From the sequence record MN850583.1: a stretch of DNA of 42,507 bases. One strand, written 5' to 3'. Below are positions 1 to 42,507 of the stretch, one piece after another. Every line of letters begins with the position of its first letter. Within the stretch, counting starts at the first letter, position 1. The notes under the pieces are model-generated. The model was not told the DNA's origin. It ran no database searches and worked only from the letters and a program-made list of their open reading frames with translations. A program made the position numbers and the translations under genes. Source of the DNA: Escherichia phage glasur.

Positions 1-23
1 TATCACTATAGTCACTTTCATAA
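1..23 (-). promoter_or_regulatory. Inverted exact copy of the 23-nt phage-promoter-like element (TTATGAAAGTGACTATAGTGATA on the minus strand), ending exactly at the window boundary
   Basis: Reverse complement of 1-23 is identical over 23 nt to 20845-20867. It matches the T7 promoter core ACTATAG in the same register. Orientation points out of the window. Confidence 0.45.
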
Positions 24-29
24 TTATCT

Positions 30-128
30 AATGATTACAGTAACTTATAACCTATCTGATAACGGTATCTATCTTATGCAATAACCTATTCAATCAAATA
101 TTTATTCTCAATGATTACAGTAACTTAT
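30..128. repeat. Two copies of a 19-nt direct repeat AATGATTACAGTAACTTAT (30-48 and 110-128) in the AT-rich left terminal region
   Basis: Read directly from the sequence; the copies are 80 bp apart and lie upstream of the early promoters. Confidence 0.7.
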
Positions 129-160
129 CCACTATTTGAGCTATTCAGTGAAAATAATTC

Positions 161-190
161 TTGCAAGTCTGATTAGCTTTATGCTGTAAT
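161..190 (+). promoter_or_regulatory. Host sigma70-type early promoter (TTGCAA-N18-TGTAAT with TGn extended -10)
   Basis: -35 TTGCAA at 161-166, -10 TGTAAT at 185-190 preceded by TGc. First of four similarly built promoters, analogous to the T7 A1-A3 arrangement. Confidence 0.5.
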
Positions 191-263
191 TCATCTCGCC
201 GGGTAGCAGAACATCGCTACACGGTGGCAAGACGGTAACACTGCTCTTTAACAATCTGGTGTG

Positions 264-292
264 TTGACAAGGCAAGCTCACTATGCTGTAAT
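264..292 (+). promoter_or_regulatory. Host sigma70-type early promoter (TTGACA-N17-TGTAAT, extended -10)
   Basis: Consensus -35 TTGACA at 264-269, 17-nt spacer, TGcTGTAAT with -10 at 287-292. Confidence 0.65.
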
Positions 293-400
293 GCTTCCAG
301 TCAGCCAGACAAGCCAAACAGTCATGGATAAAGACGTTAAAACCCTCGCAGGCTAACTGGTACGGTTTAATCATCTCAGAACGGGCGCTGATTAAAACGG

Positions 401-429
401 TTGACAGGATGAAACGAGTATGCTGTAAT
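401..429 (+). promoter_or_regulatory. Host sigma70-type early promoter (TTGACA-N17-TGTAAT, extended -10)
   Basis: TTGACA at 401-406, 17-nt spacer, TGcTGTAAT with -10 at 424-429. Confidence 0.65.
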
Positions 430-479
430 GCACACCAGATTGACAGGCAGCAAGCCAGTCAGTCAGAAGTAAAAAGTAG

Positions 480-508
480 TTGACACGCTGAATACGATGT
501 GATGTAAT
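480..508 (+). promoter_or_regulatory. Host sigma70-type early promoter (TTGACA-N17-TGTAAT)
   Basis: TTGACA at 480-485, 17-nt spacer, TGaTGTAAT with -10 at 503-508. Confidence 0.65.
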
Positions 509-986
509 CAGCACCGAGTTGAAAGGTTGCAAAACAACCTGCTCTGAGTGAACGTAAACAGGCCACGTAGTGTCTCGGCCTCATGGGTATCCGGCGCAGC
601 TAGGAACTGGTGAGGGCATCGCTGAAAAGCAACGGTATCGCAACATTGCTAACGCCGTAGGGGTAGCGCCCGATGCAAGGGAACGGAGAAGCGCGATAGA
701 CGCAGCGCAGTATCAGCACAATCCCAAACGTCTTATAAGGCGCGGAGTATAGCGGGTAGGTAGTCAAACGGCTTGTTAGCTGGCAACGGTGAGCAAGATA
801 CGCGACGGACTGCTGGAAGACTCCTGAGAGTGGATGCAGACAATATCCATGGCGCGAAATGGGCGGGGCGATTTTTCAGGGTAGTGAATCCGACAAGCCA
901 ATCAATGCCACTGAGTGCAGACTGTACGGCGCGTCACAATGGGTTCACTATCCACCTGAAAATAGCCAACAACTGGAGAAATAACT

Positions 987-1379
987 ATGTACCGTATCTA
1001 TGCAAGCGCATACCGCCAGAACAATGCTGAGTGTGTTAATCTGGCGCTTCATTGCAAGGCACTGCGAACGGTGCAGGATATGTTCGGAGTGATTCCGGTC
1101 ACACTGACAGGCAAGTTCGACAATGCGTATGAGTTAAGCATGGTCTTCCCTGTCGATGGAATCTACGAAATCAGACAGGCTGTTAAGCTGTTCTGTAAAG
1201 CCTTTGAACAGGACTGCATCATGGTAGTGACCGACGACAATGATGCAATCTTCATGGATTCACCATATCCGGGCAAGCCTGCTGGCAAGTTTGTCAGCAA
1301 GACAGAAGCGGAGATGGAGGCCGGGCAGTTCACTGCTTGGACTTACGATGGTGAGCAATTTTGGGTAGTGGAGGCGTAA
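987..1379 (+). CDS. Early protein of unknown function (130 aa)
   Basis: ORF track 987..1379. ATG preceded by GGAG about 8 nt upstream. First gene after the roughly 470-nt leader. Confidence 0.7.
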   Translation: MYRIYASAYRQNNAECVNLALHCKALRTVQDMFGVIPVTLTGKFDNAYELSMVFPVDGIYEIRQAVKLFCKAFEQDCIMVVTDDNDAIFMDSPYPGKPAGKFVSKTEAEMEAGQFTAWTYDGEQFWVVEA

Positions 1380-1380
1380 T

Positions 1381-1452
1381 ATGTTCACTGCACTCTGTGT
1401 GATAGCGGCGGCGTGCTGGCTGATTGACCAGCGCCTGTCTAAGCGAGCCTGA
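1381..1452 (+). CDS. Possible small hydrophobic peptide (23 aa, MFTALCVIAAACWLIDQRLSKRA)
   Basis: Below the ORF-track size cutoff. ATG sits 1 nt after the upstream stop with GGAGG 7 nt upstream; the peptide is hydrophobic. Confidence 0.35.
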   Translation: MFTALCVIAAACWLIDQRLSKRA

Positions 1453-1453
1453 T

Positions 1454-1537
1454 ATGTGGGACTTACTGGTAGCGTTGTTCTGGTTCGTCTTTGCAGGCTT
1501 GTGGATTTACTGGTTGACTCGTCCCAAATTATGGTGA
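1454..1537 (+). CDS. Possible small membrane peptide (27 aa, MWDLLVALFWFVFAGLWIYWLTRPKLW)
   Basis: ATG 1 nt after the previous stop; one predicted transmembrane helix; only a weak ribosome-binding site. Confidence 0.3.
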   Translation: MWDLLVALFWFVFAGLWIYWLTRPKLW

Positions 1538-1543
1538 CTGCCT

Positions 1544-1565
1544 AATGCGTCTTGCGAGGCGCATT
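1544..1565 (+). promoter_or_regulatory. Intergenic RNA hairpin with TCTTGCGAGG loop (candidate RNase III or processing site)
   Basis: Stem AATGCG/CGCATT around loop TCTTGCGAGG. Same loop family as the hairpins near 2143, 2498, 2906, 5328, 5632 and 25635. Confidence 0.4.
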
Positions 1566-1601
1566 GTGAAGTAACCAACCAACAACCCGACGAGGTGTAT
1601 C

Positions 1602-2129
1602 ATGACTACTGTTAAATATACTGCATTCAAAGATGCTGCGGCGCTGGACAAAGCTATCGAAGCGACTGTCAAAAAGGCGCACTCACTCCGTAACGATATT
1701 CAGAACGTTGCGGTCGGTATTATCCTGCACGCTTACCATCACGGCGACTACACTCGTGCTGAGTCGTTCACTCACCAACTGGGTGATGGCGTCCGTGGTA
1801 AGGCGCTGGTTGACTGGTTCGTCCAGTTCGGCGGCCTGATTGTGGGTGAGCATGAAGATGGCAAATCCGGCTTCGTTGGCTGGAAGGGTGCCGACTTCAT
1901 CAAAGAGAACATCGACAAGGCGAAAGCCACGATGTGGTGGACTTGCAAGCCAGAAGCGGCCTTTGATGGCTTCGACCTGCAAGATGCGCTCGAAAAGCTG
2001 ATTGCCAAAGCTGAAAAGGCAATGAACAAGGCGAACGAGCTGCGCCACGAAGGGCGCGATGAGGATGCGAACAAGGTTGTCGTGCCTCAGAACGTGCTGG
2101 ACGGCCTGCGCAAGCTGAAAGCTGCGTAA
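1602..2129 (+). CDS. Early protein of unknown function (175 aa)
   Basis: ORF track. GAGGTG about 7 nt upstream of the ATG. Confidence 0.75.
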   Translation: MTTVKYTAFKDAAALDKAIEATVKKAHSLRNDIQNVAVGIILHAYHHGDYTRAESFTHQLGDGVRGKALVDWFVQFGGLIVGEHEDGKSGFVGWKGADFIKENIDKAKATMWWTCKPEAAFDGFDLQDALEKLIAKAEKAMNKANELRHEGRDEDANKVVVPQNVLDGLRKLKAA

Positions 2130-2142
2130 GCGGGATTGACTC

Positions 2143-2179
2143 AAGCCATCTTGCGAGGTGGCTTTATGGCAATTCTGCC
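2143..2179 (+). promoter_or_regulatory. Leader element: hairpin (loop TCTTGCGAGG) followed by GGCAATTCTGCC (copy 1 of 4)
   Basis: Stem AAGCCA/TGGCTT, then GGCA-N4-TGCC at 2168-2179. The same two-part element precedes the genes at 2561, 2965 and 3584. Confidence 0.5.
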
Positions 2180-2202
2180 CCAACAATTACGGAGTATCAT
2201 CC

Positions 2203-2487
2203 ATGACCACTAAAACTGTTCTGGCCTACGTCACCAAGAAAGGCGAAGAAGTGTACGGCTATGCTGTGTCTATCGACGGCGGCCAAAACTACCTGCATCA
2301 CGTTCGTGAAGAAGGTGAACCGACCGACCATGATGGCATTCTGGAAACGCTGAAAGGCATTCCGCTGCCGCACGAAATCATCTGTATGCTGGCTGGCCAG
2401 ACGGAAGATGACCTGCAACTGCGTCACGGCGATGACCTGACCATTCAGGGTATCGGCAGCTTCGAAGCTGACGTAGACGACGAATAA
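2203..2487 (+). CDS. Small acidic protein (94 aa), member 1 of the tandem acidic array (C-terminal SFEAD motif)
   Basis: Internal ATG of track ORF 2158..2487 chosen because GGAG lies 8 nt upstream. Acidic composition; ends GIGSFEADVDDE. Confidence 0.65.
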   Translation: MTTKTVLAYVTKKGEEVYGYAVSIDGGQNYLHHVREEGEPTDHDGILETLKGIPLPHEIICMLAGQTEDDLQLRHGDDLTIQGIGSFEADVDDE

Positions 2488-2497
2488 GCGTTGTCCT

Positions 2498-2535
2498 GCT
2501 GCATCCTTGCGAGGGTGCAGCGTGGCAATACTGCC
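2498..2535 (+). promoter_or_regulatory. Leader element: hairpin (loop TCCTTGCGAGGG) followed by GGCAATACTGCC (copy 2 of 4)
   Basis: Stem GCTGCA/TGCAGC, then GGCAATACTGCC at 2524-2535. Confidence 0.5.
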
Positions 2536-2560
2536 TTATTCCAATCTGAGGATTAATCCT

Positions 2561-2899
2561 ATGTCTACACTGAAACTGGTACTGATTTCTAACATCGCTG
2601 CTGACGCTTTCGACGCTGATGACGTGGCAGAACTGCAACCGCAGACCTTCGTTGGCTTCCAGCGTGATGGCGAACCGGGCGCACTGGTTGTTGGCCCGAC
2701 TGGTGGTGACGGCGCGGAAGAAGTGAAAGCGCACTTCCACGAGGGCAACCTGCCGCCTGCACTGCCGCTGCAACTGGTTGCCATGTTCGAAGGTCTGGCA
2801 TTCGTCAGCCCGGACAACCTGAAAGAAGCGACCATCGAAGTCATCGCTGAGTACGAGCAGGACGGCGACGACGATGATGACGTGGACTTCTCTGCGTGA
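2561..2899 (+). CDS. Small acidic protein (112 aa), member 2 of the tandem acidic array (poly-Asp C-terminus)
   Basis: ATG at 2561 with TGAGGA upstream, inside track ORF 2507..2899. Ends ...EQDGDDDDDVDFSA. Confidence 0.65.
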   Translation: MSTLKLVLISNIAADAFDADDVAELQPQTFVGFQRDGEPGALVVGPTGGDGAEEVKAHFHEGNLPPALPLQLVAMFEGLAFVSPDNLKEATIEVIAEYEQDGDDDDDVDFSA

Positions 2900-2905
2900 T
2901 ACCTT

Positions 2906-2943
2906 ACTGCCTCGTTGCGACGGGGCAGTGCGGCAATCATGCC
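2906..2943 (+). promoter_or_regulatory. Leader element: hairpin (loop TCGTTGCGACGG) followed by GGCAATCATGCC (copy 3 of 4)
   Basis: Stem ACTGCC/GGCAGT, then GGCAATCATGCC at 2932-2943. Confidence 0.5.
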
Positions 2944-2964
2944 CAACCTAACTGGAGATTTACC

Positions 2965-3246
2965 ATGGCTACAATCAACGTGTATTCCCTGAGCAACGGC
3001 GGTCTGGCATTCATCGCTGGTGATAAGGTAGACGAAGCGCCGTCGCTGGGCGTGACGCCGAAACCGGAAGCCAGCCGTGATGATGTTATCGCGGAAGTCA
3101 AGGGTGCGCTGGAAGACCTCGGCGGTCTGCTGTTCGTCCTGAATGGTGGCAAGCTGTCGGTTGAAAAGCTGGACGCGCTGGAACCTGTCTTTGTTGAGAG
3201 CTTCGAAGCTGACAACATCGACCTCGCTGCTTTCGCTGACGCCTAA
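2965..3246 (+). CDS. Small acidic protein (93 aa), member 3 of the tandem acidic array; clear paralogue of the gene at 3584
   Basis: ATG at 2965 with GGAG upstream. N-terminus MATINVYSL..., central LGGLLFVLNGG and C-terminal SFEAD match the 3584 product. Confidence 0.7.
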   Translation: MATINVYSLSNGGLAFIAGDKVDEAPSLGVTPKPEASRDDVIAEVKGALEDLGGLLFVLNGGKLSVEKLDALEPVFVESFEADNIDLAAFADA

Positions 3247-3284
3247 GCATAACCCGAAACCCACAACCAAAGAGGACAATCAAC

Positions 3285-3515
3285 ATGGCTAAGTTTGAAC
3301 TGGTACGCTTCATTGACCCGAACGATGGCGAAGAAACCTTCGCGCAGTTTGCTGATGACCGCTCGCTGGTCGCCATCTACAACACTGAGCGCACGGCGCG
3401 GCGCTGGTTCAAGGAAGATGAAGACATGGACAGCATCGAAGAAGCGCTGGCTATGCCGGGCTACGCTGAGGCTGTCGAGGCAGCACTGAAAGGCGAAGTC
3501 GTAGCGACTGCGTGA
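3285..3515 (+). CDS. Small acidic protein of unknown function (76 aa)
   Basis: ORF track. AGAGGA ribosome-binding site upstream of the ATG. Confidence 0.7.
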   Translation: MAKFELVRFIDPNDGEETFAQFADDRSLVAIYNTERTARRWFKEDEDMDSIEEALAMPGYAEAVEAALKGEVVATA

Positions 3516-3522
3516 TTTCTGT

Positions 3523-3561
3523 CAGCCCATCCATAGCGGTGGGCTGTAGGGCAATCATGCC
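3523..3561 (+). promoter_or_regulatory. Leader element: hairpin (7-bp stem CAGCCCA/TGGGCTG) followed by GGCAATCATGCC (copy 4 of 4)
   Basis: Hairpin at 3523-3546, then GGCAATCATGCC at 3550-3561. Confidence 0.5.
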
Positions 3562-3583
3562 ACAACAACTGAGGGTATACACC

Positions 3584-3892
3584 ATGGCAACTATCAACGT
3601 TTTCAAAACTATCACTGGCTCACTGGTATTCGTAGTGGGTGAACTGCGTGAAGATGCACCAATCGTTGGCGTGTCTCTGCGTGAAGGGGCAACCGAGGCT
3701 GACGCCATCGCTGAGATTCGTCAGAACATTGAGAACCTCGGCGGCCTGTTCTTCCTGCTGCAAGGTGGCAGCCTGAACCTCGCTAAGTTGCAGGAGCATG
3801 AGCCTGTGCTCGTGACCAGCTTCGAAGCGGAAGACGTAGACGCCAGTGACTTCGAAGCCAGCCGCGCTGACGAAGAAGAAGCAGGCGAGTAA
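3584..3892 (+). CDS. Small acidic protein (102 aa), member 4 of the tandem acidic array; paralogue of the gene at 2965
   Basis: ATG at 3584 with GAGGG upstream. MATINVFKT..., LGGLFFLLQGG, SFEAEDVDASDFEAS and an acidic tail. Confidence 0.7.
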   Translation: MATINVFKTITGSLVFVVGELREDAPIVGVSLREGATEADAIAEIRQNIENLGGLFFLLQGGSLNLAKLQEHEPVLVTSFEAEDVDASDFEASRADEEEAGE

Positions 3893-4001
3893 TGAGCGCC
3901 ATCGAGGTGGCACTGATGTTGGGCTGTCATGCAGGTATTGGCAGCCTCGTCATCTACATCGTTGGCGCGGCACGCAAATCATACGATAGGAGAACCAAGC
4001 T

Positions 4002-4178
4002 ATGAAACTTGCAGTATCGCGCAGCGGTGCAAGCCATGCGGCACACAAGTTGCACTTCCTGTTCCACTCGCTGTACCTTACAGCGGCTGCGATGGAGGGT
4101 CACTTGTTCTACAGCCTCATGGCTGGCGGCACCTTACTGTTCATGGTTGGCACGGCGGTGCTGGGCAATGAACATTAA
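4002..4178 (+). CDS. Possible small membrane protein (58 aa)
   Basis: ATG with strong AGGAGA 8 nt upstream and a hydrophobic C-terminal half. Alternative overlapping frames (3892..4005, 3929..4171, 4201..4341) cannot be excluded. Confidence 0.35.
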   Translation: MKLAVSRSGASHAAHKLHFLFHSLYLTAAAMEGHLFYSLMAGGTLLFMVGTAVLGNEH

Positions 4179-4405
4179 TCTGTTACAACGGGTCAAGGGT
4201 ATGGAGCGTCGGCACTGGGAGACGGCCATCATCCTTAAGGTAAGCATAAGCGCTGGACTTGCTGCTGCTTATTTCCTGCCAACCACCGCAGCAATAGCCG
4301 TTGGTATCAGCACCAACCTGCTATGGTTGTGGAAGTTGTAAGCAGTGGATTACTCAAGGCTGTCCAGCGGGTAACCTTTTTGAAATCCATTGACGAGAGG
4401 GGAGC

Positions 4406-4744
4406 ATGGCACTACATCGAGTGAAGGTAATGCGTGGGCCTGACTTCGAAGACGGACAAGAGATTGCTGCATTGCAGTACCGCTTGCCGTCAGGTCAGGA
4501 GGGGCTGGTCATCATCGACCAGATTGAAATCATGGGTGAGCACATGCTGATTGCTGATGCCACCGATGAGCAAATCATTGAGCGCTGCAAGGCATACGCC
4601 GGGGGCAGACCGTTCATCATCGACCTGATGAATGACCAGCACATCAATGCTGATGGTTCGCTGCTGTTCAAGGCGTGGCTTCATGCTCTCACAACAATCT
4701 ACGAAGGGGAGATGTATCTCTTTGGAGTAGGCACCGAGGGTTAA
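4406..4744 (+). CDS. Early protein of unknown function (112 aa)
   Basis: ORF track. Strong GAGAGGGGAG ribosome-binding site. Confidence 0.75.
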   Translation: MALHRVKVMRGPDFEDGQEIAALQYRLPSGQEGLVIIDQIEIMGEHMLIADATDEQIIERCKAYAGGRPFIIDLMNDQHINADGSLLFKAWLHALTTIYEGEMYLFGVGTEG

Positions 4745-4746
4745 TC

Positions 4747-5061
4747 ATGAAAGTAAGCAAAGGATATCTGTTCGTGCTGTTGATGCTGGCTACCCTGTAT
4801 CTCAGCACATGCCACATCGCACTGGCTGCTGATGTGGAGAAGGTGCATTTGGATGCGTATGACGTACCGCTGGGCGCACCTGATGGACAGGTGTACTCTG
4901 CTTGCGTCATTGACCTACGCAAAGGTGGCACTGTCAGCACACTGGCCTACGTTGGTGAGTGTGAGGATGTGCTGCCACACCTGAAAGAAAAGCTGGAGCA
5001 TGATGGCGTGACCACCATCGTGACTCTCTCAATCAACGGTCATAACATCAACCTAACGTGA
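4747..5061 (+). CDS. Predicted secreted small protein (104 aa) with N-terminal signal peptide
   Basis: ATG at 4747 with GAGGG upstream. N-terminus MKVSKGYLFVLLMLATLYLSTCHIALA-ADV has a hydrophobic core and an A-x-A cleavage site. Confidence 0.6.
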   Translation: MKVSKGYLFVLLMLATLYLSTCHIALAADVEKVHLDAYDVPLGAPDGQVYSACVIDLRKGGTVSTLAYVGECEDVLPHLKEKLEHDGVTTIVTLSINGHNINLT

Positions 5062-5069
5062 GGTTTTAA

Positions 5070-5321
5070 ATGAGCACTCAAGCTAAGATTGTAATTCTGC
5101 GCAACGACTATGGCCGTCCTACTCCGTTCGGCACCTTCTGTCCGTTCCTCGATACCATTGAGGGTAAAGAGTACGATGTACTCATCCTCGAACCGGGTGA
5201 GGTGGACGCCGAAGGGGATGAAGTTGACAAGCGCTCGGTCAGTTTCCGCGATGAAGTGGGTGACTTAGCTGGCGCACACATTGACTACCATGAAGGTAAG
5301 TCATTCAAGTTCGTCGAGTAA
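5070..5321 (+). CDS. Early protein of unknown function (83 aa), acidic
   Basis: ORF track. GAGG about 10 nt upstream. Confidence 0.65.
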   Translation: MSTQAKIVILRNDYGRPTPFGTFCPFLDTIEGKEYDVLILEPGEVDAEGDEVDKRSVSFRDEVGDLAGAHIDYHEGKSFKFVE

Positions 5322-5327
5322 TAATCT

Positions 5328-5351
5328 ACAGCCTCTGCTTGCGGGGGCTGT
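5328..5351 (+). promoter_or_regulatory. Intergenic RNA hairpin (stem ACAGCC/GGCTGT, loop TCTGCTTGCGGG)
   Basis: Lies directly after a stop codon and upstream of the next ribosome-binding site; same loop family as the other early hairpins. Confidence 0.4.
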
Positions 5352-5379
5352 GTCACTAACAAATAAACGAGAGGCAAAC

Positions 5380-5625
5380 ATGGCTAAGTATGACGTATAC
5401 AAAGACGGCGAAGGTGACTGGACTATCGTACCGGAAGGGCAGAAGATTGCAGCCCCGGTCGATGTGATTGCAATGAACGGCGCGGCGGCTGAGACACTGG
5501 CTGATGTGCAGCGCATCGCAACCACCAAGCGTGCAGGCTTCGAAGCTAACCGCACGCATGTCAAGTCGCAGGCTGTCATCAATCGCTTCGGCCCGTATGA
5601 ACTGGCCGGGACTATCGAAGTGTGA
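5380..5625 (+). CDS. Early protein of unknown function (81 aa)
   Basis: ATG at 5380 with GAGAGG upstream, inside track ORF 5281..5625. Confidence 0.65.
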   Translation: MAKYDVYKDGEGDWTIVPEGQKIAAPVDVIAMNGAAAETLADVQRIATTKRAGFEANRTHVKSQAVINRFGPYELAGTIEV

Positions 5626-5631
5626 TAAGCT

Positions 5632-5656
5632 ACTGCCCCTGCGTGCCGGGGGCAGT
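5632..5656 (+). promoter_or_regulatory. Intergenic RNA hairpin (8-bp stem ACTGCCCC/GGGGCAGT, loop TGCGTGCCG)
   Basis: Read directly from the sequence; sits between two genes. Confidence 0.4.
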
Positions 5657-5684
5657 GTCATTATCAAACGATGGAGGTAACATC

Positions 5685-5969
5685 ATGGTGCTGGCATCTG
5701 AATCAATCATTGAGCACGCTGCTGATATCCGGGCGGCGGTTGAAAAGCGCGGGGTCGCAGCTACCCGTGGTCATCTCTCTGGCAACGGTGGCCTGCGTGG
5801 TCACAGCGTAGGCGGTGTGTTCCCCTGCGTTATCTTTGCTCGTGGCAATCCTAATGTGAAGCTCGACTGGTGCTTCCTCACACCAGCGGGTGATGAGTTC
5901 GATGGCTTCATTAGTTATGAGGATGCGTATGCAGCCGCGCAAGAATGGCTGGAGAAAAGAGAGGTGTAA
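5685..5969 (+). CDS. Early protein of unknown function (94 aa)
   Basis: ATG at 5685 with GGAGG upstream, inside track ORF 5622..5969. Confidence 0.65.
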   Translation: MVLASESIIEHAADIRAAVEKRGVAATRGHLSGNGGLRGHSVGGVFPCVIFARGNPNVKLDWCFLTPAGDEFDGFISYEDAYAAAQEWLEKREV

Positions 5970-5970
5970 C

Positions 5971-6264
5971 ATGAGCAGAAGTGCTAAGTGGGATGCGCTG
6001 GTACAGTGGGTGAAGGATAGCTTTGGGCCACCGCCTACCCCTGACCACGATGACTCGCCGTTCCAATACGTCGAGAAGAAAACGCAGGAGCTTAAGCTGG
6101 GCGACTACGTTGTAGCATACGGTGGATACATCCAGCGCATCGGTGCCGTTGAGTATGATGGCAGCCGACTGGTTGTAACCAAGCTGGGGCATAGCCCTGA
6201 ACGTGAATGGCAGGCGTTTGAAGACGACGAGTTCACAATCCGCACACTGAAAGAAGGAAAGTAA
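5971..6264 (+). CDS. Early protein of unknown function (97 aa)
   Basis: ATG at 5971 with GAGAGG upstream, inside track ORF 5890..6264. Confidence 0.65.
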   Translation: MSRSAKWDALVQWVKDSFGPPPTPDHDDSPFQYVEKKTQELKLGDYVVAYGGYIQRIGAVEYDGSRLVVTKLGHSPEREWQAFEDDEFTIRTLKEGK

Positions 6265-6266
6265 TC

Positions 6267-6782
6267 ATGGCTATTGACTTTAAATTATTCAACGCCGAGC
6301 AACTTGAAACTGTCAAGTCTCTGGCTGAGTTCATCGACAACCACCCGGAGCTGAGCGAACTGGTTGAGTTCAAGGGTGGCTACCTGCCGAAGCAAAGTTA
6401 CATCGGCGCGGTGCGTAAAGGTCGTGAAGGTATGCTGGATATTATTCCGCAGACCAGAACCGGGGCGCTGCTGGCACGCAACGTCAGCGTGCTGATTGGC
6501 ATGAACGTGAAGCGTGCCAGTGAGCAGGGCAATGCGGCTGAGGTTGAGACGCTGCGCCTGACGGGTACGCTCGCAGCTAAGGCCATGTCGGAACCGGACA
6601 TTGCCGAGCGCTATCACGACTGGTACATGGCGTGCGCTAATGTGCCAAGCGATATCAGTGAGACGACGCTGGGCCTGCTGTTCGTCGGTGAGTTCATCGA
6701 CGCAACCATCCGTGCAGTCAGCGGTCAGGTGGGTGAATTAATTCAGGCAATGCAGCAGGCCAAGAATGCAACCCGTCACTAA
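6267..6782 (+). CDS. Protein of unknown function (171 aa), last gene of the early module
   Basis: ORF track. AGGAA ribosome-binding site. Confidence 0.75.
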   Translation: MAIDFKLFNAEQLETVKSLAEFIDNHPELSELVEFKGGYLPKQSYIGAVRKGREGMLDIIPQTRTGALLARNVSVLIGMNVKRASEQGNAAEVETLRLTGTLAAKAMSEPDIAERYHDWYMACANVPSDISETTLGLLFVGEFIDATIRAVSGQVGELIQAMQQAKNATRH

Positions 6783-6800
6783 GCTCACCGTAACCAAATC

Positions 6801-6824
6801 ACCCACCGGATTATTCTGGTGGGT
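6801..6824 (+). terminator. Hairpin at the early/middle module boundary (stem ACCCACC/GGTGGGT); possible terminator or processing site
   Basis: 7-bp stem with 10-nt loop just after the stop of the 6267 gene and upstream of the promoter-like element at 6971. There is no U-run, so this is not a canonical intrinsic terminator. Confidence 0.3.
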
Positions 6825-6970
6825 AGTTGATAAGCTGCAACCAAATAAACCTTTGGCTGTGCGTGATACAAAGTGGGAAGCCGAGAGTAAACTCGAAGAC
6901 CTTCAACGTATTATGCGGAATGTTATTCCAGCTTAGCCATCTACTCATGCCAGTTATTATTTAGCTGGCA

Positions 6971-6993
6971 TTATGAAGGTGACTATATTGGAC
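6971..6993 (+). promoter_or_regulatory. Phage-promoter-like element, variant copy (TTATGAAgGTGACTATAtTGgAc)
   Basis: 19/23 identical to the 20845-20867 element and contains GTGACTATA. Placed directly upstream of the first gene of the replication module. Confidence 0.5.
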
Positions 6994-7007
6994 AACCCGG
7001 AGGAAAT

Positions 7008-7208
7008 ATGTTTCGTGTATTAATGTTATTCGCACTTGTCGTTATATTGTGGGGCGCGTTATGGGTAGGTGTTGCCTATTTCATTCAGCCCTACATTGGC
7101 GAACAGCTTACCTCTGTAATTGGTACGCTGCTGGGCTTTGTTGTTGGCGCAGTTGGTATGACCAAGTGCATTGACATTGGCTGGAGTAAGGGGTGGGTGA
7201 AATGGTAA
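7008..7208 (+). CDS. Small membrane protein (66 aa, two predicted transmembrane helices)
   Basis: ORF track. GGAGG ribosome-binding site. Hydrophobic segments LMLFALVVILWGALWVGVAYFI and VIGTLLGFVVGAVGM. Confidence 0.65.
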   Translation: MFRVLMLFALVVILWGALWVGVAYFIQPYIGEQLTSVIGTLLGFVVGAVGMTKCIDIGWSKGWVKW

Positions 7209-7642
7209 AGCCAAAGTACAAAGTCGGTGATGAAATCGTGGGCGACGATGGCACTGGCACCCGGTCGGGTAAGCTGGGTATCATCGCATGGGTTAACCCT
7301 GACCGCCGAGCGTGGGAGCGCAGCGGGGAGACTCGTTACATCGTGAGCTGGATTGGTGAGCGCCTCAATGCGCAGCCGGATATCAGCCACTACAAATCTG
7401 ATTGGCTGGAGGACAACACCAGTCTGGTCAGCACGCCAGCAGAGAAGCGCGGTCGGTTCATGTGTCTGCTTGAGGGTGGCAGCACGCCGCCGAAGATTGA
7501 GCACATCACTGAACGTGAAGCGCGTGATGAAGCTGAGCGTCTGGCTGAGCGCCACGGTGGTACTGTCCGTGTGCTGCAAGTTGTAGCCAGCGTGAAGATG
7601 AAGAAGAAGATTCAGTACATACCGGACTGGGATAACGAATGA
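7202..7642 (+). CDS. Protein of unknown function (about 147 aa)
   Basis: Track ORF 7193..7642; the ATG at 7202 is preferred over the GTG at 7193. Confidence 0.65.
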   Translation: MVKPKYKVGDEIVGDDGTGTRSGKLGIIAWVNPDRRAWERSGETRYIVSWIGERLNAQPDISHYKSDWLEDNTSLVSTPAEKRGRFMCLLEGGSTPPKIEHITEREARDEAERLAERHGGTVRVLQVVASVKMKKKIQYIPDWDNE

Positions 7643-8349
7643 TGAAATCAGTGAGCAACGACGAGTGGCCGGAGCTGGCGAAGCGTCTGCCTGTAGGACA
7701 AAAGCGAAGGACGTTTCACAGTTGCTCGCGGTCATTCAACAAGACCAACTTCGAGTATGGCCGTGCGCCGGATTACATCTGGTGCAAGTGCCACCGCTGT
7801 GGGTACAGCCAGAAGCGTGACCTGACTCACGCTGTGTATGTGCCGCCAGCCGAGGTGCAGGTGAAGGTGCCGACTGATGTGGTGCCTATCACTGAGGTGA
7901 TTGCCAAGCAACCACGGCTGCTGCTGCCAGTGCTGGAGCGGGAGAACCTGATGCCACACCTGTCACTCCTGACTGCAAGCCCAACGTATGGCAGGCTGTA
8001 TCTGCCGGACGACACGGGCAGCTACTGTGGTCTGGACTACACGGGCAGGCAGTTCATCCCGTGGCGCTCGCCGCATAAGCATAGCTTGGCGATGAAGGTC
8101 AGTCCTCGTGGTGACGCGGAGACTAACTGCCTCTGGATTTATGGTGAGGTGGATGAGTATCTCCAGCAGGTGCGCGATGGTGGCAACTGTGCATTCGTTC
8201 CGAACGTGGATGATGCAACGTTGCAGGCTCTGGTCAGTGTGACGCTGGCGTATGGGTACAACCTCGTGGTCATCTGCCACCACCCAAGCGCCCAACGTAT
8301 CCGCAGGGAGCTGCGTATTGTGGGGCGTGTGCAAATCGTAGGAGAGTGA
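7639..8349 (+). CDS. Putative DNA primase (Cys-rich N-terminal zinc-binding region)
   Basis: Cysteine cluster HSCSRS...CKCHRC near the N-terminus and position immediately upstream of the helicase gene, as in phiKMV-like phages with separate primase and helicase. Assignment is mainly by position. Confidence 0.45.
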   Translation: MMKSVSNDEWPELAKRLPVGQKRRTFHSCSRSFNKTNFEYGRAPDYIWCKCHRCGYSQKRDLTHAVYVPPAEVQVKVPTDVVPITEVIAKQPRLLLPVLERENLMPHLSLLTASPTYGRLYLPDDTGSYCGLDYTGRQFIPWRSPHKHSLAMKVSPRGDAETNCLWIYGEVDEYLQQVRDGGNCAFVPNVDDATLQALVSVTLAYGYNLVVICHHPSAQRIRRELRIVGRVQIVGE

Positions 8350-8350
8350 T

Positions 8351-9616
8351 GTGCTTGACAAGCTGTTGTTAACGGTGATGCGCGAGCGCGGGAAGTTCAA
8401 CTCCCTGCGACACGCCATCCCGGAAGATACGATGAGCCAGACCACGAGCTATATGCTCAAGGCTTACGGCTCATACTTTGATGCGTTCCCGGACAGTGAC
8501 TACATTGACATTGACACGCTGGGTACACACGTTCGTTTAAAGACAGGCAGCACGCCTGAACAGATGGCAGCCTTTGATTCGTTGTGCTCGCAGCTTCGAG
8601 AGTACAAGCCAACGAAGGAACAGAAGGAAGGTGTGCTTGACCAGCTCGTCGAGTTGGATACCGCTGGCCGTGCTAACCTGCTAATGCAGAGGTACGACAA
8701 TGGTGAGGAACTGGATATTATCTATGAGCTGGGCCGTCTTGCTGAGGGCGCACGTCGCAGCCGGGGGCAGTCATCTGTCACTGATTACGTGGACGATGAT
8801 GTGGTTGATATTCTCAACCGGACGGATGATAATCACGGCCTCAAGTTCGGTCTGCTCTGCTTGCAAGACAGCGTTCGCGTACTTCTACCCGGCGACTCCG
8901 TTGCCATCGGTGCTCGACCTGACAGCGGAAAGACTTCCTTCATCGCGTTTAACCTTACGCGAATGGCGGCGACAGCAGCGAAGCTCTATCCGGGCAGGCC
9001 AATCCTCTGGTTCAACAACGAGGGGCAGGGCATCAACATCATCCCGCGCATCTACCAAGCGGCGCTCAACTGCACGCTCCCGGAACTGAAAGAGCTGGGA
9101 GAGGACAGGGCTAAGCTGCACGCTGCGTATGCCAAAGCGCTGGGTGCGCCAGCCAACATCATCCGTGTGAAGGATATGCACGGCGCGTCGCTGGCGAAAG
9201 CTGAGCAGGTTATCGAAGCGATGAACCCATGCGTTGTGGTGTGGGATATGTTGGCGAACTTCAAGCTGTCTGTCTCCGATGCCAACAGCAACAAGGCGTC
9301 GCAGGTTGAGCAGCTATGGCAGGAGGTACGTGAGCTGGCCGTGCGCCACGACTTCGTATCAATGGCCACGGTGCAGGTATCAGCCGATGGCAAGGATGAT
9401 ATGTTCCCTGCGCTGGATGCACTCAAGGATTCCAAGACTGGTATCCAAGGTGCGACTGATGTTATCGTCATGCTCGGCAGCGTGGATGACCCATCGCTGG
9501 CAGCGCGGCGCGGCGTCAGCACTCCGAAGAACAAACGCCAGATTGCTGGGCGTCCATCCAACGTGCGGTCGCAGGTTCACTTCTTTGCTGACCGCTGCCA
9601 ATTTGAGGATATGTAA
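8351..9616 (+). CDS. DnaB-like replicative DNA helicase (T7 gp4 helicase-domain type)
   Basis: Walker A GARPDSGKTSF and Walker-B-like VVVWDM; 421 aa. GTG start with GGAGAG upstream. Confidence 0.75.
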   Translation: MLDKLLLTVMRERGKFNSLRHAIPEDTMSQTTSYMLKAYGSYFDAFPDSDYIDIDTLGTHVRLKTGSTPEQMAAFDSLCSQLREYKPTKEQKEGVLDQLVELDTAGRANLLMQRYDNGEELDIIYELGRLAEGARRSRGQSSVTDYVDDDVVDILNRTDDNHGLKFGLLCLQDSVRVLLPGDSVAIGARPDSGKTSFIAFNLTRMAATAAKLYPGRPILWFNNEGQGINIIPRIYQAALNCTLPELKELGEDRAKLHAAYAKALGAPANIIRVKDMHGASLAKAEQVIEAMNPCVVVWDMLANFKLSVSDANSNKASQVEQLWQEVRELAVRHDFVSMATVQVSADGKDDMFPALDALKDSKTGIQGATDVIVMLGSVDDPSLAARRGVSTPKNKRQIAGRPSNVRSQVHFFADRCQFEDM

Positions 9617-9960
9617 TGAGCGTGATTAAGGTAGGCGACCGAGTTCGTAACTGTGACACCAAGAGCATACACCATGGCGCGACTGGTACTGTGGTTGATA
9701 TCGACAGCAAGTGTATCAGCATCAAGCGTGATGATGGCTCTCGCGGTTCCGGTATCTATGGCTCGTGGACTGCACGGCCTGAGTGCTGGGAGCTGCTGGT
9801 TGAGGTGCCGGAGCCGACGACCACCGATGAGGACTGGAGCTACGCTGAGGCTGAGCGTCTGTATCAGGCAGCGTGTGATGCCATGGCCAAGTACAATCAG
9901 TACGTTGAGCGTAAGCCTACGACCAGCTACCTGCCCGGCAGCAAGCCGAGTAAGTGGTGA
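9616..9960 (+). CDS. Protein of unknown function (114 aa), possible KOW/SH3-like N-terminus
   Basis: ORF track. N-terminal KVGDRVR...GATGTVVDID pattern. Confidence 0.6.
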   Translation: MSVIKVGDRVRNCDTKSIHHGATGTVVDIDSKCISIKRDDGSRGSGIYGSWTARPECWELLVEVPEPTTTDEDWSYAEAERLYQAACDAMAKYNQYVERKPTTSYLPGSKPSKW

Positions 9961-10124
9961 AGGGGCGCAGCTATCGCCGTTGCTCTTGCGGTGGGTGCCT
10001 GCTGGTTGAGCAGGTCAAGGGCAAAGCCACTGGCAAACCGCTGGTGATTTATGAATGTGAGAAGTGTGGAGCGAAGCAGTATGGAAGACAAGGTGTATCG
10101 AGCAGCACCCTTAACCCAGCGTGA
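9957..10124 (+). CDS. Possible zinc-ribbon mini-protein (about 55 aa; CSCGGC ... CEKC)
   Basis: GTG-initiated ORF below the track cutoff with two CxxC-type pairs. Overlaps the next ORF in another frame, so it is uncertain. Confidence 0.3.
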   Translation: MKGRSYRRCSCGGCLLVEQVKGKATGKPLVIYECEKCGAKQYGRQGVSSSTLNPA

Positions 10125-10272
10125 ACAAGACACCATCCGGGCGCAGTACCGGAAGGGTGATGCGTTCCGTGGTGAGGAAGCATTGGGTGAGCGTTACAAC
10201 GTGGCACCCGAAGATATCGTGGCTGTGGTTAACTTCACCTATCGTAAGGGGAAACAGAAGCATGATAAGTAA
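10081..10272 (+). CDS. Small protein of unknown function (63 aa)
   Basis: Internal ATG of track ORF 10051..10272 with GGAG about 10 nt upstream. Confidence 0.45.
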   Translation: MEDKVYRAAPLTQREQDTIRAQYRKGDAFRGEEALGERYNVAPEDIVAVVNFTYRKGKQKHDK

Positions 10273-10945
10273 TGCCGAAGCTAAGCGCGTGTGGGCAGAA
10301 GATATCTGCCGTCTGCTGCAATCCGAAGAACTGAACTTCGTGGTTGCCGGGGGAGGGGCAAGGGATACCGCGCTGGGTGTTGAGCCGAAGGACTACGACA
10401 TTGTAGTCTTTGGTTGGGGTGGTGATGTGAGCCGTGTGGCTGGCCGACTGGACTGGCTGGACTCCAGACTGGAGGACTACGCCAAGCAGAACGAGCTGGC
10501 GTATGAGTACATGCCGAGCTATCACGATGCAGCAGAGGGTGGCGACTTCGGCTCCCGTCTGTGGGGTGTGTATAAGATTGGCCCGGTCGATGTGATTATC
10601 AGTAAGTGCGGGTGCTGGTCGCAGGTACTGAACGAGTTCGACTTCAACCTGAACCAGTTCTACTTCCCGTCCAGCATCCCGCGTTACTCCGGCCAGTACA
10701 GCCGCGACCCCGGCGAGTTCATGGCGTACCCGTATGAGCCGAACCTGACTGCCGAAGATGTGCAGTGGTTCCCGGCGCTGGCCAGTCTGGTAGAAAGCTA
10801 CGATGACCTGCTGACTCTCCGTGTCTGCCGACCGGATGCCAGCCTGAGTCGTGTGGCCTACATGCTGGAGAAGCACGAGAAGTATCTGCCAGCCATTGAA
10901 GCATACGTTAATCGTATGCCCGACCACTTAGGTGGCAAAGCATAG
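10262..10945 (+). CDS. Nucleotidyltransferase with Pol-beta-type head domain of the CCA-adding/poly(A) polymerase class (227 aa)
   Basis: Motif FVVAGGGARDTALGVEPKDYDIVVFG matches the GGxxRDxxLGxxxxDxD signature of class II tRNA nucleotidyltransferases. ATG at 10262 with AAGGGGA upstream, inside track ORF 10121..10945. Confidence 0.6.
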   Translation: MISNAEAKRVWAEDICRLLQSEELNFVVAGGGARDTALGVEPKDYDIVVFGWGGDVSRVAGRLDWLDSRLEDYAKQNELAYEYMPSYHDAAEGGDFGSRLWGVYKIGPVDVIISKCGCWSQVLNEFDFNLNQFYFPSSIPRYSGQYSRDPGEFMAYPYEPNLTAEDVQWFPALASLVESYDDLLTLRVCRPDASLSRVAYMLEKHEKYLPAIEAYVNRMPDHLGGKA

Positions 10946-10955
10946 CGGGGGATTG

Positions 10956-13421
10956 ATGGCTATTCGAGCACAGATTATCGACGTTGAAACTGAGAACCAC
11001 GAGTGGTATGGGGAGCTGGCATCACCTCGCTGCCCTGACAACTACGTGGTGATGCAGGGACAGCGCGACTGTGTGCTGACCAAGGATGGCTGGGAGTTCT
11101 ACAAGCGTGAGGAATATCGGTACGCATCCCGTGAGGATTGGCTGGCGAACAAGAGCCTGCACCTCCACCCGGATACGAACATACTGGTTGCACACAACGC
11201 GCCGTATGAACTGAGCTGGTGGTTCGAGCATTACGGTGATGAGTTCAAGGCGTTCCTCTTACGAGGTGGCCGTGTATTCTGTACCGCGTATGCTGAGTAT
11301 CTGCTGACACACCAGCAATCCCAGTACCCATCCTTGAACGAGACAGCACCGAAGTATGGTGGTACTCACAAGGTGGATGCAGTCAAGGCAATGTGGGAGT
11401 CAGGTTATCTGACCAGCCAGATTGACGCTGAGCTGCTGAGCGAGTATCTGTCCGGGCCGTCCGGGGATATTGAGAACACGACCAAGCTGTTCGTTGGTCA
11501 GTGGGCAGAGCTGACGAAGCAGGGCATGTTGCAGATGGCACTGACCCGCTTCGAAGGTATGCTCATGTGGGCGTACATGATGCACTCCGGTCTACACGTT
11601 GACCGTGAGGTAGCAGAGCGTAACCGCCGTGAGTTGCAGGATTCAATCAGTGGGTTAACCGAGACACTGATGGGCTACCTGCCTGCCGACATGCCAAGTG
11701 AAGCGCGTGAGCAATTCAAGTTCACGTCTGCTTATCACATGAGCGCATTCGTGTTCGGCGGCGTGATGAAGTACAAGGCGCGAGTCGAGCGCCGGGATGG
11801 AGATGGCAATCTCATTTACGTGAAGGTGGATGCACCACTGTTCAAGCGTGGCAAGGACAAGTGGCTCAAGCATACCAGCGAGTGCGAGTGGGATGATGAG
11901 ACTGGGTTGTGGTATGACCCGGTTGAGAAGGTACACCAGACCATCTACTCCAGCGGGAAGAACAAGGGTGCGCCCAAGTTCGAGAAGTTGGCGACCGATG
12001 AGGTGGACACCAAGTGGGGTGAGGTACTGTTCCGGTTGCCCGGTCTGCTGCGTGTGCAGGACAGACGAGCGCGGGAGATTGCCGACAACCTTGAATGGGA
12101 AGACCCGAAGCGTCCGGGTGAATATCTCCGGCGCACTGGTGACTGGGTAGGTAAGCGCAAGCTGGCTGACGGTTCTCCTGTATTCAGTACGGCGGGTGAG
12201 GTGCTGGACATTCTGGCAGCTCGTAAGATTCCCGGCGTCGTGGAGATTGCTGACCGGGCCAAGGCGCAGAAAGACCTCGGCACCTACTACCTCAGCGAGA
12301 CGTTTGATGATGAGGGCAACGTGACTGGCCAGTCGGGGATGATGCAGTTCATCCAGCCGGACAGCATCGTACACCACACCATCAACATGACCGCGACTGA
12401 GACGACGCGATTGTCATCTCAGCGACCGAACAGCCAGAACCTGCCACGTAAAGGTACGAGTAAAGTTAAGCAGATGTTCACCTCTCGCTTTGGCGAAGGT
12501 GGCCGCATCGTTGAGGCTGACTACTCGGCACTGGAAGTGGTGGGGCTGGCCGGGTTCAGTAAGGACAAGAACCTGATTCGTGCATTGCTCGATGGTATCG
12601 ACATGCACTGTATGCGATTGTCTGCTCAACTCAATGAGCCATACGAGGACGTGCTTAAGAAGTGCAAGGATGAATCCCATCCTGACCATGCACGATACAG
12701 TCAGATGCGTACTGACATTAAGCCCAAGGCGTTCTCCTATCAGTATGGTGCAACAGCGCGAGGCATTGCCTACTCGACTGGTTGCTCGGAGGAAGAAGCA
12801 CAGGCGTTCATCGACAACGAGAAGGGTCTGTTCCCGGAAGTTGAAGAATGGTTCGACGCTGTAATCTTCCCCGCCGTTGAGCGTAGTGGACAGAGCAACG
12901 TGTTCAAGGAACAAGATGAGAACGGACGGTGGCAGGTGTATCGCCGTGGTCACTTCCGCTCGCCGGGTGGAACTTGTTATTCATTCCGTCAGTATGAGAA
13001 ATGGAACAAGGCGGCGCGTGCTTATCTGATGGAATACAAACCAACCCAAATGCGTAACTATCCTATTCAGGGTGAGACAGCGTTTTGGGTGCAGGGAATT
13101 GGTGGGCTGCTGTTCCGCTGGCTGCTGGCCAATGACTTCTTTGGTGGGCGTGTGGTTCCCATCAACCAAGTGCATGACGCATTCTATTTCGACGTGGCAC
13201 CTGACTGTCCTCACGAGTTCTTCGTTGGACTCAAGGCAATCATGGAATCCATCCCGGAATATTACAACCACATCTGGCCTGAATATAACCTGACAGTTCC
13301 GTTTCCGGCAGAGGTAGAAGCTGGGCCAAGCATGTACGAAAAGCATCACGTAGAGACGACAGCCGAAGAAGTGCTGGAGTTCAAACGTAACTTCCTGACG
13401 AGTAAGGGTATTAGCATATGA
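10956..13421 (+). CDS. Family A DNA polymerase (T7 gp5-like) with 3'-5' exonuclease domain
   Basis: Exo I motif IIDVETEN, polymerase motif A DYSALEVVG, motif B KAFSYQYGATARG and motif C VHDAFYFD. The ATG at 10956 is preferred; the track's GTG at 10932 is possible. Confidence 0.92.
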   Translation: MAIRAQIIDVETENHEWYGELASPRCPDNYVVMQGQRDCVLTKDGWEFYKREEYRYASREDWLANKSLHLHPDTNILVAHNAPYELSWWFEHYGDEFKAFLLRGGRVFCTAYAEYLLTHQQSQYPSLNETAPKYGGTHKVDAVKAMWESGYLTSQIDAELLSEYLSGPSGDIENTTKLFVGQWAELTKQGMLQMALTRFEGMLMWAYMMHSGLHVDREVAERNRRELQDSISGLTETLMGYLPADMPSEAREQFKFTSAYHMSAFVFGGVMKYKARVERRDGDGNLIYVKVDAPLFKRGKDKWLKHTSECEWDDETGLWYDPVEKVHQTIYSSGKNKGAPKFEKLATDEVDTKWGEVLFRLPGLLRVQDRRAREIADNLEWEDPKRPGEYLRRTGDWVGKRKLADGSPVFSTAGEVLDILAARKIPGVVEIADRAKAQKDLGTYYLSETFDDEGNVTGQSGMMQFIQPDSIVHHTINMTATETTRLSSQRPNSQNLPRKGTSKVKQMFTSRFGEGGRIVEADYSALEVVGLAGFSKDKNLIRALLDGIDMHCMRLSAQLNEPYEDVLKKCKDESHPDHARYSQMRTDIKPKAFSYQYGATARGIAYSTGCSEEEAQAFIDNEKGLFPEVEEWFDAVIFPAVERSGQSNVFKEQDENGRWQVYRRGHFRSPGGTCYSFRQYEKWNKAARAYLMEYKPTQMRNYPIQGETAFWVQGIGGLLFRWLLANDFFGGRVVPINQVHDAFYFDVAPDCPHEFFVGLKAIMESIPEYYNHIWPEYNLTVPFPAEVEAGPSMYEKHHVETTAEEVLEFKRNFLTSKGISI

Positions 13422-14305
13422 CCGCATCAGTATTGAACCGCATGAACTCCATCGTCGAACAGTATGTTGACGAGGAAGAACTTGACTTTAACGAAGCCAC
13501 GTCTGGTGGTGGTAAGCTCCTGCCGGAAGGTAAGGCGCTGGCCCGTCTGGTTGGCTACGTTGAGGTGGGGCCGCACGCCACTAAGCAGGCACCGGACAAA
13601 CCGCCAGTCAACAAGTTCTTCCTCCAGTTCGCACTGTGGGGCAAGGCCAAGAACGGCGAGACTTACCACGAAGTTGTCAATGGTAAGATGGTGCCGGGCA
13701 AAGTTCGCACGCAGTTCATCGCTGTGAAGAAAGACCTGAACAGTAAGTCCGGCGCTTACAAACTGTTCAAGCGCATGAACCCGGACAAGACTGCGAAGCA
13801 CTTCGCGCAGTTGCTGAACCATACCTTCATCGTTCCGATTACCCACAACGAATCTGGTGAGGGTGAGAACAAGAAGGTGTATGCGAACATCGACCTTGAG
13901 AACATCATGCTCGCTGTTGACCCGGTAACTGACCAGCCGTACCCGGTGCCGGAAGTCGAAGACGAGACGCTGTTCAAGCTGTTCCTGTGGAACCGTCCGA
14001 CCAAGGAAGACTGGGAATCGCTGTACATCGACGGCAAGAACGACGATGGCAAATCCAAGAACTGGATTCAGGACAAGCTGCTTGAGTCTCCTGAGTTCCC
14101 CGGCTCACCTCTTGACCTGCTGCTCAATGGCGCTGGCGCTGGCTCTGCCATCGCTGAGCTGCCGGAGCTGGGCGATGTAGGCCAGCCGGAGGAAGTGAAG
14201 GAAGTTAAGCAGGAAGTCGCTGAGCTTCCGGTGAAGGGTGAAGCCGACAGCAAGAAAGAGCCGGACGTGACTGGCGAAGCTGACTTCGGTTTGCCTAGCC
14301 TGTAA
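13418..14305 (+). CDS. Protein of unknown function with acidic low-complexity C-terminus (295 aa); possible ssDNA-binding protein
   Basis: ORF track. Start overlaps the DNA polymerase stop (ATGA). Acidic tail with EADF near the C-terminus is reminiscent of T7 gp2.5; this is speculative. Confidence 0.6.
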   Translation: MTASVLNRMNSIVEQYVDEEELDFNEATSGGGKLLPEGKALARLVGYVEVGPHATKQAPDKPPVNKFFLQFALWGKAKNGETYHEVVNGKMVPGKVRTQFIAVKKDLNSKSGAYKLFKRMNPDKTAKHFAQLLNHTFIVPITHNESGEGENKKVYANIDLENIMLAVDPVTDQPYPVPEVEDETLFKLFLWNRPTKEDWESLYIDGKNDDGKSKNWIQDKLLESPEFPGSPLDLLLNGAGAGSAIAELPELGDVGQPEEVKEVKQEVAELPVKGEADSKKEPDVTGEADFGLPSL

Positions 14306-14341
14306 GACTGGTGGCCACAGGGACGTGGCCGGAGGACAACG

Positions 14342-15316
14342 ATGAGTAGACTTCAACGCTTACTCCACAATGCAGAGGAACTTGATGACCAGTTTGATGG
14401 TTACGTGTCTGGTCGTATCTTGCTGTGCGATGCTGACTCCACGGTCTACGTCGCGGCAGCAACCACGAAGAACATCGAGACAGCGAAGACACGATTCTGT
14501 TCCGGGGTACTGACCGCCAAGTTCCTCGCCAATGCTCAGTCAGTTCGTATCGAGTTGACCGCTGCGGAGTGTACGAAAGCTGGACGGTACAAGCTGCGTG
14601 GGGCCAAGCTGTACCAAGGCAACCGAGACAAAGACCGCAAGCCCGGTCTGGTCGAGCCGTTGCGTAAAGCAATTGGCCGGAACATGTTCAACGTCCCGGA
14701 TGGTGAGGACTGGTACGTCCACCTGAACTTTGAGTTCGAGGCAGACGATACCTTAATCATGGATGCGTGGACGATTGGCATTAATGATGCAGTAATCTAC
14801 AGCGCGGATAAAGACCTGCGTTGTTGGCCGGGCAGATTCCTTGACCCGTATGACAACAAGGTGCTGGAGCCGTGCGTTGGTATTGGCAGGCTGTGGTGGC
14901 ATGAAACGAAAAGCGACAAGTCGCTGGTCGGCCACGGGCCTATCTTCTTTTGGGCACAGATGTTGATGGGCGACACCGCCGACAACATCGCTGGCGTGAA
15001 GAAGGTTGGGAAGCAGACTGCTTATGATATGCTGGTTGATTATCAAGAGATTGATGATGAATCAGTGGTTGCGGAATTGGTGCTGCGTGAATACATGCAG
15101 CGTGACCAGAACCCGTGGCCGGAGGCAGTGGCGCTGTGGCTGTACCGCACGCCGACCTACTCATTCGCAGCCCACTTGAACACGCTGACCTTGAGCAAGG
15201 AGCTGCGTGTCTGGCTGCATAATAAACTGGGTGAGGAATGGTATGCGGAAAGTGACTGGCGCGACTCTGTTGCAGCTACGGAAGAATGCGATGGGTTGCA
15301 ACTGCCCACTCTGTGA
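14342..15316 (+). CDS. 5'-3' exonuclease (FEN/T7 gp6-like)
   Basis: H3TH-type motif GDTADNIAGVKKVG and acidic clusters. Good GGAGGA ribosome-binding site. Confidence 0.85.
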   Translation: MSRLQRLLHNAEELDDQFDGYVSGRILLCDADSTVYVAAATTKNIETAKTRFCSGVLTAKFLANAQSVRIELTAAECTKAGRYKLRGAKLYQGNRDKDRKPGLVEPLRKAIGRNMFNVPDGEDWYVHLNFEFEADDTLIMDAWTIGINDAVIYSADKDLRCWPGRFLDPYDNKVLEPCVGIGRLWWHETKSDKSLVGHGPIFFWAQMLMGDTADNIAGVKKVGKQTAYDMLVDYQEIDDESVVAELVLREYMQRDQNPWPEAVALWLYRTPTYSFAAHLNTLTLSKELRVWLHNKLGEEWYAESDWRDSVAATEECDGLQLPTL

Positions 15317-15623
15317 TGAGCCGATGGTTGACCTCAAGCTCATGGTGGTTGACCACGACCATGTGACTGGGGAGATTCGCGGTGTCATCTGCCGCTGGTG
15401 TAATGCTCAGCTCGGTAAGGTGGAGAACTCTGCCAACCGAGCGAAGCGCCAGCGCACAGTGGATGACTGGTTGGATAGCGCCATCGAGTGGCGACGTAAG
15501 CAGCACACTGGTCTGATGTATCCGACACATAAGACAGAGGCTGAGAAGAAAGCGGCGGCAGCCGATAGACGTAAAAAGGCAGCAGCAGCTAAAGCGCGTG
15601 CCGTAATCACTAAGGGGAAATGA
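15243..15623 (+). CDS. Endonuclease VII-type Holliday junction resolvase
   Basis: CNCPLCDEP...DHDHVTGEIRGVICRWCN zinc-binding catalytic signature of the T4 endonuclease VII family. The ATG at 15243 (GAGGAA upstream) is preferred over the track's GTG at 15207 and overlaps the exonuclease gene end. Confidence 0.7.
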   Translation: MRKVTGATLLQLRKNAMGCNCPLCDEPMVDLKLMVVDHDHVTGEIRGVICRWCNAQLGKVENSANRAKRQRTVDDWLDSAIEWRRKQHTGLMYPTHKTEAEKKAAAADRRKKAAAAKARAVITKGK

Positions 15624-16747
15624 TGACGAAGTTAAGTAACGCACAGCTCAAGGCAGATATCGCTGAGGGTCTTGGCACCACTGAGATTGCTGAGAAGCAT
15701 GACATGACCACTGGTGCTATTCGATACCGAAAGCGCCAGCTTGCCAAGAGCGGCTGGAGTCCTGAGCACGACATGACCAAGGAAGTGCCGGAGCCATACG
15801 CGGTTAAGGGTACGTCCACGCTGTACGATAAGGACGGCAACGTGGTCATGCAGTGGGTGAAGACTGCGCTCGACCGTGAGCAGGAGCTGGCCCTGCTGCA
15901 AGAAGCTGTGGATGCAATCAGCGAAACCATTACCCCGGAAGTGGCCCGGCCATTCAACGGCGGCCCGGCACCTGCTGAGCTGCTGAACCTGTTCATCCTC
16001 ACTGACTACCACCTCGGTATGCTGGCGTGGTCGGAGGAAACTGGTGATGACTGGGATATGAAGATTGCCGAAGACCTGCTGGTCAAGTGGTTCGCGGCAG
16101 CCATTGCCAGTGCGCCGCCAGCGCAGGTTGCTATCTTCGGACAGCTCGGTGACTTCCTGCACTGGGATGGGTTGGATGCAGTGACACCATCGAGTGGGCA
16201 TGTGCTGGATGCAGACACGCGATTCCAGAAGCTGGTGCGTGTGGCTATCCGGGCGCAGCGCCGTATCATCTCCATGCTGTTGGAGAAGTTCCCGCAGGTT
16301 CACGTAGTGTGTGCCGAGGGCAACCACGATATGGCCAGCTCAATCTGGATGCGCGAGCTGCTGCACGTACTGTACGCCGACGAGCCGCGTGTCACTGTTG
16401 ACCGCAGCCCTGACCCGTACTACTGCTATGAGCATGGCGAGACGGCACTGTTCTTCCACCATGGTCACAAGCGTAAGGCTGAGCAACTGGAGACTGTACT
16501 GGTTGCGAAGTTCCGCGAAGTGTATGGCCGAACCAAACATGCGTATGCACACGTTGGCCACCTGCATCACAAGAAGGTGCTGGAGTCTGCCGTCATGATT
16601 GTCGAGCAGCACCAGACGCTGGCAGCTAAGGATGCCTATGCTTCTCGTGGTGGCTGGCTGAGCGAGCGCAGCGCGAGCGTGATTACTTATCATGCCCGGT
16701 ACGGTGAGGTCGCACGATTCACCATTAGCCCGGAGATGTTGGAGTGA
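15620..16747 (+). CDS. Calcineurin-like metallophosphoesterase (putative DNA exonuclease) with N-terminal helix-turn-helix
   Basis: Metallophosphoesterase motifs ILTDYHLG (DxH), GQLGDF (GD), AEGNHD (GNHD), FFHHGH and VGHLHH. N-terminal LGTTEIAEKHDMTTGAIRYRKRQL resembles a helix-turn-helix. Confidence 0.7.
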   Translation: MMTKLSNAQLKADIAEGLGTTEIAEKHDMTTGAIRYRKRQLAKSGWSPEHDMTKEVPEPYAVKGTSTLYDKDGNVVMQWVKTALDREQELALLQEAVDAISETITPEVARPFNGGPAPAELLNLFILTDYHLGMLAWSEETGDDWDMKIAEDLLVKWFAAAIASAPPAQVAIFGQLGDFLHWDGLDAVTPSSGHVLDADTRFQKLVRVAIRAQRRIISMLLEKFPQVHVVCAEGNHDMASSIWMRELLHVLYADEPRVTVDRSPDPYYCYEHGETALFFHHGHKRKAEQLETVLVAKFREVYGRTKHAYAHVGHLHHKKVLESAVMIVEQHQTLAAKDAYASRGGWLSERSASVITYHARYGEVARFTISPEMLE

Positions 16748-16968
16748 GTAGGACACTGTATGAAGACAGTGTAGTGGAGCTTAAGTCTGATGGCCTCTCG
16801 ATTGACTGGGAGGCCCGGACGCAGGTTCAGCTATACGACGATGGCACCGTCTGCATTTCACAGGACGGCGATGAGGTATGGCTCCCATGGGCCTATGTCA
16901 AAGATATCATCTTTGCTTTGGAGGAAGCGCACGATGCACATGAAAGACACCGTAGTAGTAGACCTTGA
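16744..16968 (+). CDS. Protein of unknown function (74 aa)
   Basis: Track ORF with GTG start overlapping the upstream stop. No internal Met; overlaps the next gene by about 35 nt. Confidence 0.4.
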   Translation: MSRTLYEDSVVELKSDGLSIDWEARTQVQLYDDGTVCISQDGDEVWLPWAYVKDIIFALEEAHDAHERHRSSRP

Positions 16969-17437
16969 CGGCACGCTGGCTGATGGCCGTTGGCGTCTGC
17001 ACCTGCTGCCTCCACCGGAGCGCAGGCATCTGGATGAAGCGTGGGCCGAGTTCAACTTGGCTGGCGCTGACGACCCAGCGTTTCAGGACACGATTGATAT
17101 TGTGAACGCACTGGCCCTCACGTATCGCATTATCATTCTGACCGGACGCGGGGCCGTGGCCCGTGAAGTAACCGAGCAGTGGCTCGACGATAATGGTGTG
17201 GTGTACGACAAGCTCATCATGCGTGAGATTGGCGACTGCCGCAAAGACACTGAGATGAAGCGTGCAGCGCTGGAAGACATTGGCATTGAGAACATCGTCT
17301 GTGCCTTTGATGACCTGCCGCACATCGTGGACTTTATGCGCAGCCTCGGCATCACAGTGTACGAAGTAACCCGGTATGAAGACAACCATGAGTATGTCCA
17401 TGCCAATGCAAAATACGATGGGGATAAAGATGAGTAA
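16934..17437 (+). CDS. HAD-superfamily phosphatase-like protein (167 aa)
   Basis: N-terminal VVVDLDGTLADG carries the HAD motif I DxDGT. ATG at 16934 with GGAGGAA upstream, inside track ORF 16790..17437. Confidence 0.55.
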   Translation: MHMKDTVVVDLDGTLADGRWRLHLLPPPERRHLDEAWAEFNLAGADDPAFQDTIDIVNALALTYRIIILTGRGAVAREVTEQWLDDNGVVYDKLIMREIGDCRKDTEMKRAALEDIGIENIVCAFDDLPHIVDFMRSLGITVYEVTRYEDNHEYVHANAKYDGDKDE

Positions 17438-17966
17438 ACGTGGCGACCACTTCTGCCTGTGCATCGAGCGCGACTACAAAGACGCGCTGCTTAATGAGCT
17501 GCGCGATGCTGGTGTAGTGCTGACATACGACGAGCCTTACGATGTGCCGAACGACAGTCGTGATTACTACACCTGCGTATACAATGGCAGTACCAAAGTG
17601 CTGGTGCTTGAACCATTCGAAGTGCAGGCCGTGGAGAAATCATTCATCCCGGTAGAGCCGGAAGCTGGGCCGGGCGGTATGAAGTATGACGGCGGTAAGC
17701 CACGCATGGCCCTGCTGCTCGACGGCTGCCCGAATGCACTGGAGGCTGTGGCCAGCGTGCTGACCTTCGGCGCTCAGAAGTACGCAGCTCACTCATGGCA
17801 GACTGTGCCGGAAGGTGAGGAACGTTACAAGTCAGCGCTGCTCCGGCACCTGACTGCGGTGGGTAAGGGTGAGGAACTCGACCCGGAATCTGGCCTGCAC
17901 CATCTGGCGCACGCTGCTTGCAATGCACTGTTCATTCTCGAACTGGCTTTAAGGAAAACTAAATGA
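17430..17966 (+). CDS. Putative MazG-like nucleotide pyrophosphohydrolase domain protein (178 aa)
   Basis: C-terminal half (KYDGGKPR...VLTFGAQKY...RYKSALLRHL...ESGLHHLAHAACNALFILE) resembles, from memory, the phage dATP/dGTP diphosphohydrolase (MazG-like) domain. N-terminal half is of unknown type. Confidence 0.45.
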   Translation: MSKRGDHFCLCIERDYKDALLNELRDAGVVLTYDEPYDVPNDSRDYYTCVYNGSTKVLVLEPFEVQAVEKSFIPVEPEAGPGGMKYDGGKPRMALLLDGCPNALEAVASVLTFGAQKYAAHSWQTVPEGEERYKSALLRHLTAVGKGEELDPESGLHHLAHAACNALFILELALRKTK

Positions 17967-18142
17967 CTGCTTTACTTTACGTGATTGCTCTGGCATGGTT
18001 TGTATACTTCACGCTGGCCTGCGTGAGCGCCTGTAAATCGTACAACCTAAGCCACTACCCGGAACGCGCTGGGTCTGCTGGCTTCGTGGTGTGGGTGCTG
18101 CTGGCTGTACTGCCAACGTGGTTCATTTGTTACTTGGCATAG
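17963..18142 (+). CDS. Small membrane protein (59 aa, two predicted transmembrane helices)
   Basis: Below the track cutoff. ATG with AAGGAAA upstream. Hydrophobic LLYVIALAWFVYFTLACV and FVVWVLLAVLPTWFICYLA. Confidence 0.5.
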   Translation: MTALLYVIALAWFVYFTLACVSACKSYNLSHYPERAGSAGFVVWVLLAVLPTWFICYLA

Positions 18143-18147
18143 GAGAT

Positions 18148-18384
18148 ATGATGAGCAGATACCAACGAGCCATTGAGGACACCGTGGTTGAGAAAGGTGT
18201 GTGCGGGGCGTGCCACGGCTGTGGCACATTCACCAGCATGACCATTCGACACGAGCTTGTCCAAACTGAATGTGAAGCCTGTGGTGGCACGGGCGTGACT
18301 GACCCGGCACTGCAACGCTCAGTGCTGCGGGAACAAGGTATGCGCTGCCAAGTGCAGCCGGGCTATGACCAACCAACGGAGTAA
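18148..18384 (+). CDS. Small zinc-finger protein with two DnaJ-type CxxCxGxG repeats (78 aa)
   Basis: CGACHGCG and CEACGGTG motifs. ATG with TAGGAGAT upstream, inside track ORF 18091..18384. Sits immediately upstream of the RNA polymerase gene. Confidence 0.6.
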   Translation: MMSRYQRAIEDTVVEKGVCGACHGCGTFTSMTIRHELVQTECEACGGTGVTDPALQRSVLREQGMRCQVQPGYDQPTE

Positions 18385-20819
18385 TGATGGACTTACTTGC
18401 TGAGCAGATTCGACTGGAAGAAGAAGCGCGAGCCAGACACCGCGAGGGCTGGCTGGATAATATCAGAGAGGCGTTGGCCGCTGGCCGGGCTGGTTCAGTA
18501 CCATTGCTCCAGCGTATGATGGTTGAGGCGTATCCTCAAGTTGAAGCTGCGATGCAAGAACTCCTGAATGAAACTGCCCGTGGTTATGGTGCGCAGTACC
18601 GGACATACATGCGTGAGCTGGGGCCGCGTGCCTGCGCCTCACTCGCATTGAGCATGGCTGTGTCTGGTGCTGCTGCTGAGCAGGCAGTGCTTAACTTGCT
18701 CAAGGATATGGGCAAGGCTCTGATGGCTGAGGTAGTGTACCTTCGGGCCAAGGCAGCCGGGCCTGTGCAGGCTGCTTACATGGCCAAGGTTAAGACTGAC
18801 GTTAAGCGCTCACGTTCCAAGTCAGCTAACCATGTGTACAACAAGGCGAAAGCGTCGGCGGCTAACGTTGGCGTTGAGCTGGATATCCTGCCGCAGCGTG
18901 CGCTCATCACCATTGGTAAGATGATGATGAAGTGCATTGAGCCTACTGGTCTGCTGGTCACTATGCGCGTTGGCGGCAACCACCGTCAGCGTGGCACTGC
19001 GCACTTCGCACTGCATGAAGATGTGCTGGCAACGATGAAAGATTGGATGGACTTGCCACGGGCAGACGGCCTGTGCTGTCCTCCAATGATTATCCCGCCA
19101 GCGCAGATTGCACGCGATGGTCGTAGCGGTATGTGGCACTCTCCGGGGCAGGCGGCCATGTACCGGGCAATCAGTCGCATGAATCACCGAGGCTATCGTG
19201 CGCTGGGTGTTGACCCACTGCCCATCATAGAGCCGTGTATGATGCTCAGCAGCGTTCCGTACCGAGTTAACCCAATGGTACTGGAGTTCCTGAGAACGAA
19301 CCGTACAGGCGTTATGGGGCTGCCTGTGCCACCGCGTGAGCCTAAGCTCCCGTTCACTATCCCGGCAGGCGTCAGCTTCGCACAGTACATTAGCAAGTTC
19401 CCACCCGAAATGCAGCAGCAGATGGAGTCGGAAGCGCACGAGTACAAGGTGAAGACCCGTCTGTATTACAACGAGCTGCGCAAGTTCACGTCACAGATGC
19501 TGGCGCTGAACGGTGCAGTCAAAGAGGCCGAGCGCTATGCGCCATACGATAGGGTATATCTCCCGACTTACGCCGATACGCGGGGCCGAATTTATTATTC
19601 TTCGACCCTTAACCCTCAGTCCATCGACGCGGTGCGAGCGCTGCTCGAACTTGCTGAACCAGTGGCTCTCGGAAGTGAGGGGCTGTTCTGGCTCAAGGTA
19701 CATGTTGCGAATTGTTTTGGATACGACGCCACAGACTTCGACGACCGGGCAGCGTGGACGGACAAAACACTCCCCAGACTACGTGAGGCGTGCCGTCTTC
19801 CAGAGGCATTTGATTCGTTCTGGTCAGAAGCCGATAGCCCTATCTCAGCGTGGGCTGCTGCTGTTGAACTCATTCGAGCTATCGACTCAGGAAGTCCTGA
19901 GACTTATCCCTGCCGAGTGGTTACGCAGTGGGACGCTACATGTTCAGGACTCCAGCACCTCAGTGCGATGCTACGAGATGAGGTTGGCGGTGCTGCTGTC
20001 AATCTTGTCGATAGCGTGGGAAGAAAAGCAGACATATATCTCAAGACGGCAGCAGCGGCGATGCAGGCTCTTGAAGAAAGTGAAGCGGCTGCGCCGACGA
20101 CAATGGGTTCGTGGCTTGTTTCCATCGGCATTGTTCGGGCTATGGCCAAGAAGCCAGTGATGACCTACGTGTATGGGGCAACCCGGCACGGCATGGTTGA
20201 TTACTACTGCCTGTACCTGCGCGAGAACCGGGTCAAGCTGCCGGAGGGCAAGAGCCTGCTGGAGTGTGCTCAGTTCATTGCTGAGTTTATGTGGGCTGCT
20301 ATCCCTCGCGTCGTGCCGAAAGCTGCTGAGCTTATGGCATGGTTGCAGGCTATCGCAGTAGAGGCTGCGAGCATGGGTGAGTACGTGGAGTTCACTGCGC
20401 CGTCAGGTCTGCGTGTGGTCAATCTGTATCAGGCCAGCAAAGAGATTGCGCTGAACAACATCAACCTCATGGGTATCCACGGCATCAAGCTGCGCGAGTA
20501 TCTGGATAAGCCAGACGGTCGCAAGTGTGCCGCTGCGATTGCTCCGAATTTTGTACACGCTATGGATGCCAGTCACATGATGAAGGTTCTGTGGGAGATG
20601 TGGAATAACGGGGTATACATGGTATCCATCCACGACTCGTTCGGTGTAGCGGCAGCTCATGCCGGGCTACTGCACAAGGTCATACGTGAAAAGTTTGTGC
20701 AGATGTATGAGGAATGCGACCCTATTCAGCAACTTGCGTCAGCATATAACCGTGAAGCTCCAGCTCGCGGTAATCTGGACATCCAGCTTGTGAAGAAATC
20801 AAGCAAGTTCTTCTGCTGA
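18384..20819 (+). CDS. Single-subunit DNA-dependent RNA polymerase (T7 RNAP family)
   Basis: 811 aa. [29 protein letters not shown] matches the T7 RNAP [20 protein letters not shown] region, and VSIHDSFG matches catalytic motif C. Located at the end of the DNA metabolism module. Confidence 0.93.
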   Translation: [811 protein letters not shown]

Positions 20820-20844
20820 TTAAAGCATTGTATTCCTTGCTTAT

Positions 20845-20867
20845 TTATGAAAGTGACTATAGTGATA
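20845..20867 (+). promoter_or_regulatory. Phage RNAP promoter-like element TTATGAAAGTGACTATAGTGATA (reference copy)
   Basis: 16/23 identical to the T7 promoter TAATACGACTCACTATAGGGAGA in the same register, including ACTATAG at -7 to +1. Lies between the RNA polymerase gene and the structural module. Predicted +1 is the G at 20862. Confidence 0.6.
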
Positions 20868-20926
20868 GAATCACGCTACCGGTAGCCCCGTCAGTGGCGG
20901 GGGTGCTGCCACTCAGAGAGGATTGT

Positions 20927-21112
20927 ATGGGTAAAGAATCTCCATTAGATAGAGTAACATTCACTAAAGCTCAGTTAGCTCTACTGGAAAAGCACTTCGG
21001 TACATGGGTACAGGTAGGCAGAACAGTAACACCTGACACTAACCTTCCTCTCATTAACAGAGAAGCTGGTAAGCAGGATGTACTGGACTTCATCCGTGAA
21101 AGAGTGATTTGA
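20927..21112 (+). CDS. Small protein of unknown function (61 aa) with atypical AT-rich codon usage; moron-like
   Basis: ATG at 20927 with GAGAGGA upstream, inside track ORF 20828..21112. Uses AGA Arg and TTA Leu codons and is visibly more AT-rich than neighbouring genes. Flanked by copies of the promoter-like element. Confidence 0.55.
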   Translation: MGKESPLDRVTFTKAQLALLEKHFGTWVQVGRTVTPDTNLPLINREAGKQDVLDFIRERVI

Positions 21113-21134
21113 AATGAAAGTGACTATTATGGGA
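21112..21134 (+). promoter_or_regulatory. Phage-promoter-like element, divergent copy (aaATGAAAGTGACTATtaTGggA) overlapping the start codon of the next gene
   Basis: 14-nt core ATGAAAGTGACTAT is identical to the reference copy, but -1 and +1 differ (T and A instead of A and G), so function is doubtful. Confidence 0.3.
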
Positions 21135-21533
21135 AATACAACGCACACGACTATGCCTCTTGACATTCGGCGTGCGGTGGCCGAGGGCATACAAGCCGAG
21201 CGGCCTTGGTCAGACCTATCTCCCGATGTGATAGTCGAACGCATGTACGAGGCTACTGCCGCTGGTTGCGTTGACGTTTACATTACTGCTGACGACGATG
21301 GCCTCATGGCCGTTGCTCACATCGGCAGGTTATTCGATATTCATGTGGGCGAGATGGTGGTCGTTATGGCCTCATACGTCTGGCCCCAGTACAGAAACCG
21401 TGGAGTGATGCGTGCCATCCTCCGTGTACTCAAAGACGTGGCCCGTTCCGAGGGTGTACGTTGGTGCGGTTACTCCCACATGGTGCGGCCTTACGTTCAG
21501 GAGTACCGCTTCATAGATTTGGAGAAACCGTAA
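21114..21533 (+). CDS. Protein of unknown function (139 aa); weak GNAT-acetyltransferase-like motif
   Basis: ORF track. QYRNRGVMRAIL loosely resembles the acetyl-CoA-binding motif A. Start codon lies inside the promoter-like repeat, so the start is uncertain. Confidence 0.55.
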   Translation: MKVTIMGNTTHTTMPLDIRRAVAEGIQAERPWSDLSPDVIVERMYEATAAGCVDVYITADDDGLMAVAHIGRLFDIHVGEMVVVMASYVWPQYRNRGVMRAILRVLKDVARSEGVRWCGYSHMVRPYVQEYRFIDLEKP

Positions 21534-21793
21534 TGGGTAGCGTAGGTAAAGTTTTCAAGGGGATTGGCTCGGTCTTTGGACTCGGCAGCCAGAAACCCCA
21601 GTACACGATTAAGACTGACCCGAATCAGGTCAAGGCTGAAACCTTGAATGCGAACTTGCAGGCTGATTTGGCGAACGATAACACCCCAACGATTCAGGCA
21701 GGTGGTCAGGTTACTTCGGCCTCCGACACTTTATCGAGCCGACGCCGCCGCACCGGAACGGGTGTAGCAAGCAACCTCGGCATCGGGAGTTAA
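21533..21793 (+). CDS. Small protein (86 aa), probably a virion-associated protein upstream of the portal gene
   Basis: ATG at 21533 with GGAGAAA upstream, inside track ORF 21461..21793. Gly/Ser-rich; assignment is by position. Confidence 0.55.
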   Translation: MGSVGKVFKGIGSVFGLGSQKPQYTIKTDPNQVKAETLNANLQADLANDNTPTIQAGGQVTSASDTLSSRRRRTGTGVASNLGIGS

Positions 21794-21796
21794 CGA

Positions 21797-23362
21797 ATGG
21801 CATACGACGCGCAGAACGTCAGCTATGAATCGCTCTGGCAAAAGTACCGGGACAGTAACGTAGTCACCAAGGCTCGTGAGTACAGTCGTTACACGTTGGC
21901 CAAGCTGGTCAGTGAATACGACCGCGCCGAAGTAGACGACATGAACCGCCAGCAGATTACTCGTGACTACCAATCTGTCGGCGCTCTGCTCGTTAACAAC
22001 CTCGTCGCTCGACTGGGTGAGTTCCTGTTCCCGGCATCAGCCCGGTTCGTAAAGCTGAAACTCGATAAGGTGTCTGACCAACAGCGGCAGCAAATGTCCA
22101 AGGTTAATCAGGCACTCATCACTATTGAAAAGGGCATCGTAGACAAAGCCAAAGAGAATGGCGGCTACGCTGACCTGTTAATGACCATTGCCCAACAAGC
22201 AGTCACTGGTAACGCCGCGCTGTACCGCGATATGGAAACTGGAACGTACCGAGTGTACGGGCTGGAATCCTTCGTGGTGCAGCGCGACGGTCGTGGCGTT
22301 GTTACGGACGCCGTGGTCAAAGAACGCATCCAGTGGGATTCCCTCGACAAAGCGTTTCAGGACATGCTGAACGCCAAGGGCTTCCGCTGTGGTGGTAACA
22401 AACGTGTGTGGCTGTACACTCGCGTCCTCCGGGTTCGGAAGGACAGTGGGCTGTATGGCTATGAAGTAACGCAGCAGGTGGGCAACTACCAAGGCTGTGT
22501 CTACACCCCCGGTAAAGATTACTACCCTGAAAAAGTCTGCCCTTGGATTTTCCCAGTGTGGTCTTTGAAGTCTGGCGAGCATTATGGTCGCGGGATTGTC
22601 GAAGACCACGCTGGGGATTTCGCACGTCTGTCGATGCTGTCCGAGCACTCTGCTCTGTACATGCAAGAGGCGCTGCGTGTCCTGTGGATGCTGACTGGTT
22701 CTGGCGGCAACGTCGATGACATTGAATCCGCGCAGACCGGGCAGGTCGTACCTCTCCAGAATGGCACCACGCTGTCTGGTCTTGAGGTCGGGGATTACCA
22801 GAAAGTTCAACAGGCCCGTGACGAAATTAACCAGATTGTGCAGCGACTCGCGCAGGCGTTCATGTACACTGGTGAGTTCCGTGACTCGGAGCGTACCACC
22901 GCAACCGAAGTGCAGCAGGTAGCAACCAGCGCCGAACGTGGGCTGGGCGGCCCGTACTCGATGCAGGCAAAGACCCTCCAGATTCCTCTGGCATATGTCT
23001 TGCTCGCAGAGATTGACGAGTCCTCCGTACCTGACATTGTGGGTGATATCCTGACGCTTCAAGTTGAAGCTGGTCTGGATGCCCTCGGTCGCAGCATCGA
23101 AGCTGAGACGCTGATTCGTGCGCTCTCGGATTCGCAGGCAGCAATGGTTGCTGTCCAAAACATTAACGGCGTTGCCAACGTCATTGACCCGCAGAAGGTC
23201 ATTGAGGTTATCTTCGCTTCCAACGGCGTCGCGCTTGATGACTATCGTAAGTCAGCGCAAGACCTCGCAAATGAAGGTCAGCAAATCGACAGAGCAGCAG
23301 CCGCTGCCGCAGGCGTACAGCCGGGCGCAGTCGATGTAGCGCCGAACGTCGCTCAGATTTAA
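21797..23362 (+). CDS. Head-tail connector (portal) protein, T7 gp8-like
   Basis: 521 aa, at the canonical position before scaffold and capsid genes. GGGAG ribosome-binding site. Confidence 0.8.
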   Translation: MAYDAQNVSYESLWQKYRDSNVVTKAREYSRYTLAKLVSEYDRAEVDDMNRQQITRDYQSVGALLVNNLVARLGEFLFPASARFVKLKLDKVSDQQRQQMSKVNQALITIEKGIVDKAKENGGYADLLMTIAQQAVTGNAALYRDMETGTYRVYGLESFVVQRDGRGVVTDAVVKERIQWDSLDKAFQDMLNAKGFRCGGNKRVWLYTRVLRVRKDSGLYGYEVTQQVGNYQGCVYTPGKDYYPEKVCPWIFPVWSLKSGEHYGRGIVEDHAGDFARLSMLSEHSALYMQEALRVLWMLTGSGGNVDDIESAQTGQVVPLQNGTTLSGLEVGDYQKVQQARDEINQIVQRLAQAFMYTGEFRDSERTTATEVQQVATSAERGLGGPYSMQAKTLQIPLAYVLLAEIDESSVPDIVGDILTLQVEAGLDALGRSIEAETLIRALSDSQAAMVAVQNINGVANVIDPQKVIEVIFASNGVALDDYRKSAQDLANEGQQIDRAAAAAAGVQPGAVDVAPNVAQI

Positions 23363-23374
23363 TTTGGAGATTAC

Positions 23375-24610
23375 ATGTCTGGTGAATACCAACCTACTGC
23401 CGCACCCGCTCCCCAAAACGTACCCGCTGGCCCGACCTATGCTCCCTCTGGTCACAGCGGTAATGATTATGGTGGAAGCCCACAGGTGGTACAGAACCCA
23501 GCGCTCGGACGCTTAGGCACGCCGATTGAACTGCCGCGAGGTGGTGCAACTCCGCAGCCGCAACAGCCGTTCGGTCAACAGCCGGGCCTGATTCCAAATC
23601 AGGAGTACAACCCGTATGCCCAACCGCAGCAGGGAAACCCAAGCCCTTACGCACCCGTACCTCAGCAGAACCCGTATGGTGCTCCGCAACCGCAAAGCCC
23701 GTTTGCGGCACCACCTATTCCGATTAATGGGTATCCGCAACAGGGCTACACGCCTCCGGGCCAAGCGGCTCCGGCACAGCAGCCGGGCTTAGCACCGAAC
23801 AACCCTGCGTATGGCTTCAACCCTTATGGGCAGCAGCCTCAGCAGCAGCAGCAACCACAACAGCAGGCACCTCAGCAGCCGCAGCAGCCTTTCCAGCAGT
23901 TGCAGCAGCAGCATGGCCAGCCTCCGCAGCAGTTCCAGAATCCTAACCTGACAGCAGATAAGCTGGCGGCGCAGGAAGGTGGGCTGACCGCAGAGCAGGT
24001 TGCTCAGATTTTCCCGGACGACACCAGCCGCGCAGTGTTCCAAGGTATGGACACCATTGCCCGTGGCCAGAACATCGACCTGCTTACAGCGTTCGGTTCT
24101 GCCTACGAGCGTCGTGACCCTACTCTGGTGAACGAGCGCTATCTGGCACAGTTCGACCCTCAGACTGTATCCATCCTCAAAGGTCAATTCGGCGCACTGG
24201 TTGCCGCTGGTCAGCAGCGCGATGCTGCAATCGAACAGCAGGTTTACCAGATGGCTGGTGGTCAAGAGCGTTGGGGTCTGGCAGTTCAGGCATTCAACAC
24301 CGCTGCCGACAAAGGCACGATTGATGCTGTAGTAGCGGCTGTGAACTCCGGCGACCCTAATCAGGTACGTCTGGCAGTGAACACCATTCTCCAGTTTGCT
24401 GGTTCCCAAGGGAATATGATTCAGCGTTCTGGACAAAGTTTGACGCCTAATGGTGGCGGTCAAGCACCTCGTGACGTTATGACTAACGAGGCATTCCGTC
24501 AGCATCTTGGCTGGCTTGAGCAGGCGCATCCTGTTGGTTCCCCGGAATACAACAAGCATTACGCCGTACTGGTAGAGCAGCGCCGTCAGGCCAAAGCTCA
24601 AGGTTATTAA
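23375..24610 (+). CDS. Capsid assembly scaffolding protein with an unusually long N-terminal Gln/Pro/Tyr-rich low-complexity domain
   Basis: Position between portal and major capsid genes. C-terminal half looks helical; the N-terminal roughly 190 residues are PQ-rich (QQPQQQQQPQQQAPQQPQQPFQQLQQQHGQPPQQFQ) and encoded by CAG/CCG-rich DNA. Confidence 0.6.
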   Translation: MSGEYQPTAAPAPQNVPAGPTYAPSGHSGNDYGGSPQVVQNPALGRLGTPIELPRGGATPQPQQPFGQQPGLIPNQEYNPYAQPQQGNPSPYAPVPQQNPYGAPQPQSPFAAPPIPINGYPQQGYTPPGQAAPAQQPGLAPNNPAYGFNPYGQQPQQQQQPQQQAPQQPQQPFQQLQQQHGQPPQQFQNPNLTADKLAAQEGGLTAEQVAQIFPDDTSRAVFQGMDTIARGQNIDLLTAFGSAYERRDPTLVNERYLAQFDPQTVSILKGQFGALVAAGQQRDAAIEQQVYQMAGGQERWGLAVQAFNTAADKGTIDAVVAAVNSGDPNQVRLAVNTILQFAGSQGNMIQRSGQSLTPNGGGQAPRDVMTNEAFRQHLGWLEQAHPVGSPEYNKHYAVLVEQRRQAKAQGY

Positions 24611-24631
24611 TTTCTTTCGTAAGGACTTCCC

Positions 24632-25624
24632 ATGGCCGACAACTACTATCAGCCGAATCAGTTCCGTCCACACTGGGGTGGTGCGAACTCTGATAACGAC
24701 ATTCACCTTGAGGTGTATGACCGTGATGTGCAGACCCAGTTCATCTACAACTCCATCTTCCGCAGCGGCCTGACCAACTTCAAGTCTGTTGCGAACCAGT
24801 CCAACACTTGGCGTGGCGACCGTCTCGGCTCCGTGTCTGTGAAGGGCCGTAAGTCTGGTCAGTCTCTGGACAACCAGCCTGTTCGCTCTGAGAAGCTGAT
24901 TGTCACTGTGGATACCGTGTCTTACATCCGTATCCCGATTGACTATCAGGACGACTGGACTGCGCCGGACTTCCGTGCTGAGCTGACCCGTAACATGGGT
25001 ACTGCACAGGCGAAAGCGTTCGACCAAGCGCACGTCATCCAGCTCCAGAAGTCTGCTGACTTCGTTCCTCCGACCTCTCTGGCAGGCGCGTTCAACTCCG
25101 GTATCAAGGAGAAAGTAACGCTGACTGGCACCGTGGCTTCTGAGGAAGACGATGCAAGCGCACTGGTGCATGGTCACAAGAAAGTCATTGAGGCGTTCAT
25201 TCGCCGCGATGCCGACCTTGGCCGTCTGGTAACGCTGATTGACCCGGCGTGGTTCAGCATCCTGCTGGAGCACAAGAAACTGATGAACGTTGAGTTCACT
25301 GGTGGTCGTGGTGTGAACGACTTCGCTATGCGTCGTGTTGCTTACGTGAACGGTATCCGTATCATCGAGAGCAACGCATTCCCGCAGGCAGCAATCACCA
25401 ACCACATCCTCGGTGCCGACTTCAACGTCACCGCCGAAGAAATCAAGCGTAAGATGATTATCTTCGACCCGTCTCTGGCTCTGGTCACTGTCGAAGCCCA
25501 ACCGCTGTTCAACCGCGTGTGGGATGACGAACGTGAACTGACCAACGTTCTGGACAGCTTCCACATGTACACCGTGGGTCAGCGTCGTCCTGACGTGGTA
25601 GGCGTGGTTACTACCGAAGCCTAA
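24632..25624 (+). CDS. Major capsid protein (T7 gp10-like)
   Basis: 330 aa, strong ribosome-binding site, canonical position, and followed by a hairpin as in T7-like phages. Confidence 0.85.
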   Translation: MADNYYQPNQFRPHWGGANSDNDIHLEVYDRDVQTQFIYNSIFRSGLTNFKSVANQSNTWRGDRLGSVSVKGRKSGQSLDNQPVRSEKLIVTVDTVSYIRIPIDYQDDWTAPDFRAELTRNMGTAQAKAFDQAHVIQLQKSADFVPPTSLAGAFNSGIKEKVTLTGTVASEEDDASALVHGHKKVIEAFIRRDADLGRLVTLIDPAWFSILLEHKKLMNVEFTGGRGVNDFAMRRVAYVNGIRIIESNAFPQAAITNHILGADFNVTAEEIKRKMIIFDPSLALVTVEAQPLFNRVWDDERELTNVLDSFHMYTVGQRRPDVVGVVTTEA

Positions 25625-25634
25625 TGGCAAACTC

Positions 25635-25658
25635 GAAGCCCTTCTCACGAGGGGCTTC
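25635..25658 (+). terminator. Hairpin downstream of the major capsid gene (stem GAAGCCC/GGGCTTC, loop TTCTCACGAG); putative late terminator or processing site
   Basis: 7-bp GC-rich stem directly after the capsid stop codon, the position of T-phi in T7. Downstream CTATGATTG is only weakly U-rich. Confidence 0.45.
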
Positions 25659-25680
25659 TATGATTGTCACTGGAGGTTTT

Positions 25681-26229
25681 ATGACTTTACTCGAAGCAGT
25701 TAACATTGTTCTTCGGGCATTGTCGGAGCACACCGTATCCTCGACTGAGATTCGAAACCCGTCCGTTACCCTTGCACTTGACAAGATTAATGTGGCGACG
25801 GAAGAAGTCCTCACCGATGGCTGGTGGTTCAACAATATCCGAATCACCATTCCACGCGAGTCGGATGGTCGAGTCAAATATCCCGCAGACGCACTGAGCT
25901 TCATCCCCGATGGGTTTGAGTGTATTGTGCGAGGCGGGTATCTTTACAACGCGCAATCCCAAACCTTTGTTTTTACTGAGGATGTTCCGGGATTGGTTAC
26001 TTATGATTTGGGGTGGGATGACTTACCGAGTCCTGTTCAACGACTCATTGCATATCAAGCAGCTATCTCAGCTTACGCCGACGACATTGGGGATAACCCT
26101 CCGGCCAGCGTGACAGGCGGCTATGCTATGGCGTTGCAGCAGTGCCAGTCAATCCATACCCGTCAACGTCGATTCAATGCACGCCAGCGTCAGAGCTGGT
26201 GGCGATATGAGAGTGCTCGGAGAGGATAA
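25681..26229 (+). CDS. Tail tubular protein A (T7 gp11-like)
   Basis: ATG at 25681 with GGAGG upstream, inside track ORF 25624..26229. 182 aa; assignment by position and size. Confidence 0.65.
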   Translation: MTLLEAVNIVLRALSEHTVSSTEIRNPSVTLALDKINVATEEVLTDGWWFNNIRITIPRESDGRVKYPADALSFIPDGFECIVRGGYLYNAQSQTFVFTEDVPGLVTYDLGWDDLPSPVQRLIAYQAAISAYADDIGDNPPASVTGGYAMALQQCQSIHTRQRRFNARQRQSWWRYESARRG

Positions 26230-28673
26230 TGCCAGTATACCAAGGCGCTTATAAATCCATCCTCGGCGGCGTGAGCCAGCAGGTCTATACTGACCGCCAG
26301 CTATCGCAGGTTGAGGAACAGGTCAATATGACCTCTGATACCGTGCGTGGCCTGCGTAAACGCCCCGGCACCCGCGACACTAAACTGGTGGACTCCACCA
26401 ACGCCAGTGTCTGGAGCCTTGGTAACTTTGGCCACCTGCGCTTTTACACAACCAACCTTGGATGGGGTGTCACTACCTTCGTGGTCAATACGCTGACCGG
26501 GTACGTCACCTCATTCGTTGAGACTGAGACTGTCCAATTCATGGGGCAGTCCAACTACCTGATTACCTCCAACCCTGACGACATTGTATTCACGACCGTA
26601 GGCAACACGATGTATGTGGCCAACTGTTCGAAGCTACCTGTTTTGCTTGAGAACGAAACGCGAATGAATCCGGGTCGCCGGGGTTACTTTTTCGTTTTGG
26701 CTGGTGCCTACGGCAAGCAGTACACTGTTCGCATTGAGACGAGCGGCGGCGCATACAGCGCCTCGTACACCACCCCGGACGGCACTACCGCTGGTGATGC
26801 TACCAAGGCCACTGCCGAGTACATCATTGGTCAGTTGAAGACTCAGCTCGACACTGCCATTGGCGGCTCTACCGGGCTTGAGGTTGTGCAGACGGACGGG
26901 GCGTACATGTACCTCCAGACGACTGCCGCGTACACAGACCTGAACGTATCCACGAACACTGGCTCAACGTATGCCATCGCATCCAACACCCACAGGGTTG
27001 ACCTGACCACCAAGCTCCCGGCACGTCTGCCGACTCAGGCTGGTGGCTTCATCATGACAGTGGGTGATGACAGCTTTGCGCAATACTTCCAGTGGGATTA
27101 CGCCAATTCGCGCTGGGTGGAGAAGGGTGCCTACGGCTCACCGACCGGGATTAACCCAAGCGGTATGCCGCTGGTATTCAACACGACCAGCACGCTCAAT
27201 CAGCACTCGTTCGCTCAAGGCTCTTGGCCGGGGCGTACTGCTGGCGATGACAAGACCAACGCTATCCCTGCATTCACCGACGCCAATGGCGTGGGCATCA
27301 CTGGGCTGGCATCGTTCCAAGGTCGCCTGATTATCTTCTCTGGCCCGTACATCACCATGGGTTCCAGCGATAAGGATGACCGGACTAACTTCTTCCGCAC
27401 CACTGTGACCCAGTTGCTGGAGAGTGACCGCATTGAGTTCACCGCGTCGAGCTTCGCTGGCGCATCGTTCCGGTATGGCATCCCGTTCAACTCTGACCTG
27501 ATTCTGGCCAGTGAAGAACATCAGGCCGTCATCCCCGGACGTAACCAGATTCTGTCACCGAGCAACGCCACGGCTGTACTCACCTCGACGTACCAGATGG
27601 ACACTGGCGTAGCACCGACCACCTCTGGCCGCAGCCTGTATTATTCGTACCCGCGCTCGAACAGCTCGTTCTCCATCAAGGAGATGCTGCCGTCCGGCTA
27701 CACGGATTTGCAGTATGTGAGTCAGGACGTGACCGACCATCTACCAACCTATCTGGAAGGGGCAAACAGCTACATCTCTGCCAGCACCACGAACAACATC
27801 GTCGTGTTTGGCTCGACCACTGAGCGCTCGACGCTGTACGTGAACGAGTACCTCTGGTCGGGGGATGAGAAGGTAATGTCCTCGTGGCATCGCTGGGAGC
27901 TGTACGGCACCATCCACGCAGCGTGGTTCGTCCGTGAGGTTCTGGTAGCGCTGGTTGAGCAGAATGGCCACATGCACATGCTCACGCTGTCTATGCGTGA
28001 TTCACCAGACCCAACTGACCCAGCACGATTCCTGCCTGCGATGGACTATGCGCAGAACATGACCGTGACCAACCCAAGCACGGATAGCTCGTACATCCAG
28101 TTCGCTGCCGATGGCGTGCAGAAAGCGCTATGGGATATTATTCAGGCCCGGTATCTGGCCGCTGGCAATACTGACTTCATGACCACGGTTGTGCCGTCCG
28201 GCAACTACATTGGTGCCGAGGTGGGTATCAAGTCAGTGGACACCACGAACCGCCGCCTGTACCTGCAACCGTCTTATGGCTCCACCACCCTGTGGGTTGG
28301 CCTGCGCTTCACCGCGCTGTTCAGTCCGACGCCGCCGCGCATCTTCAATGGTGACGGCTCGTACATGGACGTGAACAAGATGGTCGTGATGTTCTACAAC
28401 TTCACCCTGCGGTACACCAGCCTGTTCAATATCACGGCGACTGACCGGGGAGCATACGACGCCTACAACATTGAGTCCAGCCCGATTCGTTACACCAGTA
28501 AGGAACTCGGATTGGAATCTGCAATGTTGGCGAAACGTGCGCACCTGAAAGTTCGCATGGGCCTTGAGGTCGAATCCAGCAGCATGGTCGTTGATTCGTC
28601 TACGGCTGGCGACCTGAATATTCAGGGGCTGGGTTATTACGTCAAGTTCTACAATCGCACTCGGAGAATTTAA
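26229..28673 (+). CDS. Tail tubular protein B (T7 gp12-like)
   Basis: 814 aa at the canonical position. GGAGAGGA ribosome-binding site. Confidence 0.75.
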   Translation: MPVYQGAYKSILGGVSQQVYTDRQLSQVEEQVNMTSDTVRGLRKRPGTRDTKLVDSTNASVWSLGNFGHLRFYTTNLGWGVTTFVVNTLTGYVTSFVETETVQFMGQSNYLITSNPDDIVFTTVGNTMYVANCSKLPVLLENETRMNPGRRGYFFVLAGAYGKQYTVRIETSGGAYSASYTTPDGTTAGDATKATAEYIIGQLKTQLDTAIGGSTGLEVVQTDGAYMYLQTTAAYTDLNVSTNTGSTYAIASNTHRVDLTTKLPARLPTQAGGFIMTVGDDSFAQYFQWDYANSRWVEKGAYGSPTGINPSGMPLVFNTTSTLNQHSFAQGSWPGRTAGDDKTNAIPAFTDANGVGITGLASFQGRLIIFSGPYITMGSSDKDDRTNFFRTTVTQLLESDRIEFTASSFAGASFRYGIPFNSDLILASEEHQAVIPGRNQILSPSNATAVLTSTYQMDTGVAPTTSGRSLYYSYPRSNSSFSIKEMLPSGYTDLQYVSQDVTDHLPTYLEGANSYISASTTNNIVVFGSTTERSTLYVNEYLWSGDEKVMSSWHRWELYGTIHAAWFVREVLVALVEQNGHMHMLTLSMRDSPDPTDPARFLPAMDYAQNMTVTNPSTDSSYIQFAADGVQKALWDIIQARYLAAGNTDFMTTVVPSGNYIGAEVGIKSVDTTNRRLYLQPSYGSTTLWVGLRFTALFSPTPPRIFNGDGSYMDVNKMVVMFYNFTLRYTSLFNITATDRGAYDAYNIESSPIRYTSKELGLESAMLAKRAHLKVRMGLEVESSSMVVDSSTAGDLNIQGLGYYVKFYNRTRRI

Positions 28674-28675
28674 AT

Positions 28676-29410
28676 ATGGGTTGGGCAGCTTTTGCTAAAG
28701 CTGGTGCCGACGCCACGAACTCTTTCATCACCACCTATGCTCAGGGACGAGCAGAACGTGCGCAGATGAAAGCTGTGCAGGCAGAGAACGAACGCCTGAA
28801 CAAGCAGACGTGGCAGGCAATGGGCCAGCGCATCAACACCGTCAATCTCCAGCGTGGCCTACTCCGGCAGCAAACTGGCACCGACCTGTACAACATCAAC
28901 AAGGAAGCTAACCGGGCAGCAGGTGCCAGCATCAACAACGCCGCCGCCGCTGGTATTGAAGGTGCGTCGGTTGACGAATCAGTCAACGATATCAGTCGTC
29001 AGAATCAGGAAAGCCAAGCGCAGACCCGGTTCAATGAGCAGATTCAGGAGATGAATCTGGACACGAGCATTGAGGATATTGTGAACACGGCAGTCGCCGC
29101 GCAGCGATACTCTCAGAAACCTGCGAGCAACAGCATGATTGTTGGCCGCGCCATCGGCGTGTCTGCAATGCAGTTCGCTTCCAGCCTCGCGCAGACCAGC
29201 TTCGACTACATGCCTACTGAGGGTGCCAAAGGCACAGGTACTCAGGGTGGTAGCGGATTGGGTGGCCTGTCCGGGAACACTGGTGCGAGCACGGTTCAGC
29301 TCGGCACTACCAATTGGATGCAGAAAGCTGGGGAGTTTGACCCGGTTCCTGCTCAGTACAGTTCTAATCGCTACACGGGCTACAGCTCCGGTAGCTTGTT
29401 TGGGGGCTAA
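28676..29410 (+). CDS. Internal virion (core) protein, small
   Basis: 244 aa, Gln/Asn/Ala-rich with Gly-rich C-terminus. Position corresponds to T7 gp13/gp14. Confidence 0.6.
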   Translation: MGWAAFAKAGADATNSFITTYAQGRAERAQMKAVQAENERLNKQTWQAMGQRINTVNLQRGLLRQQTGTDLYNINKEANRAAGASINNAAAAGIEGASVDESVNDISRQNQESQAQTRFNEQIQEMNLDTSIEDIVNTAVAAQRYSQKPASNSMIVGRAIGVSAMQFASSLAQTSFDYMPTEGAKGTGTQGGSGLGGLSGNTGASTVQLGTTNWMQKAGEFDPVPAQYSSNRYTGYSSGSLFGG

Positions 29411-29412
29411 TC

Positions 29413-32109
29413 ATGCCAATTATGCGTGACCAGCGTGGCGCTAATCTCAACGCTGCGCAACAGGGCGTACCGAATGTGCAGCAGGCTCAGACTCCGTTTA
29501 GTCTCGCAGGCCGCGATACTCGCATCGACACGTTCCCTACTGAGTCCATCCAGCGCGTACTCAACATGGCCAGCGCACTTGCTGGCCGTGTCACTGAGCG
29601 TGCTAACGAGGAAGAATACCTCAAAGGTGCCAACGCCGCCGCGAGCGGCAAGGCTGTTGAGGATTTGGATTCGAACTGGCTGACAGCTCAGTTCCAGAAA
29701 GCTGGTTATAACGACCAATACAAGCGTATGCAGATGGCTGGTGTGGCCTCTGATATCTCGGCCAACATGACCGAGTACGCGAAAATGTCTCCGCAGGACT
29801 TCCTCAAAGTCATTGACGAGAAGACTACCGGGCTGTTCGACAACACTGATGGCATGACCCTTCGTGGTCGCCAGTCACTGCTGGAGAACCAGCTCACGTT
29901 CAGCAACACCCTGATTCGCACGCAGGCTGCCCAGCACGGTAAGTATCTGGTTGAGCAGCGTGCAGCAATGTACAACTCACAGGGTAACACTCTGGTTACT
30001 CTGGCGGCTCAGGCCAAGGCTTCCGGCGACGGCGGTGCGTATGCAAACGCCACGGCTGCGACCATGGCATGGGCTAAGTCCATTCTGGCCGACGACAAGC
30101 TGCCGCTGGAAACCCGGCGCACGCAGGTCACTTCCATGATGGGCCTGATGCTTTCTCAGGATTTGCGTACTCCGGTCGAGACTGCTGTTAACTCCGGCCT
30201 GTTCAACGACCTGCCTGCCGATGACTTGGCCAAGCTGCAAGGTCAGATTCGTGAATCCAAATCTCGTACCGAGGTGCAGGATAACATGGGTCTGCTGGAG
30301 GCGAAGGGCCAGCTTGATGCTCGTCAGGCTGTGTTTGGAGACGTTACGCCGGGCCAGTACGGTCAGGTGCTCCAGCAGTTGGTGGACAACAAGCTCATCA
30401 CTGCTTCCGGGTACAGCTCGGCTATCGAGTCCTTCTACAAGGATTACGCCAAGCAAGCCAAGGCCAGCCAGCTCGGTCAGGCGTATGCCACCGGGAACCA
30501 GACGTACATGCTCCAGCAGGGCGCAAGTGAGCAGGATGGTGCTGACGCATTCATCAAAGCTCGTATGAAGCAGCCGGGCGCTACGGCCAGCTCTGTGGCA
30601 TTCGACCTGCTGCAAGTTGGCGCACAGACTGGCTTCCCGTCTGCGTACAAATCCGCAGCCAAACTGATTGAGCCATCCCTGTCGAACTTCGGCACCGTGG
30701 ATGAGATGAACCCGGATGCTGCCCGTACCGTCACTGGTCTGATTGACCGTGTGACTGTGGCAGAAAATCAGGGTGACAAGACCGCGTGGACTAAGCTCCT
30801 GTCTGGTCTGTCAGAGGAAAACCAAGAGAAGATGGTGTACATGCGCGAGCAGATTAAAGCTGGCCGCACCATCGACCAAGCTGGTCAGGGTTACATCAAG
30901 CAGCAGCAGGACTATGCTGGCTTAACTCCTGCTCAGAAGTCCCAAATCTTAACACAGCGTCAATCTGACGTGAACAGTGTAGTCAACTCACTTGAGTCCC
31001 AAGGCTTCTTATCTCGCACTTGGCAGGGCTTAGCTGGTCTGTTCTCAGACACTCAGCAGAACCTGTTCCAAGCTCGCGTCGCATCTGGTGACATTACTGC
31101 TGCGCAGGAAATGTCGGAGGTGTCTGCCGCGTACCGCGAGGAACTGCAAGCTGTTGTCCTCAAGAACCCGAACATCACGAAAGACGGTATGGAAGCGCTC
31201 GCGTCTGCGAAGCTGGCCAACCGCGTGCTGCGCGTCGGGGAGACTACGTTCAGTCCCGGCTCTGTGCTTATCGCTCCGAGAAACCAAACTGTTCAGTCTA
31301 TGCTTGGCTTGCCTGCTGACGTGGCACCCGACCGTATCGGTCGCGCCATCGCCTCACTTGACCAGAGCAAGGCACCAGAAGGTTTCGAATCGTCCTACTC
31401 GTTTATGCCCGATGGCTCACTGAACGTTCAGTTCTTCAACAAGACGGGTGACGTTTCCCCGAACAGCTACCGGATTACGCCGCAGGCTATTCAGGAACGT
31501 ATCCGTGAAGACGACCGTGCAGCCGCCACCGCAAATAACGAAGTCTATGGCGATGGGAAACTCTTTGTCGATAAGTCCAGCAACATCGGGATTCGCGTCA
31601 ACGGCGTGAATACTGCTGGGGTTGATGAGCAGCGTATGCTCTACGCCCGTGGCAAGCTGATTGACTTCGAAGGTATCCGCAACACCACCTACCGCGACTC
31701 CACTGGTGTCAGCACCAACGGCATCGGTATCTCTGACCGCAGCCCGTACTTTGCGGAAGGTCAGGCATCCGGTATGCGCGGCGGTACTGAGTGGTCGCCT
31801 CGAACCATTCATGACACGTTCGTTAACCACACCAACATGGTGGCCCGGCAGATGCCCGGTACTGCTGCTGCGCTGGGCTGGAGTCGTGACAACGACGCTC
31901 AGTTCCAGTTCATGATGCAGATGGGCTATCAGGCAGGTTCAAGCTGGTATCGTGCCGAGGGTGCGTACAGCAAGCTGGCTGATGCTATCCGTGTTGGCGA
32001 CCGTGACAAGGCTGTTCAGGCTCTGGCTGCGACTCCGGCTTACAAGCTATCGCAGGATGAGCGCAAGCAGTATTACGTCCAAACTCTACTCGCAGGTATG
32101 CAGGAATGA
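29413..32109 (+). CDS. Internal virion (core) protein, T7 gp15-like
   Basis: 898 aa, position and size. Confidence 0.7.
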   Translation: MPIMRDQRGANLNAAQQGVPNVQQAQTPFSLAGRDTRIDTFPTESIQRVLNMASALAGRVTERANEEEYLKGANAAASGKAVEDLDSNWLTAQFQKAGYNDQYKRMQMAGVASDISANMTEYAKMSPQDFLKVIDEKTTGLFDNTDGMTLRGRQSLLENQLTFSNTLIRTQAAQHGKYLVEQRAAMYNSQGNTLVTLAAQAKASGDGGAYANATAATMAWAKSILADDKLPLETRRTQVTSMMGLMLSQDLRTPVETAVNSGLFNDLPADDLAKLQGQIRESKSRTEVQDNMGLLEAKGQLDARQAVFGDVTPGQYGQVLQQLVDNKLITASGYSSAIESFYKDYAKQAKASQLGQAYATGNQTYMLQQGASEQDGADAFIKARMKQPGATASSVAFDLLQVGAQTGFPSAYKSAAKLIEPSLSNFGTVDEMNPDAARTVTGLIDRVTVAENQGDKTAWTKLLSGLSEENQEKMVYMREQIKAGRTIDQAGQGYIKQQQDYAGLTPAQKSQILTQRQSDVNSVVNSLESQGFLSRTWQGLAGLFSDTQQNLFQARVASGDITAAQEMSEVSAAYREELQAVVLKNPNITKDGMEALASAKLANRVLRVGETTFSPGSVLIAPRNQTVQSMLGLPADVAPDRIGRAIASLDQSKAPEGFESSYSFMPDGSLNVQFFNKTGDVSPNSYRITPQAIQERIREDDRAAATANNEVYGDGKLFVDKSSNIGIRVNGVNTAGVDEQRMLYARGKLIDFEGIRNTTYRDSTGVSTNGIGISDRSPYFAEGQASGMRGGTEWSPRTIHDTFVNHTNMVARQMPGTAAALGWSRDNDAQFQFMMQMGYQAGSSWYRAEGAYSKLADAIRVGDRDKAVQALAATPAYKLSQDERKQYYVQTLLAGMQE

Positions 32110-35100
32110 TTACACAAGAATCGCTCGACAAGTTCATGGCTCCCAAGCAGGGGGCCAATGCCCCTACGCTGGTGATTCCAGCTCCCGTAAAAGCTGAGAC
32201 GCTCAGCACTCCACTGCAAGACGCCACTCGTCAGGGTGCCGTTGAGCAGTTCGATAAGATGCAGGAACTGGAAGCGACACCAATTGCCACGGCTTTGAGC
32301 GCTTCTGTGAAGAACTGGGATACAACTCAGCTCTTTGATGCGGCATTCAACAAGCCTGTGTTTCAGGCTGACCCTGACTTCCATCCGAACGAGGCATTGC
32401 AGAATGTCCAGTTCCCGGTGACTGAGGATGACCGCACGTTCCTGTTCAAGTCCAAATCAATGGATGAGTTCAACTGGCGTACACAGCAGCTCCAAGAGAT
32501 GCGCGAACGTACCCAGTTGGCTCACACTGCGCCAGTGATGAACGCAGTGCTGCAATTCGCTGACCCGCTGTACCTCGCCACTGACCTGCTCTCGATGGGA
32601 GCAGGCACTGCCCTGAAACTTGGTCGCCTCGGAACCGCCGCTGTCGGTGCAGCTTCAACTGCTGCCACTATGACAGCGGTGGGTAACGAAGCACGCCCAG
32701 TGTCTCAGAACGAGATTATCTTTGCGGCTGCCCTGCATGGGGCGGCCACCACTGCATTCTATCGCCCCGCCGCTGCGCCAGCCCGTCGCCTTGATGAGCT
32801 GTCGCCGGAGGAATTTGCGGCAGAGATGCAGCGCCGTAACGGTATCGACCCGAACAACCCGCCGCAGTTCGACCCGAACAATGCCATGTCTCCGCTGGCA
32901 ATGTCACTGGGCTTCGGGCGTCGTGGTGCCATGGAGACTGATGAGGTTCCTGAATCCATCCGGGCTGCGGCTCAGCGTGGACTCGACCTCGCTCGCCGTG
33001 GTGAGCAGACCAACCCTAAGCGCCCGTTCCTTGAGTGGTCACTGTTCAAGTCGTTCAGTCAGCATTCTGATGAAGCCAGTGCTCTGGCCGGGCGTCTGCT
33101 GGATGACCCGCTGAATCCGAACATGACCTCTGCTGCTGCAATCCAGCGCGAGACTCAGGCTCGCTTCGGCGTGCTGCTGAACCAGTATGAAGACACTCTG
33201 CGTCATGCCCTGACCACTGACGGTTGGAGTAACATCCGACGCTTCCGTGACCCGGTTGGCTATCGCCGGGCGCAGCAGGAGTTCGAAGCTGCTGTTCGTC
33301 TTGAGCTGGACAAGCGCATGATTGACAATAACTTCCGTGGCGCTAACCCGAATGTGGCTAATGCTGCTGACCGACTGGGCGAATACTCTCGCGCTGTGGG
33401 CCGGGAGCTGGAGCGCAAGGGTATGGTTGAGCCGGGCTTCGTGGAGAAGAACCCGTACTACTACCCTCGCCGGATGAACGTGACTAAGGTTGAGCAGGCT
33501 GAGCAGTTGCTCGGCAAGAAGCCATTCATGAAGCAGATGACGACTGCTGTGCAGCGCGGTATCGGTACTGACCGTCCGACTGCCAACGTCATTGCCCATG
33601 CCATGGTTGAGCGTGCTCGCCGTAAGGGTTACGGTATCGACAACTCCGGTATGATTATCAACAAGGAGGGCCGCGATGAGCTGCTCGAAATCATTGAGAA
33701 CTCGAAAGGACTTGACGAGGCTGCCAAGGCCCGTGCTTCCGCACTCCTTCGTGAATCTGGCTCGGACGCTGGCCGACCGTCGATGCTTAAGAGCCGTATC
33801 AACATCGACATGATGCACCAGCTTGGCCCTAACTTGCAGGTGCGTGACCTGTTCGATGACAGTATCACCAGCATGATGGATGCGTACAACCGCCGCATTA
33901 CCGGGCGACTGGCGCTGCATGAGGCTGGACTGGGTACTGACGCCGAACGCGCTGCTGCTCGTGAGGCTCTGGCCAAATCCATCAAGGATGGTATGGCACG
34001 ACGCCAAGCATTGGAGCAGTATGACAACATCATGGCCTATTATCAGGGTTCCCCGGTCGGTGAGGAAATGCCGCAGTTCATGCGCCAGCTCTCTGCACTG
34101 ACTCAGGCTACTGGTCTGGCTGCATCCGGTCTGTGGCAGTTGGTGGAATACGGCACGATGATGCAACGTTTCGGGGCGGTCAATACATTTCGCGCCATGA
34201 TGCGCACAATCCCGGAAGCACGCGCATTATTTAAGCAGATGAGAGTGACTACTAAGGAAGGTCGTCAGTTGGCCTTGGATGCTGAGGAAGCTCTGACCGC
34301 TGCTGTGGCAAGTGATATCCGTATGCGCCCAATCATGCAGCACTATGAAGACATGTTCTCTGCTGACAAGTCACCGTGGGTTATGCGTCTTGAGCACGCC
34401 CGTGACGCCACGATGTTCATCAACATGCAGAAATACATCCACTTCCACCAGACTCGAACCAATGCTGCGCTCGTGATGCAGACGCTGCGTAAGGCAGCCG
34501 AAGGTGATGCCAAGGCTATTGCAGCCATGAAAACCTACGGTGCCAATGACGCGCTGCTGGCTGACATTCGCAAGCAGGTTGGTACTCATGGCACCAAGCC
34601 CGACGCTTGGGATGAAGGGGTGTTCAATCGCTCTCGCATTGTCATGATGAATGCCATGGATGACGCTATTGTTCGCGCTCGTGTAGGTGAGCTGCCTGCA
34701 TTCGCAGAGTTCAGCACGCTGGGCAAGTTCCTGTTTACGTTCCGTCGATTCGTCGCGGCTACGCACAACAAGACTCTGGTGGGTACATGGAATCGTGAGG
34801 GTGCGCGTGGTATGGCTACGCTCATGGCGTACCAGTACCCGCTGGCAATGATGGCCACTGCCGCCAACAACGTGATTTCCGGTAAAGCATTCTCCGACCC
34901 GGAAACCATGGCACCTAATAAGCTGGCTGGCCAAGCGCTGAATTATCTTGGTGCTATCGGCTTTGCCTCTGAGTTCACTGGTGTCCTGACTGGGCAGCAG
35001 CGTAGCTTCGGTGCGCCGGGCTTGCTGTTCCTTGACCGCGCTTACGGTGTGGCAGGCGCAGCTACCAGTGCTGCTGGCGGCGTGCTGACTGGTGATACCG

Positions 35101-35213
35101 AGCAGGCAGTGTCCGGCGCTCGTAAAACGGCAGGTAACATCATCCAAGCTATCCCACTCATCTCAATCGTGCCGGGCGTCCGAGCACTCAACGAAGCAGT
35201 TAAGGGTGAATAA
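32106..35213 (+). CDS. Large internal virion (core/ejection) protein, T7 gp16-like
   Basis: 1035 aa, position and size. I could not confirm a lytic transglycosylase motif by eye. Confidence 0.7.
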   Translation: MITQESLDKFMAPKQGANAPTLVIPAPVKAETLSTPLQDATRQGAVEQFDKMQELEATPIATALSASVKNWDTTQLFDAAFNKPVFQADPDFHPNEALQNVQFPVTEDDRTFLFKSKSMDEFNWRTQQLQEMRERTQLAHTAPVMNAVLQFADPLYLATDLLSMGAGTALKLGRLGTAAVGAASTAATMTAVGNEARPVSQNEIIFAAALHGAATTAFYRPAAAPARRLDELSPEEFAAEMQRRNGIDPNNPPQFDPNNAMSPLAMSLGFGRRGAMETDEVPESIRAAAQRGLDLARRGEQTNPKRPFLEWSLFKSFSQHSDEASALAGRLLDDPLNPNMTSAAAIQRETQARFGVLLNQYEDTLRHALTTDGWSNIRRFRDPVGYRRAQQEFEAAVRLELDKRMIDNNFRGANPNVANAADRLGEYSRAVGRELERKGMVEPGFVEKNPYYYPRRMNVTKVEQAEQLLGKKPFMKQMTTAVQRGIGTDRPTANVIAHAMVERARRKGYGIDNSGMIINKEGRDELLEIIENSKGLDEAAKARASALLRESGSDAGRPSMLKSRINIDMMHQLGPNLQVRDLFDDSITSMMDAYNRRITGRLALHEAGLGTDAERAAAREALAKSIKDGMARRQALEQYDNIMAYYQGSPVGEEMPQFMRQLSALTQATGLAASGLWQLVEYGTMMQRFGAVNTFRAMMRTIPEARALFKQMRVTTKEGRQLALDAEEALTAAVASDIRMRPIMQHYEDMFSADKSPWVMRLEHARDATMFINMQKYIHFHQTRTNAALVMQTLRKAAEGDAKAIAAMKTYGANDALLADIRKQVGTHGTKPDAWDEGVFNRSRIVMMNAMDDAIVRARVGELPAFAEFSTLGKFLFTFRRFVAATHNKTLVGTWNREGARGMATLMAYQYPLAMMATAANNVISGKAFSDPETMAPNKLAGQALNYLGAIGFASEFTGVLTGQQRSFGAPGLLFLDRAYGVAGAATSAAGGVLTGDTEQAVSGARKTAGNIIQAIPLISIVPGVRALNEAVKGE

Positions 35214-37585
35214 TGGCGAACAGCTACAACACTTACGTGGCGAACGGCTCGCAGACCGCGTTCCTCGTTACGTTTGAGCAGCGCGTGTTCACACAGATTC
35301 AGGTGTACCTCAACTCCGAACTCCAGACGAGCGGGTACACCTACAACTCTGTGACCAAACAGATTGTCTTTGACACCGCCCCGCTCGCCGGGGTGATTGT
35401 CCGTTTGCAACGCTATACCTCTGAGACTCTGCTGAACAAGTTCGGACAGGACGCTGCCTTTACAGGCAGCAACCTCGACGAGAACTTCGAGCAGATTCTG
35501 TTCAAGGCTGAGGAAACTCAGGAAGCATGGCTCGCGCCGCTTGACCGCGCCGTCCGTGTCCCGAACTCCGAAGTCTCCATCAACGCATTACCGAACGTCG
35601 CTGGCCGCCGCAACAAGGCACTGGGCTTTGACAGCAATGGCCAGCCGTTCATGATTCCTCTGGTTGATATCCCTGACTCCGCGCTGGCTATCGCACTTGC
35701 GATGAATGACGGCGGTAAGTGGATTGGTACACTGGGCGGCGGCACGTTCCTCGACCGTCAGGATACCGTGTGCCTGTCAGAGTTCACCAACAACACCGGG
35801 TACGCCTCTATCGCCGCTGCGGTACAAGCGTGCTTTGATTATGCCAAGGCTAACCACAAGACTGTGGATGCCCGTGGCTGGGTCGGTACTGTCAACTCCA
35901 CTGTCCTGATGGACGGCATTGAGGTTGTCGGCGGCACTTGGAACGGTACGGCTGATATCCGACTGCTGGACTCCACGTTCCGCGACTTCAAAGCCTCGAC
36001 TGTCCGTGTCTGCTACTGGGGTGGTAAGGTTCGCATCTCTGATTATGAGTTCACTGGTGCGCCATCGAACTCCAAAGTAGCGAGCATTCTGTTCCAAGGC
36101 AACATCGCCGGGGGCAGCTATGTCATTGAGAACGGTATCCACCGCAATGGCAAGTTCGGTATTCTCCAGCAGGGTACTGGTGAGGCTATCGAGAACGGCG
36201 TTATCCGCAACATCGCTATGATGAATATGCTGGGTGACGGCATTGAGATGAACGTAATCAACAAGCACTATGATGGTGGCCTGCTGATTGAGAACATCTA
36301 CCTCGAAGACCTCGACGGTACGACTGCGCCTATCCCCCTGTCCAACTGGGGTATCGGCATCGGTATTGCTGGCCAAGGCCCGTTCGGTTGGGATGCTGCT
36401 GAAACGCAGTACGCCAAGAACGTGGTCGTCCGTAACGTCCATGCTCCGCGTGGCGTGCGTCAGGTTGTCCACTTCGAAGTTACCCGCGATAGCGTGTGTG
36501 AGAACGTGTTCTGTAACCCTGACCTCGCTGTGTCCACTGGTACTGGCCTAACGGCGGCAGGTGTAATCACCTACGGCTGTAAGCGCATGACCATTGACGG
36601 CGTGGCTGGTGAGCCAATCAACACTGGCGCAACCTCCCCTAACGCGATTCGTCTCGTTATGTTGGAGTGGGGTGCGAACCAAGCAGGTGCAGGCGGCACG
36701 CCGGGCGCGGCATGTCCTTCGTTTGATATGACTGTGCGTAACGTGCAGACCCGTACCGGACGCTTCTACGCTGGTGTTGGCTCCGACGACACGAACAACA
36801 ACACGTATCATCTGGAAAACATCCACTGCCATACGATGAGTCTGTTCGGCGTGGCGACGCTGCTGAATATGACAAACGTGACTGGGGTGGTGTTCGATGC
36901 TGTAGGCGATGACTCCAGCGGCGGCACCCCATCCAATGGTCTGTACCCGCGTAAGAAGACTGTTCTCAACATGGTGAACGTGAACTTCTACGGGCCGGGC
37001 ATGACTGAGGGTGCGCTGTACAGTAAGGCTCGCTACTCGGATATCAGCACGCTGAACTCCAACGTGCGTGCTATCCCGTACACCAACATCCAAGGTAACG
37101 TAGGCGTCGTCCTGTCTCCGGTCAACCGCATGTACACGCTGCCGAATAACCTTGCAACCTTGACTGGTGGGGAGTTCCCGACTGGTAAAGAGTTCTGCGA
37201 GGGGACGGTGCTGTTTAAGACTGACGGCTCTGGTGGCAACTTCATCGTGACTGGCTTCGGTGCGTATATCCCGGATGACGGGAACAACTTCAAGGTACGT
37301 GCTGCTGCCGCTGGCCAGACGTATCTTGAGCAGAACCTGACTCCGGCTGGTACTCAGGCTTCCACCTCGTGGTTGTACCATAAGCCTATCTCGGCTGGTA
37401 CTCGTCTACAGGTGCCGGGCGCTGGTGCTGGCGGTGCAACACTGACGGTTACGGTGGTTCGTGCGCCTTATCAGGTGGACAACAACATCGGGAACCCGGT
37501 ACGCATCGACATTACCCCGGCGCTCGTGACGGCTATCCCTGCTGGGACTCAGCTCGCCGCGACGTACCCGGTCACTTACATCTAA
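35213..37585 (+). CDS. Tail fibre/tailspike with T7 gp17-like N-terminal anchor and probable beta-helix receptor-binding or depolymerase domain
   Basis: N-terminus MANSYNTYVANGSQTAFLVTFEQ... resembles the conserved tail-attachment domain. Central region has G/N/I-rich repeats typical of right-handed beta-helices. Confidence 0.75.
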   Translation: MANSYNTYVANGSQTAFLVTFEQRVFTQIQVYLNSELQTSGYTYNSVTKQIVFDTAPLAGVIVRLQRYTSETLLNKFGQDAAFTGSNLDENFEQILFKAEETQEAWLAPLDRAVRVPNSEVSINALPNVAGRRNKALGFDSNGQPFMIPLVDIPDSALAIALAMNDGGKWIGTLGGGTFLDRQDTVCLSEFTNNTGYASIAAAVQACFDYAKANHKTVDARGWVGTVNSTVLMDGIEVVGGTWNGTADIRLLDSTFRDFKASTVRVCYWGGKVRISDYEFTGAPSNSKVASILFQGNIAGGSYVIENGIHRNGKFGILQQGTGEAIENGVIRNIAMMNMLGDGIEMNVINKHYDGGLLIENIYLEDLDGTTAPIPLSNWGIGIGIAGQGPFGWDAAETQYAKNVVVRNVHAPRGVRQVVHFEVTRDSVCENVFCNPDLAVSTGTGLTAAGVITYGCKRMTIDGVAGEPINTGATSPNAIRLVMLEWGANQAGAGGTPGAACPSFDMTVRNVQTRTGRFYAGVGSDDTNNNTYHLENIHCHTMSLFGVATLLNMTNVTGVVFDAVGDDSSGGTPSNGLYPRKKTVLNMVNVNFYGPGMTEGALYSKARYSDISTLNSNVRAIPYTNIQGNVGVVLSPVNRMYTLPNNLATLTGGEFPTGKEFCEGTVLFKTDGSGGNFIVTGFGAYIPDDGNNFKVRAAAAGQTYLEQNLTPAGTQASTSWLYHKPISAGTRLQVPGAGAGGATLTVTVVRAPYQVDNNIGNPVRIDITPALVTAIPAGTQLAATYPVTYI

Positions 37586-37594
37586 GGAGAAACC

Positions 37595-37900
37595 ATGGCA
37601 TCCGTGAACAAGCAGCTCGATGGGCTGCACCGGATGCTGGTGGAGTATCTGTCCGACCGCTTGGCCGACGCCCGTAGAAAAGATGAGAACGGTAATATCA
37701 TCGAACCTATGGCGGCGGCTGAGCTGTCCGTGCTTCGCCAGTTCCTGAAAGACAACGGCATTCAGGCTGATAAAGACCACGCTGACGACCTGCTCGCGCT
37801 GCAAGAACAGCTCAACAACGAGAAGACCGAGGCTGGCCGCAAGGATATCATGACTGCTGCCATCAACTCAATCGCAGAAGATAGCGGGATGATGCACTAA
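37595..37900 (+). CDS. Terminase small subunit (T7 gp18-like)
   Basis: 101 aa helical protein immediately upstream of the large terminase, overlapping it by TAATG. Confidence 0.55.
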   Translation: MASVNKQLDGLHRMLVEYLSDRLADARRKDENGNIIEPMAAAELSVLRQFLKDNGIQADKDHADDLLALQEQLNNEKTEAGRKDIMTAAINSIAEDSGMMH

Positions 37901-39660
37901 TGGATTTACAACGCCGCATGGTGATGGCAGGAATCGTTCGCGCTCACTACGAGAACAACTTCCCGCTGTTCCTGCACGACTACTTCGCATGGCTGGGCTT
38001 TGACCTCACTGAAATGCAGCTCGACATTGGCCGCTACATGGCCGACCGGACGCTCAAGAACAAGTGCGTCATGGCGCAGCGCGGTGAGGCTAAGTCCACC
38101 ATCGGCATTGCTCGCGCTCTGTACGAATTTGTGCAGATGCCGAACGCTACTGTCCTGCTCGTATCCGGTTCCGACGACTATGCTGGTACGCTGTCGCACG
38201 CTATCGTGTCGGCTATCATGCAATGGGACAGGTTGGAATGGTTACGCCCGGAGACTCGCGCTGGCGCACGTACATCGTACACCGATGGCTTCGACGTGCA
38301 TCACGCATTCCGTATCCCTGATAAACAGCCCTCTGTAAAAGCGGTCGGTATCTTCGGCCAGTTGCAGGGGAACCACGTATCGCTGTTGATTGCCGATGAC
38401 GTGGAGACTACCAGTAACGGTAGCTCTCCTGCCAACCGCGCCCGTATCAATACCCTGACCAAAGAGTTCGCGGCTATCGCCAATGACGGTGCAGAGATTC
38501 TGTACCTCGGTACACCGCAGACTCAAGACTCCATCTATAACACGCTCCCGCAGCGTGGCTTTGATGTTCGCATCTGGCCCGGTCGTTTCCCAACGGTTGA
38601 GGAAGAAGAACGCTACGGAGGCTGTCTGGCCCCGTGGATTAAGCAGAAGATGGAGGGCCACCCGGAACTTCGCACAGGTTATGGTATCCTTGGGAACCGT
38701 GGTGCGCAGACCGACCCGCAACGCTACTCCGAAGAAAAGCAGTTGCAGAACGAACGAGACTACCAGCAGGCAGGCTTCCAGTTGCAGTTCATGCTGGACA
38801 CTTCTCTGTCGGATGCTCTCAAACAGACCTTGCATCTCAAGGACTTAATCTTCTTCCACGGCTCGCCTATCTCCGCGCCGGAAGTCTTGCATTGGTCGAA
38901 TCACCCACGGCACGCCGCCGAGCTGCCACTGGATTTCCCACTCGCTCGTGCGCAGCTATTCTTGGCTGCTGATTTCTCGGACACTTATGTACCATTCGAA
39001 AATGCCTCGGCGTTTCTTGACCCTGCTGGTGGTGGGTCGGATGAATCAGTTATCATCGTCACCGCTTCTATCGGCCCGTTTATCCACGTCCTTGGTATGC
39101 ACGTCTACCACGGCGGCCAGACGGAGGAAAACATCCAGACGGCGGTGTCGTGGCTAGGTGAGCTGGGCTGCAAACGTCTCGTCATTGAGGACAACATGGG
39201 CCACGGCACCGTGACCAACATGTACCGAGGTGAGATTAAGCGGCAGAAGCTGACCATGGGCTGCGAGGGTGTGTACTCGTCCGGCCAGAAAGAGGTGCGT
39301 ATCATCAACCGCCTCGGCCCAATCATGCAGCGCCACCGTGTGGTTGTCCACTGGAGCGTTGTTGAAGAAGACCTGCGGTTATGCCGGGGTATGGCCAACG
39401 GTGGTCGTGAGTACAGCCTGTTCTGGCAGCTCCAGAACCTGACTCAAGACCGTCAATCCATCCCGCATGATGACCGAATTGAAACCTTAGCCGCTGCCGT
39501 GTACCTCCACGCCGAGGTGTTGCAGCAAGACGAAAACGAAGAAGCGGAGCGCCGTGCAGTCGCTGTGGCCAAAGAGTTCATCGCCAACCCTATGGGGTAT
39601 GATGACCCGAAATGGCGCAGCCACAAGCCTGTACGCGGTACGCGACGGAGAATTAGATAA
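37900..39660 (+). CDS. Terminase large subunit (T7 gp19-like)
   Basis: 586 aa, the same length I recall for T7 gp19. Walker-B-like LLIADDVETT; canonical position. Confidence 0.85.
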   Translation: MDLQRRMVMAGIVRAHYENNFPLFLHDYFAWLGFDLTEMQLDIGRYMADRTLKNKCVMAQRGEAKSTIGIARALYEFVQMPNATVLLVSGSDDYAGTLSHAIVSAIMQWDRLEWLRPETRAGARTSYTDGFDVHHAFRIPDKQPSVKAVGIFGQLQGNHVSLLIADDVETTSNGSSPANRARINTLTKEFAAIANDGAEILYLGTPQTQDSIYNTLPQRGFDVRIWPGRFPTVEEEERYGGCLAPWIKQKMEGHPELRTGYGILGNRGAQTDPQRYSEEKQLQNERDYQQAGFQLQFMLDTSLSDALKQTLHLKDLIFFHGSPISAPEVLHWSNHPRHAAELPLDFPLARAQLFLAADFSDTYVPFENASAFLDPAGGGSDESVIIVTASIGPFIHVLGMHVYHGGQTEENIQTAVSWLGELGCKRLVIEDNMGHGTVTNMYRGEIKRQKLTMGCEGVYSSGQKEVRIINRLGPIMQRHRVVVHWSVVEEDLRLCRGMANGGREYSLFWQLQNLTQDRQSIPHDDRIETLAAAVYLHAEVLQQDENEEAERRAVAVAKEFIANPMGYDDPKWRSHKPVRGTRRRIR

Positions 39661-40331
39661 TGTCCCTGATTACCATCACCGATGCTCAGCGTTACGATAT
39701 CGGTTATCGCTGCAACATCGCAGCAAACCTCACCCAGCGGTTCGTGAATGATACCCGGACGGTGACGGCAGCTCAGGCTGCTGCTATTGATACAGCCATC
39801 GAGAACCTCATGACGGCGTTGGAAGCCGCAGGCTATAGTTCCGTACCGGATGGGTCTGCCATCGTCGCAGACGGCGCTGCAATCAACGTGGTGAACTTCA
39901 ATGGTACGGTCACTAAGGCTGGTACTGTTGACGTTACTGACGGTGTTGCTTCGGTCAACTTCCCTGTCACCATCGGTATGAAAGCCAATGGCGAAACTAT
40001 CTCTGTTCAGAACGTGTCCGGTGCCAATGGCATTGGCTCCACTGCATTCGTTGACTCCAACGGTGTGCTGCTGGCTGCCCGGCTCCCGGCTACCGCCGCC
40101 ACGCTCCAGAACAACGCTACGATTCAGATTCGCAACTCTGCGGGTACTGCTATCGGCAACGCCACCTTCAACGTGGCCTCTGGTGCCATCACCTACGGTT
40201 CGCTTCCGGCTACCATTGCTGGCGTAACCAACGGTCAGGCACTCACTGGTGTTGCGCCGACTGGCACGTACACCAACACTGTAACCTTCACTGTAGCTGG
40301 CGGCGTCATCACAGCTATCACATTGTCTTAA
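39660..40331 (+). CDS. Thr/Gly/Ala/Asn-rich beta-type protein of unknown function (223 aa); possible accessory fibre or adhesin-like virion protein
   Basis: ORF track. Imperfect internal repeats (NGTVTKAGTVDVTDGVASVNF, IGNATFNVASGAITYGSL, TGTYTNTVTFTVAGGVITAITLS). Unusual placement between terminase and lysis genes. Confidence 0.6.
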   Translation: MSLITITDAQRYDIGYRCNIAANLTQRFVNDTRTVTAAQAAAIDTAIENLMTALEAAGYSSVPDGSAIVADGAAINVVNFNGTVTKAGTVDVTDGVASVNFPVTIGMKANGETISVQNVSGANGIGSTAFVDSNGVLLAARLPATAATLQNNATIQIRNSAGTAIGNATFNVASGAITYGSLPATIAGVTNGQALTGVAPTGTYTNTVTFTVAGGVITAITLS

Positions 40332-40342
40332 TAGGAGTTCTT

Positions 40343-40528
40343 ATGGCCTTATCTGCATCTACCGCAGCCGAACGCGCCGAGTTCGTGGCAGCCTGTAATA
40401 TGGCAGCCAAGTACCTGAACGTTTGGGTTGAGGACGGTTACTTCGACACGACCAACACTGCTCTGATTGCCTACTATCAGACCTTCGTTACCCGTGTCTC
40501 TAACGCCCTTACTGCGCTGACGAACTAA
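40343..40528 (+). CDS. Small protein of unknown function (61 aa)
   Basis: ORF track. AGGAG ribosome-binding site. Confidence 0.6.
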   Translation: MALSASTAAERAEFVAACNMAAKYLNVWVEDGYFDTTNTALIAYYQTFVTRVSNALTALTN

Positions 40529-40539
40529 CGGAGTAACAT

Positions 40540-41028
40540 ATGAAACTGTCTCGGCTTATGGCCGGGGCAGTCTTGTCTCTGTCCTTGACATTGACGGGCT
40601 GCTCCGCAACAAGCGCACTGTCTGCTGTAACCTCGGCTGTCTCTCCCAATAAGCCGGAACTAACGGCACAGGTTGGCGCAGAGAACACGAAACAAGGCAT
40701 CGGCTTGACTGCGAAACAGTCCGACGAAACGAAGGTCGGTGACGTATCTGGTAACGCGCAAGTGGATACCGCTAAACAGGGTAGTGATTCGACGACTGTG
40801 AAGGACGTCACAGGAGGCTCTGTAAACGCTTCTAAGCAGGGGTCGCAAATGACCCAAGGGAACGTACAGGCTAAAACTGTTGTCATCTCACAGAGCGACC
40901 CACGCAGCCTCCTATGGGCTTTCGGCATGGGTCTGACCTGTATCTTAGGCTTGGTAATGTGGTTTGTACCATCTCCGTGGAAAAAGAAGGTGAAAGATGA
41001 CGGAAGCAAAGAAGGAGCCAGCTCCTAA
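40540..41028 (+). CDS. Putative unimolecular spanin (N-terminal lipoprotein signal plus C-terminal transmembrane helix)
   Basis: Lipobox LTLTGC at the N-terminus, Thr/Ser/Lys-rich periplasmic region, C-terminal helix LLWAFGMGLTCILGLVMWFV followed by basic PWKKKVKD. Adjacent to the endolysin gene. Confidence 0.5.
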   Translation: MKLSRLMAGAVLSLSLTLTGCSATSALSAVTSAVSPNKPELTAQVGAENTKQGIGLTAKQSDETKVGDVSGNAQVDTAKQGSDSTTVKDVTGGSVNASKQGSQMTQGNVQAKTVVISQSDPRSLLWAFGMGLTCILGLVMWFVPSPWKKKVKDDGSKEGASS

Positions 41029-41380
41029 CATCCACTCGCGTATGGGCGCTGTGGAGGCTCGTATGCAATCCGTAGAAACTCGCCTCGACAAACACGAGAT
41101 TCAAATTGCCAACCTTGAGAAAGGTGACGCTGCTATGCTGGCCAAGCTATCGGAGAACGACTCCCGGTGGCTGGAGATTCAGCAGCAGCTCCGTGTCGTC
41201 GAGCAAATTCAGGACATTCAAAAGACTATGAGCCACATTGGTAAGCTGTTTACTTACGCGGCTCACGCCGTCAAGTGGTGTCTCCTGACCGCTTCACTCG
41301 TTAGCGGTATCTATCTTGCGGTCAAGGCTGGCGACCTCACGGCGCTCCAGTCCTTTATCACAACGATTATGGGGATGTAA
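40997..41380 (+). CDS. Holin-like or lysis-regulator membrane protein (127 aa; coiled coil plus C-terminal transmembrane helix)
   Basis: ORF track. AAGAAGG ribosome-binding site; hydrophobic WCLLTASLVSGIYLAVKAG near the C-terminus. Assignment mainly from position immediately upstream of the endolysin. Confidence 0.35.
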   Translation: MTEAKKEPAPNIHSRMGAVEARMQSVETRLDKHEIQIANLEKGDAAMLAKLSENDSRWLEIQQQLRVVEQIQDIQKTMSHIGKLFTYAAHAVKWCLLTASLVSGIYLAVKAGDLTALQSFITTIMGM

Positions 41381-41916
41381 TGACTAACTTTGAAATCTGT
41401 ATGAAGTTCACCGGGCTGGCCGAGGGTGGGTACACCAAGCTGCCCGGTGACACTGGAGGGGAAACCAACCATGGAATTAGTGACGCTCGTGATGGGAAGC
41501 TGGATGGCAGAGCTTGTGGTGTCCCTACTGGGCTTGGCGGCACTGTGTGCGTGCCTATTAAACAGCTCACCAAAGAGCAAGCCGAAGCAATCTATCGCCG
41601 GGACTACTACAGCCCCATCAGAGGTGACGAGCTTCACCCTGCGATTGCATGTGCCGTGTTTGACTACGGCGTCAACTCCGGCGTCTCCCGTGCTGCTAAG
41701 GCTCTACAGCGGGTATGCGGGGTTGCACAAGACGGGGTTATCGGCCCTGCTACCGTGGCAGCAGCCAAACGTCTGGAACCTCACTCCGCAGCAGCATCCA
41801 TCTGTGACCTTCGTATTGCGTTCCTAGAGGCTTCTACGGCCACGACAGTGGTTCGCTATAGGGATGCCTTGGTTGCTCGTGCAAAACGCTGTAGCGCTTA
41901 CTGTGCGACGCTGTAG
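41380..41916 (+). CDS. Endolysin: GH108-type N-acetylmuramidase with C-terminal peptidoglycan-binding domain
   Basis: N-terminal signature FTGLAEGGYTKLPGDTGGETNHGI (the EGGY...D.GG.T.HGI family motif) and C-terminal AKALQRVCGVAQDGVIGPATVAAAKRL typical of peptidoglycan-binding repeats. No signal anchor. Confidence 0.8.
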   Translation: MTNFEICMKFTGLAEGGYTKLPGDTGGETNHGISDARDGKLDGRACGVPTGLGGTVCVPIKQLTKEQAEAIYRRDYYSPIRGDELHPAIACAVFDYGVNSGVSRAAKALQRVCGVAQDGVIGPATVAAAKRLEPHSAAASICDLRIAFLEASTATTVVRYRDALVARAKRCSAYCATL

Positions 41917-41999
41917 GGGTATCCGAAAGCTGACACAATGAACAGGCCGTGGGTGCAATACCCCGGCTTGAAAATTGAACGTTTATGCGTGGGCCTCCC

Positions 42000-42507
42000 T
42001 CGACCCAAATGACCGCGCGTACCCCCATGACGTGTGCGCGGATTAGCCTCGCGACGTGCGCGATATTGCTCGCGTGCGCTGCGCGGCGCGTCAAGAGGAT
42101 TGCCTGCGTGCGGTATAGCTCGTGCGTGTCGCGTTTCATCGTCTGCCGTGTGGCGTGCTGTGCGCTGTCCTGCTGGCTGTGCTGTGCGGTGCTGTCCTAT
42201 GGGGACGCTCTGCGCTGGCTGTGCTGTGCTGTGTGCTGCGCTCGGTCGTGCGGGTATCTGTCTCTTTTCGTCGTGCGCCGTGGTGCTGTGTGGTGGTGTG
42301 GTGTAGCGGTGGTGCTGCCGTGGTGCTGTCCTGTCTGCTGGTCTACTGTCTGCGCCGCCAGCTCTGCGCGTCATGCTCTGCTACTGTGTCACCTGTCCTA
42401 CTGCGTTCACTGGCTGCCGCCTGTCATCCTGTCGGATTCCATCCGTTGCCGTTCCGCGCTCGCTTGTTTCGGCTGCGCCGCGCTCGCTCTGCGTATCTAG
42501 CGATACA
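42000..42507. repeat. GC-rich, strongly strand-skewed (A-depleted) right terminal region with short degenerate GTGCTGT/GCTGTCC repeats
   Basis: About 6 A residues in roughly 230 nt (42130-42360) on the + strand. Recurring GGCTGTGCTGTGC and GTGCTGTCC units. Only Cys/Arg-rich ORFs with no ribosome-binding site. Confidence 0.6.
42255..42270 (+). promoter_or_regulatory. Candidate T7-RNAP class II pause/termination (concatemer-junction-like) motif TATCTGTCTCTTTTCG
   Basis: Resembles the T7 class II signal ATCTGTT followed by a U-rich tract, with one mismatch. In T7 this signal lies in the terminal repeat. Confidence 0.35.

Follow-up and report, generated by a model that had tools for sequence, protein, structure and literature searches.

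A predicted two-part head scaffolding protein with a long, disordered Gln/Pro-rich tail in Escherichia phage glasur

The gene at positions 23375-24610 of the window, namely the whole stretch of 42,507 nucleotides of Escherichia phage glasur analyzed here (MN850583.1), encodes the head scaffolding protein of Bonnellvirus (phiKMV-type Autographiviridae), whose role in assembly is predicted from homology and gene order. Composition and structure prediction show a protein of two parts, a disordered tail comprising residues 1 to approximately 193 and an all-helical domain comprising residues from approximately 194 to 411. Sequence comparison further shows that the tail is the longest version known of the low-complexity N-terminal tail that is almost universal in phiKMV-type scaffolds. 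We consider it probable that these features are best explained together by a two-part scaffold in which the tail is a constrained family trait, making weak multivalent contacts in the lumen of the procapsid; the orientation of the tail, the partners of its motifs and its exit route are proposed by analogy with other systems.

The gene and its translation signal are located as follows.

23366..23369, plus strand: Shine-Dalgarno GGAG, 5 nt upstream of the scaffolding ATG, read from the sequence
23375..24610, plus strand: head scaffolding protein gene, from synteny, PHROG profiles and annotated orthologues

The open reading frame has 411 amino acids plus the stop codon and its ATG lies 12 nt past the stop codon of the portal gene, so the coordinates and frame given in the first-pass annotation are correct. 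It occupies, within the late operon, the place between the portal (21797-23362; PF12236, E=2e-46) and major capsid genes (24632-25624; phrog_267, E=7e-80). The protein matches PHROG 36307, 'head scaffolding protein', along residues 1-411 (E=8e-218), PHROG 1018 (phrog_1018) along residues 152-411 only (E=4e-13) and PHROG 1052, 'head assembly' (E=7e-5); no Pfam family exists for it. Phages forsur and usur, which share 98.5% nucleotide identity with glasur across 21797-25624, have orthologues annotated as scaffolding protein, and the hhalign comparison with the scaffold of Acinetobacter phage Fri1 (99.35%, E=6e-21) places both proteins in the same family. Synteny with portal and capsid, the PHROG 36307 profile and the annotated forsur and usur orthologues thus sustain the previous assignment of the gene; indeed, for glasur itself the finding is ordinary, the gene being correctly annotated and the phage genus published. 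A scan for sigma-70 promoters and terminators between 23000 and 25800 found none. A minus-strand open reading frame of 619 amino acids (23789-25648) was rejected as a gene, because it runs antisense through the genes of the scaffold and the capsid protein; it stays open because of CTG-rich antisense codons.

The low-complexity region could also be a separate upstream gene, or translation could start downstream of it, a reading that we regard as scarcely credible. Its support comes from the record of Cronobacter phage RZ4, in which an ORF of 277 amino acids is annotated from an internal ATG, and from the alignments of PHROG 1018 and distant homologues, which begin only at about residue 152-229. 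However, the internal ATG of RZ4 is due to an A135M substitution found elsewhere only in Kc261 and ROV85, and no in-frame ATG, GTG or TTG is preceded by a Shine-Dalgarno sequence, with the exception of a weak AAGG before codon 348. There is no stop codon between tail and core in 23 of 23 relatives (close relatives were drawn from phage and IMG/VR collections), all of which retain the GGAG and the ATG at 23375, while PHROG 36307 spans the entire protein and dN/dS is below 1 in the scaffold frame. Given the lack of internal starts with a Shine-Dalgarno sequence, the ideas of a short isoform and of a separate gene were dropped; the continuous frame, the conserved start and the dN/dS of 0.2-0.3 assign the tail to the scaffolding protein, as originally annotated.

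The two parts of the protein and their subdivisions are listed below.

23375..23953, plus strand: intrinsically disordered tail, residues 1-193 (residues 1-190 in the first-pass annotation), predicted from composition, entropy, AlphaFold2 coil and the Uversky rule
23954..24412, plus strand: conserved helical core, residues 194-346, from AlphaFold2 helices, with pLDDT mostly >90 from about residue 210
24413..24484, plus strand: flexible Gly-rich loop, residues 347-370, predicted by AlphaFold2 without secondary structure and with pLDDT <50 at 348-365
24485..24598, plus strand: C-terminal helix-turn-helix, helices 371-384 and 390-408, predicted by AlphaFold2

Residues 1-190 (23375-23944) contain 24% Q, 23% P, 11% G, 9% A, 6% N and 6% Y, with 16 aromatic residues and just six charged ones (two K/R and four D/E, net charge -2). 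Shannon entropy drops to 1.6 bits at residues 151-175. The richest stretch of 60 amino acids reaches 65% Q+P, to be compared with at most 23% in each of 41 other long ORFs, and this composition is therefore not due to chance. AlphaFold2 models residues 1-193 as coil with pLDDT of 41-57, and the Uversky charge-hydropathy rule classifies the N-terminal part as disordered and the C-terminal part as ordered. The description of some 190 N-terminal residues as low-complexity, disordered and Q/P-rich with interspersed aromatics is consequently upheld by composition, entropy and both types of prediction.

The C-terminal domain has pLDDT >90 for most of residues 194-346 and 371-408, and 41 family members all share its R403. 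By analogy with P22 gp8, which has such a hook at its C-terminus (PMC12005531), the helix-turn-helix at the end of the domain is presumed to bind the coat. Searches with the helical core retrieved 168 homologues at E <= 0.001 among 1.84 billion representatives, and a protein homology search with the C domain returned only six proteins. Foldseek against BFVD gave 16 matches at E <= 0.001, all of which are scaffold-type proteins of Autographiviridae with predicted fold; no solved relative was found in the PDB, either with the family profile or with Foldseek.

The tail of glasur belongs to a broader family pattern. Among 146 family representatives, the tail has a median of 73 amino acids and a mean composition of 19% P, 18% A, 12% Q, 8% DE and 3% KR, with about 2% aromatics in most; its length varies from 9 to 185 amino acids. 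Tails of at least 150 amino acids occur in five of the 146 representatives, all from the clade of glasur, which has the longest tails of the family (154-190 amino acids). The same two-part architecture and motifs are found in the scaffolds of bonnellviruses and Pantoea phage LIMEzero (PHROG 36307; J8-65 A0A088F6K0, forsur QHR71813, LIMEzero ORF39), in which tail identity to glasur is 82-98% within the genus (71% in Lidtsur) and 51% in LIMEzero. Other bonnellviruses differ by 1-5 codons in the poly-Gln/Pro tract and by mosaic combinations of tail alleles. The phiKMV-type scaffolds (PHROG 1018; gp31 of LUZ19 and phiKMV, gp42 of LKA1, RSB3, Fri1) have a homologous helical C domain, as judged from tblastn, hhalign and BFVD, and also bear an N-terminal low-complexity tail, often with a VPP[AG]-type motif. 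Their tails, however, are shorter and usually P/A-rich (Q/N/G/F-rich in Fri1), without the VVQNPALG island or the [NS]P[YF] motifs described below.

These comparisons rectify the view that scaffolds of T7-like phages are normally compact, acidic and helical, since the tail is almost universal in the phiKMV type and LUZ19 gp31 carries about 110 such residues. T7 gp9 itself, encoded at the same gene position as the glasur scaffold, has approximately 100 low-complexity residues at its N-terminus, which are acidic (29% DE, net charge -25) and not Q/P-rich. When the family profile is compared with T7 gp9 by hhalign, the AGGxERW/F core is aligned with E=0.0055 and a probability of only 6.6%; gp9 is possibly a remote relative, but the match is too weak to claim homology. 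As to the alternative of a folded domain having the same length throughout the relatives, which was also raised in the first-pass annotation, the tail is indeed family-wide, but its length varies and it is predicted to be coil.

The flavour of the tail changes among phages: Q/P in glasur, P/A in Pseudomonas phages, Q/N/G/F in Acinetobacter phages and D/E in T7. In PPWS1, Ep4 and K2044-K1-1 the tail is charged and not of the P/Q type, indicating that the uncharged state is not a universal requirement. The content of amino acids with AT codons in the tail correlates with flanking GC in nine hand-picked phages (rho=-0.75, p=0.02, n=9). Amino acid flavour thus appears to be loosely constrained, partly tracking genomic GC.

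The tail is not featureless, as alignments reveal a VPAG motif, an island with the consensus VVQNPALGxLGTPIELP and a series of [NS]P[YF] aromatic motifs, positioned as follows.

23420..23431, plus strand: VPAG, residues 16-19, local copy of the family-wide N-terminal motif [VILFM]P[PAV][GAS]
23486..23536, plus strand: hydrophobic island VVQNPALGRLGTPIELP, residues 38-54, conserved across the clade
23609..23830, plus strand: Q/P matrix with aromatic motifs, mostly [NS]P[YF], from the alignment of divergent lineages
23831..23944, plus strand: hypervariable poly-Gln/Pro spacer, residues 153-190, CAG-rich, from the TRF array and the comparison of tract lengths

In 72 of the 146 family representatives, the motif [VILFM]P[PAV][GAS] occurs within the N-terminal 40 residues, versus 21±4 (maximum 32) in 200 shuffles preserving composition. 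LIMEzero lacks the first 26 residues or so, VPAG included, and the motif is thus dispensable in at least one lineage. The island has an invariant NPALG core with flanks that are conserved or conservatively substituted; it is present in all Bonnellvirus, in Waewaevirus (LIMEzero), in metagenomic relatives and in P0002, P0003, P0151 and P0153, and is absent in more distant family members. AlphaFold2 gives no sign of its folding (pLDDT 41-48). A homology search with residues 1-82 yielded four candidates, none of them significant, and did not find the island in any other protein context; when the whole tail (residues 1-190) served as the query, low-complexity word matches dominated, with no relative among the matches listed.

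The aromatic motifs are NPY 79-81, SPY 90-92, NPY 99-101, SPF 108-110, GY 119-120, AY 145-146 and NPY 149-151, with a spacing of about 10 residues between positions 81 and 120. An aromatic residue occupies positions 81, 92, 101, 110, 120, 146 and 148 in each of the eight divergent lineages compared, and position 151 in seven of the eight, the other being gapped there. The spacing of aromatics is no more even than in shuffled sequences (coefficient of variation, P=0.15) and consequently does not demonstrate a designed sticker-spacer pattern.

The tail might instead be tolerated filler, expanded by slippage and recombination, with any flexible N-terminal extension being sufficient for function. 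It evolves about three times faster than the C domain (dN/dS of 0.21-0.32 versus 0.06-0.10) and contains nearly all the indels of the gene, which are invariably in-frame in the 23 relatives. The hypervariability of the poly-Gln/Pro tract, the drift of family tail composition with GC content and the span of tail lengths among representatives also favor such a reading. Yet the same dN/dS values indicate that the tail is clearly under purifying selection, and its NPALG core and eight aromatic positions are kept across lineages in which tail identity is 51-61%. Moreover, tail length is held at 185-190 amino acids throughout the genus despite the repeat. On this evidence, we judge filler to be rather improbable.

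The DNA encoding the poly-Gln/Pro spacer has a degenerate period of 15/18 nt. TRF identifies a degenerate period-3/15 array at 23830-23913 with 65-67% matches and scores of 40-48, in which no perfect run is longer than (CAG)4 at 23840-23851 and (GCA)4 at 23902-23913; a repeat_region is already annotated at this tract in the GenBank records of forsur and usur. The claim of CAG-rich repeats therefore holds as to the degenerate, CAG/CCN-rich array but not as to long perfect repeats, given that no perfect run exceeds four units. CAG accounts for 34 of 45 Gln codons in the tail and 19 of 26 in the folded domain, that is, for equal use; the DNA is rich in CAG and CCN because the protein is rich in Gln and Pro, not because of a long microsatellite.

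Within the genus, the length of the poly-Gln/Pro tract is 34-38 residues; across the wider clade it spans 27-38. Differences of one or two codons (CAG or CCG) separate near-identical phages, as in the pairs altidsur/aldrigsur, HHU8/megetsur and RZ4/Kc261, and single-codon differences occur between phages with at least 97% genome identity. The frame is retained in all 23 relatives with indels that are always multiples of three, so that the tract does not behave as an on/off switch of expression. Comparing gene length in related phages, a check proposed in the first-pass annotation, thus confirmed the length polymorphism predicted between isolates, which takes the form of in-frame indels of one to a few codons restricted to residues 153-190. 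Describing the repeats as prone to slippage was nevertheless an overstatement, considering the four-unit runs and the constant tail length of the genus.

The label 'prion-like' previously applied to the tail is appropriate in terms of composition only. Residues 112-191 contain 34 Q/N in 80 residues, passing the Michelitsch-Weissman threshold of >=30/80, and the J8-65 orthologue, which has 84% tail identity with glasur, has a PLAAC LLR of 32.4 and is listed with a prion-like domain (PMC5694896 Table S1, 2017). The prion-like composition of this orthologue is therefore already in the 2017 catalogue, the supplement of which also gives PLAAC LLR values of 33-40 for the scaffolds of LIMEzero and Acinetobacter phages (PMC5694896). 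Amyloid propensity is disfavored by the content of 23% Pro and by a PAPA-type score peaking at -0.19 versus a threshold of 0.05; the N domain of Sup35 scores 0.10 with the same script. The stronger reading, in which the tail is an actual prion or amyloid domain, capable of a self-templated change of conformation, would draw on the same Q/N window and on the PLAAC-positive orthologue. Beyond the low PAPA-type score, prolines are scattered throughout the tail, and amyloid is irreversible whereas a scaffold has to leave the shell and is presumably recycled, a poor fit that leaves amyloid very improbable.

Phase separation, in which droplets formed via Gln and aromatic contacts nucleate procapsid assembly as suggested in the first-pass annotation, is plausible as a nucleator of assembly although, in our estimate, unlikely. 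It accords with a tail that is disordered, nearly uncharged and Q-rich, having 16 aromatics of which eight occupy conserved positions, and with the PLAAC values of J8-65, LIMEzero and Acinetobacter scaffolds; it also overlaps with the multivalent contacts that form part of our best explanation. Against it stand the chance-level evenness of aromatic spacing and the tails of most family members, which are shorter, P/A-rich on average and poor in aromatics. Since these tails presumably assemble the same kind of capsid, condensation would not be a general requirement. Searches of the literature yielded no paper linking disordered phage scaffolding proteins or procapsids to phase separation, nor any on proline-rich phiKMV scaffolds. 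A more specific version, to which we give little credence, would treat the tail as a sticker-and-spacer domain, with the aromatic motifs and the VVQNPALG island co-condensing the scaffold, alone or with portal and core, into a liquid-like nucleus of the T=7 shell, and the poly-Gln/Pro tract tuning its material properties.

The orientation that we propose for the tail follows the procapsid of P22, in which gp8 hooks onto the coat by its C-terminus, is flexible farther inside and contacts the portal (PMC12005531). By inference, P22 gp8 functions in the same way: its body is helical, some segments are flexible and a helix-turn-helix at the C-terminus grips the coat protein (PMC12005531), but it lacks a long Q/P tail. 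No sequence or fold relation with P22 gp8 was found, as Foldseek against the PDB gave nothing significant and the entry for the P22 C-loop has E=9. Uncharged, G/Q/P-rich disordered segments also act as flexible linkers in E. coli SSB, ZipA and FtsK, and that of SSB promotes cooperative self-association. The likeness of these linkers to the glasur tail is by composition only, without homology, in another context and without [NS]P[YF] motifs.

In the two-part scaffold with a constrained tail, the reading that we favor, the C-terminal hook would bind the capsid protein as in P22, and the tails would thus point into the procapsid lumen, where copies in the order of a hundred would crowd. Through its short motifs, each tail may engage other scaffold molecules, and perhaps portal or core, in weak multivalent contacts that would help to concentrate the scaffold and to initiate or finish the shell; in this view the Gln/Pro stretches are flexible, length-tolerant linkers. 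We propose that, being unfolded and uncharged, the tail would not adhere to DNA and could be expelled via capsid openings during packaging, a route suggested by analogy.

In the procapsids of phages and herpesviruses, no component is resolved as poorly as the scaffolding protein, owing to the flexibility of much of its chain. From the sequences compared here, a disordered N-terminal tail is the rule in the phiKMV-type branch of T7-like phages, and its chemistry varies (P/A, Q/P/Y, Q/N/G/F, and acidic in T7) while short motifs persist. The conserved motifs offer concrete mutants for the general question of which role is played by a scaffold's disordered half, and tail mutants should be easy to test since bonnellviruses grow on E. 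coli K-12. If the sticker-and-spacer reading were true, a simple coliphage would become a tractable model of condensate-templated capsid assembly.

The scaffolding gene of phage glasur lies among those for portal, major capsid, tail tube A and nozzle, and its protein can be divided into the following features (residues are those of the protein).

23375-24610, plus strand: scaffolding protein ORF of 411 codons, the first 190 encoding the N-terminal tail
Residues 16-19: VPAG, an instance of the motif [VILFM]P[PAV][GAS]
Residues 38-54: hydrophobic island VVQNPALGRLGTPIELP, with an invariant NPALG core and conservatively varying flanks throughout the Bonnellvirus/Waewaevirus clade
Residues 79-152: Gln/Pro matrix with aromatic motifs, mostly [NS]P[YF]
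Residues 153-190: poly-Gln/Pro tract, the variable part of the tail
24413-24484 (residues 347-370): second short disordered segment, SGQSLTPNGGGQAPRDVMT, between the helical core and the C-terminal helix-turn-helix (pLDDT <50)

The start codon lies 12 nt past the portal stop and 5 nt past a GGAG, and the stop codon is 21 nt from the start of the major capsid gene. The protein matches PHROG 36307 ('head scaffolding protein') over residues 1-411 (E=8e-218), its match to the broader phiKMV-type family PHROG 1018 is restricted to residues 152-411, and Pfam contains no model for it. The region 21797-25624 shares 98.5% DNA identity with Escherichia phages forsur and usur (genus Bonnellvirus); the genus has been published, and the scaffold is an unremarkable representative of a family that is known and annotated. 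The minus strand also carries a 619-residue open frame (23789-25648) that covers the end of the tail, the scaffold core and all of the capsid gene in antisense; we treat it as an artefact. Downstream, tail tubular protein A has a longest possible ORF of 201 residues (25624-26229), whose start lies inside the final capsid-gene codons. In relatives the annotated protein has 182 residues (549 nt) and starts about 57 nt later, and in forsur and mellemsur the gap ahead of that start also holds an annotated ORF of 189 nt; the true start in the window is uncertain.

The first-pass annotation described the N-terminal 190 residues as disordered, low-complexity Gln/Pro sequence with interspersed aromatics, and this observation is confirmed by composition, entropy, structure prediction and the charge-hydropathy rule, its interpretation being partly supported. 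The tail contains 24% Q, 23% P, 11% G, 9% A, 6% N and 6% Y, with two basic and four acidic residues, and its entropy reaches a minimum of 1.6 bits around residues 151-175; the best 60-residue window has 65% Q+P, against at most 23% in the other long ORFs of the window. AlphaFold2, run with a family alignment of 41 sequences, returns coil for residues 1-193 (pLDDT 41-57), in concurrence with the charge-hydropathy rule, followed by confident helices at 194-346 and 371-408 (pLDDT mostly >90) that are separated by a floppy Gly-rich loop (348-365).

The region might instead have been a separate upstream gene, as could be read from Cronobacter phage RZ4 (LC778449, positions 2081-2914 of its locus), annotated only with a 277-residue 'hypothetical protein' whose initiation codon is an internal ATG that arose from an A135M substitution. 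Upstream of it, RZ4 retains the whole 411-codon ORF intact, GGAG and ATG included, so that this annotation looks like a gene-caller artefact with a start that is probably mis-called. In all 22 relatives from which we took the gene (16 bonnellviruses, LIMEzero and five IMG/VR contigs) it is an uninterrupted single ORF of 387-411 codons with conserved GGAG and ATG; indels lie nearly all within the tail and are all multiples of three, pairwise dN/dS is 0.21-0.32 in the tail versus 0.06-0.10 in the C domain, and none of the internal in-frame starts is preceded by a Shine-Dalgarno sequence. We therefore reject a separate gene, to which we assign a negligible probability, in favor of one protein.

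The tail is not featureless. The motif represented by VPAG occurs within the first 40 residues in 72 of 146 family representatives (21±4 in shuffles), and the hydrophobic island is missing outside the Bonnellvirus/Waewaevirus clade. Across the eight divergent lineages compared, some with tails no more than 51-61% identical, positions 81, 92, 101, 110, 120, 146, 148 and 151 are always aromatic, a single gap at 151 apart. Two alternative alleles occur at residues 118-127 (PQQGY or QNPGA) and two at 134-152 (PGLAPNNPAYGFN or FQQPVAPQPYAFD), both within window positions 23726-23830 (residues 118-152). Because all four combinations are present among bonnellviruses, and because dS values of tail and C domain are discordant between pairs (0.60 and 0.28 for window/altidsur, 0.43 and 0.93 for window/J8-65), these comparisons indicate recombination within the scaffolding gene.

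The C domain was used as query in a complete HMMER search of 1.84 billion representatives, which returned 168 homologues, 146 of them usable for tail analysis. In these the sequence that precedes the conserved domain has a median length of 73 residues and a mean composition of 19% P, 18% A, 12% Q, 8% D/E and 3% K/R; only five tails reach at least 150 residues, all in the Bonnellvirus/Waewaevirus clade. LUZ19 gp31 has a P/A/Q tail of about 110 residues, whereas Acinetobacter phage Fri1, of the same family (hhalign 99.35%), has one rich in Q/N/G/F. In T7 gp9, whose relationship is remote at best, the low-complexity N region is acidic. The premise that T7-like scaffolds are compact is thus wrong for the phiKMV-type branch, in which low-complexity N-terminal tails are common, and the tail in the window is the extreme of a common trait. 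A 184-residue NCBI protein (P0154, on a 773-nt contig), deposited as a partial 'hypothetical protein' of Cutibacterium acnes, is a fragment 76% identical to the C domain and most likely stems from a contaminating phage or from a mis-binned enterobacterial podophage read set. Amino acids with AT-rich codons decrease in the tail as flanking GC rises (rho=-0.75, p=0.02, nine phages), a trend suggesting loose constraint on the chemistry of the tail, with drift that follows mutational bias. Neutral filler might drift in this way, but the retained aromatic positions render that reading rather improbable.

The tail was also called prion-like, which holds for composition, with 34 Q/N in 80 residues and a positive PLAAC result for the J8-65 orthologue. 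This character was already catalogued when phage proteomes were surveyed with PLAAC (Tetz and Tetz 2017, PMC5694896, Table S1), in a table that gives several of these proteins as prion-like-domain proteins, including the J8-65 scaffolding protein (LLR 32.4), one LIMEzero protein (40.1) and several Acinetobacter podophage scaffolds (33-37). Against amyloid or prion behavior stand the 23% proline spread throughout the tail and a PAPA-type score that peaks at -0.19, below the threshold of 0.05 (Sup35N, 0.10). Amyloid-type behavior is unlikely, prion formation being given barely more credence than a separate gene, and an extended, polyproline-II-like flexible chain appears the more natural reading.

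The underlying DNA is less repetitive than first suggested: the sole TRF array, at 23830-23913 with period 3/15, is degenerate (65-67% matches), perfect runs do not exceed (CAG)4 and (GCA)4, and CAG is used for Gln at equal frequency in tail and folded domain. A repeat_region is already marked at the equivalent of 23831-23882 in the GenBank records of forsur and usur. The predicted length polymorphism between isolates is real but small, since near-identical phages (altidsur/aldrigsur, HHU8/megetsur, RZ4/Kc261 and window/forsur) differ by a single CAG or CCG codon in residues 153-190. This tract measures 34-38 residues across the genus and 27-38 when the wider clade is included. Among bonnellviruses the whole tail keeps to 185-190 residues, a sign that its length may be constrained.

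P22 gp8 hooks onto the coat protein by a helix-turn-helix at its C terminus; its helical parts oligomerize and contact the portal, and what remains makes up a disordered inner layer (PMC12005531). By analogy, the helix-turn-helix at 371-408, with its invariant R403, is the likely coat hook, and segment 347-370 resembles the flexible connection ahead of the hook in gp8. With this end on the coat, the tails would point inward. A T=7 procapsid, as in T7, holds roughly 100 or more scaffold copies, which would place the tails inside the shell at about 100 mg/ml. At such a concentration, weak contacts made by the aromatic motifs and the hydrophobic island would be of consequence, with or without free droplets, and for this reason we favor a flexible tail that points inward, bears short binding motifs and has a Gln/Pro spacer tolerant of length changes. 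Such a tail may help to concentrate scaffold and complete the shell, and its lack of fold and charge would make it easy to expel. True liquid-liquid phase separation, proposed from the composition, is possible but doubtful, if somewhat less so than neutral filler; our literature searches turned up no publication dealing with phase-separating phage scaffolds or with proline-rich phiKMV scaffolds, and none of the bonnellvirus papers found discusses the scaffold. What our analysis adds is that the tail is a family-wide trait, is under selection with defined motifs, and varies in length only in its poly-Gln/Pro spacer.

Follow-up and report, generated by a model that had tools for sequence, protein, structure and literature searches.

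When the recombinant NST1 colanic acid-degrading enzyme (CAE; HM214492/ADI49571.1) acts on colanic acid, reducing ends are freed and the product has a mass of 1148 Da, matching a single repeat unit; the enzyme has been put to use for colanic acid depolymerisation (PMC9143390). Phage J8-65 of the genus Bonnellvirus produces expanding halos on mucoid E. coli, together with a reduction in high-molecular-weight colanic acid (PMC4179555). The tailspike colanidases of J8-65, forsur, usur, megetsur and other Bonnellvirus phages are orthologous to the spike described here and occupy the same place, flanked by the genes for the internal virion protein and TerS. More distant is gp150 of the myophage Phi92, a crystallised colanidase (PDB 6E0V, 6E0W) that is reported, at second hand as regards the linkage, to hydrolyse a Glc-Fuc linkage. 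The O-antigen endoglycosidases of HK620, Sf6, P22 and Det7 work on a similar principle, as trimeric right-handed beta-helix spikes of short tails that bind a surface polysaccharide and cut it using carboxylate catalysts, but they have other substrates, other anchors and only about 10-12% identity to the glasur spike; their resemblance is at the level of fold and not that of one sequence family. A literature search found no paper joining Bonnellvirus with colanic acid. A fire-blight paper on a 'CAase' was set aside as evidence, as its text could not be linked to NST1.

We compared these systems with the tailspike locus in a 42,507-nucleotide stretch of DNA from Escherichia phage glasur (MN850583.1; hereafter the window), itself classified in Bonnellvirus, Autographiviridae. 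The complete tailspike colanidase gene is a single unbroken ORF at 35213..37585 on the plus strand, as are all features below, with 790 codons and a TAA stop. An exact-sequence look-up of the ORF product returned an identical protein in GenBank (QHR67436.1, "tailspike colanidase [Escherichia phage glasur]"). The spike is already known, deposited and correctly named, and is an ordinary colanidase; its weight as a discovery is small, with near-identical enzymes already purified and a distant relative crystallised. The match to PHROG 6117 'colanic acid degradation' (E 9e-228), in which spike aa 89-790 aligned to profile positions 53-708 of 711, places the ORF far beyond chance.

The surrounding structural module had a canonical order: portal, scaffold, capsid, tail tube A and B, three internal virion proteins, spike, TerS and TerL. 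Reading the start region directly (35202..35215), we found that the TAA of the upstream internal virion protein gene (35211-35213) shares one base with the spike ATG (35213-35215), and that a Shine-Dalgarno-like motif, AAGGGTGA, lies 4-11 nt upstream of this ATG. No promoter or terminator signal of the spike's own exceeded shuffled expectation within 34800-38100. The spike gene is inside the late operon and translationally coupled to its upstream neighbour. Among the phage proteins scanned, no second fibre or spike gene was found. A 223-aa ORF after TerL was considered as a second receptor-binding protein and rejected, as its match was to 8VB0_J, a capsid decoration protein (E 9e-21).

The glasur spike and NST1 CAE are both 790 aa long, align at 93% identity with no gaps, fall into one 90% cluster and have their anchor, beta-helix and C-terminal domain in common. 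The 58 substitutions between them are scattered, and none falls in GDGIEMNV, NWGIGIGIAG or RQVVHFE. The colanidase function is carried over from this 93%-identical enzyme, and the invariant residues of the family are retained. At the DNA level, the Bonnellvirus spike genes were 81-96% identical to that of glasur, with 81.7% in J8-65 and 96% in forsur and usur, both annotated as 'tailspike colanidase'. All close homologs of the spike carry PF27800, according to a precomputed table. Taken together, it is very probable that this is a Bonnellvirus spike in which a T7-type anchor is joined to a beta-helix that binds and hydrolyses colanic acid. Both the hydrolysis and the halos expected of glasur are carried over from the literature on its close relatives. 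The suggestion of a potentially useful depolymerase had, in effect, already been realised, as the 93%-identical NST1 enzyme is in use (PMC9143390). Known uses of such near-identical enzymes are the cleaning of plasmid preparations and the making of colanic acid with a low molecular weight.

The original prediction of a T7-like anchor was borne out by several lines of evidence for a T7 gp17-type N-terminal tail-attachment domain at aa 1-104 (35213..35524). Pfam PF03906 matched spike aa 2-104 (E 5.6e-6, 26.6 bits) above its gathering cut-off of 25.2, albeit by a marginal 1.4 bits and over only part of the profile (positions 2-109 of 157). PHROG tail-fibre families matched aa 4-104, including PHROG 11393 tail fiber (E 7e-19), and PDB sequences of solved podophage fibre N-termini matched the anchor (8ES4_G Gp44, E 8.5e-6; 8VBX_R tail fiber gp47, E 2e-5; 23SH_r tail fiber gp9, E 1.7e-4). 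In tblastn, the anchor matched tail fibres of P-SSP7, pelagiphages and LIMEzero. The AlphaFold2 monomer had a pLDDT of ~26-56 over aa 1-183, and 34-56 over the anchor, such that strands predicted there are unreliable. Some members of the colanidase family possess a P22-type head-binding domain, PF09008.

A neck or linker appears to travel with the anchor at aa 105-161 (35525..35695), as judged from the points where identity to relatives breaks and from low pLDDT. Within Bonnellvirus, the anchor is ~95% identical whilst the catalytic part is more variable (P0005-P0007, and the 'unique version' of Lidtsur). Relatives P0005 and P0006 share 96% identity with the spike up to aa 161 and 40-71% beyond, and P0019 has only aa 1 to ~145 in common, followed by a different beta-helix. 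Homology to Phi92 gp150 starts at aa 162, and the attachment region of gp150 is different, lacking the T7-type anchor. These breaks in sequence identity place a recombination boundary of spike modules at about aa 145-161, which is the module junction to use for spike swapping.

Beyond the junction, capping helices are followed by a right-handed parallel beta-helix, which together form the catalytic (colanidase) module at aa 162-625 (35696..37087). The AlphaFold2 model was of high confidence over aa ~190-620, and predicts a right-handed parallel beta-helix at about aa 185-625 that resembles 6E0V. A T7-type shaft with no beta-helix had been named beforehand as the outcome that would count against a beta-helix depolymerase; the model contains no coiled-coil shaft, and this fold together with homology to characterised colanidases upholds the depolymerase claim. 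With T7 gp17, the spike has in common the N-terminal PF03906 domain and its gene position in the Autographiviridae late operon, but it lacks the coiled-coil shaft and the T7-type tip and is instead a beta-helix enzyme beyond about aa 161. When the whole protein was tested as a T7-type fibre, there were no long helices, with the beta-helix occupying the region beyond about aa 185. We describe the glasur protein as a tailspike that carries a T7-type anchor, not as a T7-type fibre.

The sequence rationale originally offered for the beta-helix, G/N/I-rich repeats, stood only in part. The enrichment in composition was evident: G+N+I made up 27.3% of aa 190-625. Of ten further proteins of the phage, nine had 13-19% and the remaining one 23%. 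The repeats themselves were not. For aliphatic residues in aa 190-625, the autocorrelation at rung length (lags 18-35) was equalled or exceeded in 514 of 1000 shuffles, and periodicity at rung length was also absent from the autocorrelation of G/N residues over the same region. Pfam PF13229 Beta_helix had no match to the spike at E <= 1, and relative P0009 matched it at E 0.009, below the cut-off. The repeat rationale was hence rejected, for want of periodicity and of a Beta_helix match, though the fold that it predicted was correct. On the model, the beta-helix is visible in structure and not as sequence repeats; the evidence for a beta-helix depolymerase is homology and fold. The peptide quoted as an example of the repeats, GIHRNGKFGILQQGTGEAIENGVIRNIAMMNMLGDGIEMNV, was found at aa 308-348 (36134..36256) and ends in the invariant motif G-D342-G-I-E345-x-N-V.

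The remainder of the protein, aa 626-790 (37088..37582), is a beta-rich C-terminal domain common to Phi92 gp150. The alignment to 6E0V extends through the last residue of the spike, PGAG at aa 735-738 was invariant among homologs, and pLDDT was 60-97 over the domain. Its probable role is to stabilise the trimer or to contribute to the binding of glycan.

Conservation pointed to a putative active site. Eight residues (D342, E345, W379, R416, H420, E422, R480 and W486) were invariant in 19/19 homologs, down to 29% identity, and all family-invariant residues were retained in the glasur spike. Although gp150 is only 25-28% identical to spike aa 162-790, the D342/E345, W379 and R416-E422 motifs were visibly conserved in its alignment, and D342 and E345 were kept in both gp150 and E. 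coli WcaM. The second invariant motif, RQVVHFE (R416, Q417, H420, E422) at aa 416-422 (36458..36478), has the counterparts RQCLHVE in gp150 and RQLIHVE in WcaM. Judged from conservation, D342, E345 and E422, with R416 and H420, are likely to form the catalytic centre. Catalytically inactive beta-helix spikes exist, and the spike might in principle bind its glycan and leave it uncut; with every invariant residue in place and 93% identity to the active NST1 enzyme, we give this reading a negligible probability.

The same residues bear on the chemistry of cleavage. Were it to cleave colanic acid at the glucuronic acid by beta-elimination, the spike would be a polysaccharide lyase. Beta-helix lyases typically carry a Ca2+/Arg-Lys constellation, which the spike appears to lack; its invariant residues include the carboxylates D342, E345 and E422, like those of the HK620 and Sf6 endoglycosidases. 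Furthermore, Phi92 gp150 is reported to be a hydrolase, and the 1148-Da product of NST1 is the reported mass of an intact repeat unit, released with reducing sugar (PMC9143390). We therefore consider a lyase highly improbable and favour hydrolysis.

The original prediction also assigned the spike a capsule- or O-antigen-specific role, and here it had to be revised: per the characterised family members, the substrate would be the exopolysaccharide colanic acid (M antigen slime). Most spikes with a beta-helix do have an O antigen or K-type capsule as their target, and the Foldseek neighbours of the spike include the O-antigen-specific spikes of HK620, Sf6 and CBA120. However, the isolation host of the nearest relatives was the E. 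coli K-12 strain MG1655, and E. coli K-12 has neither an O antigen (wbbL::IS5) nor a K capsule. The characterised members of the family act on colanic acid, and the catalytic core has a homolog in WcaM, a protein encoded in the colanic acid cluster. Recognition and degradation of an O antigen or K capsule is accordingly very unlikely, and colanic acid remains the preferred substrate. This would pin the host-recognition determinant of glasur to colanic acid. With colanic acid as the substrate, mucoid or low-temperature-grown Enterobacteriaceae would be favoured as hosts, explaining the preference of such phages for these cells.

In the mechanism we propose, the gene encodes the sole tailspike of glasur, a podophage, and the anchor (~105 residues) and the ~55-residue neck would attach the spike to the tail. 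The analogy with T7 and phiKMV-like phages suggests a probable arrangement of six trimers where adaptor and nozzle meet. The beta-helix (~185-625) would bind colanic acid, a slime under Rcs regulation in E. coli and related Enterobacteriaceae, and cut it endolytically, by hydrolysis, into repeat-unit oligosaccharides. By binding and cutting, the virion could clear a path through the slime and so reach the outer membrane, and enzyme diffusing out of plaques would give rise to halos.

Colanic acid may be a mere barrier, with an outer-membrane receptor bound by another part of the tail, or else the obligatory primary receptor. The isolation of relatives on non-mucoid MG1655 agrees with a barrier, as does the way in which T7-like nozzles touch the cell envelope after fibre binding. 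Set against this, only one fibre/spike gene was found in the structural module. Room temperature and lon mutation both favour colanic acid synthesis. Titration of J8-65 used either MG1655 kept at room temperature or, at 37 C, a mucoid lon mutant, and the phage does not grow on strain IJ1133 (PMC4179555). We regard the barrier reading as possible, at somewhat below even odds; the host data for J8-65 and the single spike gene hint at a requirement for colanic acid.

The beta-helix core of the spike was also homologous to WcaM (b2043), encoded by the last gene of the E. coli colanic acid cluster (32% identity over 253 aa, E 2e-17; hhalign probability 99.4%). The two proteins have every candidate active-site motif in common. 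WcaM is 464 aa long and has a twin-arginine signal peptide (SRRTFL), whereas the spike has no RR signal peptide; conversely, WcaM lacks both the phage anchor and a C-terminal domain homologous to that of gp150. Against the WcaM equivalog (TIGR04004/NF007517), the spike scored 63.6 bits, below the cut-offs of 794.6 and 808. By these sequence comparisons, it is a homolog of WcaM and not a member, and the 'WcaM' labels on phage homologs in GenBank are misnomers. In the literature, we found no paper joining WceF with WcaM, the WceF paper was silent on colanic acid and gp150, and a search on WcaM with hydrolase and beta-helix gave no WcaM paper among the matches listed. It is conceivable, at a little under even likelihood, that WcaM is the cluster's own periplasmic colanic-acid glycanase, which would trim or recycle chains in the manner of other exopolysaccharide systems, and that the phage modules were captured from, or donated to, the enterobacterial wca locus. 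This homology is a modest lead on an E. coli gene; under the glycanase reading, the glasur spike stays an ordinary colanidase.

The glasur tailspike is encoded by a single plus-strand ORF of 790 aa (35213-37585), matching exactly the coordinates in the original prediction. An exact-sequence look-up identified it as QHR67436.1, 'tailspike colanidase [Escherichia phage glasur]'; the finding is already known. The spike matched PHROG 6117, 'colanic acid degradation', over aa 89-790 (E 9e-228), and its 90% cluster included the characterised NST1 colanic acid-degrading protein (93% identity across all 790 residues, no gaps). All sequence and fold features of the phage colanidase family that could be tested were found in the spike. 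Judged on these sequence and fold features, it is a member of this family. The genome belongs to Bonnellvirus (Autographiviridae), and phages forsur and usur were the closest records in the phage collection, sharing 96-98% identity over the first 25 kb and 96% DNA identity in the spike gene. Two further cluster members, P0025 (162 aa) and P0029 (81 aa), were partial spike copies entered as 'hypothetical protein' and lying on 3.4-kb and 245-bp contigs in assemblies of Enterobacter kobei and Enterobacter cloacae. These are probably phage DNA inside bacterial assemblies, which fits the presence of Enterobacter-infecting relatives among the DNA matches to the spike gene.

The proposed architecture, a beta-helix depolymerase behind a T7-like anchor, was supported, for the beta-helix by Foldseek and an AlphaFold2 model confident in that region, and for the anchor by Pfam. 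The anchor (aa 1-104) scored 26.6 bits against PF03906, the T7 tail fibre N-terminal domain (cut-off 25.2), and was also matched by several PHROG tail-fibre families. Compared alone with solved podophage tails, this segment matched the fibre N-termini of Gp44 from Shigella phage HRP29 (8ES4), gp47 (8VBX) and gp9 (23SH). Tblastn matches to tail fibres came from P-SSP7 (annotated '17: T7-like tail fiber'), pelagiphages, cyanopodophages and LIMEzero. Resemblance to a T7-type fibre was confined to the anchor. The catalytic module (aa 162-625) was confidently modelled, with Foldseek in agreement, and was followed by a beta-rich C-terminal domain (aa 626-790). Like the module, this domain is shared with Phi92 gp150, the colanidase tailspike of a myophage, up to the last residue. 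The module had also been described as rich in G/N/I repeats. The quoted peptide is present at aa 308-348 and the enrichment is real, with G+N+I reaching 27.3% across aa 190-625; of ten other proteins encoded by the phage, nine had 13-19% and one had 23%. However, no rung-length periodicity was detected in aa 190-625 (observed autocorrelation reached by 514/1000 shuffles) and the Pfam Beta_helix repeat model did not match the spike; thus, repeats as such were not demonstrable in the sequence.

The neck (aa 105-161) was inherited jointly with the anchor. Two homologous tailspikes, P0005 and P0006, were 96-97% identical to the spike up to aa 161 and 40-71% thereafter. Across the genus (P0005-P0007), anchor plus neck (35213-35695) shared 86-97% identity and the enzyme part (35696-37582) 36-71%. 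Another homolog, P0019, matched the spike only from aa 1 to ~145; a TSP1-type domain comes next, and the beta-helix that it carries is a different one. These alignments show mosaicism with a junction near aa 145-161. Over the window's first 25 kb, phage HHU8 (PQ641135) was 88% identical in DNA, but the N-terminus of its 'tail fiber protein' was just 43% identical to that of the spike. The colanidase module is widespread: tblastn located it in 254 phage records, including phi92-like and phAPEC8-like myophages, jumbo phages such as PBECO4, Sortsnevirus and GAP31-like phages. No fewer than three kinds of anchor precede it (PF03906, P22 head-binding PF09008 and TSP1/gp66 PF18668), a textbook case of tailspike modularity.

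Nine polar residues were invariant among 19 homologs down to 29% identity (D342, E345, W379, R416, Q417, H420, E422, R480 and W486), and gp150 retained the D342/E345, W379 and R416-E422 motifs. D342 and E345 lie near the end of the quoted peptide, and from the analogous HK620 and Sf6 endoglycosidases we infer them to be candidate catalytic carboxylates.

The same region revealed homology to WcaM (b2043) of E. coli K-12, whose gene is the last of the colanic acid cluster. NCBIfam WcaM models matched aa 304-464 (E 1.3e-17, 63.6 bits; cut-off about 800), BLASTP aligned the two proteins at 32% identity over 253 aa (E 2e-17) and hhalign returned a probability of 99.4% over 273 columns. The homologous regions comprise spike aa 231-472 (35903-36628) and wcaM, on the minus strand of the K-12 sequence (L002:6503-7897). 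Both proteins contain GDxIExNV, NWGIGIGxAG and RQxxHxE, all candidate active-site motifs, and WcaM carries a twin-arginine (Tat) signal, SRRTFL. Given the shared motifs and this signal, WcaM appears to be periplasmic and related to the phage enzyme, and the homology suggests that it may be a periplasmic colanic-acid glycanase. No paper stating this relationship was found in the literature. Several GenBank phage records (H36, H60, H61, H65) label the tailspike homolog 'colanic acid biosynthesis protein WcaM', so the similarity has already been met by annotation pipelines; borrowed from the bacterial protein, this name misleads when applied to a depolymerase of the virion.

Evidence on relatives sharpened the predicted substrate. 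The recombinant NST1 enzyme released reducing ends from colanic acid, yielding a product of 1148 Da, equal to one repeat unit (PMC9143390), and gp150 is reported as a hydrolase of a beta-1,4 Glc-Fuc bond in colanic acid (Xu 2025, via PMC13450770). This supports the spike as a predicted colanic-acid hydrolase, retaining the depolymerase of the original prediction and changing its capsule or O-antigen target to colanic acid. Most likely, the gp17-type domain would hold trimeric spikes at the adaptor-nozzle junction, the arrangement observed in a phiKMV-like tail, and the spikes would bind and hydrolyse colanic acid, bringing the nozzle to the outer membrane. Colanic acid may be indispensable for infection or may be a mere obstacle; the plating conditions of the related phage J8-65, whose titration used either room temperature or a mucoid host, give a hint of the former (PMC4179555).

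The spike ATG, preceded by a Shine-Dalgarno-like motif (AAGGGTGA), shares one base with the TAA of the upstream gene for a 1035-aa internal virion protein, and the small terminase subunit gene begins 10 nt past the spike stop with its own GGAG. Promoter- or terminator-like sites around the spike gene did not exceed shuffled expectation. The structural module has the canonical layout: portal, scaffold, capsid, tail tube A and B, three internal virion proteins, spike, TerS and TerL. No second fibre gene was found within it. A 223-aa ORF just past TerL (39660-40331, plus strand; PHROG 9732, unknown function; 'hypothetical protein' in sister phage forsur) matched over aa 108-223 a protein of known structure, 'alpha-paw decoration protein gp43' (8VB0_J, E 8.7e-21); it probably encodes a capsid decoration protein and not a second receptor-binding protein. 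In the structural half the annotated genes, and in the first half the matched homologs, are on the plus strand. GC skew was steadily positive (about +0.03 to +0.16) across the early and replication genes (1-23000) and approximately zero or slightly negative across the structural half (23000-42507).

Follow-up and report, generated by a model that had tools for sequence, protein, structure and literature searches.

Two genes between the large terminase and the lysis cassette of Escherichia phage glasur probably encode a capsid decoration pair of the alpha-claw/alpha-paw kind

Introduction

The capsid of Pectobacterium phage PhiM1 is decorated by alpha-claw (gp44) and alpha-paw (gp43), with five claw chains to two paw chains in the asymmetric unit and alpha-paw placed as a homodimer at the quasi-2-fold capsid axes (PMC11440229). 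The contact with the major capsid protein (MCP) involves Arg and Asn20 of the paw and Asp21 and Asp86 of the MCP, and the forearm of gp43 was not resolved in structure 8vb0 (PMC11440229).

Small proteins similar to gp44 (8vb0 chain H) occur in HRP29 (Gp48, 8eld chain H) and 23sf (gp5); the HRP29 details are taken from PDB chain names and citations in PMC11440229. All three are two-helix hairpins of approximately 60 aa, and their genes adjoin a larger decoration gene. The concept of a capsid anchor with an outward accessory module is also shared by the phi29 gp8.5 head fibre, T4 Hoc, T5 pb10, and N4 gp17. These modules are often dispensable and thought to be weakly adhesive, whereas their folds are unrelated to that of the paw.

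The window analyzed here is a stretch of 42,507 nucleotides from Escherichia phage glasur, a Bonnellvirus-like autographivirus. An initial annotation, based on the letters alone, drew attention to two open reading frames between the large terminase (TerL) and the lysis genes and proposed a second receptor-binding protein, a decoration protein or a late accessory function. In this work, both products were compared with known capsid decoration systems.

Results

The gene pair lies at a conserved location flanked by TerL and the lysis cassette

The ORFs of 223 and 61 codons were both found on the + strand where the initial annotation had placed them (Table 1). In the ORF reading, the ATG of the 223-aa gene overlaps the TerL stop as TAATG, and the gene is translationally coupled to TerL and not to the lysis genes. 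The 61-aa gene is preceded by AGGAG 8 nt upstream of its start. In the region 37000-42507, promoter-like sites were not enriched (3 found vs 3.0 +/- 1.8 expected from shuffles), terminator-like sites numbered 7 vs 3.4 +/- 1.8 in shuffles, and no terminator-like site flanked the two genes. A direct repeat shared by the two ends of the window was looked for and not found.

Table 1. Features of the glasur window discussed in the text.
Feature	Coordinates	Strand	Evidence
Major capsid protein (MCP), presumed partner of both decoration proteins	24632..25624	+	homology to decorated capsids
Large terminase (TerL), upstream neighbour	37900..39660	+	PF22530 1.5e-23; phrog_17672/phrog_38
Gene of the probable paw-type capsid decoration protein (223 aa)	39660..40331	+	ORF; homology
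Claw motif of the 223-aa protein (aa 1-61), predicted dimerisation and capsid-clipping domain	39660..39842	+	helix-turn-helix
Forearm (aa 62-223)	39843..40328	+	four ~40-aa beta repeats, the last ending in the conserved cap
Forearm repeat R1 (aa 62-101)	39843-39962	+	
Forearm repeat R2 (aa 102-141)	39963-40082	+	
Forearm repeat R3 (aa 142-181)	40083-40202	+	
Forearm repeat R4 with conserved C-terminal cap (aa 182-223)	40203-40328	+	
Mosaic cassette in the forearm (aa ~74-200)	39879..40259	+	blastn breakpoints vs relatives
Gene of the probable claw-only decoration protein (61 aa)	40343..40528	+	ORF; paralogue of the paw N-terminus
Lysis cassette, downstream neighbour	40540..41916	+	PHROG and Pfam matches
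Spanin-like lipoprotein	40540-41028	+	phrog_1804 Rz-like spanin 9.5e-37
Holin candidate	40997-41380	+	
GH108 endolysin	41380-41916	+	PF05838 6.8e-22

At the protein level, both ORFs are conserved in approximately 20 related phage genomes, and the order TerL, paw-claw pair, spanin, holin, and endolysin was also found in J8-65, forsur, LIMEzero, PhiM1, and IME308. Synteny comparison demonstrated that phages of Bonnellvirus, Waewaevirus, Phimunavirus, and Drulisvirus regularly carry a paw-claw pair in the TerL-to-lysis slot. As a conserved feature of several genera, the pair is not an insertion, and the description of the 223-aa protein as an 'extra' one had to be abandoned. Its location between TerL and the lysis cassette was correctly noticed, but only a comparison with T7 and phiKMV themselves makes it unusual. 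In the main text of the virion proteomics report on fHe-Kpn01, the gene of the Drulisvirus homologue was not identified.

The 223-aa protein is homologous to PhiM1 alpha-paw

Homology to PhiM1 gp43 extends over the full length of the 223-aa protein. It matched gp43 (8vb0_J) in phmmer (E 8.7e-21), and the profile of its family aligned with both domains of the same chain with E 1.3e-54; phrog_9732 was also matched (E 1.5e-59). The AF2 model opens with two helices (residues 8-31 and 37-56) and continues with repeated beta strands, and its best PDB fold matches in Foldseek were 8vb0_N/J/K/H with TM(target) of 0.72-0.76 and rmsd of 1.6-2.1 A. The profile of the paw N-termini reached 8eld_H (5.8e-7), 23sf_G (1.8e-6), and the alpha-claw chain 8vb0_H (4.7e-6), and the paw N-termini, HRP29 Gp48, 23sf gp5, and PhiM1 gp44 form one claw superfamily. 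Pfam searches with both the 223-aa and the 61-aa proteins returned only sub-threshold noise (DUF7706, OrfB_IS605, DUF1015). Matches of the paw profile to NDM-1 beta-lactamase (E 7e-4 to 0.1) involved the low-complexity linker and the first repeat and were rejected, being unsupported by the fold search.

The 223-aa protein and PhiM1 gp43 share the N-terminal claw, forearm repeats of approximately 40 aa and a near-identical cap, and both are encoded between TerL and a spanin gene in phages with homologous MCPs. They differ in the number of repeats and length (three and 179 aa in PhiM1 gp43, four and 223 aa in glasur), in the claw, which is only ~41% identical with Arg15 not in register, and in the gene order, which is paw-claw in glasur and claw-paw in PhiM1.

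The glasur MCP resembled those of the decorated capsids in phmmer searches: 8eld_A (HRP29 Gp37) at 1.1e-92, 23sf_I at 2.1e-90, and 8vb0_A (PhiM1 gp38) at 1e-82, with 45% identity to the latter. The PhiM1 contact residues are conserved only in part. Among those of the MCP, Asp21 is conserved in glasur, Asp86 aligns with Glu and Val22 with Asn. On the side of the paw, Arg15 of PhiM1 aligned with Gly15, with Arg17 nearby, and Asn20 with Ile20, with Asn19 adjacent, in an alignment that is uncertain at 30-40% identity.

The second protein consists of the claw alone and is paralogous to the paw N-terminus

Comprising only a claw, the 61-aa protein is paralogous to the N-terminus of the paw and probably belongs to the superfamily of PhiM1 gp44, HRP29 Gp48, and 23sf gp5. 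It aligned with paw residues 1-61 in BLASTP (E 1e-4, 32% identity), and in hhalign its family matched the paw claw domains with a probability of 97.9% (E 4.5e-13) and PhiM1 gp44 together with the Drulisvirus claw with a probability of 63% (E 6.8e-5). Direct phmmer searches of the PDB with the 61-aa sequence gave no match, and its profile matched the solved claw chains weakly (E 0.049 to 8eld_H and 0.14 to 8vb0_J). The link to the solved claws is mainly transitive, via the paw claw domain, which reaches 8eld_H, 23sf_G, and 8vb0_H at <=5e-6. Two bridging sequences (P0078 and P0079) have a claw of the 61-aa type fused to the forearm cap.

AF2 predicted a two-helix hairpin (helices 8-29 and 39-60, pLDDT 82.5), for which the top three Foldseek matches among 350,542 PDB chains were 8vb0_N, 8eld_H, and 8vb0_J with TM of 0.72-0.80; the fold is a simple one, matched with poor E-values (0.27-0.43) despite high ranks and probabilities. 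The loop between the helices is longer than in the paw. The N-terminal motif M-[AS]-[LIV]-x-x-x-T-x-A-[EQ]-[RQ] is common to the 61-aa protein, HRP29 Gp48, the paw N-termini, and the small protein of IME308, a close homologue of 23sf gp5, whereas PhiM1 gp44 matches it only partially. Matches of the 61-aa profile to retroviral RNase H (E ~0.1) were short and compositional and were discarded.

The forearm consists of beta repeats closed by a conserved cap

The Thr/Gly/Ala/Asn-rich composition and the imperfect internal repeats reported for the 223-aa protein were both borne out. The residue counts are A 38, T 32, G 23, V 22, N 19, and I 18 of 223, and four units of approximately 40 aa were delimited. 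The best ungapped self-diagonal scored 80 at offset 40 (z = 7.1) against 35.9 +/- 6.2, maximum 61, in 500 composition-preserving shuffles. The four repeats could be aligned with the three repeats of PhiM1 gp43. Each contains three beta strands in the AF2 model. The fibre is probably dimeric, which limits the value of this monomer model (pTM 0.43).

The cap, ending in ...PTGTYTNTVTFTVAGGVITAITLS, is nearly invariant among 25 diverse homologues; the last 42 aa are 81% identical to PhiM1, whereas the claw reaches 41% and the MCP 45%. Weak hints to a virion function came from phrog_10405 ('virion structural protein'), which matched aa 180-223, and from a BFVD fold match to a 'putative structural protein' of phage LKA1.

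The Ig-like or beta-sandwich fold suggested initially was not seen: the model combines a helix-turn-helix with three-strand beta repeats, no Ig-type domain was found in Pfam, and searches of PDB and BFVD returned no match to Ig-like/beta-sandwich decorations (Hoc, pb10, N4 gp17) and nothing significant among known fibre folds.

The forearm repeats form a sharply bounded mosaic cassette

Comparison of phages with otherwise near-identical genomes revealed that the central part of the forearm is swapped or deleted as a cassette with sharp boundaries and flanks of ~90-100% identity. In blastn alignments with forsur, RZ4, ROV85, and HHU8, the left break fell at 39800-39880 (39800 in HHU8) and the right one at 40260, the flanks were 87-96% identical, and the identity per 100 nt dropped from 99-100 to 47-55 at the cassette. 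TerL of glasur and forsur is 100% identical, but the forearm core only 33%; for J8-65 the corresponding values are 90% and 66%. The forearm is lost in ROV85, leaving claw plus cap, and truncated in HHU8. The rapid exchange and natural loss indicate that the forearm is accessory and not essential. In unrelated phages, forearm-bearing homologues adjoin capsid genes, and their forearms stand behind different N-terminal domains.

Discussion

Altogether, these results suggest, with a probability of roughly 85%, that both genes encode a capsid decoration protein pair of the alpha-claw/alpha-paw kind. The decoration protein alternative of the initial annotation is thereby favored by the paw homology and by the probable place of the 61-aa protein in the claw family of capsid clips. 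Judged by homology, the two proteins would be placed on the glasur capsid, each by a helix-turn-helix clip of ~57 residues. The 61-aa protein would be the bare clip and probably the cementing component present in abundance. In the 223-aa protein, the same clip would be extended by a flexible, outward-pointing forearm fibre that is closed by the conserved cap. Dimerisation, site preference, and a 5:2 claw:paw stoichiometry like those of PhiM1 are to be expected in glasur, and the decoration proteins presumably have a stabilising role. As cryo-EM of a related phage has already revealed both counterparts, the pair is largely explained; modestly new is the organization of the forearm repeats as a sharply bounded mosaic cassette.

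The proposal of a second, tail-associated receptor-binding fibre, with the 61-aa protein as its adaptor or chaperone, could draw on the repeat-rich beta composition, on the exchange of the central cassette between near-identical genomes, as seen with receptor-binding domains, on the tailspike gene a few genes downstream in PhiM1 and Drulisvirus, and on very weak BFVD fold matches to fibre proteins (probability <=0.4). We consider it improbable, since the solved homologue is on the capsid and not on the tail, the N-terminus of the 223-aa protein is a capsid-clipping claw, and ROV85 and HHU8 are viable with the repeat region lost or truncated. Moreover, the protein has no Pfam or PHROG tail match and lacks the T7-fibre N-terminal adaptor; PF03906 is found instead on the 790-aa tailspike (35213-37585). 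Even less credible are accessory functions in lysis, such as an antiholin or regulator. The genes of the spanin, holin candidate, and endolysin directly follow the pair, but neither of the two products showed an apparent transmembrane segment or signal sequence on sequence reading or a lysis-family match in Pfam and PHROG, the homologues are structurally placed in the virion, and the coupling of the 223-aa gene is to TerL.

On a decorated capsid, the forearm may have a passive role instead of being an adhesin, as a spacer or as a shield, for example against aggregation or antibodies, or it may be an unselected extension, its variability reflecting relaxed constraint. The loss in ROV85 and truncation in HHU8 would fit, as would the hydrophilic, uncharged surface of the PhiM1 forearm, which is devoid of an obvious binding interface (PMC11440229), and the absence of a match to any known binding fold in PDB and BFVD. 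This explanation seems rather unlikely in view of the extreme conservation of the cap across distant phages, the maintenance of the repeats in frame in dozens of lineages, and the replacement by a distinct allele rather than decay, which argues for selection. An adhesive role of the forearm is possible, and weak adhesion to host or environmental surfaces may be put forward as a speculation. A further idea, tentative and less likely than not, is that of a horizontally mobile, length-adjustable head-fibre cassette, captured by unrelated phages and acting as a general Hoc-like capsid-surface adhesin or environment sensor. The conserved linker and cap would flank a variable repeat core that recombination swaps, expands or deletes, even between phages with identical terminases. 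Such a cassette would have entered head modules of the podo-, sipho-, and myovirus types, where it would follow no fewer than four or five different N-terminal anchor domains, and would evolve like a receptor-binding domain, though mounted on the head.

The assignment of glasur proteins to the claw/paw kind allows approximately 20 pairs of 'hypothetical proteins' in Bonnellvirus and Waewaevirus to be annotated as capsid decoration proteins, together with their counterparts in Drulisvirus, a genus of Klebsiella phages including candidates proposed for phage therapy. The PhiM1 system is widespread and not a curiosity, and the paw forearm behaves as a modular hot-spot whose repeats vary in number, are exchanged, and can be lost. 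Glasur, forsur, and the forearm-less ROV85 represent natural matched alleles on near-isogenic backbones and hence a ready experimental handle on the role of fibrous head decorations. For capsid display, too, the claw anchor and its exchangeable C-terminal module could plausibly serve as a scaffold.

HRP29 Gp47 and 23sf gp6 (124 aa) correspond to the 223-aa protein in being the larger partner of a small claw protein on a homologous T=7 capsid, but they are not detectably homologous to it and have no forearm repeats. The small claw protein of Drulisvirus weakly matched the C-terminal part of both (E 0.14-0.17).

Gene Organization around the Paw and Claw Genes

Both open reading frames (ORFs) reported downstream of TerL in the initial annotation were confirmed, each on the + strand. 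Escherichia phage glasur is a Bonnellvirus-like member of the Autographiviridae, with Escherichia phages forsur, usur and J8-65, Cronobacter phage RZ4, Pantoea phage ROV85 and Kosakonia phage Kc261 as the nearest deposited relatives. The genes run in the order tailspike, TerS, TerL, 223-aa protein (paw), 61-aa protein (claw), spanin-like protein, 127-aa membrane protein and endolysin. An identical arrangement, both small genes included, was found in J8-65, forsur, LIMEzero (Waewaevirus) and Klebsiella phage IME308 (Drulisvirus), whereas PhiM1 (Phimunavirus) carries both genes in reversed order. The occurrence of the pair at the same locus across several genera indicates a conserved feature and not, as the initial annotation had it, an extra insertion in glasur.

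Features of the window and of the compared records
Record	Feature	Coordinates	Strand	Remarks
Window	Major capsid protein (MCP)	24632-25624		
Window	Tailspike	35213-37585		T7-fibre N-terminal domain PF03906
Window	TerS			Between tailspike and TerL
Window	TerL	37900-39660		Directly upstream of the 223-aa gene
Window	Paw gene, 223 aa	39660-40331	+	ORF; ATG overlaps TerL stop codon (TAATG)
Window	Mosaic cassette	39879-40259		Paw aa ~74-200
Window	Claw-only gene, 61 aa	40343-40528	+	ORF; AGGAG 8 nt upstream
Window	Spanin-like lipoprotein, 162 aa	40540-41028		phrog_1804 'Rz-like spanin' match
Window	127-aa membrane protein, probable holin	40997-41380		Position, hydrophobic segment
Window	GH108 endolysin	41380-41916		
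Window	Right end	42000-42507		G+T-rich
L003 (ROV85)	Minimal paw gene	4261-4569		
L004 (PhiM1)	gp43 and gp44, translated	3987-4725		
L012 (HHU8)	Shortened paw gene	2069-2404		
L008	Forearm gene	6001-6663		Podovirus-like contig, P22-type portal; short distance downstream of capsid gene
L010	Forearm gene	4190-4792		Siphovirus-like contig; two genes after Gp13-like capsid gene
L011	Forearm gene	8001-8963		Pelagibacterium prophage; cement and major capsid genes follow shortly downstream

Homology to the Alpha-Paw and Alpha-Claw Decoration Proteins

The alpha-claw/alpha-paw system was reportedly first seen in phage HRP29 in 2023. In Pectobacterium phage PhiM1, for which it was described in 2024, cryo-EM revealed two decoration proteins, the ~6 kDa helix-turn-helix protein gp44 ('alpha-claw') and gp43 ('alpha-paw'), in which the gp44 motif is followed by a long C-terminal 'forearm'; the asymmetric unit holds five claw and two paw chains, and the forearm, too flexible for modelling, was proposed by the authors to act in adhesion (PMC11440229).

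Ala, Thr, Gly, Val, Asn and Ile are abundant in the 223-aa protein, which contains four imperfect repeats of ~40 aa (aa 62-101, 102-141, 142-181 and 182-223). The internal repetition noticed at the outset was borne out by the self-diagonal score, which peaked at 80 at offset 40 versus 35.9 +/- 6.2 in 500 shuffles (maximum 61; z = 7.1). The Pfam search of this protein found no family, and PHROGs placed it in function-unknown families, its last ~44 residues matching a 'virion structural protein' family. The sole relevant entry in the PDB sequence search was chain J of the PhiM1 capsid 8vb0, 'Alpha-paw decoration protein (gp43)', with E 8.7e-21 for the single sequence and E 1.3e-54 for a profile built from 25 family members, N- and C-terminal parts both being aligned. 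The AF2 model (pLDDT 78, pTM 0.43) is composed of helices 8-31 and 37-56, a helix-turn-helix, followed by repeated three-strand units, and its top PDB fold matches were the PhiM1 decoration chains 8vb0_N/J/K/H (TM(target) 0.72-0.76, rmsd 1.6-2.1 A) and not the Ig-like folds that the initial annotation had proposed to look for. Homology over both parts, the N-terminal claw motif and the C-terminal forearm of an alpha-paw were all present in the 223-aa protein, with the capsid-contact positions conserved in part.

The direct PDB sequence search with the 61-aa protein gave no match. Its sequence is paralogous to residues 1-61 of the larger protein (BLASTP E 1e-4, 32% identity), and its family profile hit HRP29 Gp48 (8eld_H, 60 aa) at the top with a marginal E of 0.049 and residues 1-57 of PhiM1 gp43 weakly (E 0.14). 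In profile-profile comparisons, the 61-aa family matched the paw claw domains with a probability of 97.9% (E 4.5e-13, 61 columns) and PhiM1 gp44 together with the Drulisvirus small protein, itself closely homologous to 23sf gp5 and HRP29 Gp48, with a probability of 63% (E 6.8e-5). The AF2 model is a two-helix hairpin (pLDDT 82.5), for which the best three among 350,542 PDB chains were 8vb0_N, 8eld_H and 8vb0_J (TM 0.72-0.80). The profile of paw N-termini matched HRP29 Gp48 (5.8e-7), the 23sf 'decoration protein gp5' (1.8e-6) and PhiM1 alpha-claw gp44 (4.7e-6), so a single claw superfamily is indicated. Direct similarity of the 61-aa protein to the solved members is marginal, and the transitive evidence and the predicted structure strongly argue for its placement in the claw family.

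The exhaustive profile search for relatives of the 61-aa protein yielded just eight representatives. In two of the eight, the metagenomic proteins P0078 (103 aa) and P0079 (116 aa), the 61-aa-type claw is fused directly to the forearm cap; as judged from sequence, they bridge the claw and paw families directly. Both claw paralogue types therefore appear to occur with or without the fibre.

The Probable Capsid Partner

The window MCP is strongly homologous to the MCPs of the three decorated capsids (8eld_A, 1.1e-92; 23sf_I, 2.1e-90; 8vb0_A, 1e-82). At the published PhiM1 contact positions it retains Asp21, with Glu aligned to Asp86 and Asn to Val22, and the decoration-side positions are partially conserved in the window proteins. 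A sentence in the PhiM1 paper locates Arg18 in the paw and Arg15 in the claw (PMC11440229). The translated PhiM1 sequences have Arg15 in gp43 (paw) and Arg18 in gp44 (claw), hence the two labels appear to be swapped. PDB entry 23sf (chains A, G and I) is a solved capsid with MCP gp17, close to the window MCP, and its decoration proteins are gp5 (60 aa, a Drulisvirus-type claw) and gp6 (124 aa).

Repeat Number and Mosaicism of the Forearm

The paw homologues differ mainly in repeat number. The shortest, from ROV85 (102 aa), is a natural minimal paw of claw, linker and cap, with all internal repeats cleanly deleted at the breakpoints of the mosaic cassette. In the LIMEzero protein (150 aa), the forearm is shorter and its C-terminal end divergent. 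Three repeats occur in PhiM1 (179 aa), and the IME308 protein (180 aa) falls with this three-repeat group in the alignment. Four repeats are present in glasur and J8-65 (223 aa) and in forsur and RZ4 (226 aa), and metagenomic relatives reach 320 aa. The C-terminal cap (...PTGTYTNTVTFTVAGGVITAITLS) is nearly invariant, its last 42 residues being 81% identical to PhiM1 as against 41% for the claw and 45% for the MCP.

Window and forsur DNA share 96% identity over TerS and TerL and 92% to the right of 40260, but the cassette between them is unalignable, identity per 100 nt dropping to 47-55. RZ4, ROV85 and HHU8 share the right breakpoint, and their left breakpoints lie at most 80 nt apart; in all four genomes, forsur included (counterparts in records L002, L003, L012 and L013), the flanking sequence matches the window at 87-100% identity and the core is unalignable. 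Window TerL is 100% identical to forsur and 90% to J8-65, the forearm core 33% and 66%, and the claw protein 84% and 52%, respectively, values that read as clear phylogenetic incongruence. On these alignments, the repeat core is best described as a recombination cassette bordered by the conserved linker and cap. In HHU8, the shortened paw gene has an in-frame stop at codon 55, and the record splits it into two small ORFs. Loss of gene function, an error in sequencing and read-through of the stop are all possible explanations. Since ROV85 and HHU8 were both isolated as plaque-forming phages, laboratory growth does not require the forearm.

Among 65 forearm-bearing proteins recovered in the survey, about 27 have a claw-type N-terminus, and the remainder show at least three or four further kinds of N-terminal domain, or lack one altogether. 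All three non-claw homologues placed on contigs (L008, L010 and L011) lie within head-morphogenesis modules. These contexts support a general association of the forearm with the head and suggest a mobile module joined to lineage-specific capsid anchors.

Proposed Role of the Two Proteins

We consider it highly probable (about 0.85) that both proteins are late-expressed capsid decorations whose claws dimerise and hold adjoining capsomers together. The analysis itself demonstrates the homology of both proteins and of the MCP, the predicted folds, the conserved gene order, the repeat units and the mosaic cassette. We infer that on the glasur capsid the claw motifs would dimerise and join adjacent capsomers. 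The 61-aa protein would be the stabilising cement, probably at most of the 2-fold sites, and the 223-aa protein would probably take a subset of sites, with a corresponding stoichiometry, and project as a dimeric beta-repeat fibre.

The decoration protein was one option of the initial annotation, and the homology to PhiM1 alpha-paw, the 8vb0 fold matches and the homologous MCP show it to be the right one. Its option of a second receptor-binding protein, taken as attached to the tail, is now very improbable: the solved homologue sits on the capsid, the 223-aa protein is without a tail-adaptor domain, and forearm-less relatives are viable. An accessory role in lysis is still more remote, as neither protein bears a signature of membrane insertion or lysis and the 223-aa gene is coupled to TerL. 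That the forearm is adhesive is speculative; a decoration protein whose forearm is not adhesive, a reading that is possible but less likely than not, is compatible with the main identification and concerns forearm function only.

The gene pair belongs to the alpha-claw/alpha-paw system and is largely explained by the published structure. The extra repeat and variable repeat number, the sharply bounded exchange or deletion of the cassette and the forearm in unrelated head modules go slightly beyond the published accounts consulted.

Lysis Genes and the Right End

In the 162-aa protein, a lipoprotein signal (LTLTGC lipobox) lies at the N-terminus and a transmembrane segment at the C-terminus, an organisation like that of a unimolecular spanin and not of an Rz/Rz1 pair. 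The 127-aa ORF overlaps its gene by 32 nt and encodes a coiled-coil N-terminus (weak XhlA-like match, E 0.002) followed by one hydrophobic stretch towards the C-terminus. This ORF belongs to phrog_35530, a function-unknown family, and its position corresponds to that of the PhiM1 holin, hence it probably encodes an uncharacterised kind of holin. At the right end, A is strongly depleted (AT skew -0.5 to -0.8, GC 0.62-0.65), which gives rise on either strand to long but spurious ORFs rich in Cys and Ala. No second copy of this sequence was found at the left end of the window, and its position matches that of the annotated terminal repeat of J8-65.

Follow-up and report, generated by a model that had tools for sequence, protein, structure and literature searches.

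A candidate holin gene between the unimolecular spanin and soluble endolysin genes of Escherichia phage glasur

Under the holin-endolysin model, a soluble endolysin without an export signal depends on a holin that lets folded protein pass, and the lysis region of Escherichia phage glasur raises the question of which gene supplies it. The window analyzed was a 42,507-nt stretch of sequence record MN850583.1. From the classification of its relatives, glasur belongs to Bonnellvirus, the genus of which J8-65 is the type species. Genome descriptions in the literature, like RefSeq annotation, name only an endolysin and a spanin for Bonnellvirus and phages of the LIMEzero type.

Gene layout and the two recognizable lysis proteins

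Three overlapping genes were found on the + strand in the order p162, p127, p178 (Table 1), at the coordinates given in the initial annotation. The p127 gene extends 32 nt into the 3' end of p162 and is therefore downstream-overlapping, not upstream-overlapping as had been written; its stop codon shares 1 nt with the endolysin ATG (TAATG). Overlap with both neighboring genes is consistent with translational coupling. Low dN/dS values against relatives (0.08-0.14 for p162; ~0.10 for p127, indicating purifying selection) show that both are real genes. The region is best explained as a Bonnellvirus late lysis cassette that is complete.

Table 1. Features of the lysis region (40540-41916) and other hydrophobic ORFs considered in the window.
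Feature	Coordinates	Strand	Reading and basis
p162	40540..41028	+	T1 gp11-family u-spanin, predicted (phrog_1804, BLASTP, hydropathy, lipobox)
p127	40997..41380	+	Candidate holin (phrog_35530, AlphaFold, synteny, dN/dS)
Met23 of p127	41063..41065	+	Internal in-frame ATG, preceded by GTG GAG GCT CGT, i.e. GGAGG five nt upstream
p178	41380..41916	+	Soluble endolysin, predicted (PF05838, phrog_315, hydropathy)
orf7008	7008..7208		Small two-TMD ORF (hydropathy)
orf17963	17963..18142		Small two-TMD ORF (hydropathy)
Alternative-frame ORF	41426..41827		133-aa hydrophobic ORF within the endolysin gene

The N-terminus of p162, MKLSRLMAGAVLSLSLTLTGC, comprises a basic n-region and a hydrophobic core, followed by the lipobox L18-T19-G20-C21, of which L18, G20 and C21 were invariant among 18 diverse homologs. 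Within the stretch MKLSRLMAGAVLSLSLTLTG-C21-S22 the +2 position is Ser, with no Asp, as expected for sorting to the outer membrane. A C-terminal TMD at ~122-145 (Kyte-Doolittle 19-mer maximum 2.01) is followed by KKKVK, a basic cytoplasmic tail. AlphaFold placed helices only at 4-19 and 121-142, and the lipoprotein signal (LTGC) plus C-terminal TM helix proposed from the first reading of the sequence was borne out. The monomer model (18-sequence alignment) had a pLDDT of 50.8, falling to ~45 across residues 22-117, where no secondary structure was assigned. In the T1 gp11 family this domain is predicted to be rich in beta-strand, with a short helix ahead of four or more strands. For the J8-65 u-spanin, 35/102 residues were reported as strand (Kongari et al., 2018; PMC6139136). 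Within the ~100 residues of the periplasmic domain, a ~20-26-residue unit occurs twice and the motif TAQVGAENTKQ is invariant; the duplication accounts for the greater length of p162 relative to T1 gp11 (162 vs. 133 aa).

The likeness to T1 gp11 had been drawn from layout, and stronger grounds were found in sequence homology (BLASTP E = 2e-15, 34% identity) and in shared membership of phrog_1804 'Rz-like spanin' (9.5e-37 for p162 and 9.7e-45 for T1 gp11). A Pectobacterium phage PPWS1 protein deposited as 'RzlA (u-spanin)' matched p162 at 50% identity (E = 3e-44), relatives in RefSeq carry the label 'Rz-like spanin', and a profile search against the PDB returned no match. Together with the lipoprotein signal and the C-terminal inner-membrane TMD, p162 has the TAQVGAENxKQ motif and the lysis-cassette location of the T1 gp11 family. 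Judged from its sequence, p162 is a unimolecular spanin and a true homolog of T1 gp11, beyond mere likeness of layout. This part is already known from the J8-65 ortholog: Table 5 of Kongari et al. (2018; PMC6139136) counts it among the u-spanins of the T1 gp11 family, said there to include J8-65, LIMEzero, KP34 and LIMElight; a u-spanin in a T7-like phage therefore adds nothing new to the literature. Most T1-family u-spanins are paired with a pinholin and a SAR endolysin, whereas p162 is paired with a soluble endolysin, an exception already remarked for J8-65 and LIMEzero (Kongari et al., 2018; PMC6139136). In a lipobox scan of all six frames of the window, p162 was the only credible lipoprotein ORF. 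A separate or embedded o-spanin was rejected, the other matches being either in the wrong frame within large genes or in the terminal non-coding region, which is poor in A.

The GH108 assignment of the endolysin held up: p178 matched Glyco_hydro_108 (PF05838) well above threshold (6.8e-22; 78.2 bits vs. a cut-off of 21.2), with the EGGY motif present as AEGGY at residues 14-18. It also matched phrog_315 'endolysin' at 2.6e-40, its C-terminal domain is PG_binding_3-like (PF09374, 22.6 vs. a cut-off of 24.6), and its PDB relatives were 7dnp (1.3e-23) and 2ikb. No signal, SAR or TM segment was found in p178, and no KD window exceeded 1.3 anywhere in the protein; the lysozyme of PPWS1 differs in having a TMD at 6-26. 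The predicted product is a soluble GH108 N-acetylmuramidase acting as endolysin, an ordinary member of the coliphage N4 gp61 type with no notable difference. As p178 has no signal or SAR segment, a holin is needed.

Architecture and genomic context of p127

The gene between spanin and endolysin has so far been annotated as 'hypothetical'. The initial annotation had described its product as a coiled coil with a C-terminal helix, and AlphaFold agreed, returning a single helix at 12-110 and a short helix at 114-125 (mean pLDDT 84.7). In this ~100-residue helix a heptad coiled coil is continuous with the C-terminal TM segment. The heptads run from ~16 to 68 in unbroken register, with 67% hydrophobic residues at a/d positions vs. 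a 41% background. The first 85 residues are hydrophilic, no signal peptide was found by hydropathy, and the basic residues are grouped N-terminal of the TMD. The hydrophobic segment (placed at ~87-109 or ~91-109) was kept in 13/13 aligned family members, although its KD maximum is only 1.65; its core consists of 16 hydrophobic residues between K93 and K110, with the flanking basic residues conserved. A core this short could form an interfacial helix instead of a spanning one. After the TM helix come the invariant G112-D113 and a 14-residue amphipathic helix.

In size (127 aa) and in having at least one hydrophobic helix, though one of moderate hydrophobicity, p127 resembles holins. Its C-terminus has a net charge of ~0 and the charged domain is N-terminal, so the charged C-terminal tail of the holin type is lacking. 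Unlike classical holins, p127 thus carries a large charged domain at the N-terminus and a short amphipathic C-terminus, which counts against a holin. The earlier remark that p127 is atypical for a holin was correct. In Pfam, PHROGs and NCBIfam no holin model matched p127, and the sole significant family was phrog_35530 ('unknown function'; 7.5e-57). A Foldseek search of the model against BFVD gave no match at E <= 0.001 and was uninformative because a single long helix holds no fold information; a PDB profile search gave generic coiled coils only, all non-significant.

A second start at Met23, giving a 105-aa form, is speculative. The codon context (Table 1) was the same in 5 bonnellvirus relatives, and the 105-aa form alone was called by several annotators; residues 1-22 were conserved at the protein level, and Met23 was not kept in distant family members.

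No class I or II holin was found in or beside the glasur cassette, ORF, Pfam, PHROGs and NCBIfam checks all agreeing with the initial annotation on this point, and no annotated or family-matching holin was found elsewhere in glasur, J8-65 or LIMEzero. In hydropathy scans of these three phages, the only membrane proteins common to all were p127 and the u-spanin; a signal-peptide protein was common to glasur and LIMEzero only. Inside the endolysin gene, an alternative-frame ORF (Table 1) is open in bonnellviruses. It was rejected as a hidden holin, with dN/dS of 1.2-2.0 and a hydrophobic segment not conserved in LIMEzero.

Relatives of p127 were gathered by searching 1.84 billion representatives with a profile. 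The result was a small family that shares its architecture, and 13/13 members matched phrog_35530. In every informative lineage, i.e. Bonnellvirus, LIMEzero and six distant metagenomic lineages, an endolysin gene follows directly on the p127-like gene. Bonnellvirus and LIMEzero have a GH108 endolysin there and the metagenomic lineages (L007/L019, L008, L009-11, L013, L016, L018) a PF00959 lysozyme, in all cases with no N-terminal hydrophobic segment. The order u-spanin, p127-like gene, lysozyme was also seen in L007 and L008.

The gene order 'spanin-holin-endolysin' has been reported for KP34-like phages (PMC4411677). In PPWS1 the corresponding genes are TerL, a 62-aa ORF, the u-spanin, an 88-aa Phage_holin_2 protein and a SAR lysozyme. 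Cassettes of the KP34/PPWS1 type share with glasur the same order after TerL and a ~60-aa ORF, overlapping genes and a homologous u-spanin. The module that follows is replaced: where PPWS1 has a Phage_holin_2-type protein and a SAR lysozyme, glasur has the unrelated p127 and a soluble GH108 enzyme. By sequence comparison, p127 occupies the exact slot of the class II holin in these homologous cassettes.

A proposed role for p127 and its alternatives

Synteny and comparative context make p127 the leading holin candidate, and the balance tips slightly in favor of p127 acting as a holin, or as an indispensable part of one, from a family not described before. Its topology, oligomerization and hole-forming activity would then be as follows. 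The three lysis genes would be translated, in a coupled manner, from one late transcript. The C-terminal helix of p127 would insert in the inner membrane with N-in/C-out orientation, leaving the ~85-residue coiled coil in the cytoplasm, where parallel coiled-coil oligomerization would gather the TM helices. At a critical concentration, p127 assemblies would give rise to lesions large enough to let folded protein out, and p178, having built up in the cytoplasm, would leave through them and degrade the murein. Meanwhile p162 would link the two membranes, held in the outer one by lipoylated Cys21 and in the inner one by its C-terminal TMD. With the murein meshwork gone, it could then fuse or disrupt the outer membrane, an action shown for its homolog T1 gp11.

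The main alternative, unlikely yet to be taken seriously, casts p127 as a holin partner of the XhlA kind or a regulator of lysis timing (co-holin or antiholin), and seeks the true holin in a small multi-TMD protein encoded elsewhere, such as orf7008. XhlA and p127 have like layouts, with an N-terminal coiled coil and a C-terminal TMD, and XhlA-domain proteins of Enterococcus phages and PBSX always adjoin a conventional holin (PMC10630273, PMC6834076), which would argue for an accessory role of p127. Similarity to the Pfam XhlA family (PF10779), the one named family to which p127 bears any likeness, was weak (E = 0.002 for p127, 5e-4 for the best family member; E <= 0.01 in 5/13 members). The p127 score was 18.6 bits vs. 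a gathering threshold of 34.7, and the match covered only the coiled-coil part (residues 19-64 on profile positions 2-47/67). Homology was rejected on these values, the VExRLD-type heptad motif that carries the match being hit by dozens of soluble repeat proteins as well; XhlA is best regarded as an architectural analog of p127 only. Moreover, no classical holin was found beside p127-like genes in eight further loci inspected, most metagenomic contigs being short and coverage of one 42-kb IMG/VR contig extending to 10.6 kb.

As to where such a true holin might lie, the two small two-TMD ORFs (Table 1) were present as the initial annotation had described them. In favor of the accessory reading, orf7008 has two strong TMDs and is present in all 19 Bonnellvirus records. 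Against it, orf7008 precedes the primase gene in the early/middle part of the genome, its conservation within the genus is 45-50% vs. 84-99% for p127, and it was not detectable in LIMEzero, which has p127, being confined to the genus. The other, orf17963, is missing from J8-65, smaasur, Lidtsur, LF82-23 and LIMEzero. Neither had a family match in Pfam, PHROGs or NCBIfam, and with patchy or weak conservation both were set aside as weaker holin candidates.

Less probable still is a role of p127 outside lysis, i.e. another late function (assembly or packaging tether, superinfection exclusion, membrane remodeling), with the endolysin as neighbor through inherited gene order. At the family level phrog_35530 carries no functional annotation, and a protein with a coiled coil and C-terminal TMD is also encoded in the early region of the related contig L019 (8202-8531). 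All carriers of the p127 family are related podophages of the Autographivirales type with conserved gene order and a T7-like terminase just upstream, so part of the p127-endolysin adjacency may be inherited synteny. However, the position at the endolysin start was kept despite exchange of GH108 and PF00959, gain or loss of the u-spanin, and p127 identity falling to 21-31% across distant lineages; homologous cassettes have a holin at this position, and the soluble endolysin would otherwise be left without an exit route.

That p127 is an inner-membrane spanin subunit of inverted topology (periplasmic coiled coil, C-terminal anchor) in a two-component system with p162 is very improbable: i-spanins are indeed coiled-coil proteins with a single TMD and the p127/p162 overlap resembles that of Rz/Rz1, but the coiled coil should not be exportable given the missing signal peptide and hydrophilic first 85 residues, the basic residues lie on the N-terminal side of the TMD, p162, a homolog of the self-sufficient T1 gp11, already has both anchors, and in L009, L013, L016 and L018 the p127-like gene has no adjacent spanin.

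Implications and comparison with known holins

Reading p127 as a holin gives Bonnellvirus and LIMEzero-type phages a specific candidate for their missing holin, and one that can be tested. If correct, phrog_35530, so far uncharacterized, would acquire a function, a distinct holin design (a cytoplasmic coiled coil on one C-terminal TM helix) would be added, and the cassettes would present a clean modular exchange in one slot, in which a class II holin with a SAR endolysin and a tail-anchored holin with a soluble endolysin are the alternatives. More tentatively, though quite possibly, phrog_35530 represents an unrecognized holin class of Gram-negative podophages, in which a tail-anchored, cytoplasmic coiled coil oligomerizes a single short TM helix and, with no conventional multi-TMD holin, releases soluble endolysins belonging to two or more unrelated families. 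The holin of Bonnellvirus and Waewaevirus would then be identified, and the poorly understood XhlA-type lysis proteins would have a Gram-negative counterpart. Literature searches returned no relevant report of tail-anchored or coiled-coil holins. As holins are already very heterogeneous as a functional class, one more family would be an incremental and not a conceptual advance.

XhlA of PBSX of Bacillus subtilis is likewise a small protein whose N-terminal coiled coil is followed by one C-terminal TMD, is encoded beside the endolysin, and was reported to be essential to PBSX lysis (PMC6834076). It differs in that p127 is ~40 residues longer and has a conserved K-x-G-D motif and the C-terminal amphipathic helix. 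Furthermore, XhlA belongs to Gram-positive phages and always accompanies a conventional holin (PMC10630273), whereas p127 belongs to Gram-negative podophages and has none adjacent.

A second comparison is with T4 T, to which p127 has no sequence relationship. Class III holins, of which T4 T is an example, have a single TMD in N-in/C-out orientation and serve a soluble endolysin, and p127 is predicted to be alike in these respects. The distribution of mass across the membrane would be reversed: in T4 T the cytoplasmic N-terminus is short and the periplasmic domain large, whereas p127 is predicted to expose only ~17 residues to the periplasm and to hold its large domain in the cytoplasm.

Genomic setting and gene order of the lysis cassette

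A megablast search with 39600-42507 recovered stretches of 80-93% identity in coliphages forsur, usur, altidsur, LF82-23, J8-65 and others, all classified in Bonnellvirus (Autographivirales). All genes of the window are carried on the + strand, and the lysis cassette lies at the right genome end, 3' of the large terminase gene (TerL), in the order TerL, p223, p61, p162 (unimolecular spanin, u-spanin), p127, p178 (endolysin). The three cassette ORFs and the features given to them in the initial annotation were all present. The sole correction concerned p127, which had been called upstream-overlapping but overlaps the downstream end of p162 instead, starting 32 nt before the p162 stop; the last base of its TAA stop is shared with the endolysin ATG.

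Features of the lysis cassette and the genes preceding it
Feature	Coordinates	Strand	Description
Large terminase (TerL)	37900-39660	+	
p223	39660-40331	+	Conserved, between TerL and cassette, function not assigned
p61	40343-40528	+	Conserved, between TerL and cassette, function not assigned
p162 u-spanin	40540-41028	+	Lipobox, C-terminal transmembrane domain (TMD), phrog_1804
p127	40997-41380	+	Coiled coil and C-terminal hydrophobic helix, phrog_35530
p178 endolysin	41380-41916	+	Glyco_hydro_108

The C-terminus of p223 (…TGVAPTGTYTNTVTFTVAGGVITAITLS) was found again at the C-terminus of 98-aa proteins encoded 5' of p127-like genes on two metagenomic loci (L012 and L018), and it matched a 'virion structural protein' PHROG. 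A homologue of p61 is present in Pantoea phage LIMEzero (ORF52), and the equivalent position is filled by 62-64 aa ORFs in Pectobacterium phage PPWS1 and metagenomic locus L009. In the non-coding right end (42000-42507), A is nearly absent from the + strand (AT skew -0.65 to -0.84, GC 0.63) and short degenerate repeats occur (TGCTG and GTGTGGTG); long called ORFs at 41985-42500 (+) and 41898-42374 (-) were rejected as artefacts of the A-poor composition. No terminal direct repeat was found within the window; the J8-65 record has one of 259 bp.

The u-spanin and the endolysin

The p162 product (N-terminus MKLSRLMAGAVLSLSLTLTGC) carries the lipobox L-T-G-C21 with Ser at +2, which fits a lipoprotein signal peptide, and a strongly hydrophobic C-terminal segment (~122-145, Kyte-Doolittle 2.01) followed by KKKVK. 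A six-frame scan of the window for lipobox-bearing ORFs gave no second credible lipoprotein, the remaining matches being out-of-frame within large genes or in the terminal non-coding region with its odd composition. A 47-aa ORF (14370-14513) with a lipobox-like N-terminus (MQRNLMTSLMVTCLVVSC), out of frame inside the exonuclease gene, is probably a chance occurrence.

T1 gp11 is a u-spanin established by experiment. The likeness of p162 to it, claimed in the initial annotation, was borne out: both match phrog_1804 ('Rz-like spanin'; p162 at 9.5e-37, T1 gp11 at 9.7e-45) and align directly (E = 2e-15, 34% identity). Database searching returned 183 relatives of p162, which is 50% identical to a PPWS1 protein deposited as 'RzlA (u-spanin)'. 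Across 18 diverse aligned u-spanins, lipobox residues L18, G20 and C21 and the motif TAQVGAENxKQ were invariant, except that A47 and T50 were only nearly so. Length classes of ~129, 162 and 188 aa correspond to 1, 2 and 3 tandem copies of a ~20-26-residue periplasmic unit (AKQG..STTVKDV.G...V), and the periplasm-spanning domain appears to evolve in length through unit duplication. The gene is under purifying selection (dN/dS 0.08-0.14 vs. LF82-23 and megetsur).

AlphaFold returned no confident model for the p162 periplasmic domain; a beta-rich u-spanin periplasmic domain was reported by Kongari et al. 2018 (PMC6139136). In that study, J8-65 (type species of Bonnellvirus) and LIMEzero were placed in the T1 gp11 u-spanin family (Table 5), with unusually long u-spanins (for J8-65, 163 aa with a periplasmic domain of 102 residues; supplement), and were the sole members lacking an associated pinholin and SAR endolysin (N-terminal TM-type segment). 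That p162 is a u-spanin is already known from published work.

The GH108 assignment of p178 also held, with a Glyco_hydro_108 match of 78.2 bits (cut-off 21.2). Its C-terminal part is PG_binding_3-like, related solved structures include 7dnp, and no hydrophobic segment was found in p178. A hydrophobic ORF (41426-41827) that overlaps the endolysin gene in its +1 frame was rejected as a gene (dN/dS 1.2-2.0). In comparisons with LF82-23 and megetsur, dS of the endolysin gene (0.22-0.26) was far below that of p127 (0.87-0.93) and p162 (0.45-0.57), which suggests that bonnellviruses have recently exchanged the endolysin gene through recombination.

The p127 family and its neighbors

The coiled coil and C-terminal helix first noted for p127 were recovered. 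One heptad register extends over residues 16 to ~68 (hydrophobic a/d positions 67% vs. background 41%), and the AlphaFold model, built from a 12-sequence alignment, comprised an unbroken helix at 12-110 and a short one at 114-125, separated by a break at 111-113 (mean pLDDT 84.7). The gene is under purifying selection (dN/dS ~0.10 vs. LF82-23 and megetsur). No significant match was obtained to any Pfam, NCBIfam or PHROG family of assigned function; the sole significant family match was phrog_35530 ('unknown function', 7.5e-57), and every relative is annotated 'hypothetical protein' (glasur_53 in glasur itself). Among 50,697 phage records, p127 was restricted to bonnellviruses and LIMEzero (53% identity), and profile searching across 1.84 billion representatives gave a few full-length distant relatives (126-149 aa, 21-31% identity), borne out by reciprocal tblastn at ~1e-10.

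The motif Y-R-x-x-G-x-L-E at the N-terminus is common to distant relatives, and the family has a long helix that includes a V-V-E-x-I-x-D-I segment, a hydrophobic stretch that is exactly 16 residues long and lies between conserved basic K93 and K110, an invariant Gly-Asp, and an amphipathic C-terminal helix of ~14 residues; 66% of a/d positions are hydrophobic vs. 29% elsewhere. The family is undescribed, and its unusual coiled-coil design is predicted to be tail-anchored. As residues 1-22 of p127 are conserved as protein, Met1 is the real start. GTG GAG GCT CGT precedes Met23 (window 41048-41065), placing GGAGG five nt upstream; this context is identical in five bonnellviruses though adjacent codons vary, and the 105-aa form alone is annotated in several records. 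Met23 could be a dual start of the holin/antiholin kind; however, it is not conserved among distant family members, and GGAGG may just encode the conserved Val-Glu-Ala.

In every metagenomic relative whose contig continues (L007/L019, L008, L009-L011, L013, L016, L018), an endolysin gene lies directly 3' of the p127-like gene, often at 0-2 nt or with a one-base overlap. These endolysins belong to PF00959 (Phage_lysozyme), not GH108, and all lack an N-terminal hydrophobic segment. A u-spanin gene is directly upstream in L008, and in L007 a 167-aa u-spanin ORF (1170-1673; lipobox LWGC, TAQVG..NTKQG motif, C-terminal TMD), left uncalled by gene prediction in the source assembly, overlaps the next p127-like gene by 83 nt; no adjacent spanin was found in L009, L013, L016 or L018. 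This shared adjacency indicates that the link of the p127 family to a soluble endolysin is constant, while endolysin family and spanin presence vary; p127 homologues would serve two unrelated soluble endolysin families. A coiled coil with a C-terminal TMD also characterizes a 109-aa protein without sequence relation to p127, encoded in the early region of a related IMG/VR contig of 42 kb (L019, 8202-8531), so lysis cassettes are not the only place where these phages use such a layout.

Holin candidacy of p127

After TerL in PPWS1 come an ORF of 62 aa, the u-spanin, a protein of 88 aa annotated as holin (Phage_holin_2 matches weak) and a lysozyme whose N-terminus bears a TM segment of SAR type, and KP34-like phages have the order 'spanin-holin-endolysin' (PMC4411677). 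Compared with these cassettes, which have a homologous spanin gene, the glasur order places p127 in the holin slot. No holin is annotated anywhere in J8-65 or LIMEzero, and the description of bonnellvirus Kc261 gives the endolysin alone as the lysis system (PMC8402661). The small two-TMD ORFs noted elsewhere, orf7008 (7008-7208) and orf17963 (17963-18142), were found in the early/middle region and had no family match in Pfam, PHROGs or NCBIfam. The latter is missing in J8-65, smaasur, Lidtsur, LF82-23 and LIMEzero; orf7008 is present in 19/19 Bonnellvirus records, mostly at just 45-50% identity, and was not found in LIMEzero. In hydropathy scans of three genomes (glasur, J8-65 and LIMEzero), no membrane proteins other than the u-spanin and members of the p127 family were common to all; a signal-peptide protein was common to glasur and LIMEzero only.

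The cassette combines a soluble muramidase, a T1-type u-spanin and an intervening conserved, translationally coupled, membrane-anchored coiled-coil protein, and we slightly favor p127 as a candidate holin or essential holin subunit. The lack of a signal peptide and the basic residues N-terminal to the hydrophobic helix point to tail-anchored insertion, N-in/C-out, which would leave the coiled coil on the cytoplasmic side. Running unbroken into the TM helix, a parallel coiled coil would gather these helices into a bundle, and p127 build-up would produce holes through which p178 is released; once the murein is degraded, the u-spanin would be released to disrupt the outer membrane, in the manner established for T1 gp11.

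The strongest rival, an accessory or regulatory role of the XhlA kind for p127, seems unlikely. XhlA of PBSX, reported essential for lysis, has a like layout of coiled coil and C-terminal TMD, but XhlA-domain proteins always come with a conventional holin (PMC6834076, PMC10630273). The similarity of p127 was also below threshold (18.6 vs. 34.7 bits) and did not extend beyond a heptad motif with matches in many soluble VExRLD-repeat proteins as well, so XhlA was treated as an analogue, with no assignment of p127 to its family. A function outside lysis, with which the confinement of the family to syntenic podophages is compatible, is less probable still. An inverted i-spanin is very unlikely because the coiled coil lacks an export signal and both anchors are borne by p162 itself.

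The u-spanin and GH108 endolysin are known, and the exceptional association of this u-spanin with an endolysin not of the SAR type was pointed out in 2018. New here is the reasoned and testable proposal that the intervening 'hypothetical' gene p127 probably encodes the holin. Where PPWS1 has a Phage_holin_2-like protein and a SAR-type lysozyme, glasur has p127 and an endolysin free of hydrophobic segments. Holins form an established functional class of great diversity, within which p127 would be a variant.

Follow-up and report, generated by a model that had tools for sequence, protein, structure and literature searches.

Four promoters have been mapped in Pseudomonas phage LUZ19, two of them behind the RNA polymerase gene and one, P001, in antisense orientation in the early region, and the antisense transcripts reach the other genome end (PMC10914365, Putzeys et al. 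2024). A promoter layout with one backward-pointing member is already known in phiKMV-like phages. For T7, a model has been described in which polymerase pausing is coupled to the terminase (PMC3276506). Termination at class II signals requires a downstream T-run (PMC11617373), and any base change was reported to abolish the signal for T7 RNA polymerase (10.1101/2021.01.11.426313). Moreover, short-read assemblies of such phages often collapse the direct terminal repeats (DTRs) and break the genome at an arbitrary point (PMC10438801).

T7, T3 and SP6 have the following order at their junction: late genes, repeat, an ATCTGT motif at the right edge of the repeat, non-coding repeats and host-type early promoters. 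The heptamer ATCTGTT directly adjoins the DTR end in T7 and T3, and in SP6 it overlaps this end; at a class II signal, pausing or termination occurs 6-8 nt further downstream. The T7 and T3 records also annotate a leftward promoter, A0, which is located close to the left end and directs transcription to the genome end. A0 is a promoter of the E. coli polymerase and lies within or beside the repeat; we know of no reported function for it.

Here we analysed the complete record MN850583.1 of Escherichia phage glasur (42,507 bp, the window). Glasur is a Bonnellvirus of the Autographiviridae and belongs to their phiKMV-like part; full-length Bonnellvirus matches are 84-96% identical to it, and it encodes both a T7-type terminase and a single-subunit RNA polymerase. 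We consider it probable that the end of the record and its first nucleotides together form the left-terminal region of a Bonnellvirus genome, with a collapsed DTR, a motif at the edge of the repeat, an A-poor spacer and a leftward phage promoter. Sequence comparison provides the anatomy; what we say about how the region is transcribed, where polymerases pause and why the skew exists is proposed.

Results

Genome context and break of the record

The following features frame the terminal region:

41380 to 41916, plus strand: endolysin gene (Pfam Glyco_hydro_108, E = 6.8e-22; annotated as endolysin in relatives), the last late gene ahead of the terminal region
41943 to 41970, plus strand: hairpin 3' of the endolysin gene, CAGGCCGTGGG-TGCAATA-CCCCGGCTTG, terminator-like, without a clean T-run
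30 to 139, plus strand: AT-rich, G-poor block in which positions 30-59 and 110-139 form a direct repeat of 30 nt
161 to 190, plus strand: first host-type early promoter, read from the sequence as TTGCAA, an 18-nt spacer and TGCTGTAAT
987 to 1379: SAM lyase gene, the first gene, identified by domain search
18384 to 20819: RNA polymerase gene (Pfam RNA_pol, E = 7e-84)

The terminal region is located in a non-coding stretch between the end of the endolysin gene at 41916 and the early promoters, which start at 161 and precede the first gene at 987. The end-to-start junction of the record is contiguous in five relatives, namely forsur, usur, altidsur, Kc261 and RZ4. Judged from these alignments, the break point of the glasur assembly is arbitrary. 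The DTR is probably present once, in collapsed form.

The stretch 41917-42120, which includes the hairpin stem, folds more stably than shuffled sequences (z = -2.58). The J8-65 clade has lost the top of the stem, and a simple terminator scan did not call the hairpin. Nothing useful emerged from the sigma-70 and terminator scan of 41300-42507, and Chi sites were not found in the terminal region. At the other side of the break, the AT-rich block lies behind the putative leftward promoter described below and ahead of the early promoters; it is conserved across the genus, and the G content over positions 1-160 is 8%. The -10 region TATGCTGTAAT of the first early promoter recurs at 282-292 and 419-429, with a relative, ATGTGATGTAAT, near 498-509, and these promoter elements are conserved in relatives.

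Predicted left genome end and terminal repeat

41963 to 42006, plus strand: conserved box over the inferred left end, CCCGGCTTGAAAATTGA-N-TGCGTGGGCCTCCC followed by TCGACCC
42000 to 42243, no strand assigned: predicted DTR, one collapsed copy, placed by alignment with its homologue in J8-65, an exact 259-bp DTR

The closest described terminus is that of J8-65 (KM247287), the type species of Bonnellvirus. Its segment homologous to the glasur region is an exact 259-bp repeat at both ends of the record, likewise follows the endolysin gene, and shares the flanking box and the boundary motif with glasur. The J8-65 record begins at TCGACCC. How its ends were determined is not described in the published paper on J8-65, and identity between the two phages in the terminal region is only about 70-75%. 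From this homology we infer a DTR of about 244-259 bp in glasur, with its left end at about 42000 and its right end at about 42243. The right boundary could reach about 42258, a shift of some 15 nt, if the pattern seen in LKA1 and KP34 (see below) holds. The two phages differ in the length of the repeat (259 bp in J8-65, 244 bp predicted in glasur), in the motif variant, which is TATCTATCTTTTTT in J8-65, and in that the glasur record has one copy and is broken elsewhere. A second DTR copy was not found within the glasur record.

The box at 41963-42006 is near-invariant in 13 Bonnellviruses and also occurs in LIMEzero, L018 and L019, the last of which keeps it despite extra genes upstream. It is a candidate for the site at which the terminase recognizes and cuts the left end. 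The same box had also been considered as a repeated phage promoter, which was rejected because it is single-copy in glasur. Another short box, the C-run CCCCCATG at 42022-42029, lies 23-30 nt from 42000. A C-run followed by AT or GT is found 23-34 nt from the end in T7, T3, SP6, KP34, phiKMV, LKA1, LIMElight and J8-65. A terminal repeat was not found in the LIMEzero record, since this record is also collapsed.

The initial annotation had proposed a terminal-repeat region with a collapsed repeat and an arbitrary linearisation. The contiguous junction in five relatives, the single copy, the homology to J8-65 and the C-run box bear this out, and the comparison with the termini of related phages that it had called for places the J8-65 repeat at about 42000-42243.

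An A-poor block made of degenerate repeats

42118 to 42350, plus strand: A-depleted, GT-rich core of degenerate GTGCTG(T) units, straddling the right boundary of the DTR
42203 to 42218, plus strand: invariant island GGACGCTCTGCGCTGG inside the repeat, from the alignment of 13 Bonnellvirus sequences
42271 to 42507, plus strand: A-poor spacer reaching from the DTR-boundary motif to the putative leftward promoter, from composition profiles

The lowest A count of any 230-nt stretch of the plus strand is 6 (42118-42347), compared with a genome median of 52 and a next-lowest value elsewhere of 34. Over 514 nt the minimum is 35 A, with a median of 117 and a next-lowest value of 90. The four longest A-free runs of the genome (60, 53, 50 and 48 nt) all lie within 42139-42494. 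From position 42000 on, G+C amounts to 61-67%, whereas it ranges from 46 to 59% per kb in the rest of the genome. GTGCTGT occurs 7 times, compared with 3.7 +/- 1.0 times in dinucleotide-preserving shuffles (p about 0.016); the 6- to 8-mer redundancy of the block was reached by none of 500 shuffles, and its self-identity peaks at lag 5 (TGCTG). The description of the last roughly 590 nt as GC-rich, strand-asymmetric, nearly A-free over about 230 nt and built from degenerate GTGCTGT-type units was thus confirmed.

The low A content persists where the relatives differ. The core is rich in indels, and only 3.6% of the inserted bases are A; the polymorphic columns of the block contain 31 A alleles compared with 118-126 for each of the other bases. 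Within the island at 42203-42218, GGACGC and CTGCGCTGG are identical in 13 of 13 Bonnellviruses, whereas the flanks are variable with indels. The stretch 42273-42333 differs in length among relatives, and the conserved islands include CCAGCTCTGCGCGTCA. T-runs of at least 3 nt are under-represented in the block (3 compared with 8.5 +/- 2.3). GTC sites of the T7-primase type are frequent, yet without excess over the dinucleotide composition. The spacer is at first GT-rich and becomes CT-rich from about 42350; this switch is not accounted for by the explanation that we favour.

A putative leftward phage promoter

1 to 27, minus strand: leftward promoter-like element for the phage RNA polymerase, TTATGAAAGTGACTATA followed by G, core at about 23 to 7, inferred start at about 6
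20841 to 20868, plus strand: predicted rightward phage promoter immediately behind the RNA polymerase gene, from the PWM scan and sequence contexts
21108 to 21135 and 6967 to 6994, plus strand: further rightward copies, from the PWM scan

The 21-nt element ATGAAAGTGACTATAGTGATA on the minus strand at 21 to 1 has an inverted copy on the plus strand at 20847-20867 that is identical in 21 of 21 positions. A PWM scan of the genome returned exactly four sites with scores of 32-38, while the next-best background site scored 15.6; the leader copy and that at 20847-20867 reached 38.5 and 38.3. The leader copy, part of the early non-coding region, is on the strand that carries none of the genes; the other three sites are on the plus strand. 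Moreover, the promoter copies co-vary within each of five lineages (glasur, usur, altidsur/L016, J8-65/Lidtsur and L018). Every copy examined reads GTGAC in glasur, GCTAC in usur and GTGTC in altidsur/L016. J8-65 and Lidtsur have GTAAC in the leader and post-polymerase copies, with GTATC in a second downstream copy of J8-65, and L018 has a different motif that is common to both its copies. The glasur element ATGAAAGTGACTATAG presumably resembles the SP6 promoter; the SP6 promoter core itself had no match in the loci compared, including the first 1.5 kb of SP6. Because the leader copy is an inverted copy of the post-polymerase element, belongs to a set of four, co-varies with the others and is similar to the SP6 promoter, it looks like a leftward phage promoter. 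This element at the right edge of the block had been missed in the initial annotation, and it gives the skew a more specific context.

The arrangement matches that of P001 in LUZ19 and other Phikmvvirus species: four promoters, two after the polymerase gene and one on the opposite strand in the early non-coding region. The promoter sequences are unrelated, however (ATGAAAGTGACTATAG in glasur, GgtTATGTCACacACAnnGG in the LUZ19 type), and the remaining rightward copy is at 6.97 kb in glasur and in the structural region in LUZ19. The LUZ19 promoters were mapped experimentally, whereas those of Bonnellvirus are predicted from sequence. The A0 promoter of T7 and T3 is similar in lying near the left end and pointing to the genome end, but differs in being recognized by the host polymerase and in lying within or beside the repeat.

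The A-poor block ends at this element. In glasur the promoter lies 509-535 nt from the genome end, and in J8-65 the block likewise ends at the leftward promoter, whose core is at 535-548. The A-poor block of phiKMV ends at about 711-730, where the LUZ19-type motif occurs in reverse complement. LKA1 has a motif in four copies, and its minus-strand copy at about 473 coincides with the end of an A-poor block that holds the genome-wide A minimum of this phage. In KP34 the leader promoter is rightward and the skew is much weaker. The blocks of glasur, phiKMV and LKA1 are unrelated in sequence and have the same skew. The depletion is much stronger in the A-poor block (7-11% A) than in the repeats of T7 (19%) and T3 (26%). 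As far as these sequences indicate, the A-depleted block is exactly the stretch from the physical genome end to the leftward promoter. An extreme A depletion bounded by the genome end and an antisense promoter in three genera was not found in the literature searched; a link of P001 with base composition was not found in PMC10914365.

The motif at the predicted right boundary of the repeat

42252 to 42270, plus strand: DTR-boundary motif GGGTATCTGTCTCTTTTCG, varying at only 3 positions in 13 genomes

This motif is the best conserved island of the block and starts 11 nt past the DTR end as defined by homology to J8-65. It contains GGGTATCTGTCTCTTTT at 42252-42268 and TATCTGTCTCTTTTCG at 42255-42270, the latter at the position originally given, and it is single-copy in the genome. 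It pairs an ATCTGT core of the T7/SP6 type with TGYCTCTTTT of the LKA1 type. The TTTT at 42265-42268, 2 nt past the heptamer, is the only run of four T in the 508-nt block.

In LKA1, LIMElight and KP34 a TGCCT..TTTT motif begins at the first base after the repeat, and glasur TGTCTCTTTTCG closely matches LKA1 TGCCTCTTTTGC; all of these motifs lie at or beside the right edge of the repeat. The repeat ends directly before the motif in LKA1, LIMElight and KP34, whereas in J8-65 the annotated repeat stops about 11-17 nt ahead of it. Of the motif, only the TCTCTTTT part is retained in LIMEzero and L018.

The heptamer is ATCTGTC in glasur, ATCTATC in the J8-65 clade and ACTCTAC in LIMEzero. Glasur therefore lacks the exact class II heptamer ATCTGTT; it does have the downstream T-run, and the motif lies at the DTR boundary as predicted from J8-65. 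With 9 occurrences of ATCTGTY in the genome and 9.7 expected, there is no enrichment, and similarity to the T7 signal carries no significance by itself. The initial annotation had likened this site to the T7 pause signal and had located that signal in the T7 terminal repeat. What holds of this is a conserved motif by the DTR boundary, where T7, T3 and SP6 carry ATCTGTT. The heptamer, however, is inexact, variable between clades and not enriched, and the T7 signal lies just outside the repeat.

Discussion

From left to right, the terminal region would consist of the hairpin, the box at the left-end cut site at about 42000, the DTR, the T-run motif at 42252-42270, the A-poor spacer and the leftward promoter at 23 to 7. 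Once the phage polymerase is made, transcription of the block would yield an antisense RNA about 514 nt long. As the block is almost free of A up to the leftward promoter, this RNA is predicted to contain 8% U, and on concatemers it would run on across the repeat into the neighbouring genome unit. A polymerase moving leftward would meet nearly no A on its template and would form a hybrid nearly without weak rU:dA pairs and without a U-run; we propose that this lets leftward polymerases cross the repeat unhindered. Rightward polymerases coming from the late genes, on the other hand, would encounter a single conserved T-run motif at the edge of the repeat. Both effects together would insulate the early region of the next unit from late transcription, and they may also flag the junction to the terminase, a role that the paused polymerase has in T7. 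Part of the skew could come from mutational bias or repeat slippage, alongside this proposed hybrid and insulation effect. A variant in which numerous U-runs would make the block an overall obstacle to rightward polymerases was dropped, because T-runs are depleted except for the single conserved motif.

A possible alternative, to which we give limited credence, is a pure T7-type concatemer junction, where the rightward phage polymerase pauses or terminates at TATCTGTCTCTTTT and recruits the terminase for a cut at the edge of the repeat, and the A-poor repeats are incidental. Glasur shares with T7, T3 and SP6 the order of elements given above, the polymerase and terminase classes and a C-run box at a distance of about 25 nt to the left end. 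The conserved motif adjoins the DTR boundary as ATCTGTT does in these phages, the T-run stands 2 nt past the heptamer as class II termination requires (PMC11617373), a T7-type terminase and RNA polymerase are encoded, and a model with pausing and terminase has been described for T7 (PMC3276506). The heptamer, however, is ATCTGTC or ATCTATC at about 11 nt past the annotated boundary, followed by the T-run, and it is clade-variable and at chance frequency, while base changes were reported to abolish the signal for the T7 polymerase (10.1101/2021.01.11.426313). Besides, no rightward phage promoter that could stand in for phiOR ahead of the repeat, or for phiOL, came up in the PWM scan; the promoter in the leader is leftward instead. 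A skew that reaches 250 nt beyond the motif and stops at the leftward promoter is left unexplained. The T7-type account is compatible with the explanation that we favour but omits the antisense promoter.

It is rather unlikely that the block is a neutral by-product of strand-biased mutation or of a microsatellite-like expansion and contraction of GT-rich units, with a functionless skew. Such an origin would agree with a block that is indel-rich, variable in length, composed of short degenerate repeats and without excess structure or coding potential. Yet the same skew is found with unrelated sequence in phiKMV and LKA1, always ending at a leftward promoter; new insertions stay A-poor; and the change from GT-rich to CT-rich within an A-poor stretch is not predicted by a single mutational bias.

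We regard as unlikely that the GTGCTG units and islands might form an array that binds the small terminase subunit or a packaging or replication protein. The repeats exceed chance and invariant islands lie inside the repeat. Short repeat arrays also flank the terminal repeat of T7, as seen in the T7 sequence. The number and spacing of the repeats, however, are not conserved among close relatives, and depletion of A on one strand is not required by binding alone.

Restriction avoidance by the DNA that enters first is very improbable as the reason for the skew. A strand without A contains no palindromes with A or T and no bipartite adenine-methylation sites, which would protect the DNA before the SAM lyase is expressed. 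In line with this, 42118-42350 has no 6-bp palindrome, its only 4-bp palindromes are GCGC and CGCG, and the first gene (987-1379) is that of the anti-restriction SAM lyase. T7 and T3 share the entry logic, yet they are without the skew; the skew correlates with promoter orientation instead; and a given site rarely occurs in any 500-nt stretch anyway.

A protein-coding gene or a structured non-coding RNA in the block can practically be dismissed. There is a long, Cys-rich ORF of 171 aa at 41985-42500, listed as "hypothetical" for forsur, and the block has annotated ORFs in several database records, but stop codons cannot occur on a strand without A, where open frames arise automatically; the annotated ORFs vary from record to record, the indels among the 13 relatives, which number 2 to 22 per genome, mostly have lengths not divisible by three, and every relative has frame-breaking ones. 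Pfam searches with the three long ORFs of the block returned no domain, and the initial view of the tail as non-coding is upheld by these indels, the Pfam result and the inconsistent annotation. Its suggestion of a structured RNA, in contrast, failed: the block does not fold more stably than shuffled controls on either strand (z = +0.22 on the plus and +0.20 on the minus strand), and Rfam searches of both strands of 41800-42507 gave a single chance-level match (E = 0.79, far below the gathering score), which is not credible.

Returning to the antisense explanation, we suggest only tentatively that in phiKMV-like phages the A-free block has been selected, rather than having arisen by drift, for a U-free leftward RNA that is not paused or released before it has crossed the repeat. 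If this is true, uninterrupted antisense transcription would block late read-through into the early genes of the next unit. Also, or instead, a stable RNA:DNA hybrid over the repeat would serve concatemer processing or duplication of the repeat. The real ends of collapsed assemblies would then be recognizable from the step in composition and the inverted promoter copy.

The analysis turns an odd low-complexity tail into a readable map of a genome end, a terminal repeat, a boundary signal and an antisense promoter, as far as these can be predicted. With this map, the glasur record and its relatives can be re-oriented, and at least five database entries can be cleared of spurious ORFs. Enterobacterial Bonnellviruses and LKA1 would join Pseudomonas phage LUZ19, until now the only phage with a mapped layout of this antisense-promoter type. 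Moreover, the map offers a testable handle on the purpose of the antisense transcript, on the separation of late and early transcription and on concatemer processing in phiKMV-like phages.

Genome ends and terminal repeat

The right end of the Escherichia phage glasur record is of an ordinary kind, namely the terminal repeat and junction of a relative of T7. Matches to the last 608 nt come from 21 phage records, most of them in the genus Bonnellvirus, and full-length matches share 84-96% identity. Four genes serve as landmarks.

Landmark genes of the window
18384-20819, single-subunit RNA polymerase
37900-39660, T7-type large terminase
987-1379, SAM lyase, first gene
41380-41916, GH108 endolysin, last gene

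The end and the start of the window are contiguous in forsur, usur, altidsur, Kc261 and RZ4, and a search for a long direct repeat within the window returned none. Therefore, the record was linearised arbitrarily and any terminal repeat is present in a single copy, which bears out the suspicion of the initial annotation. Short-read assemblies of such phages are known to collapse repeats and to be linearised arbitrarily (PMC10438801). For Kc261 (MW250275) the paper states 42,203 bp and the record 42,432 bp, a gap of 229 bp that is about the size of a terminal repeat.

The record of the type species, J8-65, begins and ends with the same 259-bp sequence, an exact repeat. When this repeat is aligned to the window, its first base (TCGACCC...) falls on 42000 and its last on ~42243. 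A box of ~45 nt across 42000 (CCCGGCTTGAAAATTGA...GGGCCTCCC, directly followed by TCGACCC) is present once in the window and nearly invariant in 13 Bonnellviruses. It is also kept in LIMEzero and two metagenomic relatives, one of them with additional upstream genes. Moreover, all eight Autographiviridae with defined ends in our comparison (T7, T3, SP6, KP34, phiKMV, LKA1, LIMElight and J8-65) share a C-run that lies 23-34 nt from the left end and leads into AT or GT. Its counterpart in the window, CCCCCATG at 42022-42029, lies 23-30 nt from 42000. From the J8-65 alignment, we infer that the repeat of this phage reaches from 42000 to ~42243; the conserved box and the position of the C-run further support 42000 as the left end. 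A terminal-repeat region, as originally proposed, was right in outline. The end-proximal C-run (C4-8, then AT or GT) is often a perfect palindrome, e.g. CCCCCATAGGGGG.

Boundary motif of the repeat

The sequence TATCTGTCTCTTTTCG at 42255-42270 is unique in the genome. It belongs to the A-poor block, a stretch depleted of A on the + strand with its core at ~42118-42350. Among 13 Bonnellvirus genomes, GG(G/C)TATCT(G/A)TCT(C/T)TTTT stands out as the best conserved island of this block, with indel-rich flanks. It starts 11 nt past the boundary of the J8-65-homologous repeat and contains the sole T4 run of the 508-nt block.

Right boundaries of terminal repeats
T7, repeat of 160 bp: ...GTGTCCCT, then ATCTGTT
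T3, repeat of 231 bp: ...GTGTCCCT, then ATCTGTT
SP6, repeat of 174 bp: ...GGGCTA, then TCTGTT
LKA1, repeat of 298 bp: repeat, then TGCCTCTTTTG
LIMElight, repeat of 277 bp: repeat, then TGCCTTTTGTCG
KP34, repeat of 216 bp: repeat, then TGCCTTGCTTATTTTG

T7 RNA polymerase recognises ATCTGTT as its class II pause/termination signal, which acts via the non-template strand; termination requires a downstream U-run, and any base change was reported to abolish the signal (PMC11617373; 10.1101/2021.01.11.426313). The likeness to this signal pointed out in the initial annotation stands as far as TATCTGTCTCTTTTCG is present, conserved and located at the repeat edge. The heptamer itself is one base off ATCTGTT in the window and two bases off in the J8-65 clade, and ATCTGTY occurs at chance frequency in the genome (9 found vs 9.7 expected). 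LIMEzero and the metagenomic contig L018 retain only TCTCTTTT of the motif. Since the heptamer is inexact and only this part is kept in the two relatives, the element is no class II signal in the strict sense. Judged by sequence, the element is only class II-like, yet it sits at a position typical of class II members, and it looks like a composite of the T7/T3/SP6 and LKA1/LIMElight/KP34 boundary types.

Composition of the A-poor block

The strand asymmetry described earlier was confirmed, as 42118-42347 contains 6 A on the + strand, the lowest of all 230-nt windows (genome median 52, minimum elsewhere 34). The genome's four longest stretches without A fall within 42139-42494 on this strand. 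For 514-nt windows the minimum is 35 A (median 117, next-lowest 90). From 42000 onward, G+C amounts to 61-67%. The description as degenerate GTGCTGT units was likewise correct: this heptamer occurs seven times vs 3.7 +/- 1.0 in dinucleotide-preserving shuffles, and the 6- to 8-mer redundancy of the block was matched by none of 500 shuffles. TGCTG gives a period-5 signal, and runs of at least three T are rare in the 508-nt block (3 vs 8.5 +/- 2.3 expected). A is kept out of the block through sequence turnover: only 3.6% of the bases inserted in relatives are A, and at polymorphic columns 31 A alleles were counted vs 118-126 for each other base.

A predicted leftward promoter

Read as its reverse complement, window 1-21 is identical to 20847-20867, an intergenic sequence directly after the RNA polymerase gene. 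A weight-matrix scan of the genome yielded exactly four sites with scores of 32-38, the next best scoring 15.6.

Promoter-like elements of the window
6967-6994, + strand, after hairpin GCCAGTTATTATTTAGCTGGC and ahead of a ribosome-binding site
20841-20868, + strand, after the RNA polymerase gene
21108-21135, + strand, overlapping both a stop codon and the ATG of the following gene, ORF 21114-21533
27..1, - strand, leader copy

The copy at 6967 is the probable point at which the phage polymerase takes over from that of the host. The core of the element, ATGAAAGTGACTATA followed by G, resembles what we take to be the SP6 promoter, ATTTAGGTGACACTATA followed by G.

Element positions -9 to -7 in different phages
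Window: GTGAC, all four copies
usur: GCTAC, all three copies examined
altidsur and contig L016: GTGTC, all three copies examined
J8-65 and Lidtsur: GTAAC, in the leader and after the polymerase gene
L018: another motif, common to both copies

The second downstream copy in J8-65 reads GTATC. Such co-varying multi-copy motifs ahead of gene blocks look like phage-polymerase promoters. Therefore, the leader copy is a predicted leftward promoter, and its start site would be at ~6 on the - strand. This putative promoter, absent from the initial annotation, places the region with the LUZ19-type layout.

In LUZ19 (Phikmvvirus), four promoters specific to the phage were mapped by ONT-cappable-seq: a pair immediately downstream of the RNA polymerase gene, a third within the structural region, and P001, which lies in the early region on the opposite strand (PMC10914365). 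The authors suggested that P001 keeps transcription on the circularised genome out of the early genes, and reported the arrangement for a further 15 species of Phikmvvirus (PMC10914365). The promoters of LUZ19 and KP34 were reported four times per genome (PMC11880802). The leftward-promoter layout is thus already known from this related genus. In LKA1 the four-copy motif AATTGTCGCACTAG (+ strand at 17850, at 21828 immediately downstream of the polymerase gene, and at 31512; - strand at 473) is distributed like the promoters mapped experimentally in LUZ19. The LKA1 record (NC_009936) labels a different motif, CCGCTGCACTCGCAGC at 2757, 3608, 6926 and 15011, as 'putative phage LKA1 specific promoters', and this annotation may need revision.

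Link between skew and predicted promoter

Counted from the predicted left end, the A-poor block of the window extends from ~120 to ~480 nt and the promoter occupies 509-535. In J8-65 the block ends at ~520, with the promoter core at 535-548. The block of phiKMV spans 1 to ~720, and the published motif GGTTATGTCACACACAATGG occurs there as its reverse complement at ~711-730. The LKA1 block (1-480) contains the genome-wide minimum, 29 A per 450 nt vs a median of 94. In KP34 the strong leader promoter is rightward (sequence from PMC6834552) and the skew is weak, whereas T7 and T3 are without the skew. At sequence level, the link between skew and putative leftward promoter holds across three genera. 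The predicted antisense RNA of the window, 514 nt to the inferred end, contains 8% U, and UU and UUU occur only once each.

Part of the skew may stem from neutral slippage or mutational bias. Neither accounts for its abrupt end at the promoter, seen in three genera whose sequences are unrelated, or for the change from GT-rich to CT-rich with A still low. A protein-binding array and restriction avoidance are possible minor contributors. The suggestion of a structured RNA found no support when both strands were folded and Rfam was searched. A protein-coding gene is excluded for practical purposes, as an A-free strand makes open frames automatic, every relative carries frame-breaking indels, the ORF annotation differs from record to record and no Pfam match was obtained. 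The hypothetical proteins annotated in this region (forsur_28, Kc261 QQM15444, Lidtsur QBZ71559, HHU8 XMR00743, ROV85 gp21-23) are most likely spurious, given that stop codons cannot occur on this strand.

Early region and Chi sites

Window 1-160 is AT-rich and strongly G-poor (8% G); the genome's longest stretch without G lies here. This block includes a 30-nt direct repeat (30-59 and 110-139, spacing 80 nt), is conserved in the genus and is placed like the short-repeat array right of the T7 terminal repeat. Four host-type promoter-like sites follow at 161-190, 264-292, 401-429 and 480-509 (-35 TTGCAA or TTGACA), three with the extended -10 TATGCTGTAAT and the fourth with ATGTGATGTAAT. They lie ~670-1020 bp from the inferred left end, much as A1-A3 do in T7. 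At 243-258, past the first early promoter, the 16-mer GCTCTTTAACAATCTG is similar to the rrn boxA antitermination element. All Bonnellviruses compared share it unchanged except J8-65 (one base different), and so do L018, T7 (813-828), T3 (781-796) and SP6 (926-941). Besides, the early region at 2457-3842 contains the short repeat families CAGCTTCGAAGCTGACG and GGGCAGTGCGGCAATCATGCC, three copies each, ~400-740 nt apart. Seven Chi sites (GCTGGTGG) were found, all on the + strand (11215, 24254, 25820, 26195, 27039, 37636, 39025) vs 2.7 +/- 1.6 expected over both strands combined; none is located in the terminal region.

Proposed function and implications

Sequence comparison shows a hairpin, then the box at the left end, the terminal repeat with its boundary motif, the A-poor spacer, the predicted leftward promoter, the AT-rich repeats and finally the early promoters, and we hold this anatomical reading to be highly probable. 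The function that we propose for it is tentative and rather doubtful, while the reading as a whole is reasonably likely. Leftward polymerases would meet a template that, nearly free of A, gives neither weak rU:dA pairs nor a U-run, so that the repeat could be crossed unimpeded. Rightward read-through polymerases would encounter the sole conserved T-run motif at the repeat edge. Both effects might jointly insulate the early genes of the next unit on concatemers, and the junction may also be marked for the terminase. Polymerase pausing at the junction was demonstrated in T7 and antisense transcription from P001 in LUZ19; both would apply here by analogy. The C-run box 23-34 nt from the end may help to locate ends in collapsed assemblies. 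An extreme A depletion bounded by the genome end and the predicted leftward promoter seems to be unreported in the literature consulted on these phages and merits modest follow-up.
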